From NCBI RefSeq assembly GCF_006345805.1, contig NC_043017.1:1736001-1800000 (forward strand): a stretch of 64,000 nt of DNA. The letters run 5' to 3'. Shown here piece by piece: positions 1 to 64,000 of this stretch. A model generated the notes under the pieces. That model worked only from the letters and a program-made list of their open reading frames with translations, ran no database searches and was not told the origin of the DNA. The DNA comes from Octopus sinensis (lineage: Eukaryota). Every line of letters begins with the position of its first letter. Within the stretch, counting starts at the first letter, position 1. Made by a program: the position numbers and the translations under genes.

Positions 1-39
<39 letters not shown>

Positions 40-378
40 CATACACGCACATGCAAACATACATACAGGAATCTATACATACATAAGTGGATTCACAAGC
101 TTGAGGACCACGCATGCGCACAAACCAATAAATGAACGCATCTCCGACAACGATAACGGCAGAGTCAACAATTGTTGAAGAGTTTGCCAGAAGCAACGAA
201 AATTTTTGAAAAGAAAGAAGTAAATGAGTGGAAATCGAACCAGCGTGTGTGTTAATTATACGGCATTAAAACCGGATGACTCTCCTCAGATACAACAAAA
301 TATGCTACAGCACACGAATTTACACAGTGTATCTGGCAAAGCAAATACAAAAACGAAATATATATGTATAAATATATA

Positions 379-1887
379 CACCCAGAACCACACTGGTAGC
401 TCAAGAGTCAAATTTAGAATTTCTTACTTTTCTGTGAATTGATTTTGACAGAACTTTTCCCAGCTGATTTCCAAACTGTGGCAACACCATTGTTATGCTT
501 TCATTATTCTGTGTAACGTCCTGCCTTTTTTTTTTTTATTTCAGACTCTTTTGCTTTTGGTGGACCACTGTAATAGCTTTTAAATGAAAATATCCCATCT
601 AGACATTTTATTTTTTCAGTAAACGAAGGTTAAGGATACATATTAAACATACATTGAGTATTTATTTAATAGAAAACCATAATGATATTATAACATCTAC
701 TGAAATAATGAATTATTTAACCACATGGGCGCCATAATGACAGATAACTTCAAAAACCATATTAGTCATGGAATCTGTCAATAGTAGCAGGTGCGGTCTG
801 CTGCATCTTTGGAGGTCGCCCATAAGATATCTATCAACACAAAGTGTTGCCCATCAGCATAAACATCTTATTTAATAATTGACCAAAGATTTTTGATAGA
901 GTTAAGATCCGGAGATGCTAGCGGCCACACCATCAATCTTTCACCTTTTTTGCTGTAAGACCTTAGGAATGTATAGGTGGTCCTTGCAGAGTGGGAGGGG
1001 GCGTTGTCAGGTATGAATATGCGATTCCTTAGAAAATGACAATAGTATGTCATCTAGCCAGGGATCCAGTAGGCGGCTGCGGTCACTTTAACCCCTTCAG
1101 GCACCCTGACTTGGCCAACAATTCTATTCCCAATGATACCACCCCACAACATGACTCATCCGCCCTATTGTTGATATCGTAAACGTTGGTGACACTCATC
1201 TCCAAAAGAAATATAAATAAACCCAAACATTTTCCCAACTGTCCGGTTCGTCAAGAGTCGTCCTGGTTTCGTCAATGAACAGAACACAACTCCAGTCTAA
1301 CGTCGTGTACTTTTGGTCTCATCGAAGTCCCAAACTCTTGTGAGGAGGCAGTTTCATAGGTCCTCGCACGGAAGATAAGGTCTCGAGGATGCGATTTCTG
1401 ATGGTTTTCGGTACTTGAGGAAGTTCGGAGGCAGAGAAAATGGTTTTGCATGTTTGACCAGGTTTCCCACGTAAGTTGCGGCTGATATTCCTTAATTCCC
1501 TAGCTGTCACAGTCTTGGAGGTCCCACAATCGGACGTTTCTCCCTTGGCACTCATGTGGCTTAATAATTCATTATGTCAATAAATGTATTATTTTTATGG
1601 CTTTCTGTTAAATATATACTCGATGTATGCTTAATATTAACGTTCATTTTCTGAAAACAAACAAAAAATGTCTAGATGGGCTATTTTGAGTCAAAAGCTA
1701 TTAGCATGGTTGACTAAACTGAAGAATCTAAAATAAAAAAGAAAGGATGCTACACATAAAAATGAAAACGTAACAATGGTGTCGCCACAGTATGCAGACC
1801 AGCTTGGAAGAGTTTTATCAAACTCGATTCACAGAAAACCGAGAAATCCTAAATTCAACTCCTAAGCTATTAACGTGGTTTTGGGTG
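379..1887 (-). mobile_element. Tc1-family DNA transposon, decayed, with ~300-bp terminal inverted repeats
   Basis: Transposase remnants: 1319-1555 (N-terminal HTH-like) and 868-1053 (DNAPSH...WPLASPDLNSIKNLW, matching the Tc1 DNAPxH / SPDLNPIENLW motifs). 379-682 and 1595-1887 are diverged inverted repeats beginning CACCCA; TA at 377-378. Confidence 0.9.
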
Positions 1888-1904
1888 CATATAATTATAT
1901 TATG

Positions 1905-2249
1905 CAAATCGACCCCAGGACTTATTCTTTGTAAGCCTAGTACTTCTTCGGTCGGTCTCTTTTGCAGAACCGTTAAGTTACGGGGATGTAAACACACCAG
2001 CATCGGTTTTCAAGCGACGTTGGGGGCGGGGGCAAACACAGACACACAAACATATACACATACATACATATACATACATATACATATATACGACGAGCTT
2101 CTTTCAGTTTCCATTTACCAAATCCACTCACAATGCTTTGGGCGGCCCGAGGCTATAGTAAAAGACACTTGCCCAAGTTGCCACGCAGTAGGAATGAACC
2201 TGGAACCATGTAGCTGGTAAGCAAGCTACTTACCACACAGCCACTCCTA
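1905..2249 (-). mobile_element. tRNA-derived SINE, family 1
   Basis: Minus strand starts aggagtggctgtgtggtaagtagc...ggttcattcc (A/B-box-like head). The same body recurs at 5690-6010, 19030-19290, 32190-32312 and 55795-56225. Confidence 0.85.
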
Positions 2250-2489
2250 TGTTAATAATGAACATGGACGAAAGGTCTCTATGCAGCGATTCAGTACAGA
2301 ATCCTTGAAGCGTTGAAGCAAATGGTTTCCTAATTGTTTTCCGGCTCATTATGTTCCAACTTCCAGCATTACAAGAACTGGAATCGATGGTATCGATTAG
2401 ACCCCAGTCCCTAAAACTGCTGGCCTTGTGCAGAAATTTAACGGCAGAATCATTAGCACACCGGAAAATATCCATGGAAGTATTTCGTT

Positions 2490-2645
2490 CGTATTAACCT
2501 TTACGTTCTGTGTTCAAATTCCGCTGTGGTCGACTTTGCCTTTCAACCTTCTCAGGTCGATAAAATAAGGATCTTCTTGAGCACTGGGGTCGGAGTAATT
2601 GTAGCATCTTCCCACAAAATTTCAGGCTTTGTGGCTACAGAAAAT
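2490..2645 (+). mobile_element. SINE fragment with Nin/Deu-like central domain
   Basis: gttcaaattccgc..ggtcgactttgcctttca...ggtcgataaaataag; the same motif is tandemly repeated at 30630-31165. Confidence 0.7.
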
Positions 2646-2647
2646 AT

Positions 2648-2678
2648 TCATCATCATCGTAATCATCATCATCGCCAT

Positions 2679-2710
<32 letters not shown>

Positions 2711-2769
2711 GCATCATCATCGTCATCATCATCATCATCGTCGTCGTCGTCGTCATCATCATCATCATC

Positions 2770-2804
<35 letters not shown>

Positions 2805-2936
2805 GCAACGTCGTCGTCGTCATCATCATCGTCATCATCGTCATCATCGTCATCGATGTCGTCATCATCGTCGTCATCATCATCATCGTCGTCATCTTCA
2901 TTGTCGTCCTTGTCATTGTCGTCGTTGTCGTCGTCG

Positions 2937-2984
<48 letters not shown>

Positions 2985-3117
2985 GCAACGTCGTCGTCGT
3001 CATCATCATCGTCATCATCGTCATCATCGTCATCGATGTCGTCATCATCGTCGTCATCATCATCATCGTCGTCATCTTCATTGTCGTCCTTGTCATTGTC
3101 GTCGTTGTCGTCGTCAT

Positions 3118-3178
<61 letters not shown>

Positions 3179-3312
3179 GTCGTCGTCGTCATCATCATCG
3201 TCATCATCGTCATCGATGTCGTCATCATCGTCCTCATCATCATCATCGTCGTCATCTTCATTGTCGTCCATGTCGTTGTCGTCGTTGTCGTCGTCGTCGT
3301 CATCATCATCAA
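2648..3312. repeat. Compound (CAT/CGT/CAG)n trinucleotide array with ~180-bp higher-order unit
   Basis: The block cagcaacgtcgtcgtcgtcatc...tcttcattgtcgtcc recurs at ~2803, ~2983 and ~3173. Confidence 0.9.
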
Positions 3313-3494
3313 TAATATAACAATGACTGCATGTTGTTGATGTTGTTGTTATTAGTCCCCATAATTATTCTGTCGGCCTCACAGTGTTTATTGCTGCCAT
3401 CGATGCTGCTTTCTTTATTACTATTATTAGGCTCAATGTGGTTATCATTCAGTATTGTGATGACAATGATGATGATGATGACGACGACGACGAC

Positions 3495-3534
<40 letters not shown>

Positions 3535-4403
3535 TAATTATAGTCGTTTTATACTTAGATTTCTTCTTTTTGCTGTTGTTGCGTTGCTGAGGTTCTTGTC
3601 GATGTTCCTAATGCTGCTGCTGCTGCTGATGATGATGATGGTGATGATGATGATGATAGCAGTGTTGATGATGACGGTTATGATAATAACAACAATGAGA
3701 ACGGTGATGATGCTGGTAAGGATGCTGTTGCTACCGCCACTTCTGCTGCTGCTGCTGCTGCTATTAGTGATGATGATGAGGATGATTTCATTAATGCTGC
3801 GGTTATTGTGGTCCCTATTATTAACTTCTCCCCCTCTCTCTCTCCCTTTCTTTCTCTCCTTCTCTCTCCATCTCTCTCTCTCTCTCTCCCTCACTCACTT
3901 TAATTTAGCCTTTTATTTATTTTTTTCAAAATGAAAGAACACATTCGGCTTCTTTATTTCAATTTACCGTCTCATTACCACCGCCAAATCCCCATCCATC
4001 ATTGACAAATTGAAAAGCATCATGGGAATGCAGTGCATCCCCACCAACACCACCACCACCACCACCACCAATACCTCCACCATTACATCCACCACCTCCA
4101 GCAACACCATCTCAAATCCAACGCCGCCATTGTTAGAAGAGCCGTCACAATCGTTATTACCAACAGCACCACAGCAATTAGCACCACCCAGCGCCACCAC
4201 TACCTTCATCATAATCCACACCACCACCACCACCAAGATCTTCGCAACCAATGCTATCGCCACAGTCATCATCATTGCCACAGCTACCACGATCAGCATA
4301 ACTACCATCATTAGCACCAACTGCCGCCATCTTAGGTAACTGGATCAACAGCGAGATCTCATCACGTTCACATCCTACAACTGTATCACTAAACCCGCTG
4401 TGA

Positions 4404-4738
4404 AGGCGCTTGGCTCAGTGGTTAGAGCGTCGAGCTTCCGATCGTGAGGTTGTGAGCTCGAATCCCGGACCGGGCTGCGTGCTGTGTTCTTGAGCAAGAC
4501 ACTTTTTTTTACGTTGCTCCAGTTCACTCAGCTGTAGAAATGAGTTGTGACGTCACTGGTGCCAAGCTGCATCGGCCCCTTTGCCTTTCCCTTGGATAAC
4601 ATCGTTGGCGTGAAGAGAGGAGGACGCTATGCATGGGTGACTGCTGTTCTTCTATAAACAACCTTGCTCGGACTTGTGCCTGGGAGGGTAACTTTCTAGG
4701 TGCAATCCCATGGTCAGTGTCATGACCGAAGGGGGTCT
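4404..4738 (+). mobile_element. tRNA-derived SINE, family 2
   Basis: Head ggctcagtggttagagcg...ctcgaatcccgg, then gtgttcttgagcaagacactt core. Homologous copies at 16918-17258; related heads at 47845-48150 and 52345-52720. Confidence 0.88.
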
Positions 4739-4761
4739 CAGATCACTAAAATCTACAAGAA

Positions 4762-5060
4762 GATAATGCCCCTTGCCATACAAGAACGGAATCTTAAAAT
4801 CTGAAAAGTACTCACGTAATCAAAGAAAAGATTGAACACAGCACTGGATTATAACCCAATCGAACACATATGGAAATATCTTCGTAGAATGATGCGAGGA
4901 AGATTGTTGAAAGTTATATTCATTATAGAGCTGAAAGAAGCAATGATCGAAGTTGGATCAATCTGGATCAGTCTGTCGTTGATAATTTAATGAAATCCAC
5001 GACTAATCAGGTGAAAGCCGTGACATTAGTTAAAGGAAGGCCGATAAAATACAGAGACAA
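4762..5060 (+). mobile_element. Tc1 transposase C-terminal relic
   Basis: Frameshifted DNAPCH and DYNPIEHIWKYL motifs, followed by ELKEAM..VDNLMKS. Confidence 0.7.
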
Positions 5061-5689
5061 ATTTCATTCATGAAGTTATTAAAAGTTAAATTGAAATCGC
5101 GTTTGAGTAATCTTGCTATAAGCTATGAAGTTAATAACTGAATATACTTACATACATACGTACATACATACATACATACATACATACATACATACATACA
5201 TACACGTGTGTGTGTGTGTGTGTGTGTGCGTGTACGTGAGTGTGAGTGTGTCTTCGTGATTAATCCGAAAAGTTAGAAACTCTCCTAACATAATAGAAAC
5301 TTATGGTCCTTTTACATTTAAAGAAACGAAACATGCATGCGTACACAGCTAAATACATGCCTACACACATATACATATATATAGCTACAGCACACATACA
5401 TTCCTTCAACCACATACATATACATATATACATACATACGCGCACACATATGCCTGCATATATAGCTACCTGCATCCATACAGAAGTGAATAAACATATA
5501 CACATGTGTGCGTTTTATGCACAAATGTATGTATGTGTGCATCTATATATGGCTGTATGCTTAATATTTCTATATTGTGTCTTCGATGCTTTTTCAATGT
5601 GTATATTGTACTGTGTGTGGTGCCTTTTGTTTTCGGCTGTCTTCCTCTATCCGTATAGGATACATTCCAACACCACCTTGAAGAATTTT

Positions 5690-6010
5690 AGTAAAAGAAA
5701 AAAAACGCCCCCAGTACTTATAGTTTTGAAGTATGGTACTTATTTCATCGCCTGCTTTTGGCGAATTGCTAAGTTACTGGAACGCCAACTCACCAGCACA
5801 AGCTGACAACTGATGGCACAGCACAAACAATGACACAACGACATATGCACATAGGTATAGATATACGACGGGATTCTTTCAGTTTCCGTCACCCAAATCC
5901 ACTAACAAGACTTTGGTCGGCCCGAGACTGTCGTGGAAGATATCTAAGATGTCATGAAGTGATACCGAATCCAAAACCATGCGGGCGGGATCAAACTTCT
6001 TACCACACTG
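5690..6010 (-). mobile_element. tRNA-derived SINE family 1, diverged
   Basis: Collinear with the 1905-2249 copy. Confidence 0.75.
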
Positions 6011-7159
6011 CTACACCTGCACCATCTTTATACCTTTCTTTTCTCTTCTTTTATTTGTCCTCTTCTTTTATCTATCCTTTTGTTATACACCTTTCTCAAG
6101 CTTTTTTACCAACCAATACAGTAATCGGTTTGTCTCTTCATTTCGTATACGTAAACACATCTTATTTTGCCTTGTCCTGTGCCTCGTTCTAATATCAGCT
6201 ATTCATTGGTCGGTTCCGTACATCTGATGTCTTATAACTGTCGTTCTTTTCTGTTAATTAATTATTGTCTTTGTATCTCTAATGGCATTGGCATTGCTGT
6301 AAGTTTACTGCTGTTACTATTGTTGCTGCGCCAGTTGTTTATTTTCTTTGAAATTTGGATCGTATTTTTAAAATGAATTTATTCTCGTGTCGGTAATGCG
6401 ACATGACTTCCTTTCTTCTATATCCGTTGTATAATTGTGTTACTTTATTAAGCGGTATACAGACAGAATATAACTGGACGATTTAATTAAAGTTCGGTAC
6501 TGCCAGACCTTGAATCGAAGACTATCCATCAATGAATAATCATTTCATATTATTCCTCTTACTATTTACGTTACATACTGTTGGACATACGCATTGAGAG
6601 TGGCATTGCTGTTGTTGCTATGCAACCGCATTGCGGTTATGTTTTTGCTGTACTGTATAGATAATGTTGTCGAAGATTGTGATGAAACATGGCATTTTGC
6701 GGCAGCCGCTACAGTTCTTAGGCTCTGCTCTTCTTCACACTTAATTCAGCAAAAATGTATTATCAGCTCTGTCCCAGGATTAACATCACCTCATTATTTT
6801 AAACATTGTTTACCTAAGGTTCTATTATTTAATGTAACCTCTATTTTAAGAGGCTGAGGTGTAATTGAGAATGATATAGCTACTATTATGAGTGAGCGAC
6901 AAGAAAGCAGGACGCGGGCGAGAGGTGATATCAATGGTTATTTTATTAACATCAGGTAAGATATAGCTGTGTAGACCTATTGTGAAAGACGTTACAACTG
7001 TGAGCATCGCCACTTTTCTTTCTAGAAAAGGAATGCTAATCAAACGCACGTGTCGTTCTATTTTGAAGACACTGGGGTGAGAATTTGGGGACGACACGAT
7101 TGCTATTTCTAGCAAGGTAACTGACTATATAAAAGCTGCTGATGAGGAAGGCTGTTGCT

Positions 7160-7799
7160 GATTTTTCCGGGAGTGGTTACGATGATGACGGGAAAAATGA
7201 TGATTATGATGATGATGATGATTATGATGACGACGACGATGATGATGATGATGATGATGATGACGATGATAATGATAATGCGGTGGAGATAAAGGTATAG
7301 GACGACGATGACGGTGATCATGATTATCATGATGACAATGATGACGACGTTGACGACGACGACGACGACGACTATGATGACGATGATGATGATTGTCAGG
7401 ATGATATCGATGACGATGACGAATGAGGAAGACAACGACGGCGACAACTAGCACGATCGTGATGATTATGTTGATAATGTGGAAAAGGCCGTTCCTTCGA
7501 TGCTGTTGTTTTTGTTTCGTTTGTTTTTATTGTTTTAAAAGCACCACCACTCCCTCCACCTTTCTCTTCCCTCCATCCCTCCATCCCTCCACCCATCCCC
7601 TTTCTCTCCCCCTCCCCCGCCCCTCACTTCCCCTCTACATATATTTTGACTTCTCATTTGCTGAAAATTAAAGAACTACTCACTGCCTCAGGTTTTAATT
7701 TGCACGCTCATTACTATTGACCAATCGCATTGATCCTTGATAAATTGCGGAGCAACATAGGAGTTTAGTGAGGCAGGCCACCACCACCACTACCACCAC

Positions 7800-7834
<35 letters not shown>

Positions 7835-8166
7835 CCACCACTACCGCCGTCGCCAGCCAAATATAGCCACGAGATCTAACAACGCCATCGCTACCATCTG
7901 CATCGTTACAACCACTTGTATTATTACGAGCACCACCACCACCACCACCACCGGTCAGCAGCAGCATCCCCACCACCACTACCACTGCTCTCATCACCAT
8001 CACCTGAACTACCACCAGCCTTACCGAGTATACCGTCACCAACACTTGCATTACACAAAGCGACCAGTACTACCACCGATACAGCCACCACCATTACAAC
8101 CACCTCCGCTACCAACATTGCAACCTACAGCATTGCAACCGTCACTACTACTACTACTACTACTAC

Positions 8167-8206
<40 letters not shown>

Positions 8207-8318
8207 AATATAAGAATAATAGTAATAATAATAGTAATAATAATAATAATAATAATTAATAACTAATAATAATAATAAACATAATAATATAATAATGAAT
8301 AATAATAAGAATATAATA

Positions 8319-8349
<31 letters not shown>

Positions 8350-8360
8350 TAATAATAATA

Positions 8361-8430
<70 letters not shown>

Positions 8431-9130
8431 CTCCACTACCCATATTACCACCCACTCTCGTCACCTACACCACCAGCATTTCCACTACCCGTACTGTCGC
8501 ATCTGCAGTCAGCATCACACCCGCAACTAGCTACCGCGAAATAATCACTTGCATTAGAAACCCAATGCCATCACACAACAACAACACCATAGCACTATCA
8601 AAAACATCATCACTACCACTACCAGTTCAATCACTACTACAACAGGCTGCACCACCACTACCAGCACCATAACAGTTATCACCAACCCCACTACTACAAA
8701 CAACAACATCAGACCTACAAGCAAAATCCACCCACACAATTATCCACACCAAAGCCAACATAGTCAGCAAACACGCCTCTAAAATAGTCAATAGATCCAC
8801 CACGACGAACACACCATCAACAAGAAAACTACCACCACAACACAAAAATTACCACTACGCCGCCGTTACCAACACCACCAAACACCACTAATACCGCTGC
8901 ACTACAAACAACACCAACACCATAATCACTAGAACCAACGCCATCACCACAACCACCACCATCAACACCGTTACGAGTAAAGATGGAAGCAAGACAGCCA
9001 TCATCACGGTAAATACCACTATCAACAACAGAAGGACTTCCATTGCTGGAAGCGTCAAGGATAGCTCCACCGATATCACTTCCAACAGAAGCAGCGCCAC
9101 CACAATTAAGAAAAGATTTATCATCACAAC
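7160..9130. repeat. Low-complexity trinucleotide region (GAT, CAC, TAC, AAT)
   Basis: Long runs such as (AAT)n at ~8165-8430; the ORFs here are homopolymeric. Confidence 0.9.
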
Positions 9131-9522
9131 AATGAGTATGAAAGCAGCCAGAAGAACCGAACCAAAACTTCCACATCATTGGCATCACAACAAAACATTA
9201 AAGATCGTGATTATACAATCACCTCCTGTAATTGATAAGGAAAGGAACATAATGGCGTGTTTATGTATGCATATACATGTATGTATATGTATGTATATAT
9301 ATATATATATATATAATAATATATATATATATAGATATATATATAATATATATAACATATTATATGTATATATATATATATAAGTATATGCCTGTATAAT
9401 ATATACATACACATACATGTATATGCATATCTATATACATATATATGAGTATATATATATATATATATATCTATATATATATATATGTATACACATACAC
9501 ACGCAAAATATAAAATCATATA

Positions 9523-9560
<38 letters not shown>

Positions 9561-9599
9561 ATTATATATTCAATATACATATATATGAACATAGATACG

Positions 9600-9716
9600 C
9601 ATATATATATATATATATGCATACATGCACAAGCATGAACAATCAAACAGATATAAACGTAAACATGATGCACAATGAAGCATCTCCAAAAATTGCATTT
9701 ATTCTTAGATGTGAAA

Positions 9717-9773
<57 letters not shown>

Positions 9774-9792
9774 CATTATCATCATCATCATC

Positions 9793-9824
<32 letters not shown>

Positions 9825-10103
9825 CAACACCATTATTATTGGCGGTAGAGCTGCAATCATTTTTATTGCAATTATTAATTTAGTTTTCAGTGCATAGATT
9901 CTTCTTTTCCCGTTTTATTTTTCATTTTAACATAAAATTCAAGAAGGAACTTTTTTTCCTCGAAATTATCATGAGTAAAAAGTAAAGAAACAGTTTTTGT
10001 TCATTTCCCCCAACCTTTTTTCTTTATACTTTCGGAAATAGAATTTATGCATAAATATCAACCAGTAAAATAGTTACGAGTATGTTTGTATGTATTTCAT
10101 CAT

Positions 10104-10151
<48 letters not shown>

Positions 10152-10307
10152 TTTATATATTCATATATACATATATTGAACATATACATATATTATATAT
10201 ATATATATGCATACATGCACAAGCATGAACAATCAAACAGATATAAACGTAAACATGATGCACAATGAAGCATCTCCAAAAATTGCATTTAATTCTTAGA
10301 TGTGAAA

Positions 10308-10360
<53 letters not shown>

Positions 10361-10382
10361 TATCATTATCATCATCATCATC

Positions 10383-10414
<32 letters not shown>

Positions 10415-10700
10415 CAACACCATTATTATTGGCGGTAGAGCTGCAATCATTTTTATTGCAATTATTAATTTAGTTTTCAGTGTACATTCTCTTTTTCTTT
10501 TTCCCGTTTTATTTTTCATTTTAACATAAAATTCAAGAAGGAACTTTTTTTCCTCGAAATTATCATGAGTAAAAAGTAAAGAAACAGTTTTTGTTCATTT
10601 CCCCCAACCTTTTTTCTTTATACTTTCGGAAATAGAATTTATGCATAAATATCAACCAGTAAAAAATATTTACGAGTATGTTGTATGTATTTCATCATAT
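9600..10700 (+). repeat. ~590-bp tandem direct duplication bounded by (TA)n tracts
   Basis: catacatgcacaagcatgaacaatc...gtatgtatttcatcat occurs at ~9620-10100 and ~10210-10700, nearly identical. Confidence 0.9.
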
Positions 10701-11105
10701 ATCTATATAATATATAATATATTATATATATATATAATATATATATATAGTATATTATATAGAAGACATATGTGCACATATATATGTGCTATATATAACA
10801 TGCATATAAATATATATATATACCTATATTATATATATTTATATATTTATATATATAGTATATTATACACATATGTACATATACATATATATGCATATAA
10901 ATATGCATTTATATATATGTGTGTGTGCTTGTGTATAGATATATAACGTGTGTGCGTATGTGTACAAATATATTAATATATATATATATTATTATATATA
11001 TATATATATATTCTATTTTAAAATATGTATTTGCACACACGCACAGGCAAGCATATACATACATACGTTAACCATATACACATATGTACATACATTCCTA
11101 CATAC

Positions 11106-11150
<45 letters not shown>

Positions 11151-11440
11151 TATATTTAGATATATACTATATATTTAGATATATACATATATATAATATG
11201 TGTATGAAGATGCGTCGATATCTATATGCTATGTTAGTTTGTGAGTGTCAGTATTCAAACGCAAATATTTACTATTTGCGTTTGAATGGATTGATAAATC
11301 ATACCTTATTTACAGACAAGCACGCAGCCACACACACAGACACTTATACACTCACTTACGTACATAATCCTAAATATATATATATCATATATTCATTCTT
11401 ACATATACACACACATACATTATACAATATATATATTATA

Positions 11441-11478
<38 letters not shown>

Positions 11479-12057
11479 GTGTGTGTGTGTGTGTGTGTGT
11501 GTCTGTGTGTATAGGTACACATATACATATACACACGCATATGCATCCGCATAGATATATAGACGTACTCGTGCATATATATGCATGTACATTATTGTAT
11601 AGATGTATGGAAACACACAAATACACGCATGCACACACAACCACACACGCTCGCACTGACGTACATATATATACACACAAATATATTTACCTATATAAAT
11701 GCATAGAAGCATACTTATATGCATATTTAGTGATAGACACTGAGAAACATAGACCTGCATAGACATGCATCTATATAATATTCATCCATCTATACATATA
11801 TACACACATACATATATACACACATGCATACATACACACATACATACATACATACATACATACATACATACATACATCATACATACATACATACATAGGA
11901 ACATAGAACAATTGCTGTACTTATATAGCCAACAATCGTTCTGGTTGAGAGAAGCGTATAATTAAAATGGCGGTATATGTGAATAGATCGTATTTTTTCA
12001 AATTCATTTCGCAACCACCTCATTATCATCATCATCATCAGCAGCAGCAGCGGCGGC

Positions 12058-12136
<79 letters not shown>

Positions 12137-13089
12137 ACACTTTCACTACGATCGTTCACATTCAAATCATTCTCATTAACAGCACCGGCAAATTTTGCAG
12201 CGACACTTGTCAATTTATACGTTAAAATGATATTTCACTTTATTAGCATGTAATGGTCTCACACACACATACACACACACACGCACACACACATACACAT
12301 ATTAATATATACCGTGATTCATTTAGAATGTTCGAGGTTTTTCGCATTTCTATAAATCAAGGTGTATAAATTTTACGTTCCAAATATATACATATATACT
12401 TCGTCTGTTACATTAAATGTATAATTCCTGGGTCTATATAAATTGGACAGACTGGCCGCCGTCTAGCCGACAAAATATCTTCAGAAACATACAGATATAA
12501 GCCTTCAGAAACATACATTTGTTGCCCGTCACGCCTGCTCGACTAACTGCTCGACCAAACATATCCCCCTTCCTATTCTTTCTCGACATGTCTTTCAAAC
12601 ACCTACGCACATACACAAAACATGCATATCTACTGCTGACATAGGTTTCATATAATCACAAATACATATAAAAACTAATGACTTACACCGCAGTACGCAC
12701 CTGTGCATATGCACTCAATCGATCACCTACATAAAAGTAAGCATCACCCCAACTCTCAACACCATAGCTTTCTACTGCTAATGTAAACGTTATCGGTCGC
12801 AAATACATACTGTATGTGTTTTGCTTGTTCGCCAGATTACTGCGGTGTACCGTCCCGGGGACACCTCCCACACACATGTTGCTCTGTGTTCTTGAGCAAA
12901 GCACTTCATTTCGCGTTGCTCTGCGACCATTTCGACATCTGACATGTGACACCCATTGCATCTGTACAGGTTATGCCGATCTGATAGATGAAATGAGCTT
13001 ATGCCTACGCAAACCTTTGATCACTATAAACAAGATGTCTGTGTTGTTGTTCGGTAGGAAATTGTCGAACCCTCAAATGTCGTCTAACA

Positions 13090-13290
13090 ACAGGAGAGTC
13101 ACGATAGATCTCTAGCCACTACACATTCTTTGTTTTCTCTCCATATTTCTTTCGGTGTTCCTTTCTCTGGAAGAGCGTAGGCTCGAAACGTTAAAGACTT
13201 TTTTCTGTTCCCGAGCAATAAACTAATACATCTGTTTGTTGTCTACACCACCTCTCTTCGTCTTTTGCTTTTTTGTGAACTCTTCCTATA
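13090..13290 (+). mobile_element. Short Penelope-associated repeat with decayed hammerhead-like motif
   Basis: Homologous to the reverse complement of 31640-31800; contains gaagagcgtaggctcgaaacgttaaag. Confidence 0.6.
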
Positions 13291-13379
13291 CATACCTAAA
13301 TATATATATCATAATACATATAATATATATATCTAATTATATATATTATATATATATATATAGATATATATATATATAT

Positions 13380-13411
<32 letters not shown>

Positions 13412-14516
13412 TATATATAGATATATATATGTGTGTGTGTGTATATATATATATAATGTCGGTATTCTATGCTCAATACACATCTCTTTTCTTAACTACA
13501 CATCTCTTTTCTTCCACCAGAATTAATTTACTATGTGTACATACATGCAAACTTGCTCACGTACATCCCGTTTTGCTGGTCTTGACTGTATATGCGTATG
13601 TATTTGTACGTGTGTGTATGTGTGTGCGTGTGTAAGAGTCTGTATGCGTTCATATTCCTTTATGTGTCCACGTCTTCCAGAATCATACTGATAAAATTTT
13701 ATCTTCAAACCTTTAATCACCCAGCCTCTTATCCTCTAATCGTATTCAGCTTGGATTAATTCCGTTTCGCTTCTTTTTATTCGCATCATTAGGCTTTTCC
13801 CTCCCCGTCGCAACCACTCTGTTCCATCCCTTTCTCTCTACTTATCTGTATCTATGAATCTCTATTCTGGTTTCCCTCACTTTCTAAACGAATGTCTATC
13901 CTTTGCTTTATTTTTTTTTTCTTTTCTCCGGTCAGTATATTCACCATATCCTCCATCGTAGTCTTAACCTTCTGTGCGTGTCCCTCTCTCGCTGCATTTC
14001 CTTCCGTGTATGTATTATGTATGAGAAATAGCAGCACATGCACTCGCACACGCATACACAAGCACACACAAACACACACACACACACACATATATAAACA
14101 CACAAATATAATATATAAATCATACACGCACATATGTATATCTATATGCACATGCGTATATATATATATATATATTATATATATATATATCTATATAATA
14201 TATTATATATATATGTATATATAATATATACATATGTATATAAATCTTATACATATATATAGATAGACATATATATGTATATATATATGTATATATATAT
14301 ATAATACATATGTATATAAATATTACATATATATATATACATATATATATATGTATATATATATGTATGTATATATATATATATATATATGTGGTGTGTG
14401 TGTGTGTGTGTGTGGTGTAGTTTGACTTATACTATAGCTCCGCATACATACCACGTCATAATATATATATATATATATATATTACATATATACATATATA
14501 TATATATGTATGGTAT

Positions 14517-14548
<32 letters not shown>

Positions 14549-14784
14549 AGTCTATATGATATATATAGGTATATATATATATATGACGTATGTATGCCGA
14601 GATTAGTATAAGTCAAAACTACACACACACACAAACACACACACCCACACTATATATATATATATATACATATACATATACACACACATATATATATATG
14701 TATATATATACTCATTATACATATATATATATATATATTAATTCTAGTTAAATTATCACAAAGTCCTATGTATATATACATCTG

Positions 14785-14820
<36 letters not shown>

Positions 14821-15471
14821 ATATATATATACATATATAAATATATATGGAAACATATGTATGTATGTCTATGACACGTACGTACACACACACATACTCC
14901 GACACACTCACACACACACATATTATATAAGGACAGAGAGAAAGAAAGATATAGATATGTAGATCGATAGATATGTAAGTAGGCAGACAGATATTAAAAT
15001 GAAAAAACTACCTATGTGTGTCCGTATGGGGGTAATGCGTATGTATATATCATATATATATACTATATTATATATATTATATATTATATGTATAAAATAT
15101 ATTTATTTATATATATATATATACACACCTGTGTACATGTATATATGTATATATATACATACATGTATATATATATAAGGATATGTATGCGTAGGTGTGT
15201 GCGCATCTGTACATAATTAAACATAGAGATAAATTGGCGTATGCATATACATACACATATACATGTATATATTTATCTATATGTATGCTTGAATATATGT
15301 ATGCACGTTTATGTGCAATGGATACCTTCTGGAATCTCTCACGGTCGGCTGACGTCTATTAATCTAAGGTTTCGTTACAGGTTTTAATATCCAGGAGTTA
15401 ATTGTGTGTTTTCGCTTGTTTGCACATTGTGGTTGAGAAGGTGATGGGCTGTTTGGTTCATGTAGACTTCA

Positions 15472-15524
15472 TTAGCTGAATAAACTGACAATATTTACAA
15501 CACTAGGCCACTTTTGGAAATTTG
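15472..15524 (-). CDS. Candidate terminal coding exon of secreted-peptide gene B (xNFQKWPSVVNIVSLFS*)
   Basis: Acceptor ttttcgtttacag| at 15525. The phase-1 reading is open to TAA at 15472-15474. A 200-nt intron separates it from the next candidate exon. Confidence 0.4.
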
Positions 15525-15724
15525 CTGTAAACGAAAATTATCTCCCTTATATGAAAGTACCCTTGCACACACACTTTCATATACATCGACATGTATATAT
15601 ATATGGATGGATTCACCTTCTCTGACAAGTTAACAATCATTTAAAAACTTTTTATAAAACTGTGCATCATTAGAAGACATTTTAAGTCTGCTTATAATCT
15701 AACTTTGAATTTCATAGAACTCAC

Positions 15725-15829
15725 TCCGATACTTCATAAGGATAGCCTCACTCTCTAGGATGTTTGGAAAACTCATATGTGTTTTAGCTGATGAATACGG
15801 GACATTTGTATTTGCTGCAATATTTGCAG
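15725..15829 (-). CDS. Candidate symmetric phase-1 exon of gene B (AANIAANTNVPYSSAKTHMSFPNILESEAILMKYR)
   Basis: Strong donor GGA|GTGAGT at 15724. Two alternative acceptors (AAG, exon start 15829; CAG, exon start 15814) give 105 or 90 nt, both open and phase 1-1. Confidence 0.42.
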
Positions 15830-16149
15830 CTTTAAATAAAATTGTTCTTAGTATGAAATAATTGTACTGAACCACTGATCCATTCTTGTTGCTTTTTTCT
15901 TGGTATATATATATCTTGAAATATACATATATACTCGGGTGGTTCCCCAGCATGACCGCAGCTTTAAAGCTGAAACGCATTAAAGAATTTTGTGCGTAAG
16001 TGTGTGTATGTGTGTGTGAGTGTGTAAGTGTGTGTAACTCTTTAACTAGTTCCATCTTAAAAGCCGCGGACATGCTTAGGCACCAACGTTAGTGTTTCCT
16101 AACCTTCAGTATTTGAAACCTGCTCAGATTTGTGGATGAGGGCCCCTGA

Positions 16150-16249
16150 NNNNNNNNNNNNNNNNNNNNNNNNNNNNNNNNNNNNNNNNNNNNNNNNNNN
16201 NNNNNNNNNNNNNNNNNNNNNNNNNNNNNNNNNNNNNNNNNNNNNNNNN
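16150..16249. other. Scaffold gap (100 N)
   Basis: Run of N. Confidence 1.
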
Positions 16250-16484
16250 TAGGCTGACGGTTAGTAAGGAGAGACACAAGTAAGTGATAAGAAAACAAAG
16301 GACCACTGATGCGGTCACAGGAGTGTGGAGAAAGAACTTTGGCCGAAATAAGATTAAGATTAATGTAAAAAATAAATATCACTGAAGCAAAATAACACCA
16401 AATGTATAGTGCGTGGGTTTTTGTTTTTATTGGCTAAACTGGCAATATGACCATTCCGAAATATAACAATATATATATATTTCT

Positions 16485-16613
16485 ACAGCTGAGTGAACTG
16501 GAGCAACGTGAAATAAAGTGCCTTGCTCAGAAACACAAAACACAGCCCGGTCCGGGATTCGAGCTCAGAACCTCACGATCGTAAGCTCGACGCTCTAACC
16601 GCTGAGCCATGCG

Positions 16614-16616
<3 letters not shown>
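16485..16616 (-). mobile_element. SINE family 2 head, inverted near-identical copy of 16918-17050
   Basis: The reverse complement matches the downstream copy apart from about 2 positions. Confidence 0.92.
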
Positions 16617-16658
<42 letters not shown>

Positions 16659-16688
16659 TATATATATATAATATATATATATAGATAA

Positions 16689-16726
<38 letters not shown>

Positions 16727-16771
16727 TCTATATATATATATATATAATATATATATATACTATATATATAT

Positions 16772-16815
<44 letters not shown>

Positions 16816-16841
16816 ATATATATATATATATATATTATATA

Positions 16842-16898
<57 letters not shown>

Positions 16899-16917
16899 TA
16901 TAATATAATATATATAT

Positions 16918-17258
16918 ATGTGCGCATGGCTCAGCGGTTAGAGCGTCGAGCTTACGATCGTGAGGTTCTGAGCTCGAATCCCGGACCGGGCTGTGTTTTG
17001 TGTTCTCGAGCAAGGCACTTTATTTCACGTTGCTCCAGTTCACTCAGCTGTAGAAATGAGTTGCGACATCACTGGTGCCAAGCTGTATCGACCTTTGTCT
17101 TTCCCTTGAATAACACTGGTGGCGTGGAGAGGGGAGGCTGGTATGCATGGGCGACTGCTGGCCTTCCATAAACAACCTTGCCCGGACTTGTGTCTAGGAG
17201 GGTAACTTTCCAGGTACAATCCCATGGTCATTCATGACCGAAGGGGGTCTTTACCCTT
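16918..17258 (+). mobile_element. tRNA-derived SINE family 2, full length
   Basis: Collinear with 4404-4738 from head to the gaccgaagggggtct tail. Confidence 0.9.
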
Positions 17259-18224
17259 ATATATATCATAATTCAAATAAAATGCCAAAAGCTGTATTAC
17301 GTAACTTTTAGCGCAGACTGTATTATGCCGCTCTTTATATACATTCATGAATAGATATCAATTATGCAAGATCTTTTTCGCCGCTTTTATTATTATTTTT
17401 TTTTCTGGAATAACCTAGTGGCTTATTTTGTTGACAAGATCGGTGTCTCTGACCAACGGTGTGTCGAGAATATTAATCATTCACGCACATATACATACAT
17501 AGATATACATACGCACTCGCACTCACGCACACACACTCACAGACATACATACACACACACATGCAAATACATATACGACATTCTCATATGCACGTTTACA
17601 CACACATACAAACACACATAGGCACAAATACACACAGAGAAGAACACGGACACACGCATGTACGAAACAACAACACACACAATCACACAAAGACAAAATA
17701 CACAAACACGTAAATGCATGCACGATCCTGCATACAAATGCACACACATACGCACACAAAAGTACACATGCACACACATTCAAATCTACAAAAGCAAAAT
17801 AAACTAATACACTCATATATACGCACGTACACACTTACATCAATCAGTATTTACACAAACAAACGGTTGGCAACCGCTGTTTACTCAGATAATATACACA
17901 GGAATACTAACAAAGAATAACAAAAACACATTCATCATACGCAGGTATAGAGATAACAGAAGCACAGACACACAAACACACACGCGGGCGCGAGCGGTAG
18001 CACGCATATGAGACAAAAGATACATCTATACATATATGAATATAATAATATATGTACAGGTATAACATCTTGCTCAAGTGGACCATGTGTTCGATACCTG
18101 ATTTGCATAACTTCTCCAGATGGTGCTATTAATTTAGTCATGGCCTGGCTCAATACTTGCCGAAACCTATTCAATGTATATATATATATATATTATATTA
18201 TATATATATATATATATATATAAG

Positions 18225-18291
<67 letters not shown>

Positions 18292-18324
18292 ATACAATAT
18301 ATATATATAATATATATATATAGA

Positions 18325-18355
<31 letters not shown>

Positions 18356-18568
18356 TGTATGTACGTATGTATGTATATATGTATGTATGCATGTGTGTAT
18401 GTATGTGTGTGTATATATGTGTGTATGTATGTGTGTGTGTATATATGTATGTGTGTATACTAACAGTAATGGTAAGACAAAAATAAAATAAGTGACCTCG
18501 ATATTATGCAAATAGAGGAAATTATTTGTAATATAATATGTGGACAATTATTCCGTTGCCATGATAAA

Positions 18569-18657
<89 letters not shown>

Positions 18658-18865
18658 GTATATATATGTATACATATATATACTATTGTAACATATATAT
18701 ATACATACTTATATATATAATGTATTTTATATATATTTATATACACATATATATATATGTAAATATAGATTATATATATGTACATATATGTATATACAAT
18801 ATATGGCAAATCTATATTTATATATATGTTATATATATGGTATTTTATGCAAATCTATATACACC

Positions 18866-18905
<40 letters not shown>

Positions 18906-18969
18906 TAAATTAGAGATAAAACCACTATTAGGCAAATCATACAATGAAAAACTTAAGCCAATACATAAG

Positions 18970-19022
<53 letters not shown>

Positions 19023-19349
19023 TTTTACTTTTTTCAATCATTTGATTGCAGCCATGCTGGAGCACCGCCTTTATTCTTTGTAAGCCTATTGTTTATACTA
19101 TAGGGCTCTATTGACCAAACGCTACGTTATAGGGATGTGAACACAACAACATCTGTCTTCAAACGATGGTTTGGCGGGGGAACAATGACATCGATATACA
19201 AATCTATACGACGGGCTTCTTTCAGTTTCCGTCTATCAAATCCACTCAAAAGGCCCGATGGTATAGTAGAAAACACTTGCCCATCTATGGATGAGTAAAG
19301 ACATATACATACATATATATATACATATATACATACACACATACATGCG

Positions 19350-19394
<45 letters not shown>

Positions 19395-19844
19395 TAAACT
19401 TACTTGAAAAGGGACGCGTGGCGTTTGATCATATAATAATATAAATAATATATAAATATATGCTTATATACATACATATATGTACATACTTACATATATA
19501 TGTATATATTCATGCATATATGTGTACAGGACATTAAAAAACGTAGTCAAAATGAGAAACGGGAACATAAAAAACAAAAACAAGAAAACGAACATTTTTT
19601 TCGAACAACGAAAAGCAAAGGAACGAGACGGGAAACGTAAAGTACATTGCCTTCATCAGTTGTCCCCTTTTTTATCTACTCCGCGTTTCGAAGAGAAAGA
19701 GAGAGAGAGAGAGAGAATGAGTGAGTGAGTGAGTGAGTGAGTGAGTGAGTGAGTGAGTGAGAGAGATGAGAAATAGAGAGACAGGCAGACGGAGACAGAG
19801 AAAGGGTGAGAGGGACAAAGAGAAAGAGAAGCTGAAAGACAGTC

Positions 19845-19880
<36 letters not shown>

Positions 19881-20088
19881 ACAAACAATTATAATTACTG
19901 TGTGTGTGTGTGTGTGTGTGTTTGTATATATAAACATACTTGGACGAATGTAGATAGACATATGCGGATAAATACGTATGACAGGCATACACCACGCACA
20001 GAGATGTGTGTGCGTGTATATATGAACGGGTGTGTACGTGTGTGTGTGTATATGTGTGTGTGTGTGTACATATATACATAATCATGTT

Positions 20089-20121
<33 letters not shown>

Positions 20122-20231
20122 TACCGGAGTAAACACATAAATGTGAAACAAGGTGGAAAAAAAAGAGTACTCAAATACCAGGGGTAGAGTAATATGCTTT
20201 ATTTCAAAGCAACAGAAAATTCAACAAAACC

Positions 20232-20267
20232 TGTTACTCTGAGTTTCACGTTCCCGTTCGTCGGACA
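20232..20267 (-). ncRNA. Variant minimal hammerhead ribozyme (CCGACGA core)
   Basis: Minus strand: tgt-CCGACGA-acg ggaa cgt-GAAA-ctc a gagt-A-aca. Stems I, II and III can all pair; U4 is replaced by C. Confidence 0.55.
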
Positions 20268-20654
20268 ATTTTCTGCTGCTTTGAAATAAAGTATATATTT
20301 ATATAGACAGATTTCTACATTTATCATTGCTTTGTTTTCGAATGTTTGCTTACTTATGTGTTTGGATGTATGCACGCGGGGGTGTGTATGTGTGTGTGTT
20401 AGTGCGTGTGTGTGTGTGTGTGTGTGTGTGCGTGCGCGCGCGCGTGTGTGTGTGAAGGTTATTGTTTTTTTCTCGGAGAGAAAAGAATGTTCCCTTTTCG
20501 CTTTGTGCGCACAAATGTCAGCGTGCATACGTGGAAACTTATATATATATATATATATGTACGCACCCAATTGTGTGTATATCTGTATGTATCTGTATAT
20601 GTATAAATATGTACGATTATAAATACATTTGTATATATATATATGTATGTATAC

Positions 20655-20724
20655 CTTCGCTCTCCTGAAGACCCGCCAACAATATCAAAAGACACGTTAG
20701 TGCGATATAACCGGTCCCTTTCAT
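20655..20724 (-). CDS. Signal-peptide exon, gene B (MKGTGYIALTCLLILLAGLQESE + phase-1 intron)
   Basis: caactATG start, K at position 2, hydrophobic core, donor AAG|GTATAC at 20654, and upstream acceptor ttactgttag| at 20751. Paralogous to the 29901-29973 exon. Confidence 0.72.
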
Positions 20725-21183
20725 AGTTGCTCAATAAGTTCTGCCTCTTTCTAACAGTAATTTTACACTGAACTAGATTATTTCGAAACTACTATCATTT
20801 CCTGTATTTATATATACACCCAGTCAGTCTATACTGACCTATATGTATACTTATGAGTGTATATGGATGCGTGATGTATATACTGTTTGTGTATTTACCT
20901 CCCTCTATGCTACACTCCCACTCGCTGTTTACTTATATACGCATTAAGTTTGAATGCATGTGTGTAGGTGACATGCGATGCGTACAGTATGAATGTATGT
21001 ATGTGTATGAATGTATTTATGTATATGTATGAGTATTTATAACTCACTGCCTGTACTATCTCTCTGTATATATACGTGCTCTATATTTCATACACACACA
21101 CACACACACACACACCACACACGCACACAAACATATACCAACATACGTACATACAAACACACACATATGTGTGTGTGCATATG

Positions 21184-21219
<36 letters not shown>

Positions 21220-21226
21220 GTGTGTG

Positions 21227-21261
<35 letters not shown>

Positions 21262-21624
21262 GTATACTCTCATTTCTTATATATATATTCAATTACGTAT
21301 GTGCGTGTGTGTCGGTGCGCGCGCGTGTGTTGTATATATATGTGTAGATATGTGGTATGCGTAACGGGTGTATTCTTTTATGTGGGTTTGGGCCGGTTAT
21401 TCGTTTAGTGATTCGTTCTCCCGTCACCGCTGCCTGCGATAATCTCATACCCGAATCGCAGAGTCACGTGACTGCAAAAGAATTTTATAAATGCCTTCAG
21501 CGTCCCTCGTCCTTTCCAAACTCTTTTCTCTCTCCCTCACCGTCTCACATTCTGCCGCATTCACAGAAGCACTTTGTCTCCAGCGCTCTATGAGCTTCCA
21601 CACACACACACACACACACACACA

Positions 21625-21658
<34 letters not shown>

Positions 21659-21812
21659 CAGTACGGCAATACACATACATATATGTATGAATGGGTGGTA
21701 GGATGTATGGGTCAACGGCTGGATGGACGAGCGCGTCTGCGTGTGTACAGATATAAGTATATAGATAGGGATATTCCAAGAAAAATACGCATATGCATGT
21801 GTGTGTGTTTCG

Positions 21813-21846
<34 letters not shown>

Positions 21847-22632
21847 CTGTGTGTCTGTGTGTCTGTGTGTGTGTGTCTGTGTGTCTGTGTGTGTGTGTCT
21901 CTGTGTGTGTGTGTGTGCCAATTTATGTGTGTGTGTATAATAGACGTATCATATCGTATGATATCTGTAACACAGTCACTTCGAAGTTTGGGACAGTAAA
22001 AACGATGGCTAAACTGGTCGACACTTCGAAGTCACAGTCAGCAATATTCTTGTTTATGAACAAATTTGTACTCTGCAAAAGTAACCTCAGATAAATGCGA
22101 AATTACTTTTGCTATAATTAAACATAATAGTAAGAGAGAGAGGGGGGGGTAAGCTGTTATTTTTCTTTGACTTCAGATGTACTTTTACTTGTTTCAGTCA
22201 TTTTCACTGTGGCCATGCTGGAGCATCACCTTTTAATCGAGCAAATCGACCCAGGACTTATTCTTTTGTAAGCCTAGTATATTCGGACGTTAATTTTGAT
22301 CTTGGATTTCGAAAGAAAAGGGTTTGAAACTAGGAAACCCAGACGTGCCTACATGCTGGCCCTCAACTGGTGCACCTTTATGACAATTATTGACATTTTC
22401 TATTATCCTAGATATTGGTCTCAAATTTGGCACAAGGCTAGAACCTTTGGGGTGTATATAATCGGAGTGGTTCGCGTTAACAAGGGCAGCTGACCGTACA
22501 AACCAAGCCAAATCAGATTGGAGTCTGGTGCAACACCTCAGACTACCAGCCCTTATCAAACCGTCCAAAACATGCCAACATGGAGAACTGACGTTAAAGG
22601 ATTGTGTTGACGATTATGATGATTATCACACA

Positions 22633-22677
<45 letters not shown>

Positions 22678-22680
<3 letters not shown>

Positions 22681-22910
22681 GGAGAATTTGTTTTTGTAGA
22701 TACACCTGAATTTGAAGCACGTAGTTGTTTTTAGATATTTTTATTCGCATACATACCGAACCGGTTTCCACAGTTTTCTTGTTGTTGTTTATCGATGTCA
22801 GAAATGTATATAAAACAATGGGATTTTAACAGGGTTAATAGAAATAAATGCATTTAAAAACAACTACACATTTCTCAAATTCAGGTGCATTTTCAAAATC
22901 AAATCCTCAT
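22678..22910. mobile_element. Diverged MITE-like element
   Basis: cacctgaatttga..gtagttgttttta at ~22703-22735 is inverted at ~22850-22888. Confidence 0.55.
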
Positions 22911-23498
22911 ACTACTTATTCCTGCGGCGAAGGACCGCGCTACCCTCCATATACATGTGTATTTGCTTGTGCGTGTGTTAGTGTGTGTGTTTGTTAATAT
23001 GCGTGTGTGTGTGTGAGTGTATCTGTTTGCATGTGCGTGTGTATGTGAATATCTAGATATATATTGCTTAGTTTGTGTCTTTGTCTATTTGTCGTCCACC
23101 ATTGCTTAACAACTGGTGTTGGTGTGTTTACGTCCACATAACGTTGAGGTTCGGAAAGGAGATCGGTAAGTAAGTGCCTGGATTAAAATATAAGCACTGG
23201 CGTCGATTCTTTGCACAGACAATTCTTCAACTCGGTGCCCCAGTATGGCCACAGTCTTTTTGATTAAAGCAACTACCATATATAATTATATATATATATA
23301 TGAAAATTAATTGTTATCGCCATATTAATATGACATTCTTATAGATATAAGAATAATCGCTGCCATGGTCAGCTCCATGAGGCCACCGCCATCAAGATAG
23401 CTATTGATACACGACTGTATCCATTATAGCCTTCGAACAAGGGAGGTCAGCCGCTTCACACTGCCAGTCCGACAGCTACAGACATATACATACACACG

Positions 23499-23536
<38 letters not shown>

Positions 23537-23637
23537 AATTTATAATAGATAACTTTCCTCTATTTACATAATATTGAGGTTTTTTGTTTCTTTTGTTATC
23601 TTACCGTTTTACCAATATATATATATATATATATATA

Positions 23638-23667
<30 letters not shown>

Positions 23668-23668
<1 letters not shown>

Positions 23669-23928
23669 CAAAGTGAGTTATCTACAGTAGCGGTAACACA
23701 TCGTGACGTATATTTGCCATTTCAATATGATCATAAGTTGAAGACGGGAAGGATGACTTCCCTTTGCAAATACTGACAGGACACAGAAAGTGTGTCTATG
23801 GCCAGCTGGAGGAGTGTGTCCTCCTGGGGCTAAAAACTACAGTAGCATCCACCCTTAGGGGTTAGCCATATTGAAATGGCAAATATACGTCACGATGTGT
23901 TACCGCTACTGTAGATAACTCACTTTGA
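23668..23928. mobile_element. MITE with perfect 62-bp TIRs and TA flanks
   Basis: 23668-23729 is the exact reverse complement of 23867-23928; TA on both sides. Confidence 0.92.
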
Positions 23929-24082
23929 TATTTATCATTGTTTGATTTCACTTTTTCAATATCAGCGACAGTGGACGCTGGAAAAAGTATAAGTATTTGT
24001 GAAGGAAATCTAATTCTCGCCGACAACTGTGATTGTCACACGCTGACGAGAGGTCAATACCTCGAAACTCGAGTCCGTGTGT

Positions 24083-24247
24083 ATCATAAGTTGAAGACGG
24101 GAAGGATGACTTCCCTTTGCAAATACTGACAGGACACAGTAAGTGTGTCTATGTCTATGGCCAGCTGGAGGAGTGTGTCCTCCTGGGGCTAAAAACTACA
24201 GTAGCATCACCCTTAGGGGTTAGCCATATTGAAATGGCAAATATACG

Positions 24248-24251
<4 letters not shown>
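24083..24251 (+). repeat. Partial direct duplicate of the 23668-23928 MITE
   Basis: Matches 23730-23892 and stops in a (TA)n tract. Confidence 0.88.
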
Positions 24252-24288
<37 letters not shown>

Positions 24289-24595
24289 TTATTCACTTAT
24301 GTATATATACATATATACACATATACTTATCTACATATTTGTCTTTCAGCCTGTCTCTTCCCCACCTCTCTCTCTCTCTCTCTCGCCCTCGCTCTCCCGC
24401 CATATATATGTGTGTGTGTGTGCACATGTACCCCACCACACACACATATATATATATATATATATACGAATGTATGTATGTATGTATGTATTGTTATGGT
24501 TACTGTAAACTGGGAAACGGTCCTCAATCCAAGGTCGTGCCGAAGTATATAATAGAAAGTCGTACCGAGGGTTTATTTTCTCCTCTCAACCACTA

Positions 24596-24840
24596 TCTAT
24601 ATATAAAGATGAGAATGTGTGTGTGTGTCTGTGTGAATGCCTAAAACTTGAGAACTACACAATCAATTTCATTCAAATTTTACACATGCTTTACTTAGGG
24701 TCCATAGAGTGTCAATGTTTAACTTCTTACCTAGTGCGAGCCCACAGCAATATCACATCTCCACTGTTTCAGTATTACGTGTCAAAAGTGAAACAATAAC
24801 ATCAGATACTTTCAATTTAATACTGAAACTATAACACGGA
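24596..24840 (+). mobile_element. Possible non-autonomous Helitron/HINE-like 5' portion
   Basis: Starts A|TCTATATATAAAGATGAGAATGTGTG, a typical 5'-TC Helitron-like start; no 3' CTAG hairpin found. Confidence 0.45.
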
Positions 24841-24913
<73 letters not shown>

Positions 24914-25222
24914 AGTATTCTCTTACTCTTTTACTTGTTTCAGTTATTTGACTGTGACCATGCTGGAGCACTGCCTTTAGTCAAGCAAAGGTCGCGGTCT
25001 TAAAGGGACGAAAATATTTTGGCAATTTAAATTTACATGTTGTAGTGAATCTAACGGTTTTTGTGTGTTTCTTAAATGGCTTCTAATCATAAACCAAAAC
25101 ATAGTGATTCTTCAAAAGAGAGCGATACCAGGTTAAAAAAAGTTTTGTGATCGAATCATTTCGCTCGGATAAAAATTGAAAGCAGTGCCCCAGAATTGCC
25201 ACAATCTATTGACTGAAATTAA

Positions 25223-26218
25223 ATGAATGACAGAAAGTATATTATAAGGAATTGTAAATCATTGAACAATTTTGTGCATTGTAAAATTATAACCAATTTA
25301 TTGCAGATATATATAGAGAGACGGACTCAAGAAAACAGTTCACATAGGAACAGATTTTTAATTTTAAAAGTAAGGATTGCTTTCTCAAATACTAAAAATC
25401 TCTCACAGATAATTGCCTCCCATAACAATAAGCTGCTAAATAAGGTCTCGTCACCCATGAGCAGTGATACCGCCCTGTCAAATTCCAACATAACATATAG
25501 TAATAATAATAATAATAGAAATAGCACAGATATTAGCAGCCTTCATACCAGCATTGGCGTTAGTAATAGTAATAAGGATAAGAGCACTGGCCTGGTCATT
25601 AACGGAGGGGGTCTCAACAATAATAGTAGCAGCGTTTTTAACAACAGTAGTTTTACGGGCAATAACAATCACAGCATTCCCAGAAACAGGGAATGTGCAG
25701 GCGTTATTGCCTTAAATAATAATGAAAATAGGTTGAATAGTATCGAATCCAGCAGTAATTTTTACAACCATCATAGAAATAAGAACGCTGTATTAGTATC
25801 GGAAACTAATCCCAATAGATTAAGGTTCTTATCAAATAACTGTAAACTTAGAAACTCCACTTACCAGTGCAAAATTTCTACTGGATCCGATGTCTACCTC
25901 TATATTGGCGCAACTTCCTCTAAATTAGCTACAAGGATATCAAATCATTTTTCCACGTTCCCTGATAAGAGTAAACAGCACGCCACGGGGCTAAGCAAAT
26001 TAGTCTGGCGTTTGAAGAACGCAAATTCAACCTTTAAGCTGGAATGGTCAATATTATCGGTGTCCTTACCGTTTGATAAGGGCAGAAAAATCTCTGCCCT
26101 CTGTAATTTCGAACTCTTTCATATCCTGTTTGCCCGAGGCCAAGTAATAAACTCGATTGTCGAGAGATCTTTCAGATGCTTGCACTGGAAAAAGCATACC
26201 TTTCACTCATACCAATGA
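25223..26218 (+). mobile_element. Penelope-like element: 5'-truncated ORF with GIY-YIG endonuclease
   Basis: AFSNTKNLSQIIASHNNKLL; STYQCKI...LYIGAT..KLATRISNH; LSKLVWRLK...LEWSIL; LCNFE; RCLHWKK. All match the Penelope/Poseidon-type C-terminus. Confidence 0.88.
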
Positions 26219-26781
26219 AGTCTAATATAGATAAACCCTGGATTTCCTACAAAATTAAAATGTGATATCTCATCCCTTTTAGTTTATAAGACTTTCTCAT
26301 AATTGCTAAGAACTACTACCAATTCCAGCAGTAACCTTGTCTCTTGTCATTACTATTGTGGACTCCATCCGCCCTCTCCCTCTTAAGTTGACACATTCGA
26401 ACACACAGACACAGTCTTTTCGCCTCCTGACCGTTAATTCTTTCTCTCTGCCTTCTACACACACATTCACGCACTCACAGACACACACACACATATTAAG
26501 GCAATTTTACACACTCATACATGCGAGCACTCATTCATAAAATAAATCAAATATAAACACCAGTCATACAGAATACATTCCCTCACTTTAATTTTCCTTT
26601 ACCTTCCTTCTCCAACCTTGATTGAACCCTTGAACTATTTTAACTGACATTTTCCCCTACTTTCAACCAATCTGGCGTCACACCCTATAAATAGACATTA
26701 TTTATCATTATCTCTATGGGCTCCTCGTGAGCGGTCATCGAAAAACCTGTTGTGCATTTTGTTGGAGAATTAAGTTCCTGG

Positions 26782-26867
26782 ATTTTCCTGAAGAGAAAGC
26801 TGCATAATGGACTCCTTATTCATTCGGAATTAGGGATTTTGCAGACTTCGAAACATATGTCGAAAAT
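26782..26867 (+). ncRNA. Type I hammerhead ribozyme in the Penelope pseudo-LTR region
   Basis: attttc-CTGAAGA-G aaagctgca...tgcagactt C-GAAA-C atat GTC-gaaaat: complete core, 6-bp stem I, extended stem II and palindromic short stem III. Confidence 0.8.
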
Positions 26868-26944
26868 AAAATAAAGGAATTTTGTTAAATCATCGTTCAG
26901 CTCCATTCTTTCCTATACTTAATATATATATATATAAACCAGCA

Positions 26945-27805
26945 GAGATACTCGGAGTTATAGCAAGGCCATGTAGGGCGACATGGAGTTAAGTACAGGG
27001 TGGTGTTCATGTAAAGAGTTCAGGCCACTTGAGGTCAAGGGAGGCTTTGATCAAAGCGGTCGTCGGCATCTTCACCATCTCGTCTGGCAGCTTGTTCCAC
27101 GGATCCGCAACCCGGACGGAGAAAGTTCCTCTCCTTCGATTGAGATGAAATCATCGCAGGTAGAGCTTTTCGGATGACCCCGCAGCCGACGCTCTGGAGC
27201 AGGAGTGAAGAACAGCTCTTTCGAGGTTACACTTTCCGCTTATGATGTTGTGGGCGAGAATGAGATCACCACGGCGGCGGCGTTTTTCAAGAGAATAAAG
27301 GTCGAGCGTCCTCAGCCTTTCTTCGTAGGACAATTTTTGAGACCATGAACCATGCGGTTAGCCAGCTTCTGGACTCTTTCGAGATGCTGTATGTCTTTGA
27401 GGAGATAAGGAGAAGAGGCTTGAATCCCTACTCCAATATGGGTCTCACCAGCGTGACATAGAGTGGTAGGAATATGGCTGCTGTGAGCATTCCGAATGAC
27501 CGTCGAATCAAGAACAGAATTCCGCGTACTTTGTTGGCAGCATGGACGCACTGGGCCGAAGGCGAAAAGGAGGAATCCCCCAAGATACCAAGGTCCTTTA
27601 CCTGATCGGTCCTCTCCAGCAGCAGACGACCCGGCTCGAAATCAAGTTGAGTTGCAGGAGGAGAGCCAACAGGCAGATGACAGCACTTTGACACGTTCAG
27701 ACACAGGTCCCATTCGTTAGATCACTTCCAAATTTGGTGGAGGCATCGACGAAGATCCTCTATATCACCGCGAGGAGCGACCAGTTTGATATCGTCGGCA
27801 AATAG
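26945..27805 (-). mobile_element. CR1/L2-like LINE 3' fragment (RT C-terminus)
   Basis: LFADDIKL...KCCHL...VKDLGI...LVRPILE...LERVQK...SYEERLRTLDLYSLEKRRRRGDLI...WNKLP, with frameshifts. Confidence 0.9.
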
Positions 27806-28558
27806 TGGTTGAGAGGAGAAAATAAACCCTCGGTCCGACTTTCTATTACATACTTCGGCACGTCTTTGGATTGGGGACCGTTTTCTAGTTTACAGTAACC
27901 ATAACAATACATACATACATACATACATACATACATTCGTATGTATATATGTATGTTTGGGGGGGGGTACATGTGCGTGTGTGACCGACCATTACTTGAT
28001 TTCAAGTAAAATCACTATATTTTATCCGATTTCTTTCGCACTCGGCAAATTCATCATTTACGCTTCAAAGATTTCTCTTTTACGAAGTGATACGAAGAAA
28101 TGTGGTCTGTACTTTGGGGATTAACGGTAAGGAATTGATTGTCTCCCTTACACTGTAAGTAACAGTCAAATGCTGATTGTCTCCCTTACACACCAAGCAT
28201 CAATGCTGTTCGTTCTTCTTTCTCATACGTGACTTTCATTGATAAAAACGCTTTCATGCGGTTGTGTCGGGTACTACGAGAAAAATAAGTATATAATACA
28301 ATACGCTTCAACTAAGATATAGGATTCCTAAAGTCTACTGCAATTCCTAATGTCTACGAATGTCTACTGCATAGTACAGGTGCGATTGCTATTATTTACA
28401 CACACACACACACACATATATATGGCGGGAGAGCGAGAGCGAGAGAGAGGGAGAGAGAGAGGTGGGGAAGAGACAGGCTGAAAGACAAATATGTAGATAA
28501 GTATATGTTTATATATGTATATATACATAAGTGAATAAATATGTTATATATATAATAT

Positions 28559-28591
<33 letters not shown>

Positions 28592-28746
28592 GTATATATT
28601 ATATATATATATAATATATATATATTATATATATATATTATATAAATTATCTTGTATATATATATATTGGTAAAACGGTAAGATAACAAAAGAAACCAAA
28701 ATACCTCAATATTATGTAAATAGAGGAAAGTTATCTATTATAAATT

Positions 28747-28790
<44 letters not shown>

Positions 28791-28816
28791 GTTTGTGTGT
28801 GTTGTGTATATATATA

Positions 28817-28864
<48 letters not shown>

Positions 28865-28892
28865 TTATATATATATACTTATACATATAATA

Positions 28893-28973
<81 letters not shown>

Positions 28974-29900
28974 TATACATATATATATATATACATATAC
29001 ATATATATATAACCACTGGGCCATTGCGCCTGCACATATTCGCTTATTACTGTCCTTATTATCCCTTATATCCATGGTCCTGAATTGTTTCGTTACACAT
29101 CTGTGACCTCTTCAGTATCCTTTCCATCCATGTATAGCCTCCTGTTCCACATAGTCCAGTCTGTCCTTCTATGACCTGGATCCTTATCTGTACATGCGTT
29201 TGCATCTAGATGTGTGTGTATGTGTAAATATGCTTGTATGCGTGTGTGTTCGTTCATCACTCTGTGTGTTCTACATGTGTGCTCGCGTGTGTATGGGCAT
29301 AGGTTTAAGCTCTACACAATATCCGTGCCCTTTATATTGTTATTATTGGAGAAAAATACACTATAGCGGGCAAACCGATAGACATGCGCAGATAAGGATA
29401 TACACCATAGGAGAACAGAATGGATTAAATGGAGAAGGAGCATACACGGGGACGGAAAGTGTCACTGAAGAGGTCACAGATGTGTGATGAAAGATTTCCG
29501 GACATTTGTCATAGGAAGAACAGTAATATATACAGAGAGAGCGCGGAGAGAGAGAGAGAGAAAGAGAGATACAGATTTTACGTAAACAAAATGTTGGAAA
29601 TAAACACGTGATCTAAGGTATAATGCGGATAAAAGCAAAAAGATTTTTAAATCGTTTTTTCTTTTACTTTTTATGCTCATTATATTTTCTCAGCAATTTA
29701 AACAATAAGGACCTAAGAAAACGACTTAAGATTAAAAAAAAAAGTACTAGTTGCGTATTGGGTCGATCTAATCGACTGACCCCGTCCCCGAAAATTTCGG
29801 GCTTCGTGCCTAGAGCAGAAAAGAAAGTATATTATAGAAGGCTTCCATATGAGTGAATGTGTGTGAGTGTACGTGTACAAGTGTATATATTTATACATAC

Positions 29901-29973
29901 CGGCTTGTATCTGGTGAAAACCTGTGATCAAAACGAGAAGGCATATAGTTACGAGTGAACCACTTCCTTTCAT
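29901..29973 (-). CDS. Signal-peptide exon, gene A (MKGSGSLVTICLLVLITGFHQIQA + phase-1 intron)
   Basis: aaatcaccATG context, hydrophobic core ending IQA, consensus donor CCG|GTATGT at 29900, and a TATA box ~110 nt upstream. Confidence 0.75.
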
Positions 29974-30016
29974 GGTGATTTCCTTACTGTCTTTTCTTGT
30001 ATCAGAAATTTCACAG

Positions 30017-30204
30017 TGACTCAATGTTGCGGGTTCTTTTCCAATTCGTGAATCCCGACCTCGGTGTCTCTCGTTCTTTATATACCCATTGACTCACGTT
30101 GTAGTTGTGTATATTACGCATGCAAAATATATTATGCATGCATAATATATTGTGCACGCATAATATATTGTGCACGCATAATATATTGTGCATACATAAT
30201 ATAT
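30017..30204 (-). promoter_or_regulatory. Putative promoter of gene A
   Basis: TATATAAAG at 30076-30084, TGA(C/G)TCA AP-1-type sites at 30017-30023 and 30090-30096, and an 18-bp near-palindromic tandem array at ~30113-30204. Confidence 0.55.
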
Positions 30205-30629
30205 ATCTATGTGCGCATATTTGCGGGGAGACGTGTATTTCCTATATAAATAGAGACAGTAAATAATATATATCCAGAGAGAGAAAGAGGGAGAGAGGAG
30301 AAACAGATTTTACATAAACAAAATGTTGGGAATATACACGTGATCTAAGCTATAATGCGGATAAAAACAAAAAGGTTTCCTTTTACCTTCAATGCTTATT
30401 ATAATTTCTAATCAGTTGAAACAATAACCACCTTAAGAAAAAAAAATATATCAACGCCCATGGCGAACGTGACAATTTATTTGTATAACCTGTTTCGTTA
30501 CTTATTTTGACGAAATAACATTTGATACGTTTCTGATTTCCCATCGAAGCACAAAGGATTAAATAGTTAAGGAAACAACTAAAGCGATGTTAGAGCTTGA
30601 ATTTTACAAAGCACAAAAGTTAGCACCCC

Positions 30630-31165
30630 GGGCGAAATACCTAGCGATATTTCATCTGCCGCTACGTTCTGAGTTCAAATTCCGCCGAGGTTGACTTTGC
30701 CTTTCATCATTTTGGGGTCGATTAAATAAGTACCAGTCACGCACTGGGGTCGATGTAATCGACTTAATCCGTTTCTCTATCCTTGTTTGTCCCCTCTGTG
30801 TTTATCCATTGTGAGTAGTAAAGAAATAAGTATTTCGTCTGCCGTTACATTCTGAGTTCAAATTCCGCCGAGGTCGACCTTACCGTTCATCCTTTCGGGG
30901 TCGATTAAATAAGTACCAGTTACGCACTGGGGTTGATACAATCGACTTAGTCCGTTTCTCTATCCTTGTTTGTCCCTTTTGTGTTTAGCTCCTTGTGGGT
31001 AGTAAAGAAATAGGTATTTCGTCTGCCTTTACGTTCTGAGTTGAATTCCGCCGAGGTCGACTTTGCCTTTCATCCTTTTGGGACCGATAAACTAAGTACA
31101 AGCTACGTACTGAGGTCGATCTAATCGACTGGACCCTCCCCCAAAATTGCGGGCCTTGTTCCTAG
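30630..31165 (+). mobile_element. Tandem array (~182-bp unit, ~3 copies) of a Nin/Deu-domain SINE fragment
   Basis: tttc.tctgcc..tac.ttctgagtt.aattccgccgagg begins at ~30650, ~30833 and ~31017. Confidence 0.85.
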
Positions 31166-31486
31166 AGAAAAAAAGAGTTTGAATATTACCGTATTTTATA
31201 GTTAGTAAGAAGAATAAAATCTAGATACAAAAGAAGCTGGACTTGAACCAGTCAGCATTTGATTCAATTATCAACTACAATTTTGACAAATCTAAGCATA
31301 CAGATGTGGCTTTCTATTTTAAAGAATAAAACATAATTAGCGTTTCATTTTGATTTCCTGTGTTGACACAGACCTAAAATTCAAGTTGTAGAAAACGCAA
31401 TGGTGTATATATAGTGGATGACAAGTACAACACGCGGATGACCATCACTTCGCTAGTTGCGTGTGCAAGTGTATGAGTTTTTATAT

Positions 31487-31612
<126 letters not shown>

Positions 31613-31639
31613 ATATATAGTGTGTGAATTTACAAAAAA

Positions 31640-31800
31640 AGGCGGAGACAGTCGTGTAAACAACAAATAGATGTATTAGTTAACGTTCGGGGCGTGAGAA
31701 AGTCTTTTACGTTTCGAGCATACGCTCTTCGTCGGAAAGGAGCACAGAAATAAACAAGGGGAGGAAAGAGAAAAAGGTATAGTGGCTAGCGATCTATCAT
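31640..31800 (-). mobile_element. Short Penelope-associated repeat with hammerhead-like motif
   Basis: Minus strand: cttt-CCGACGA-a-gagc gtat gctc-GAAAC GT A-aaag at ~31704-31739; homologous to 13090-13290. Confidence 0.6.
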
Positions 31801-31817
31801 ATATATATGTATGTATG

Positions 31818-31848
<31 letters not shown>

Positions 31849-32479
31849 TTGTATGTGTGTGTGTAGGTGTGTGTGTAGGTATATATACTAGCAGTAAAGC
31901 CCGTAGTTGATCAGGTAATTGCTTTTACTGTTTATCGGGAGCCGCATTGAAGGTATTAATATATATATATATAATTTACTCCCCCTGTATGTGTGTATTT
32001 TTAGAAGAGAAAAGCCATCTAATAATTAAAAGTAGAGGAAAGATCAATATCGTACATGAACTTGTGCTTGTTTATGATATGACAATAATGAGTTATATGT
32101 GTCATTTTATTTATCTAAAAAGTAATGACAATGATATAATTTTATAAGAGAAAAATATGTAATAACAGAAATAGAAAAGATAACTGAAATAGAAAAGACT
32201 TTGGTTGGCCCGAGGCTATAGTAGAAGACACTTACACAAAGTGCCACGCAAAGGGAACGAACGCGGAACCATGTGGTTGGTGAGCATGCTACTTTCCACA
32301 CAGCCACTCCTACGCCTATGCTTAGTTTTGTCAAATAAAAAAAATTACTATACGCTTGTTTCCTCTCCTCCTATCATAAAAAAATTGACAAATATTAACA
32401 CAAAGCCATTTTTAACATTGAATACATTGTTTTATTTTTCTTCTTCTTCTCTCTCTCTTAATACAGCACAGACATTTAA

Positions 32480-33130
32480 ATTGATAGTTTTTTTTCTAAG
32501 GAGGTGGGCAGTAGTTGACAGGACAATCTTTTGGATTTCTCTGAGAGATGGTTTTCCTGGGAACTTATCTTGATGTTTCTGACTTCTCTTTTTTAACATA
32601 CCGAGGGCACCCGCAGCATCTATTGCCAGGTCCTTATATTTACTTAATTTGACAAATTCCTTTACGGATATATTTTTATCAGTGGGAATACTTACATCTG
32701 TTAGTCTACAAGTGTTTTCTTCCCTGTCTTAAATATTTATGTCTGGTCGATTAGCCTGGATCGTTCTGTCAGTGTTGACTGAAAAATCCAAGCGCATAAT
32801 GCTATTTTTACTTTCAACAACTTGCTCCAAAGTGATGTTTATACCAGTAAGCAGGAGTGCAGATTTTGTAGTGTTTACATATTTTCCAATGTAAATACTG
32901 TCCTACCATATCGTGGGTTCTTTTTTTGTATTCGTCTGGTGTCAGCACAGGATATCCCGAGACGAGATGGTGTATTGTTTCGTCAAATGTGTCACATAAT
33001 CCTCATTTACGATCAGAACCGTTTTGAAGAAGGTTAACCTGGTAGTTTTTGTAAGCAAGCTTTGATCTTGAGCCGCCAAAATGAAACCATCAGTCTTTGA
33101 TTTGACCCCTGAACTTCTCGTCTACTGATG
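32480..33130 (-). mobile_element. R4/Dong-clade LINE 3' fragment (CCHC + restriction-like endonuclease)
   Basis: FILAAQDQSLLTKNYQ...ETIHHLVSG; DFSVNTDRTIQANRPDI...DVSIP...KYKDL...EIQKIVL.TTAHLLRK. Confidence 0.85.
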
Positions 33131-33132
33131 GA

Positions 33133-34330
33133 TTGTTACTCAGTCCATATCACCATTTCATCTCCAAATTATTAAACGGTGGCATAGCCATGTTGAATAC
33201 ACGTCTCCTAAACTATAGTAATGGAATGAACCAATCTAACAGCATCAACATCAAACAAGGCATCTTTCAAGGTGATTCCCTCGAAAACGAACTGAGTAAC
33301 ACCAGGGATGGGTTCAAAGTGTATAATATTATAGTAAACGATGTGTTTTATATGGATGATCTGAAGCTGTTTTCAAGAAATGGCGAAGAACTAGTAGGGC
33401 TGTTAACAACAGTTAAAGAGTTCGGCAATGACATCGGGTTCGATTTTGTCCTTGATCAGCGTTCTACAGCAACCTTTATAAGTGGCAAGTTCAAGCAAAC
33501 AACTTCAATTAAATAAGATAGCGACACTACCATCAAGGAATTTAACGCACAAGAAAGCTATAATTACTCGGGGATAAACGAAGATGATCCACAACATGAT
33601 GCATTGAAAGAAGAAGATATTACAGGAGAGTAAGACTCATACTAAAAACTGAAGTCAACTCTGAAAATCGCATCGAAGGCATTAACACCCTGGCACTTCC
33701 AGTAGTTCGATACAGTTTTAATGTCATTAACTGTAGTGTCACAGAGTTGCAACGCCTGGAGAGAAAGACAAGAAAACTACTAACATCTAAGAACATGCAC
33801 CACTGAAAAGTAGACGTTGATCGTCTGTACCTACCTAGAAGTAATGAGGGACGTGGAAGGATGCAGGTAGGACAGTGCTATAAGACCTCCACAGTAACAA
33901 TGAACAATTGCATATCTGGTACAAAGGACTGGTTGCTGTGGTTTGTGTGCAAACACGAAAGCAAAAGAATCGTATTCTATCGTCAAGGAAGCTTGCAAAT
34001 TCGCCTGTGAACTCGGTATTGGCCCTGAATTAGATGAAGAACCTGAAACCACTTTCATCAAACAAGCAAAACGGATCAAACTGTCTGAAAAAAAGAACGG
34101 GAAAAAACAAATTGAGGTGCGGTAGAGCCAGAAGCTTCTGCATGGACAGTATATACTTCCAGGCCGAACTGCTGAGTTAGACCAAGCAACGACCCATCAG
34201 TGGCTGAGAAGCGCTCAGGACTGAAAGCAGGGAATGAAGTTTTCATATTGGCAGCACAAGATCAAAGCTTGCTTACAAAAACCTCCCACGAAATGCACAT
34301 TCTGCAATACAGTTTACGAAACAACAGACC
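33133..34330 (+). mobile_element. R4/Dong-clade LINE fragment (reverse transcriptase), decayed
   Basis: GIFQGDSL and FYMDDLKLF motifs, then a frameshifted INTLALPVV..RKTRKLLT..RLYLPRS segment and AAQDQSLLTK. Confidence 0.88.
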
Positions 34331-34617
34331 ATCTCGAAAAGGAACTGAAAATTATTTAAGAAGGATCCCTGGGTGACCATGCATGCAAAAGATTGACTTC
34401 ACAGGCACGTGACACGTACTAAAAAGAGCATTGTTGCTGTGAATGTTTTTTTTTCCTTTTGCCCCTTTATTTTCATGGTTTACAATTTTATTTTTTGTTT
34501 TCTTTATTTTCTCTGTCTTTTCCCCCTTTTTCTCTGTCACATGACTTTGTAGATGAACAACATGGTGTGTTTATTTTAATGGCCTAGCAATGTATACAAT
34601 GCGTTTCTTTGCCCCAG

Positions 34618-34730
34618 GTATTTGGAAAACACCCCTATAGGGTCCAGGCTCCAAACTTTTCGTTAGTGGTGAATCGATTTCGTTTCCCCCTGTACTCAAA
34701 TGATATTTTATTGTATGGACCACGGAATTG
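34618..34730 (+). CDS. Candidate internal exon of an unidentified gene (VFGKHPYRVQ...LYGPRN)
   Basis: Acceptor tttctttgccccag|, open phase 0 to 2, donor TTG|GTAAAA. Phase fits the exon at 35130. Confidence 0.3.
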
Positions 34731-35129
34731 GTAAAATGGATGTCATAGGAGTCCTGGGTGTAATCCCGGGAAATGTCAGTAATCGTTTTATGCACCCTGG
34801 TAGGGATTCTGATAGCTAGCTGCCTTACCAACAACTATATACATAATACACACATAATATACTTCACATAATGCGCTCCACACATGACACTCTACACGCA
34901 CATCACGCTCTACACTTAACATTCTATACGTCACGCACAAAATACACAAAATACACAACAAACAATATACATATACCAATCCACACATAATATCCTTCGT
35001 GCATAACACGCACCGCACACAACTAAAAGCCACACTAAATAATTTTTATTTAACTTTTATATTTGATATAACCATTGCTCTTTCTTGAAAACATGACTGT
35101 CTCATTTATTCTCTTGTCTTTCTTTTTAG

Positions 35130-35229
35130 GGCTCGATGCGCTTGCTTTGCAAGATTTTTCTGGAGAGGACATGACGTAACGCCCCTATGCAACCTACCTT
35201 TTAAATATATGTATTATAGAGGAAAATAA
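35130..35229 (+). CDS. Candidate exon (W-ARCACFARFFWRGHDVTPLCNLPFKYMYYRGK*)
   Basis: Strong acceptor tcttgtctttctttttag|; open in phase 2. Confidence 0.28.
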
Positions 35230-35982
35230 ATAATCATCATGAATTTGTTAAATGGGGAATTCATTCTCCTTATTCTTCTTATTCTTTTAATGATTTTTCA
35301 AACCTTTTATCACAATTTCTTTTACATGTCGCTTATTGTCAAATTTCGAGGAAAACTACGTTTAAACAGCAACTGTTGTATTAACTAAAAGAACATTAAA
35401 GTTATGAGTATTCTAAAATACGTTTGTCTCTTCTTTTCGTTAGAGTAAACGTGTCATAGTCTTTAATGAAATCAATGCTGTCGTTACTGTTGAAATAAAA
35501 TAAGTTAATGGTGAATTTATGTGAGATACTTGAGAGAGGGTAAGAATATGGCAACAATACGGTATTAAGAATATCAAATAAATTATGCAGTAGGCGCATT
35601 TAAATGTGTAGTCCATGGTGTATCATGTCTAAAACGCGCATGAATTAGGTCGTACTAGAGAAAATGCATGTGAATGTCAACTTAGATAAAATCGTCCTAA
35701 ATCTACTGTTTCGAAAAAATATTACCTAATTTTTGTCCAACAAACACTGCGGCAGAGAGAAGCCTTTAATATTGAATTCCTAAATAGGCTATGTGTAAAG
35801 AATATTCTAGATGATGTACTCCAAGATACACCTCTACCGAAACGCGTTAGAACATGTAGCACTTGATAAAATGTCAACAGATAATACCTCATATAACGTA
35901 GTCCCCAATACACTGTGCATGGAGGGGGCATTATTTTGTGTAGACTTTAACGAATGTAACTGGAAATCATCATATAATTAAA

Positions 35983-36030
35983 CTAGCACTATGACCCAGC
36001 GTTCCCGGGTCTAGTACTAGTCAAGCATAT
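35983..36030 (-). mobile_element. Helitron-like 3' terminus
   Basis: Minus strand shows hairpin gaccc-gggaacgct-gggtc shortly before CTAG|T; the element extends to higher coordinates. Confidence 0.55.
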
Positions 36031-36359
36031 TTGGTCTTTCATGAAAATCTCGCTCTCTTGTCATTCACTTGGTCTAACTCGTTAATTATTCCCTGCATTT
36101 CTCAAATCAAAAAATCGTGCGCGTTTGAAAGCCAAAACACATGATAACGCGTCTTCGCAAAACACAAAAATGTGCTGAGTCATACAGACCGCCTGCAAAT
36201 GTGCACGCGCATTCAACTGTCCAATCAAAAACCAGTTGGAAGTCTATTGGCGTATCAAGCTGTATGCACACACCACGCACAAATTACTATGTTTTATCGA
36301 TTTTGAATGGATATGTCCATAACATAACGATTGACATGGTAACGAAGCTAAAGTATGCA

Positions 36360-37511
36360 GAGTAAAACCGCTCGGCACACCTTTACCTTAAACTTAGGTG
36401 TGCACACGTACTAATGTTTAATGTTCTAGTTCACATTCGGTGCTTACAGAAGTACTTGGAATTAATGCGTGTAGCGCGTGATCGCCGAATTGAACATGAC
36501 AGAGAAATTTGAGCAGAGAATGTGCATAAAATGTTACCAAAAGCTTGGTGATACCAGTCCAGAAGCCTACGCAAAGTTCCAAGTTCCAGAAAGAGTTTAG
36601 AGAGGCAGACATGCATGAGTTGCACAAAAGTGTACAAATGGTTCAGACGTTTCCAAGATGGCTGAAATTGTGTCGATAACGACGAACGTTCTGGAAGGTC
36701 AGAAACCAGTAAAACTGAGAAAAACATCGCGGATGTGCGTGCAGCTGTGAAAGGACATTTTCGAATCACCATCTGTGAGTTATCAGAGGACGAGCAGAAT
36801 AGATACGGCTCAGTTCAGTCTATTTTCACTGAAAATTTGGGTATGAGACGCGTGTCTGCCAAGTTTGAGCCAAAACTGCTTTCCGCTGACGAAAAACACT
36901 CGGGTTTTAGTTGCATAAAAACTCCTTGATTGTCTCATGAACGATGAAAACGTTTTGAAAATTGTCATAATGGGTGATAAATCTTGTGTGTATGGCTATG
37001 ACTCCGAAACAATGGCTCCGTCTTTGTAGTGATAAACATTCAATTTCTCCGAGACAATGTGAAAACATTGTTGACAGTTTTCTTCGACAACAATACAAGC
37101 GGATTGTTCATCATGAATATGCTCCATTTGGTCAGAGAGTAAAGAAGGGGTACTACGGCAACGTTCTGCTGCGTTTCCAGGCTGCTATTATTAGGAAAAT
37201 GTCACACTTGGATGCATTCGGATTGTAGCATTTGCACCATGACAACGCACCTGCCTATTCAGCGCAAGTTGTGAAGCGGTTTTTGGCTAGGCACAGCATT
37301 CCACACGTCCAACGGCCATGGTGTTCCCAGATGTCGCCCCTTGCGATTTATTCCTCTTTCCAAAAGTCAAATCGTGCTTGAAAGGATGAAGATTTCAGGA
37401 CAGAGAACCAAAGTGAATGCAATGAGGCTGTTTATCCCAGAAAACGAGTTCCATGAATGTTTTCATCAATACAAACAGCGCTTGATAACACGTGTGTCTT
37501 CTGAAGGAGAC

Positions 37512-37512
<1 letters not shown>
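36360..37512 (+). mobile_element. mariner-family transposon, decayed transposase
   Basis: MTEKFEQRMCIK...KLGDT; KWFRRFQDG; GMRRVSAKFEPKLL; HHEYAP.GQRV; HHDNAP; D+(A)PCDLFLFPK. Multiple frameshifts; 3' end lost in (TA)n. Confidence 0.9.
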
Positions 37513-37544
<32 letters not shown>

Positions 37545-37554
37545 TAATATATAT

Positions 37555-37636
<82 letters not shown>

Positions 37637-37705
37637 ATATATATATATATAATATATATATATATTATATATATATATATAAATACATATATACATATAT
37701 ATAAT

Positions 37706-37804
<99 letters not shown>

Positions 37805-39114
37805 ATAATGTTGTCATTGAGAGCCAAAGGTGTCGGTAATGCTGCTATAGACATACCATAGTTAAGTTCCCCGGTCGTTCAGTCGGCAAACATATACGCA
37901 CGTGTATGGTAAGGATGTTGGCTACTCCGCAGGGGAAAAAAGGATACCTGTTAAGGGACAGATGAACTCACAAATGTCATTCAATATTTATGTCTTTGCT
38001 TCGAAATCTTTTTAGGCAAATGAAATTTCGAAATAAAAACTGCTTCATTGCCAACATGGATCATTTGCTGTTGCTTGTCTCTGGATTACTTCGCTTTGTA
38101 AGTGAGTATTTTAGTGGTGTTGTGCGATATGTTATTGACTTTCACCATGGGTCTTACGAAAACCCATAATCTCTTTGAAATTTAGGACGTGATAATTTTT
38201 CAGCGCTAGACACAGACTTCTAAGAAATATTCACCACCATGGATACATGATTGCGTTTTATGCTGTTTCAAATGTTTAGTTTTGGGGCGACATGGAAGTC
38301 AAATGCCAAATTCAAAATAAAAGAATTTAAGAAAGTAAAAACCATTTTTTGTCTGCTTATATTTGTCAAAACATTTTGGCAGCAATCGTAACATTTGTAA
38401 ACCGGTTCAAATTCATTTCCTTGGTGTCATCTAAATTTTCCATTATTGTAGACTTCCTGGGAATTTCTAGCTTTGTTCTTCGTTGTAAAACCATAATCGG
38501 GTCGGATTATTGTTTTCTAAATATGTAAACAAAACAGGTTATACAACTCAGTAACGATTGACACTCGTGATGTACGTTGATAAAATTTTCGGAGTGTTTT
38601 AGCTAAAACTCTGAGAAATGAATTAGAATGAGAAAGAAACCAAAACGAACAATTTCGCGTTCGTTCAAATTTGCATCATAATTAAATTGCGTAAAGTTAA
38701 AATATAAAAAAATCCGTTGTTAATGTTTTGAATACGGAGTGAATTTCATTTACATCTTCTTTAGCAAAAAAGTATTTTGCTTTTTTAAACTTCCCATCAC
38801 TCTACTCTCAGAAACTCTATTTCATATATACATGTTTATATCGACATGTTATATTTATGTTTAAATGTACGTAACATGTATGCATGTATGGGTGTCACAT
38901 GACGATACTTTTTCAAATCGTAAGCTGTATATTTTGACTAAAGAAAATTGCAAATGGACTCTAACAAAGAAGAAAAAGTAGTGTTAAATACTTAGCGATC
39001 TTAGAACTCCGCAATGCGAGTACGGTAAGAGCGAAATTACTGTCTGTATCCCGAACAAAATAGTCATATTTTACATTTGCAAAATTTCGTAACTTCTGGT
39101 AGTCGTAATACATG

Positions 39115-39260
39115 TTATGCGCTACGAATCATTTCTATGTGTTTATGATCCGACACTATTAACGTGATGTCGTTGGAATATACCGACACACATCTCTCAC
39201 ATCCTAGCTCGCGCAGGATGCTTTGCAACGCCTCCAGTCTGTGTAATAGTGACACGAGAA
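39115..39260 (-). mobile_element. Fragment of L1/Tx1-like RT
   Basis: LRELGCERCVSVYSNDITLIVS resembles PRELGCGTSVSAYADDVTVIVS in the element at 41677-42567. Confidence 0.7.
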
Positions 39261-40426
39261 TCATTACATAAGTCAAAAGAGAGGGAGTAAACCTGCCGGA
39301 CAACAAACTCTGGGGATTTCATTATTATTTTGACTGACACAAATTGTGAATCAGTATGAAAAGAAGAAAAACAAAACAGATGACAGGAATAGAAAGAAAC
39401 CCTGGAGTGTTCATAAGGTATAGGAGAGAAATGTTTATCCGCAGAATGTGTAGGCAACGTTCATGCGCGTGAGCCTCTAACATTTTAGACCATTGATAAA
39501 CTTCAACCTTAAGAAGATCAATCATTTCGAGACACAACACACTTGCTTCAGGACATAGAAAACAAGGAAGTTGCTGTCGGAAAACATGCTTTACAACCAG
39601 CCAGAGTTTATAAGAACATAACGCTGGACAACTGCCTCAGTCTGTGACATACATGCCAGTTTATTGCTTCTCCACACTGTAGTCAATAAATCTTCGTCTT
39701 CAATTTCTCTACAAATCACCAACACAAATTCCACGCGAACTAAGAACTTTCGGTGAAGCTGGACATAAAATAACACATTTTGTGCTATTACATTAAAAAA
39801 CAAAAACAAAATTCTCGTTTCTGTGACGTAATTGGCGTTATCTTAAATTTAGCCTAAAATGAACGTTCTTTGTAAAATAAAAATTGAATAGTTTAAACAG
39901 AGTTACGTCCCGTCATGACAAGAGGAGAGGGGAAAAGAATATTAAGAGTTGCCTCCCATGAATAATGGCCCAATTTAGTTGTTTCCCTTCCTTCTTCGGG
40001 TGTAAAGAAAGCAAAATTTCGATCCCAGCAAAAGTAAAAAAAAAGAAGCTTTTGCTGAAATGAGACAAAGAGGAAGAATGGATGAAGCGCGAGGGTTAGA
40101 GATAGTGTCTCCCGTCCATAATGTATATGAAACGGCTTTCTAAAAGTTGGGGAGCAAAAAGAAACCTTGCCATTTGTTGGATGATAAAGTTCATCAAATG
40201 AAACGAATGTTATGTTGCCATCGCAGGTTACATCTGCCGTGTCAGGGAGGCTGTTAAGGCAGCAGTGGGTGTCACGCTTGGTACCAGGTTCATGTAACAC
40301 GTGATGGAATTTCCTCTTCTTCAGACAGACAGACAGACAGACAGACCGGCAGATGGAGAAACTGTCACATAAAGAGACAGACTGTCAGACAGACAGAGAG
40401 ACAGACAGAGAGCAAGACAGACAGAC

Positions 40427-40457
<31 letters not shown>

Positions 40458-40458
40458 C

Positions 40459-40493
<35 letters not shown>

Positions 40494-40499
40494 GAGAGA

Positions 40500-43400
40500 T
40501 AATTTTTTATTGTGGCCACACAGGGCTAAACACAGAATAAAAATGGACGAAATACAATGTAGAGTTTTTTCTTTTCGAGGTGGGATGGGTGGGACACGAA
40601 AAAATAAAAATAAACGTTCAATCAATAGGGATCTGTGGGTTGTGTGGTGTATAAAAAAGCAATATATATATATATATAAAGTTCACAGTCTAGGTGTAGC
40701 CTTGGAAAGAAAAACCTACAAAAAAGACCAAGGTCACCTCAGACAATTCGAAAAAGAACACACGAGTAAGTCGCCTTACTTCTCGTTGTCTCTTTTGGTT
40801 ACAGATTTACGCTTAAAATAGTGTCGTCTTTCACACTGACCATTTTTGCCACTTTCACCCACTTTTTATTAAAACATTCGTTCGACAAAGCCTTCCTCTC
40901 TATTCTCATCCTCCTTTTCAAGTGGTACTTGAAAAAATTGACGAGAAACTGACCAGAGAGGAAGGTGTGTTTTTTGCAGTCCTTGCAAACGCGTCCACCA
41001 CACACATTCTTTCGCCGTAGCCATCAGCGTAACGAACCCTGTTTTCCCTTCCCGTTTAAAGGAAAGTGATGGAACAATATTCACGATAGACTCGGCCGAT
41101 AAGCGGGCCCATCCTACACGCGACAACAGCTGTTCGACGAAGGTCCACAGCTCTGAAATATCTGGACACAGCACGAGCGCGTGCAGAACGGTTTCGTCGC
41201 TCTGACCGCATCTCGGGCAGGTCGGTCCGGTGATGGTTTTCGAACCGTGCCTGTAGCTCTTCTCTCGAACAGGTAGGGCGTCTCGATAGCATTGCCAAGC
41301 CAGGGATTTCTGGAAGTTATCCATAGTCCCCGGCCCGAAAAGTCGTCCTGAACAGGCGGGTTAGGAATTTCTCGTCGACGCCCAGGTTTGCCCCGAGTGT
41401 GTCGTCGGACCTCCCCTCCACTAGTCCTCTATAGAACGCTTTAGTCGTTTGTAAGTTACACAAGTTTGACCCCGGTCGGCAGAGCTGCTGTAGAGCTTGG
41501 CGACACTCTCGGTGCCAATCGCCCAGTTTCGGTCTCTTCTTGATCCACGTTTGCAGTTCGGTCAGTGAGACGAGCTGGGTGAAGGCGCGCCTCACAAACG
41601 GCCCCCACACCTGTTCACCGTCGTCGATGAAGTTCCAGAGATGTCGCAGTCTCAGAGCATGCCTGCGCATCATTAACTATGGCATGCCCAGTCCTCTATT
41701 CAACGGATGTTGACAGCAAATGGACTTCATCACCATCGGAACGCCACCCTTCCACAGGAAGCGGAAGAGTATGCGTTCCAGTTTGGCGATGGTGACGTCG
41801 GGACAAGGCACGACGGTCAGGCGGTAATCGATGACGGATGCGATGTACGCGTTCGCCACCTCCGCCCGACCTTTTAGAGACAGCGTTCTCTCGGCCCATG
41901 TTTGGCTGAGAGCGACCACTCTACTCGTGATCTCGTCCCAGTTCTTATCCATTTGGAGGTTCGGACTGAACCAGACCCCGAGCAATTTAACCGGTCCGCC
42001 CGTCCAGCGTCCCACTACTGAGCCGCAGTCGGACAGCATGGGCTTGCTTCTCCAAGTGCCGAGTAGCAAATCCACTGACTTTTCCGGGTTAATTTTCGCT
42101 CCCGTCACCGTTTCGTATTTTCTTAGTGTCTCGCCTATCATCTGGATGTGTTTTTTGCTCGACACTATGACGGTGACATCGTCCGCATATGCCGACACGC
42201 TCGTCCCGCAACCCAGTTCCCGTGGGATGCCCCTCAGTGTCGCCAGCTTCCGCAGTAGCGGCTCGAGAGTCAATACATACAGAAGCGCCGACAGGGGACA
42301 CCCCTGACGGACCGAACGCGTGATGTCAAACGGTTTCGACAGGTGACCGTTCACCCGAATCACCGATCGGATGCCGCTATACAAGGCAGCGATCCAACCG
42401 CGGAAGACGGGACCGAAGCCAGCCGCCCTGAGGACGGCCGCCAAGTACCGATGGTCGACCCTATCGAAGGCTTTAGACTGATCCAAATTGATCAGCGCCC
42501 CACCCATGCCAGGATCCTTAACTACCCTGTCCACAATGTGGCACATCAGATGGAGGTTGTCCATCATGTTTGCGCTCTGTCGACAAGTTTACCAATGACA
42601 AGCGCCAACCTCTCGGCTATTACTTTGGCCAAAATTTTCAAATCTGCGTTGAGCAGAGTGATGGGGCTGAAATTATCTATAGAATTCCCCTTGTTTGGGT
42701 CTTTCTTCAGCAACGTCACTGCACCTCGGCTCACGAAACCGGGGATTCTCCCGTTTTGTTGCCAGTTGCAGTAGACTGATGCCAAGAGGTCGCCAAACAA
42801 GTCTGGCATTTGACAATACAGCTCGTAGGGTAAACCATCCAATCCAGGCGACTTATCCCTCGCGCAGCCCGCCATCGCATCCCGCACGTCAGCGGCTGTG
42901 ATGGGACTTTCACAACACTCCGCTTCTTTTGCCGAGAACCGCGGCATGTCGGTCAGGTAGGCACTGAAATCCATCCCGCGTTCCGACCCACCACTCGCAC
43001 CAAACAGTCGAGCAAAGTGCTGTTGAAAGGCCTCACACATCCTTTCGGATTCGAGTAAACTGCATCCCTATTGATCTTTCAGAGACCGAATGGTGGCTCT
43101 GTTGCCACGTTGCGCCTCCGCTACCCGGGCCTCTCGCGCAGCTTCGATCCCTTCGTTCCTTAAGGCACGCATTTTAGCTCTGACGACGCAACCTTCGTGC
43201 TTGGCGTTGAGGTGTTGGTCGAGGGCCATCCTCGAAGCCAGCACGTTGGTTGCGCTGCCAGTGGTAAGTGACACTTCTAGTTTCTTAACCAGGTCTCCCT
43301 CTACCCTATTTCCAACTATCGCTAATTCCTTGCTAAACCTAATTGATTCCGATTTTATTGCCATTTTCAGGGCGAACCACCAGCGGTTGTTAACGACGAC

Positions 43401-46400
43401 TCCCGTCAGCGCCCTCTTAATTACCTCGCTAATCCGGTTCCTGTAAACCTGTCGCACTAAGAGCGACCTGTTCAGTTTCCAGTAACCGGGACCCTGTCTA
43501 TGTGTCTTATCTAAGTCGAGCGTACACGTCACAAATTTGTGATCTGTGTAGCTGACTATTTTAAATTGTGGACATCCTACACTATCCCTATCCGTTGTCC
43601 TGCATAGAATTCTATCTAGATAAGATCTCGACGATCCGACGCGCTTTGTCTAAGTCCACGTTGGCACGTTCGGATGGTCGAGTCGGAACGTGTCAGACAA
43701 ATGGAAACGTCTGATAGGTCTTTGAGGCACTTACACCCCCTTCTATTCCTATCCATTCCCACATAATCTAGATGCGTGTCCAAGGTAGCGTTCCAATCCA
43801 CTTCTAACAGTAAAGATCTAGACGTACCCAGGAAAACCTCTAGACGTCTGAAGAAATCCGCCCGACCCGTTAAGGACGGTGCATAAACTGCCATCAGACG
43901 GAATGCACACCCATTTCTGCCATTCACGTCCAAGACAACCAGCCTACCCTCCGGATCTAGGAATATTGTTCTTACTTTTACGTTTAAACTCTTTCGAAAA
44001 AGCACCGCGGTACCTCCACCACCCATGTTCGGCAGACAGGGAGAAAAATAAATGTCGATTTGATCGCCAAACATGGATGCGAGGGCCCGCGGCTTGTTGA
44101 GTCTGGTTTCACTGATAGCTACTATATCCACGTTCAGTGATTGATGTCGTTTAGAAGGTAACCTTGTTTCCAAGCCGACGCCAAGCCACGCGCATTCACA
44201 CATTGACGTTTAATTGACGTTTAAGAAATTTGTGTTTCACACACTACATTGGAAGAGACAAGAGCCAAGAGGGCAGGTCACTCACTCATTTCGAAAGTTT
44301 CAGTTTTTTCTTCTTTTGTAGTGTCTTTGAGGAGGTGTTTGAATAGTTTTTTTGATAGGTATCTTTGAAACCCCCTACCGCATTTGGAAATATGGTTTTC
44401 AGTGTATGGTGTTGTGTTTGTTTTATGTGTACAATTCTTATGAGTTTCGGTGGTGTAGTGCGCGGATGATTATTTGTCTTAAAGTCATCTTCACAGATGT
44501 TCTTGTTGGATGCAATGTAATCCATTAGTTTTTTATTGTCTGTGTCTATTGCTGTTAGTTGTGTGTGAGGTTTTGCGGGGTCATTGAGTTTTTGATTGTC
44601 TAAGGGGATGCTGTCCGGAGTTAAATATCACCCTGCTTTACTTACTTGTTTGGTGGGGTTTTTTTTATCTTTTCCTTTTACCCCCTGTGGCTATTTGCCA
44701 TTCTGTTTGCCATTCTGTCGAACTTTCCTCGTTGGACGACGAGTCCGACGAATCAGAAGGGGGTAAAGGCAAAGCTTTTGCGTTAATATTTATGTTTATA
44801 GAAATTGTTGATGTTTTGTGCGGTGTTGTGTTGTTGTGGTGTTAGGGGTAGAATTTGTCTTCCCGTCACTGTTTTCTGTTTGCTTAGTTGTCGTCCTTGG
44901 TGCTGGTGTTGGTCTATCTTTTGGTGTTAGTTCAGTATCTTTAATTGGTTGCGACGTCAACGATGAATGTGTTGGTGCTGTTTCTTTTCTTAGTGATGTT
45001 GTTGGGGTTTGTTTGCTGGTTTGTTGTTTTTCTTGGCATTGTTCCATAATTGAGTGTGTTTGTGTTGGTAACAAGGGTTTTTTATTTGTTTTCTGATTTG
45101 TTCTTTCTTGTTTTTTCTCTCCTAGAACGCACTTTGCAATTAAATGTTCTGGGCTGCCACAGTTGTAGCATCTTGTTTTTTTTCCCTTCTGCTACAACAT
45201 ATAGGCTTTACCCATTTTCTAAATGAATCCTATCAGGTAGGTTCTCGATAGAGGACCCATCAATCTGGATGGTAACTTCTATCGATTTACCACCCCAATT
45301 GTCATTTTTGTACACGGCGATTTCTAATATATTTATCGTTTTTAAATGGTAACATATCGCCGATGTTATCCATTTGGATGGTATATCTGTTTGGACATTT
45401 TTAATTCTAATTTTGCTCACTCTTTGTCCTTTGTAATACTGAATCATGATGATTTCATCATTTTGTAAAGTCTCCGTAGAGTGAGCTTTTGCCACTTCCT
45501 GGTCAGGGAAGCGGACCACCACTATATTAACCTGGGGACCCCAGTTTATAAATTCTTTTTTTTACATGATGTTTTTTGCACACTTTTCTATGTCCGTTTT
45601 TGTTATCTGTTCATTTTGTCTTTTGTTTTTTTTTAATATAATTTTATATATAATTGTCTTATTTTCTATTTGTTCCTTTATGTGTTGAGGTGTATGCAGC
45701 ACTAAATCCTTCCCTTGGGTTGTAAAGAGTGCTCTCGTTTCTATCAACTTTTCATTTGTAAATTTTATTATTTCTTTTTTCTGACGCAGGGTGTCAGCGA
45801 AATTCACTGTTCTATTCTGGCAGTTGTTGTCGTTGTGTGTTTTTGTTGTTGTTTTATCCGAAATATTCTTGGACGTGGCTTTTTCAGGTACCATTGTTTC
45901 TGATATGTTAATAATATCTTCACTATTGGATGATATAATATTTATTTCATTTTTGTCGTTGTTATTGTTGTTGTTGTTGTTGTTAATGGTATTTGTGTCA
46001 GTTACATTTTTATCATTTATGTTGGTGGTGGTGGTGTATTTAGCAGTGGTAGTTTCGTTGTTGTTGTTGTTGGTGGTGGTGGAGGTCGTGGCAGGGCTGT
46101 TAACGAAAGTGGTTACAGCGTTCACTTCCACGTCACTCAGGTTTGTCTTTGATGTATTGCTGGTCATGTCTGTTCTATTCGAATGCGTGTGCGTGCAGGA
46201 GTTCTTTTTTTCTCCTAGCGTTTCAAGGCTAGGGAAATGCTGTCCCATGAAGGAATTTGACCAGCGTTCGACAATAAAATTTCTCGACATTAAAAAATGT
46301 CGAGAAGAAAAATATACAATTTAATTAGGGTTGAAACTGCCCCTAGGGGCGAATTCCTCCCTTGGAAAAGTACTCAAACGAAAGTTGGGTGCTGTACACA

Positions 46401-46492
46401 CCTTATTTACAAAAATGTACACAAAATGTGGGTTATAAATAGTCAAAATAAACGATTACCTTCGGAGCCGAAGTGACAACACGTCAGTCGAT
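40500..46492 (-). mobile_element. Near full-length L1/Tx1-like non-LTR retrotransposon (frameshifted)
   Basis: ORF1 remnants at 44286-46290 include the zinc knuckle CYNCGSPEHLIAKC (~45130-45180). ORF2 has APE (43616-44203: DIVAISET...SDH), RT (VRQGCPLS, AYADD) and a C-terminal CPRC..ETVLH domain. 3' end aataaaaaatt at ~40500. Confidence 0.93.
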
Positions 46493-46497
46493 ATATA

Positions 46498-46541
<44 letters not shown>

Positions 46542-46546
46542 TATAT

Positions 46547-46592
<46 letters not shown>

Positions 46593-46593
46593 G

Positions 46594-46677
<84 letters not shown>

Positions 46678-46741
46678 TATATGGGTAATTGTGATATTGC
46701 GATTTATTTTCAAGAAATAGAGCTTTTCCCCGTTGTGAACA

Positions 46742-47137
46742 TACGTGGTCTGATCAATAAGTATCCGGACTGTTGCCATAGTAATGAAGCTAAAGCGTGG
46801 AGAGTAAAGCCGCTTGACACAGATTGGTGTTGAACTCTTCTCTGTATGCACACTAAATTTTAACGTTCTAGCTCACTTCTGCTGTTTACAGTAGTGCTTG
46901 GAAGGAAGGTGTGTAGTGTTTGATCCTTGGATGACGTAAAAAGATACCTTGATGAATTCTTTGCCATGAAACCACCTCATTTCTGAGAAGAGGGTATTTT
47001 CAAGTTAAAAGAAAGATGGAGACGCATTGTGCAAGAAAATGGTTCATATTTGGTTGATTAAAAATATAATGGCAAGTATTTATTGACATTTTTCCTTCCT
47101 TTAAATATCGGCACAAACTTTCCGGACAACCCAATAT
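46742..47137 (+). mobile_element. Chimeric mariner relic (5' end of one family, 3' end of another)
   Basis: 5' part resembles 36360-36480. The 3' part encodes LDDVKRYLDEFFAMKPPHF..GIFKLKERWRRIVQENG. The two termini are not inverted repeats of each other. Confidence 0.6.
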
Positions 47138-47844
47138 ATCCCTCTGCTTATGGTGTGAATAGATTTCTAAAGAGATTGCAACTGTGTACTGAAAGATTCT
47201 GATAGCCTTTCAAAACAATTCTATAGGCTAACTGCTATAGAAGGAATGTCTTGAATCAAAATGCTTTTAATTTTAGGAGGTTCATACTTTCAGACACCAA
47301 ACAATCCTTACATATTAATCAGACAAATATTTTTTTCAATATTTTTCGAAGTAAAAGTCAATCCATTATATTCCCATTTTACATGTGAAATCGTCTTGTA
47401 CTCCGAAGATTACTTTCTTGTGAAGTCATGATATGCCTTGAAGTTTCTGATTTTTCATTTATATCATCACTACGATTTTCCGTGGTTTTAAAATTTGATA
47501 AATTCAACCAGATCTTTATGGGCAACATATTTCGTCTTTGAGCCAATGAAAAGGTGAAATTTACTGAAACAATCTTTGAGTAGACTAAAATGAAGATCTC
47601 ACTCGGTAAAGGAACTGATTTGGAATCATCCCAATTTGAAATCATCTTTTTTAAAATTTTATAGAATCCGTAAACGAGTTAGATTTTCCAAAATTTTTAA
47701 AACCTGTACAGTTTACGGCTACATATTAAATTCGAACAAAATATGTTCCAATTAATTTATATATGCAGTAATTAACGGCTTTGTACAAATTTCAGAAATA
47801 TAAATCAAGTTATTTTTTATTGTTTATTTACGTCATATAGAGGA

Positions 47845-48150
47845 ATATGGCCTAGTGGTTAGAGTAGCGGACTCGCGGTCGAGGTATCGCGGATTCGAAT
47901 CTCAGACCGGGTGATGTGTGTGTTTATGTGCGAAAACACATAAGCTCCACGCAGCTCCGGCAGAAGGTAATGGCGAACTTCTGCTGACTCTTTCGCCACA
48001 ACTTTCTCTCACTCTTTCCTCCTGCATCTTGCAGCTCACCTGCGACAGACCGGCGTCCCGTCCAGGTGGAGAACCTATACACCAAGGAAACCGGGAAACC
48101 GTCCCTAATGAGCCAGAGATGGCTCGAGAAGGAGCAAACAACAATTTGCG
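47845..48150 (+). mobile_element. tRNA-derived SINE (family 2-related)
   Basis: Head ggcctagtggttagagtagcggactcgcgg...ttcgaatc. Confidence 0.8.
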
Positions 48151-49149
48151 TCATATATAATTTTACGCCCAGTTATCGTACCCAAAGCTAGGTAAGGTAT
48201 GTTATCAATTTATTTAGAATAATTCCCTATAAAACTCAATGGAAAATAATTTGTCTTAATACTAATAACTTACTAATAGTAATTACTAATCAAATTTAAA
48301 GAACATAATGGGTCGGAAATAAATACCACAAGATTTTTTTCTAACAGTAATAAGACACAAAAACAGAAGAGTAGGGATACTGTATTAAATGAGCCCCTGG
48401 ATATTACTAGTACAGATTACGTTAGCCCCAGAGTGACAATAGATACTCTGATAGGATTTGAACTTAGAACATAAAGAGACAAAAGTAAATTCTAGAGTCA
48501 GAGAAAAGTGGGACATTAGGAGAGAGAGAGAAGGAGGCAAAGAGAAAGAAATGAAAAAGAAAGAAAGAAACAAAGAAGGGAGGTTTTTTTTACATGGAAT
48601 CAAAAGGAGAGTGGATTTGAACTTGTAACGTTAAGGTAATGGACGATGAGATGAAGTAAAGAATCTAGTCAAGTAAGAAAAGTAATAATAATTATGGTGA
48701 TTAATAATTAATGAAGGAGATTTCAGTATCGGGATTTCAGTGTGGAAGAAAGTAGAACAATCAATGATGGGATTAAGACCTGAATGACTTAATGAAACCA
48801 TAAAGGTCACAGATATGGATATTTCAGCTCACTGGGGACCTACATTTGATCAGCCCAATGTAGAGGTGTGTCACCATTTTCAGCCACTGCGTGAGAACAG
48901 GCCAGATGCAGAGATGTAAAGCCATTGATATTTTGATGGTTAAGCTGAAAATAAGAGAATAAAATCATTTAAAATGGGGGTCTAGAAGGGGAGGAAGAGA
49001 AGAATTGAAAGAAAAACACTTGGAGAAAGAGAAGATGAAGAATCAGGTTAATTAAACAAGTGGGGTGATTGGTTGGGGAAGTACTTAAGTGAGGGTTATG
49101 TTGCATTTATACACACATATACACGCATTATACACACATATACACGCAT

Positions 49150-49530
49150 CAAAAAATAGAAGAAATTCTAAAAAAGTGCTCATGAGAACTGCTCATATCC
49201 CAAGAAAAATATTGTCTATGTAATTCCGAAAACATTTTAAGATGTAAACGTTATCGAAAGTAATTTAAACGTTCATAATAGCCAACACCGTTTACTGTCA
49301 TATTACAATCAAACTATCGTCTTACCAATTACTTTTTAAAACAAACTTTTAATTTTCTTATATGTTGACAGACACTTTCCAGAACAATACTCCACGCAAA
49401 ACCAAATATTTGATACCCTAGTCATAATACCGTGTTGAAATTACTATCTTGTTGTCTCTTGAGGTCTGTGGGTGAGACTTGGAGTCAACTTGTATAAATA
49501 AAAGACAAAAGCTAAATATATAATAATAAT
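49150..49530 (+). mobile_element. R4/Dong 3' end remnant
   Basis: EILKKVLMRTAHI and 3' UTR ttgtctcttgaggtct.tgggtgagacttggag shared with 57302-57580; followed by (TAA)n. Confidence 0.75.
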
Positions 49531-49564
49531 AATGATGATACTACTACTACTACAACTACTTCTT

Positions 49565-49608
<44 letters not shown>

Positions 49609-49644
49609 GATGATGATGATGGTGATGATGATGATGATGATGAC

Positions 49645-52320
49645 ATATTTTATTTGCCACGGGGGTGAAGAATGAGGAGTACAATATAAAGACAGACATA
49701 AATTGTTGGGGTTTACATATGACAGAATGGGGTCATTAAAAGAAAAAAGTGAATACACGGAATACATTAGGAAAAGAAAAGCATAAATAGCATGCGACAC
49801 TAGAAAAAAGAAGAGTAATAATTATGGGATCCTCCTGATACAGGAGAACCTCTAGGGATAATCGAGGACTCCAGCCATCCAAGATTCCCCCTGTGTACCA
49901 AGGAGGGAAACACCCTCAACCTCCATTCCTCCGGTTCACGGGACTATACTGAGAGGGGCACCACCCACTCTTGTCGTTTTCGCAACTTCTACCCATCTTT
50001 TCATAACCTCTCTCTTCAGACTCACTTCCTTTTTCAAGAAAAACCTGAAAAAAACCCACGAGAGCTTTATCAAAGGGGGATGTATCTGTCCTCATTCCTT
50101 TCAGCTTCGTCCAACAGACAACCTCTTTCGCCACAACGCCAGACAAAGGAAAACTACCTTGCCTGCCGATTAAAGGAGAGCGGCGAGGCAATCTTCATTA
50201 TGGACTCGGATGACAGACGGATCCGTCCCACACGCGTCAGCTGCTGTCCGAGATAACTCCACAAGACAGCAATGCCCGGACACTGAACGAGCGCATAAGT
50301 GCGAGCAACTCGGAAAATCCCGTCTGTCTGCACATCCGTGCCTGTAGAATTTATTTCGAACCGGTAGCACTGCCAGGCCAAAGACTTCGGGAAATTATCC
50401 ATAACAGTCCCTGACCGGAAAGACCTCGGAATACAGCTGCCAGTTCGTCTTCGTCGACGCCTAAGGTCTCTCAGGGGAAGCCGTCGCACTTCACCGCTGC
50501 TAATCCTCTGTAAATATCTAAATTTGAATATCCACCGATCCTATTGCCAGACTTGTAGAGGACAGTGAGCGTCCGACGTCATTCCAAGTGCCAGACCCCA
50601 ACTCTCGGCCCATCCTTCACCAAGAACTGCAGTTCCGTCAAGGTGACGAGCTGCAGAAAGGCGTGTCTCACAAACGGAGGCCTCACACTTTCACCTTCTA
50701 GAATCGTTGCAGGTCGTGCAACCTGAGTACGCGTTGCAACATGAGTACGACTGAGTACTCAGGTTGTGCAACCTGAGTACGCCTAAGCCGCCATGCAGAG
50801 GGAGTTGACATCAGAGCAACAACCTTACCATTGGAACGCGTCCCTTCCACAAGAAAATAAACAGGATACGATCCAATCTGATCAAGAATTAACTGGGGCA
50901 TGGCAAGACGGTCAGACGATAAAAAATGACAGAGGCGATATAGTCATTCGCCACCTCTACTCGATCTTTTAGGGACAACTTTCTCTCTGCACATTTCTGG
51001 ATAAGGCAGGCCAACCTATCCGTCACTTCTTCCCGATCCTTATCCACCTGGAGGTCGGGACCAAACCAGATCCTCAGCAGTTTAACTGGTCCGTCAGTCC
51101 AGCGTCCGACAACGTCGTCCGATGGCACTTATCTGCTTCTCCCGGTACCCAGTCGCAATCCCACCAACTTGTCGGTATTGATTTTAGCCCCCTGCCACCG
51201 ACTCATATTCCTTTACAATGGAGCCGACCGTTTCCACCTCGAAGGCATCCAACCCCATGACGGTGCCTTCATGACCCCGATGTCGTCCGCGTACCTCGAT
51301 ACTGCCCTCCCGAGTCCAATTTCGAAAGGGAGACATCTTAACTGTTACAACTTCCGCAACAGTGGCTCGAGAACCAGCACATACAGAAGAGGTGACAGCG
51401 GGCAGCCCTGACGGACTGAATGTGCAATACTAAACGGTTCCGAAAAATAGGATATTACTTTGACCACCAAGCAGGTGCTGTGATGCATTGCAACAATCCA
51501 GTCAATAGCTCACTAGCTCTAATGAGCGTGACATCTCAAGAAATACCTCCGGGCATCTGAAGAAATCCGACTGTCACGCCACAGTTGGAGCGTAATTAGT
51601 GATTAGTCTAAAAGCACCACCTTCGATATTTCTTACATCCAGGACCACCAGCTTACCATCCGGGTCCAGTAGATCATTCGAACCTCAATATTCAGGCCTT
51701 TCCTAAACAGCACTGTCAACTTGCCTCATATTCCAGGGTGACTAAGAGAGGCGTAGACCTCAAATAGGGGCTAGATCGCGAGTCAGAAATCTTGGTTTTG
51801 CTGATGTCCATGGCTAGAGACCTCAGGTCGTTGAGGAGGCGCCCTTGCTTCCAAGGTGACCCTAGACCACGAACATTTACACAACCCACTCTAGTCATCG
51901 CCATACCAGCCGGAAAGATTTGCGAGAACGAAAAAGAGCGAGGCTACTAATAATGCCGGCGCTGTTAGCAGCCGGATTGTCTGGCCCCCAGATCTGATTG
52001 TAATTTCACTGAGAGTCCCATTAAAAGTATTTTGGGAGCTATTATATTGGGGGATCTCTCATCGTAGAGGAAGACCTCCTGAATGATTGTGGATGTTGTT
52101 AGTGGGTAATACACTAACAACTGCTCTTCCAGTGTGCTCGTGTCGTGTATTGCTCCTTCTTCCTCAATCTCTTTATTTCCAGATATGAGGGCCATAAGAT
52201 CTTTATTAGCTCCCCTAATTAGGATAAAATTCGGGGTCTGTAAATTTATCAGTTCTTCAGAAAGCTTTCTTTTTGGGTGAAGTGGGGTTGTAGTGGTGTT
52301 GGTTGTGCGGATGGTGGTAG
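49645..52320 (-). mobile_element. Second, more decayed and internally deleted L1/Tx1-like copy
   Basis: MTRVGCVNVRGL (APE), RYADD, GRWTDGPVKLL..WFGPDLQ, and FPKSLAWQCYR homologous to the 40500-46492 copy. Confidence 0.85.
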
Positions 52321-52344
52321 CTTTTGTTTGTTAACGGTTGTGGA

Positions 52345-52720
52345 CACGCAATGGCCCAGTGGTTAGGGCAGCGGACTCGCGATCGTAAGATGGCGGTTTC
52401 GATTTCCACACCGGACGTTGTGAGTATTTATTGAGCGAAAAACACCTAAAGCTCGACGAACCCTGCTGTACTCTTTCACCACAACTTTCCCCCTTTCTTC
52501 CTGTTTCTGTTGTAACTGTATTTCAAAGGACCAGCCTTGTCACACTCTGTGTCACGCTGAATCTCCCCGAGAACTACGTTAAGGATACACGTGTCTGTGG
52601 AGTGCTCGGCCACTTGCCCATTAATTTCACGAGCAGGCTGTTCCGTTGATCGGATCAACTGGAACCCGCGTCGTCGAAACCGACGGAGTGCCACGAACTG
52701 AAGCTCATTCAACTTTAGCC
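52345..52720 (+). mobile_element. tRNA-derived SINE (family 2-related)
   Basis: Head ggcccagtggttagggcagcggactcgcg...gtttcgatt. Confidence 0.8.
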
Positions 52721-53468
52721 TTTAATTCATTAAAGTTCCTTCACCTGAAAAAAAAAAAACCTATGAGAGCAAATTTTAACAAAATATGTCATTTAGCTTT
52801 TAGTGAAAAATAATATGCTGAATATAGACAAAGCATGAATAATGCTCAAATCCCGCTTTGTAATTATAATAAAAGTTTGCAATGCACATAAAGACCGGTA
52901 AAAATGCTACGGGAATCATGAGGATTTTAAATTAGTATAACATTTTTATGTGACCTATTTAATAATTCTTATTTTACGCTATGATTGCAGCTGCTCTGTT
53001 GAAATAACCGATCAATACACAGAGAGAAATTATAAGATATAACGCATTTATACAGACTGTTTTTGAGAACTGAACTGACAGCTTTGCAGAGGTAGAATAT
53101 TTTGAGAGAGAATACTCCGACTGAAGAAATTCTTTCCAATCAGGTAAGCATATAAAGAGTTCCAATCTATTTTATGTTGGTTTTTTTTTTCATGATGGGT
53201 TTGAAAACGGGATGGCGACAACTACGTGTCTTCTAAGTGCCTTCAAATTCATTGTGAGAAAAGGATAAGATTAATGTAGACTTGGAAAGAAAGTTTCTAT
53301 CAGAACGGAATTATGTAAAATTACTCAAGGTTCAGATTGAGACAATAAGCGGTCGATGAATCGAGTCTCTCAGCATTCAAATGTATTAAGAATATTTACC
53401 AGCAATCAGAAAATTACACAGGTTTTACGACACGTTATATAATATATTTTATATGTATGTATCTAACT

Positions 53469-53553
<85 letters not shown>

Positions 53554-53782
53554 ATATGTATGTATCTAACTAACTGTATATATATATATATATATATATA
53601 AGATAAGAGAAAAAAAATCAATCAGAAAGGAACTCTATCTTTTGATAAGCATAAGAATGCGCAACCGGTAAAAAGAACTTTCACCTAATTAAATACACTC
53701 TCCCTTACTTAAATTATTTTGTCAGCATTTTCTTCATTTCCTTTTTTTATATATCACAACTCGTGTTCTACATCTCCTTTTT

Positions 53783-53822
<40 letters not shown>

Positions 53823-55794
53823 CATACATACATATTTCGTTCTTTCGTTCCTCTTCTCTCACATATCTTTGCCTTCTCTTCTTGCCCACTTTCCATCTAC
53901 TTTTCAGTTCACTGTGTCCCTGTCATTTTTTCTCGCCCCTCCTTAACTCTTCTGTCCCTCTGCTTCTACTCTTTCTCTTCTCTTCCCACGTGACCGGCAT
54001 TCGGCTATGCCTGTTCTTTCTTTCTTGGTCTGGCCGTTGTCCGTGCAACATCGATATTCCTCCCGGTAGTTGGGAAATCTTGTATATGCAGAGAGGTTGT
54101 GAATCTGTGTCTTAGCTTTATATACAAATCTTTTAATTAGTCAATTAATGCTGAATGTTAAATTACAAAAACCTTTCTAATTCTAGTTCTACGGGTCTTT
54201 CTGGAGTTGCTCCCACTATCGACATAGAGGAATTTTTCTGGGAATCTTCTATTGTATTTAAATAGACCTGTATTTAAAGGGTATGGAACATAAAAATGGT
54301 GCCAAAAATGGTGCCAAATATCGACATTTATCACCATACAGTTCTGCTCCGTGGAACGCACACACCGGCTCATCGAACAGGCGTCTCAATTCCCTCTGAT
54401 GCAGGTGGGGACATCTGAGTTGATGTTTGGTATATATTATTTAGCAAAATATATTACCTGTAGCAGTTGAGACATTATTAGGGACGGGTAAAAATCAGAA
54501 TATCGAACCTAGTACACTTTCAGTTATACTTATCGTTAATACCCCCAAACACGTCTATAGCAGACATAATGTTATGCCATAAGGAGAATTCTATAACTCT
54601 ACTAATACTGTTGAGAAATGAATCTAAAATATTCTTGATCACTGACATTAAGACTGGCTGCGATTTTTCTTACTTCGAGATTCATCTGTTTGTATAAAGT
54701 ACAATGTATCTGTGATACTATTGGAGAGAAGCATGTTGTATAAATCTGTCCACGGCATGCAAGTAACTGTTTTGTTAGACTGCACAAAAATTTTCTCTGA
54801 GTTATTTGTTTAACAAAGTAGCTTCGGTAACCTTACAAAATTTAATCTTCCTTATGAGGCTGAAAAAGCACCTACCAATCCGAAATAAATTTACGTTCGT
54901 ATCGGTATTTTGGCACCTGCTCTGTCAGCTACCAGGTGCGCTTCTGTTATGTTTTGCATTTGTTTGATTATATGTGCCTTGGTCTCTCCGGTGTGGAAGA
55001 TTGAACTGGTTTGTAGGTTTCACAAGACTTCTGACATCCTGCAGTAAGACTGGTGAGACATGTGGTGTGTCAGTAGTGGACACTGGTCTGGCATTTGTGG
55101 CGGTGTCGCAGTGATGGGATACCGCGGATCGTTTGCAGTTTGCAGTGGTTTTGAGTGCTGGTATGATTTGCTTCTGTGTTTCGCGTAGCTAATACATCCC
55201 ACTTACGATTCTACATGCAATGTTCGAAACAGAAGATTGCTGTTCAATTATTGCTGCCGTCCGTACTGCTCCTACAAAGTAATACGTACAACATTCGCAT
55301 ATTTCCAGAATGGAAACTGCACGCGCGGTTCCCTGGCCGTGTGCCTTTGCTGATTCTGATGCGAGTCGTTTGTGTTTTGTGAGAGGGAAAGAGAAAGAGA
55401 TGGAGAAAGAAAGAGAGAGATGCTTACATACATACATACATACATATCACACACACACACACACACACATACACGCGCGCGCGCATATTGTGCTTTCAAA
55501 TTGATATTGTAACAGCATTTCCCCATGATTTCATATGTCAAGCTGTGGCGTGTTCCTCTTCACTGTCTCCAATCCATTTGTCTCAGCTGACTTCATCGTA
55601 ATTGACAGTCTGGGGTCATCTGATTCATCTGCACTATCGGAAGAATGTAGCGTTTGCTGCAGTAAAAACAACAGAAGAAACAACGTAACAATACCACGGG
55701 GTCTTTTCTCTTTGGCAGCCACTATTCAGTTTCTTCAATTTCTGTTCTGATTGATTGCATATTAGGTGTAATGATGTGGTTCTGTATACTCTTT

Positions 55795-56015
55795 ACTCCT
55801 TTTTACTCTTTTACTTGTTTCAGTCATTTGGCTGCGGCCATGCTGGAGCACCTCCTTTAATCGAGCAATCGACCCCGGGACTTATTCTTTTGTAAGCCCA
55901 GTACTTATTCTGTCGGTCTCTTTTGCCGAACCGCTAAGTAACGGGGACATAAATACAGCAGCATCGGTTGTCAAGCAATGCTAGGGGGACAAACACAGAC
56001 ACACAAACACACACA

Positions 56016-56082
<67 letters not shown>

Positions 56083-56225
56083 TACGACGGGCTTCTTTCA
56101 GTTTCCGTCTACCAAATCCACTCACAAGGCTTTGGTCGGCCTGACGCTATAGTAGAAGACGCTTGCCCAAGGTGCCACGCAGTGGGACTGAACCAGAGAC
56201 CATGTGGTTGGTAAGCAAGCTCCTT
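55795..56225 (-). mobile_element. tRNA-derived SINE family 1, near full length
   Basis: Collinear with 1905-2249, with an internal (TA)n tract. Confidence 0.88.
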
Positions 56226-56942
56226 AACAATATCTATTTTGTGCACACACTAGCACAAAATCAGAAGAATTTAAAATGTTACATATTACAAATCTTTAGT
56301 GTAGGTTCAATAATATTGTAGACACATTTATTCTATACTGATGTACGAAATAAAGAAAAAAGAGAAAGGAGTCTCCTGACAGACTGTTTCGCGTTTCTTT
56401 TACAACTTCTTAGAAACGTTGAAAGGTGTACCGCACTTTCTTCCTTACATTATTGTATCAATCGGCTGCTATACAAAACCTGGCAAACAACGTTGAAAAG
56501 TATCCCTATTTGCATACTGTGCTAGTAAGGAAATAACAATTTTATGTAGAGCACAGGAGACCACATACGTTCAAATGTTACAAAGAATCAGCGAAAAGTA
56601 AATATTGAATATACTTTACTCACAGTAAAATAAATAATGATATTAACATGAGCGAGAAAAAAGGGAGGACCTTCTGAGGGTCCGCTTGTTTAAGCGTTAT
56701 AAGCACATGCACATAAAATAGGCTCTCCACTATGGCCCTCCTCGCCTAATTTATGACTGCTTTATATAGCAACTGATCCATACTCTTTCTTAACTGGTAA
56801 AAGAAGACGAATATATCCCAGAAGAATGGTCAGCAACTTGTAAAATGGGCCGGAATGAAACTCCTCTCTTTTTACGTATTTCTTCATCATAGAAAGAATG
56901 TATTTGCGTTCTGGTTTTTAACATTGAATTTATTGTTCTGAG

Positions 56943-57300
<358 letters not shown>

Positions 57301-57301
57301 A

Positions 57302-57577
57302 GAAGTTCAAAAGATAGTGCTCATGGGAACTGCTCATATCCTACGCAAATACTCTCTATGTAATCTCAAGGTTTAAAACAAACATAATTTTCGGTTAAAA
57401 AAAAAAAAAAAAAAAACCTTTTTTTTTAGACATTCATTAGTACAACATCCCCACCCCCCCAAATATATGGCACACTAGGCATAACAACAACATGAACTTC
57501 CAACCCTGTTGTCTCTTGAGGTCTCTGGGTGAGACTTGGAGCCAACTTGTACAAATATAAAGCAAAAGTCAAACATA

Positions 57578-57580
<3 letters not shown>
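57302..57580 (+). mobile_element. 5'-truncated R4/Dong 3' end inside a (TAA)n array
   Basis: EVQKIVLMGTAHILRKYSL, then the 3' UTR, flanked on both sides by (TAA)n. Confidence 0.85.
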
Positions 57581-57641
<61 letters not shown>

Positions 57642-57882
57642 TATAATAATATTAAAAATAATAATAATAATAAATACATACATACATAGATACATGCATA
57701 CAAACATACATGCACACATACATATACGTACATGTGCATATCGTGTGAGTTGTAAGGAATTAATAACTAGTTCAGTCCGACTCTGTAGGTTGGTCGTTGT
57801 AGGAGCGTATCTCTACCAATATTACTTTGAATCATATGAAGTTGAGCCAACTTGTTAATAAATGTGTGTGTGTGTGAGTGTA

Positions 57883-57944
<62 letters not shown>

Positions 57945-58067
57945 TGTATCTCTGTGTGTGTAGTTATGTTATATGAGTAAGTATCTATTTCATTGTTTTA
58001 AGTAAAATTCACAATAAGAAATTATCTGTTTCAGATTTCCTGAGGTAATAACTAAAAAGAAAAAAGA

Positions 58068-59990
58068 ATGTTTCAGTGGAAAAGAATCACAATTTTGTTT
58101 TGTGGTGCCATTATTTTCCTGTATGCTATGTGGATTTACAGTTTGAATATTAAAGACATCGAACCAACGGAACCAAAACCACTCCACGAATTCTTGGTTT
58201 ATTCGACAGCATGTCAGATTCCAGCCATTGATCCATTCGACATTTCCGTATATAAATATTTCTCAAAAAGCGTATGGCGGCCCTGCCCGGGTATTGCCTC
58301 TCTGACGTACCAAGAGGATAACGTTTTAAGAATTAATAAAACCCTCATCAAACAGGAGTATAAAAACAATTTTCAGTTGTGTAAAATATATCCAATTGTG
58401 CGGAAGGATATTGACGACAATCATATCGAATACATGGACGAATCGTTACAGTTTAAATCAGACGTGAATGTATCTCATGAATTTATAAAAGTTCAATGCT
58501 TTAATAGAGACAATAAAATTATTTACACCAATTTCCATGCATTTGTCCAAAGGAAGGAATCGCTGCTTGAGAAAAAGAATCCAACTTATATTCTTGAACA
58601 TAAAATTTCAAAACATCCAAAGAAAAATACGATTTTAACAAACAAGCTTTCACTGAATGTTCTTTTAATTGGAGTTGATTCAGTTTCCCGATTGAATTTC
58701 ATACGGCAAATGCCACTTACTCGTCAGTTTTTATTAAAGCATGGAGCATTTGAAATGTTTGGTTACAATAAAGTGGCTGATAATACATTTCTCAATATGG
58801 TGCCATTTCTTACTGGTAAGTATGTAGAAGAACTACTTGGTCCACATAAATCTGCGTCGAAGCCTTTTGACAAACACGATATACTTTGGAAACATTACAA
58901 TAAATCCGGTTACGTAACTATGTTTGCAGAAGATTTACCATCTGGAGCAACGTTTAACTATTTGAGATATGGTTTTAAAAAACAACCGACTGATCATTAT
59001 TTCAGGCCATTTGCCCTGGCAATGGCTGAACAACGTTCCTTCTGGTCAAATAAATGGTATTGTTTCGGTAATCGTATGGAAGCAGCGATAGTTCTACAAT
59101 ATACACACGATTTCATTAGAGTGTATAAAGATAAACCGTATTTCTCCCTAACATTTATTACACGTGTTTCACATGATGACATGAATGAAGCAGGACGAGG
59201 TGATCTTGAATATCTGAGGATCCTTGAGAAATCTTTTAGTCAAAATCTACTCAAAAATACCATTTTGTTTTTCTTTTCTGATCATGGAATTAGATTTGGT
59301 TCATTTCGTAAGACTTATGTTGGGCGACTGGAAGAACGACTTCCTGCTATGTACATCCTTCTACCTGAATGGTTCAGAGATAAATTCCCGACATTATGGA
59401 ATAATCTTAAAGTAAACACTCGCAGACTAACGACACCTTTTGATATCTATGAAACCCTACAAGATATCTTAGATATCGAAAAAGCAGCAGAACGTTCTAA
59501 ATCTAATGAAATTGACTATAAAAATCTCAAACGAATCAGCCTGTTCAAAAAGGTCCCTTTAAATCGTTCTTGCGAGGCAGCAACTATTAAACCACACTGG
59601 TGTACATGTCACGTCTTTACTCCAGTTGCTGTTGATGACAACATTGTAATTGAAGTAACTAATTACCTTGTTAATTATATTAACAATATGACATTAAATT
59701 ATAAAAACTTGTGTGCTAGGTTAAAATTACAGAAAATAAAAAATGCTGAATTTTCAGGAATGAATGACAAGGTACTTTCTTTCCTTGGTAAAGGAGTACA
59801 GACTTATAAAGATTACCGAGTTATTATGCAAACGCTTCCCGGGGAAGGTTTATTTGAAGGATCGGTAAGGTATTACGGTGACAAAAAGCGATTATCCTTG
59901 TTGGGAGAGATTAGTCGAATAAACCGTTATGGACATCAATCAGATTGTATTCATCTCAGTCTTTTGAAAAAATATTGCTACTGTACATAA
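58068..59990 (+). CDS. DUF229-family (alkaline phosphatase/sulfatase-like) type II membrane protein, 640 aa, single coding exon
   Basis: Intact ORF with N-terminal TM segment (ITILFCGAIIFLYAMWIYSL). Motifs LNVLLIGVDSVSR, GYNKVADNTF, FAED, QPTDHYFRPF, SHDD, FSDHGIRFG, RLEERLP, TPFDIYETL and a Cys-rich C-terminus. Acceptor ttatctgtttcag| lies ~33 nt before the ATG. Confidence 0.92.
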   Translation: MFQWKRITILFCGAIIFLYAMWIYSLNIKDIEPTEPKPLHEFLVYSTACQIPAIDPFDISVYKYFSKSVWRPCPGIASLTYQEDNVLRINKTLIKQEYKNNFQLCKIYPIVRKDIDDNHIEYMDESLQFKSDVNVSHEFIKVQCFNRDNKIIYTNFHAFVQRKESLLEKKNPTYILEHKISKHPKKNTILTNKLSLNVLLIGVDSVSRLNFIRQMPLTRQFLLKHGAFEMFGYNKVADNTFLNMVPFLTGKYVEELLGPHKSASKPFDKHDILWKHYNKSGYVTMFAEDLPSGATFNYLRYGFKKQPTDHYFRPFALAMAEQRSFWSNKWYCFGNRMEAAIVLQYTHDFIRVYKDKPYFSLTFITRVSHDDMNEAGRGDLEYLRILEKSFSQNLLKNTILFFFSDHGIRFGSFRKTYVGRLEERLPAMYILLPEWFRDKFPTLWNNLKVNTRRLTTPFDIYETLQDILDIEKAAERSKSNEIDYKNLKRISLFKKVPLNRSCEAATIKPHWCTCHVFTPVAVDDNIVIEVTNYLVNYINNMTLNYKNLCARLKLQKIKNAEFSGMNDKVLSFLGKGVQTYKDYRVIMQTLPGEGLFEGSVRYYGDKKRLSLLGEISRINRYGHQSDCIHLSLLKKYCYCT

Positions 59991-60044
59991 AGGTTTGCAA
60001 TAGATTTTTCTATGTATTATTTGAGAGTACATACATACATACAT

Positions 60045-61448
60045 ACCCTACTAGTATCCTTCGACGTAATTAACCTTTATTCAAACATCCCTCACACCCT
60101 AGGAATAGAAGCGATCACTTTCTGGCTAAATAACTACTCCTTTGAACTCCCAACTCGCATAAATAAAGAACTTATAATAGAAGGACTTAGATTCATTTTA
60201 GAAAACAATTACTTTATTTTTGACAATAATTTCTACAGACAAAGATCGGGAACAGCGATGGGCACGCGTACTGCGCCTTCTTTTGCCAACCTAGTGATGG
60301 GATACCGAGAAAATACTCTACCAGAAAACACTCGAGAAATATAGAAACACCTTCTCCATCTATATCCAGAACAACTGGAAAAGATAACTCGACGGCTGCT
60401 TTATCCTCTGGGATAAAAGTATAGAGAAACTTGAGGAATTTAAAATACTATTAAATGGAATAAATGATAATATTCAGTTCACGATGGATCATAACGAAAA
60501 AGAATTGCATTTTTAGACATCCTCATTAAGAAAGTCGGCAACAAAATGGAGACAGATATCTATTATAAACCGACAGACTCCAAGCAGTACCTACCCTTTG
60601 ATTCATGCCACCCAAGACACACTAGAATAAATGTCCCTCTTTGTTTAGCTAGAAGGATTTGCACCATAATATCAGACACAAACACCTGACACACACGCCT
60701 CCGGGAACTTAGAACTACACTCATAAATAGAAATTATCTACAGCTCCTAATAGACAGTGCAATCCAACGAACACTTAAATTAAGTATAGAAGACGTGAGA
60801 CAAACAAAACCAAAAAAGAAAGAAAAATTAAAAACCCTTCCCTACATCTCTACACACAATCCACTTAACAATGAGGTCTTCAACACTATACTACAAAGCA
60901 CAGCCCTACTAAAGGGAGACCCAAAGATGAACCGGATCCTCGAAACACACACCATCATTAAAAGTAAGCGGCAACCAAAATCCTTGAAAAAGATTTTAAC
61001 CCAAGCTAAACTGCACTCAACATCAACCACAAAACCAGCAGTTAGAAAATGTGGAAAGCCCAACTGTGTCATCTTGGTAGACGGTTCAGAATTCACATTA
61101 GAACAAGACCATCAGTTCACCATCAGAACAAACTTCACCTGTGCATCAGAAAATTTAATTTTCGTCTTAACATGCGCAGGTTGCAATAGGCAGTATATAG
61201 GCCATACAAAAAACAGCTTACGTAAAAGGATGGCGGTGCATAAATCCCAAATTAGAAACCCTGAATACCGGAAAATACCAGTCAGCGGACACATAGATAG
61301 ATGTGCTTCAAATAAAAGTCCGAAATTTACAACTTGCCCACTTTTCAAATTCAGTGACAGCGTAACCTTCACTCAACGCCAAAATAAAGAACTTTATTTC
61401 ATTAAAAAATTTAGACCAAGTTTGAAAACCCTGGGCCAGGAATATTAA
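60045..61448 (+). mobile_element. Penelope-like element (RT + GIY-YIG), decayed, 5'-truncated
   Basis: LVSFDVINLYSNIP...GTAMGTRTAPSFANL (PLE RT); FLDI, YYKPTDSKQYL; CGKPNC linker; CASENLIFVLTC..CNRQYIGHT...RMAVH (endonuclease). Stops and frameshifts present. Confidence 0.92.
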
Positions 61449-62097
61449 AACAAAACATTGGTCTTCCGAAAAGAAAAATGAAATTCTACCACAACCACTA
61501 CGATCACTACGACTGCTTCCACTATCACTGCTACTACAACCATCGTGGTCACTACTATTGCTGCTACGATCAACAGTCCTCCACTACTGCTGCTTCTACT
61601 ACGGCCACAGCTTAACTGCTACAACCCCAACCACCACCACGGTTACCACTACTACGACCAACAGTAACTGCTACTACTGCCATCTCAGCCACTGGTCATC
61701 CCACTGCCACAGCTGAGCTGCTGCAACCCCAACCACCACCACGGTTACTACTACTACAACCAACAATCGCTACTGCTGCTACCATTTCAGTCGCGGGTCA
61801 TTCTAACACAAGAAAGCTAAAAGCAGCCACGTGGATCCCGTTGATACCAGCAAGAAACAATAATGAACTTCTTTTCTACACTCAACTTGAAATTTATAGC
61901 TATTATACCTACTACCAACAAAACACCACCGCATGGATTCTATTGAGACCAATAAGAAACAAGCATGAACTTTTCTATTACACTTTACTTTTTAAAATAT
62001 TTTTGATAAGGTTCGTTTTTTCAAGAACTGAAGCATGTAAATTTCATAAAAAATTAAAATTGATATAATATATTGGCGTTTTCAAACTCCTGGTCAA

Positions 62098-62187
<90 letters not shown>

Positions 62188-62192
62188 ATATT

Positions 62193-62298
<106 letters not shown>

Positions 62299-62306
62299 TA
62301 TAGAAG

Positions 62307-62357
62307 AGCTTCTACAGGACTAGAACTGTTTCATTCAAGAGAAATCTTCAGGAAGCT
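62307..62357 (-). ncRNA. Type I hammerhead ribozyme
   Basis: Minus strand: agcttc-CTGAAGA-tttc tctt gaat-GAAA-cag ttctagtc ctGTA-gaagct. Complete core, 6-bp stem I and paired stem III; the first pair of stem II is mismatched. Confidence 0.68.
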
Positions 62358-62534
62358 AGTTAACAAGAATTGTATTGGCATTTATACATTTAGGCAGGTT
62401 AAAGGGGTGTTGGTGGGGGACTTTTTGGGGGTAGGCATAGCGCAAAAAATCATACTTGGGGAGTGGTCAAGGAGTCAGTGTTAAATTAGATAGGAGAATA
62501 AATAAAAAATAAAAAATAAAAAATAAAAAAAAAT

Positions 62535-62570
<36 letters not shown>

Positions 62571-63014
62571 AAATAAAAAATAAAAAATAAAAATAAAAAT
62601 ATAAAAAATAAAAAATAAAAAATAAAAATATATAATATATATATATAAAGGGGGGAATAGAGTTTTAGGTAAATAAGGAGATTCTCACTTATACCTCTAC
62701 ACATACACACATATATACACTGACACATACATATACAAATCTACACATACACATATATATGTGTACATACACACACTCACTTGCATACACGTATACACAC
62801 ACGACCACACATACATATACACACAGAAAAATATATATATATACACATACACACACATACTCACATACACGCATACACACACAACAAATCCATACACACA
62901 CATGCACACACAGCACACTAGTCCCTATATACACATATATACACATACACACATATATATACACCCACACATACACATACATACACATATATATACATAC
63001 ATACACATACATAT

Positions 63015-63059
<45 letters not shown>

Positions 63060-63368
63060 TATACATATGTGTACCCATGCATACCTACACATACACACAT
63101 ATATATATACATATACAAATACAGACCCATTCCCTAATTTTAATTTTATCTTCGTTTATTACTTTTGTTATCTTTGGCCGCTTGGTCACAAACATCTTGG
63201 CTATGACAGCCAGACCATTTATCCGTCTACTGGAAAACAATTACTCATTCACTCACGCACACTCTTTAGCGCATACACTCACTCATTCGTACACTCATAC
63301 GCATACACGCACGCACGCGTTATATTCATACATACATACATCTACATACATTCACGTATATACACATA

Positions 63369-63670
63369 CGTACCTACAGATTCATGTCTACACTCTTAGA
63401 AGGCTAGTCTATACATATACACCAATAAATATAAATACACACACATACATGTACACCTACATACAAATACATACATGTACATATATATTACATATATATA
63501 TATATATATATATAATATATATATATATATATAATACATATATATATATATACGCGTACCTACAGATTCATGTCTACACTCTTAGAAGGCTAGTCTATAC
63601 ATATACACCAATAAATATAAATACACACACATACTTGTACACCTACATACAAATACATACATGTACATAT
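63369..63670 (+). repeat. ~120-bp direct duplication separated by (TA)n
   Basis: cgtacctacagattcatgtctacactcttagaaggctagtc... occurs at ~63370 and ~63556. Confidence 0.88.
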
Positions 63671-63680
63671 ATATATATAT

Positions 63681-63730
<50 letters not shown>

Positions 63731-63883
63731 ATTCATACTAACATGCATACTCAAAAAATAAGTAAATAGTAAATATATATACGCGCAGTTATTCATACAT
63801 GCATACTCAAAAAATAAATATTAAGTATATGTACGTGCAGTTACCTATTATATAGACGGATACATACATATAATAAACTTACA

Positions 63884-63931
<48 letters not shown>

Positions 63932-63943
63932 TATATATATATA

Positions 63944-63974
<31 letters not shown>

Positions 63975-64000
63975 CACACACATATATATAAACATAAATA

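Follow-up and report, generated by a model that had tools for sequence, protein, structure and literature searches.

Gene families with conserved signal exons or tandem first exons

In cone-snail toxin superfamilies and in neuropeptide precursors, the signal sequence is conserved among paralogues while the mature region diverges fast. In the window analyzed here, the whole 64-kb stretch of Octopus sinensis DNA, two minus-strand units (A and B) resemble these molluscan precursor families in that the signal exon is their sole recognizably conserved part and in that they lie in tandem on the same strand. Unlike those families, A and B comprise two members only, and no mature-peptide exon, cysteine framework or dibasic sites were found for them. 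The protein-collection searches described below revealed no sequence similarity of A or B to molluscan toxin or neuropeptide families.

In loci of the UGT1A and protocadherin types, alternative first exons with promoters of their own are arrayed in tandem and spliced to shared downstream exons. A and B are likewise homologous, same-strand putative first exons, each with its own TATA box and with nothing downstream duplicated, and their shared end phase would allow them to be joined to a single common exon. However, the variable exons of UGT1A and protocadherin loci encode large domains, whereas the exons of A and B encode just a signal peptide, and neither a common exon for the two nor any annotated exon was found in the 20.6 kb of the window downstream of B.

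A further match in exon structure is provided by metazoan secreted-protein genes, which, like the putative first exons of A and B, have a short signal exon with n-, h- and c-regions and a phase-1 end at a GT donor, no more than about 5 residues away from where cleavage is predicted. Phase-1 introns are over-represented near signal-peptide cleavage sites (PMC1626468). For these genes both the mature protein and the exons that follow have been established, whereas A and B are known from their putative first exons alone.

Structure and similarity of units A and B

An earlier note on this DNA had reported two minus-strand exons with good ATG context, each with a phase-1 end at a GT, and both were present as described (Table 1), with an A at position -3 of each start codon. 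On the chromosome record CM016879.1 (assembly GCA_006345805.1), to which the window is offset by +1,736,000, unit A has its ATG at ~1,765,973 and its putative donor at ~1,765,900, and unit B has them at ~1,756,724 and ~1,756,654. Their predicted products are MKGSGSLVTICLLVLITGFHQIQA for A and MKGTGYIALTCLLILLAGLQESE for B, and in each case one additional base opens the following codon. Both coding lengths leave a remainder of 1 when divided by 3, which places a phase-1 end at the putative donor, near the predicted cleavage site. Upstream, a TATATAAA box is located at -111 from the ATG in unit A and at -90 in unit B, and RNA polymerase II would start ~30 nt past each TATA box. In unit A, the conserved 5'UTR block opens with an Inr-like TCA. 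The stretch that separates the TATA box of unit A from its start codon is free of ATGs, and the sole upstream ATG of unit B is placed 5' of the predicted start site. The donor of unit B lacks a G at +5 and merges into a microsatellite. Neither the TATATAAA boxes nor the 5'UTR block had been used in first picking the pair.

Table 1. Positions in the window of the features of units A and B.
Feature	Positions	Strand	Remarks
TATATAAA box, unit A	30077..30084	(-)	TATAAA core begins 109 nt 5' of ATG; context AATGGGTATATAAAG
Conserved 5'UTR block TCACTGTGAAATTTCTGATACAA, unit A	29997..30019	(-)	-46..-24 from ATG
Putative first exon A, coding part	29901..29973	(-)	73 nt; ATG at 29973
Putative phase-1 donor CCG/GTATGT and first ~20 nt of intron, unit A	29880..29900	(-)	Still alignable with unit B
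TATATAAA box, unit B	20807..20814	(-)	TATAAA core begins 88 nt 5' of ATG; context CTGGGTGTATATATAAAT
Conserved 5'UTR block TCAGTGTAAAATTACTGTTAGAA, unit B	20749..20771	(-)	-47..-25 from ATG
Putative first exon B, coding part	20655..20724	(-)	70 nt; ATG at 20724
Putative phase-1 donor AAG/GTATAC and intron start, unit B	20635..20654	(-)	TA/CA microsatellite directly adjoining

Both peptides were predicted to be signal peptides, as the earlier note had proposed, based on their canonical n/h/c layout and a Kyte-Doolittle filter. Lys2 is present in both n-regions, Asp and Glu are absent from residues 1-20 of each peptide, and each h-region consists of 12 uncharged residues (SLVTICLLVLIT in A, YIALTCLLILLA in B), a length inside the ~7-15 residues of signal peptides and below that of membrane anchors. 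When the -3/-1 rule was applied by eye, I-T-G/F in A and L-A-G/L in B fitted it directly after the conserved Gly18, which is likely to be the -1 residue of the cleavage site in both peptides; I-Q-A at the exon end of peptide A fitted it as well. The signal peptide would then span ~18 residues, made up of an MKG(S/T)G n-region and a 12-residue hydrophobic core with cleavage most likely after Gly18, and the putative exon would continue for 5-6 further residues to its phase-1 end at the GT donor. Among the 1189 ATG-ORFs of the window with at least 23 open codons, 37 passed a crude signal-like filter, and A and B were among the 18 non-low-complexity ORFs that passed the Kyte-Doolittle filter.

The two peptides are identical at 9 of 23 residues, all in register (M1, K2, G3, G5, C11, L12, L13, L15 and G18). 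When both strands of the window were scanned, ATGAARGGNNNNGG occurred twice, at the A and B sites only. In tblastn searches of the window, A and B were mutually best non-self matches (E 5e-4), with the next-best matches having E values of 0.23 and 0.16. Compared in fixed register with BLOSUM62, A and B scored 55, while their next-best partners in the set of 1189 ORFs reached 24 (for A) and 19 (for B), and A-B was the highest-scoring of the 153 pairs among the 18 non-low-complexity signal-like ORFs. A score of 55 was reached in 0/1,000,000 trials when the residues of B were permuted freely and in 172/1,000,000 when each residue had to stay inside its own n-, h- or c-region. Thus, in tblastn, ORF-pair and permutation tests alike, A and B, which lie ~9 kb apart on the same strand, have a similarity beyond chance, in agreement with the paralogy described in the earlier note, which had proposed either tandem paralogues or alternative first exons of a single locus.

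The similarity extends from about -47 to +93 and, further upstream, includes the TATA motif. The 5'UTR blocks are collinear and identical at 18/23 nt, and they form the sole match on a near-zero diagonal when the upstream sequences are compared; about 17/21 nt, as counted on the alignment, are identical at the intron start. These conserved blocks are split by unalignable sequence. Across 300 nt upstream, the alignment of A with B did not exceed chance (92/500 shuffles scored equally high), and deeper in the intron nothing aligned except CA repeats. Of random positions, only 1.3% have a TATATAAA box at -125..-80, which gives a rate of about 1.6e-4 for both units. The homology ends about at the putative splice donor, and the read-through translations past the GT are unrelated.

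Within the coding part, codon identity was highest at position 2 (16/22), followed by position 1 (13/22) and position 3 (10/22). All substitutions in the core are conservative, and at Leu13 two synonymous changes (CTC to TTG) have kept the residue. The A and B blocks exhibited no excess stability indicative of structured RNA (z-scores of -0.18 to +1.08), and no Rfam families were found anywhere in the window. On balance, these similarities suggest that A and B would be two diverged tandem paralogues of one 5' gene module consisting of a TATA promoter, a short 5'UTR and a signal-peptide exon.

The remainder of the putative genes and their possible products

If A and B are paralogous gene modules of this kind, each first exon would be spliced onto one or more putative downstream exons, and the encoded peptide would guide the product into the secretory pathway before being removed; we infer transcription, splicing, a mature product and secretion from sequence features. 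Comparison of the A-downstream with the B-downstream interval by tblastx and blastn returned SINEs and simple repeats only as candidates for paralogous downstream exons, and a scan for phase-1 acceptors and ORFs left A and B alike with no assignable exon further downstream and with neither a stop codon nor a poly(A) site. Two candidate second exons were rejected. For A, the first good acceptor (29810) marks where a SINE copy (29809-29665) begins at its 5' side. For B, the sole compact completion, an exon at 20279-20202 with a stop codon overlapping AATAAA, lies inside a 105-nt palindrome and is repeat-derived; an 87% copy of the stretch at 20047-20272, which adjoins and partly overlaps this candidate, occurs at another site in O. 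vulgaris. Of the unique minus-strand ORFs located at 1.6 to 28.3 kb, 42 have a length of at least 40 aa, and none of these matched an entry in the protein collection, and Pfam analysis of selected window ORFs detected transposon domains or no domain.

The two peptides were concatenated and searched against a collection of 5.8 billion proteins, which includes those of O. sinensis, O. vulgaris and O. bimaculoides, and no entry had three 5-residue words in common with peptide A or B. Since the cluster of the neighboring DUF229 protein contains no run-assembly members, this negative result covers annotated proteomes only. The O. vulgaris annotation was built with Iso-Seq (PRJNA718058, PRJNA791920, PRJNA547720) and RNA-seq data (PMC10700109), and despite this the collection holds no protein carrying either peptide. 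The peptide strings also had no match in the literature texts searched.

Because no remainder of either gene was found, A and B are plausible as unannotated genes or as relics rather than as a proven cluster. Of the "hidden cluster of orphan secreted-peptide genes" proposed earlier, the two paralogous units stand, but they are only two and come with neither a downstream gene body nor a matching protein. As paralogous modules, A and B could each represent a small gene of its own, with downstream exons that are short, evolve fast or have been overwritten by repeats; about equally likely, they could belong to a single gene as alternative promoters with their first exons, the common exons being short or located past the left edge of the window. 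It is quite unlikely, although conceivable, that they belong to a lineage-specific octopus family of small secreted peptides in which, as in molluscan toxin and neuropeptide precursors, the signal exon and promoter are conserved while the mature exons are too fast-evolving or too short for recognition; expression in a tissue that is under-sampled by annotation would make such a family invisible to annotations. The gland, venom, immune or hormone role suggested for the products is pure speculation.

Small lineage-specific secreted peptides are poorly catalogued in cephalopods. If transcribed, A and B would be unannotated secreted-product genes of a cephalopod genome, and would show that paralogy of promoter and signal exon can flag genes which, in DNA rich in repeats, escape annotation guided by homology and RNA.

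Repeat surroundings and alternative explanations

The interval between A and B consists for the most part of transposon sequence, with a 5.3-kb inverted-duplication element that carries a multi-copy internal ORF occupying much of it, and SINE copies lie 91 nt past exon A and ~300 nt upstream of its ATG. These insertions, together with the failure to find a downstream exon or an annotated protein, fit a reading that we regard as unlikely but worth serious weight, namely that A and B represent the surviving 5' parts of a tandem-duplicated secreted-protein gene and are no longer productively transcribed or spliced. Insertions of SINEs, LINEs and foldback elements would have destroyed their downstream exons or split them off. 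The signal of selection also leaves room for relics, as the values for A versus B (pN 0.36, pS 0.56) give a dN/dS signal that comes from 22 codons and is not significant. However, the ATG, open frame, hydrophobic core, Gly18, phase-1 GT and TATATAAA box have been kept in both units at ~39% nucleotide divergence, and uniform neutral decay would not leave such conserved islands amid unalignable flanks. The intactness of both copies is nevertheless partly a selection effect, since they were noticed for being intact. If A and B are relics, they represent ordinary gene decay under transposon bombardment.

The density of repeats, as well as the short and sharp-edged nature of the homologous unit, could also point to a block of ~140-230 nt that belongs to a low-copy repeat or is an exon-like fragment moved by a transposon, and that would then recur at genomic sites with no relation to genes. 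The copy number makes this decidedly unlikely. No third copy of the module was detected by nhmmer in the 64-kb window (nothing at E < 3), and none was present in ~128 kb of other octopus loci, four of which carry copies of the transposon from the A-B interval. The ~190 kb examined in total, including the window, therefore contain two copies only, so that the two segments do not behave as members of a dispersed repeat family, which the earlier note had named as grounds for abandoning its proposal; known SINEs recur many times in an equal amount of octopus sequence. Moreover, A and B have the same orientation, yet the repeat between them is inverted. Among the other loci, those of the DUF229 neighbor in O. 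bimaculoides (L003) and O. vulgaris (L004) reach the equivalents of ~36.5 and 49.8 kb in the window and so stop short of A, at 30 kb. If O. vulgaris is collinear with L004, its counterparts would lie on OX597834.1 at ~44.733 Mb (A) and ~44.742 Mb (B); in O. bimaculoides they would be expected roughly at 11.526-11.536 Mb of CM046621.1, directly past the upstream end of L003. A weak tblastn match of peptide A in L003 (MGNSNSIGYTCLIVYTTGFFQ, E 0.009-0.03) was discarded, since a copy of the common "TTGFFQF" repeat overlaps it.

Although T-rich codons make hydrophobic ORFs common in AT-rich DNA, as the many ORFs passing the crude filter illustrate, and GTAT is the first unit of the microsatellites 3' of both ORFs, which allows the GT to be read as the start of a TA/CA microsatellite and the ORFs as unspliced, the permutation and empirical nulls, the collinear 5'UTR block and the paired TATATAAA boxes make chance hydrophobic micro-ORFs very unlikely, and the read-through ORFs having nothing in common past the GT argues against them as well.

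A 331-aa plus-strand ORF is also located between A and B (25223-26218) and is unannotated there. It was considered as a handle for orthologues and rejected, its relatives being dispersed-element copies on other chromosomes.

Relatedness of two putative signal-peptide exons

The two short minus-strand segments designated units A and B are putative first exons that encode signal peptides, and their coordinates, lengths, peptides and GT donors match exactly the description in the earlier note (see table). The peptides are identical in register at 9 of 23 positions (M1, K2, G3, G5, C11, L12, L13, L15 and G18), and both start codons have A at position -3. Each peptide has Lys2 in its n-region and a hydrophobic core of 12 uncharged residues, a length that, judged from the sequence, indicates a signal peptide rather than a membrane anchor. 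In the c-region, the conserved Gly18 is compatible with position -1 (I-T-G/F in A, L-A-G/L in B; rules applied by eye), with the signal-peptide assignment resting on such by-eye rules and a crude signal-peptide ORF filter. Phase-1 introns are over-represented around signal-peptide cleavage sites (PMC1626468).

Coordinates of units A and B and of other features in the window
Feature	Position	Strand	Description
Exon A (coding part)	29973-29901 (ATG 29973)	-	73 coding nt; peptide MKGSGSLVTICLLVLITGFHQIQA; donor G/GTATGT
Exon B (coding part)	20724-20655 (ATG 20724)	-	70 coding nt; peptide MKGTGYIALTCLLILLAGLQESE; donor G/GTATAC
SINE-like copies	30648-31130; 29546-29829; 30277-30441		First entry, three tandem 183-nt units upstream of A; further full or partial copies flank exon A on both sides, same orientation
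Minisatellite	30110-30203		Directly upstream of unit A TATA box; ~15-16-nt unit; HNILC repeats in translation; partly self-complementary
Assembly gap	16150-16249		100 N, downstream of exon B; may hide an exon
DUF229 gene (Pfam PF02995)	58068-59990	+	Single-exon, intact, 640 aa; only long intact ORF in window
RT-like ORF	59991-60341	+	Directly after DUF229 stop, just upstream of Penelope-like fragment
Penelope-like retroelement fragment	60690-61445	+	GIY-YIG domain
Frameshifted LINE	~40.4-46.6 kb	-	Endonuclease (Exo_endo_phos), RVT_1, zf-RVT; upstream ORF with CCHC-like knuckle (by eye)
Second LINE-like piece	~49-52.3 kb
Tandem duplication	9515-10213 / 10099-10806		Period ~590 bp; 92.5% identical
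Low-complexity region	8-10 kb		Around tandem duplication; trinucleotide-type, strong negative GC skew
Tc1/mariner transposase relics	700-1600	-	DDE_3 confirmed for 871-1053
Second Tc1/mariner relic	~36.4-37.5 kb	+	Recognised by eye only; HDNAPA motif

The similarity between A and B is not due to chance. The sequence ATGAARGGNNNNGG occurs at only two sites in the window, A and B, and in tblastn each peptide is the other's top non-self match (E 5e-4; runners-up 0.23 and 0.16). On the two strands together, 1189 ORFs start with ATG and have 23 or more open codons. In fixed-register scoring of all pairs of these, A and B scored 55, and the runner-up partner scored 24 (A) or 19 (B); the remaining high-scoring pairs were all microsatellite or repeat copies. 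A score of 55 was reached in 0 of 10^6 full residue shuffles of B and in 172 of 10^6 conservative shuffles confined to the n-, h- and c-regions. The crude filter passed 37 ORFs, 18 of them non-low-complexity, and also picked up the real signal anchor of DUF229; A-B tops the 153 pairs among the non-low-complexity ORFs. Corrected for these 153 pairs, the conservative figure is ~0.03, with the independent evidence of the 5'UTR block and TATA box not yet counted. The paralogy proposed in the earlier note is thus real, as borne out by tblastn, ORF scoring, shuffles and conserved upstream features.

Islands of conservation around the start codons

A diagonal plot anchored on the ATGs showed zero-diagonal similarity across the coding part and a block on the -1 diagonal at about -47 to -24, with only microsatellite noise farther upstream and past the first ~20 nt of the intron. 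The block lies in the 5'UTR (TCACTGTGAAATTTCTGATACAA at -46 in A, TCAGTGTAAAATTACTGTTAGAA at -47 in B) and is identical at 18 of 23 nt. The TATA-box sequence TATATAAA is preceded by GGGT in both units (A, -111; B, -90); it occurs only 22-24 times per strand, and 1.3% of random positions have it within -125 to -80, giving ~1.6e-4 for its presence in both. Neither the 5'UTR block nor the boxes had been used in proposing the pair. ATG is absent between the TATA box and start codon of unit A, and unit B's only upstream ATG precedes the predicted start site.

No significant alignment of A with B was found in the 300 nt upstream or the first 300 nt of the intron, the read-through translations past the GT are unrelated, and the homology stops at about the splice donor. 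Alignment, diagonal and motif results therefore delimit islands at the TATA box, proximal 5'UTR, coding part and donor, with diverged spacers between them. On balance, conservation limited to these elements argues that A and B are two related 5' gene modules, functional now or until recently.

Alternative readings and the search for further gene parts

The main rival, which we consider rather unlikely, is that transposons broke up a duplicated secreted-protein gene, of which A and B are the decaying remains. In the coding part, 13, 16 and 10 of 22 first, second and third codon positions are identical (position 2 > 1 > 3), Leu13 is retained despite a change from CTC to TTG, and the core substitutions are conservative (L/I, V/A, V/I, I/L, F/L and T/A). 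With pN of 0.36 and pS of 0.56, dN/dS is ~0.47. This points the way that purifying selection would, but 22 codons are too few for significance; hydrophobicity was partly the basis on which the pair was spotted, a selection caveat on this signal.

No credible further exon of either unit was found downstream; the best candidates were mobile sequence. The first strong acceptor after A, at 29810 and 91 nt past the donor, coincides with the 5' end of a SINE copy. The copy's sequence at 29743-29829 recurs at 31095-31181 and in the 183-nt tandem units, and its tail (29546-29721) at 30277-30441. The 48-residue second exon that this acceptor would open was therefore rejected as SINE sequence; a strong acceptor-like site, TTTCTTTTCTGCTCTAG/G, lies at the 5' end of this SINE. 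After B, a single compact completion (acceptor 20279, 20276 or 20273; 26 residues; stop overlapping AATAAA) is not credible, since it involves a palindrome and repeated neighbour indicative of a mobile or foldback repeat. This near-perfect 105-nt palindrome (20192-20296), on the same strand and ~360 nt past exon B, forms a long hairpin (-40.5 kcal/mol, z = -6.95). An 87% copy of the adjoining, partly overlapping 20047-20272 lies at an unrelated place in O. vulgaris, in the DUF229 upstream region (L004, 6109-6330). The palindrome is probably a MITE-like repeat; alternatively, it may be a hairpin-RNA precursor. Between the regions downstream of A (20.9-29.9 kb) and B (1-20.6 kb), only SINEs were shared as paralogous segments. 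The "hidden cluster of orphan secreted-peptide genes" of the earlier note was overstated: the paralogy stands, but there are two units only, and neither a mature peptide nor any hint of function was found. For now, A and B are of modest interest.

Neither peptide shared even three 5-residue words with any of 5.8 billion proteins, and 42 unique minus-strand ORFs (40 aa or longer) from 1.6-28.3 kb, concatenated to 2707 residues, had no protein match at E <= 1e-3. Since the collection includes the O. sinensis, O. vulgaris and O. bimaculoides DUF229 proteins, these negatives cover the three annotated proteomes; the DUF229 cluster has no run-assembly members, so they do not extend to raw transcriptomes. 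Within 10 kb either side of DUF229 the collection lists that gene alone in all three species, indicating that its gene calls are annotation models rather than raw ORFs. The O. vulgaris annotation drew on Iso-Seq of developmental stages and adult bulk RNA-seq with a repeat-masked assembly (PMC10700109). In repeat-rich DNA, a short gene with tissue-restricted expression could escape such annotation, but a well-expressed one would probably have been called.

That the module of TATA box, 5'UTR block, coding part and donor is a low-copy repeat appears improbable. It occurs twice, with no third copy by nucleotide profile in the 64-kb window (best other match E = 3.1) or in ~128 kb of other octopus DNA, so that the dispersed-repeat match feared for the pair was not found there. 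The latter comprised the O. bimaculoides and O. vulgaris DUF229 loci, which end at the equivalents of window ~36.5 kb and 49.8 kb, respectively, and four O. sinensis loci with copies of the element between A and B. In this DNA SINEs turn up again and again and the module does not, so it is neither a high-copy repeat nor part of that element. Neither strand of the A/B blocks showed excess RNA secondary structure, and the window held no Rfam families. Coincidence or an unspliced ORF, finally, is very improbable given the scores and shared upstream features.

Other elements in the window

The A-B interval holds an inverted duplication (23494-24596 versus 27802-28789; 88-91% complementary, three collinear arm segments) enclosing ~3.2 kb with minus-strand LINE-tail-like ORFs and an intact 331-aa plus-strand ORF (25223-26218). 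This ORF has no annotation at the site and no Pfam domain; its middle is N-rich and its C terminus has a YIG...R...H-like motif (by eye). Other O. sinensis chromosomes carry annotated relatives at 57-67%, whose names are misleading and driven by low complexity, and 1.6 kb around the ORF recurs in their loci at 68-77% identity. This marks a dispersed element, probably a mobile element of the foldback or Penelope-like type that is so far uncharacterised.

The DUF229 ORF is an annotated O. sinensis gene (GCA_006345805.1, chromosome record CM016879.1), which sets the window at about 1,736,001-1,800,000 of the record. Relative to its 640 aa, the 518-aa orthologue models begin at an internal Met; their coding DNA is 93% identical in O. 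bimaculoides and 98% in O. vulgaris. The O. bimaculoides locus (L003) skips window 40463-46589 and 48998-52339; both LINE pieces are absent there and therefore appear to be insertions specific to the O. sinensis/O. vulgaris lineage.
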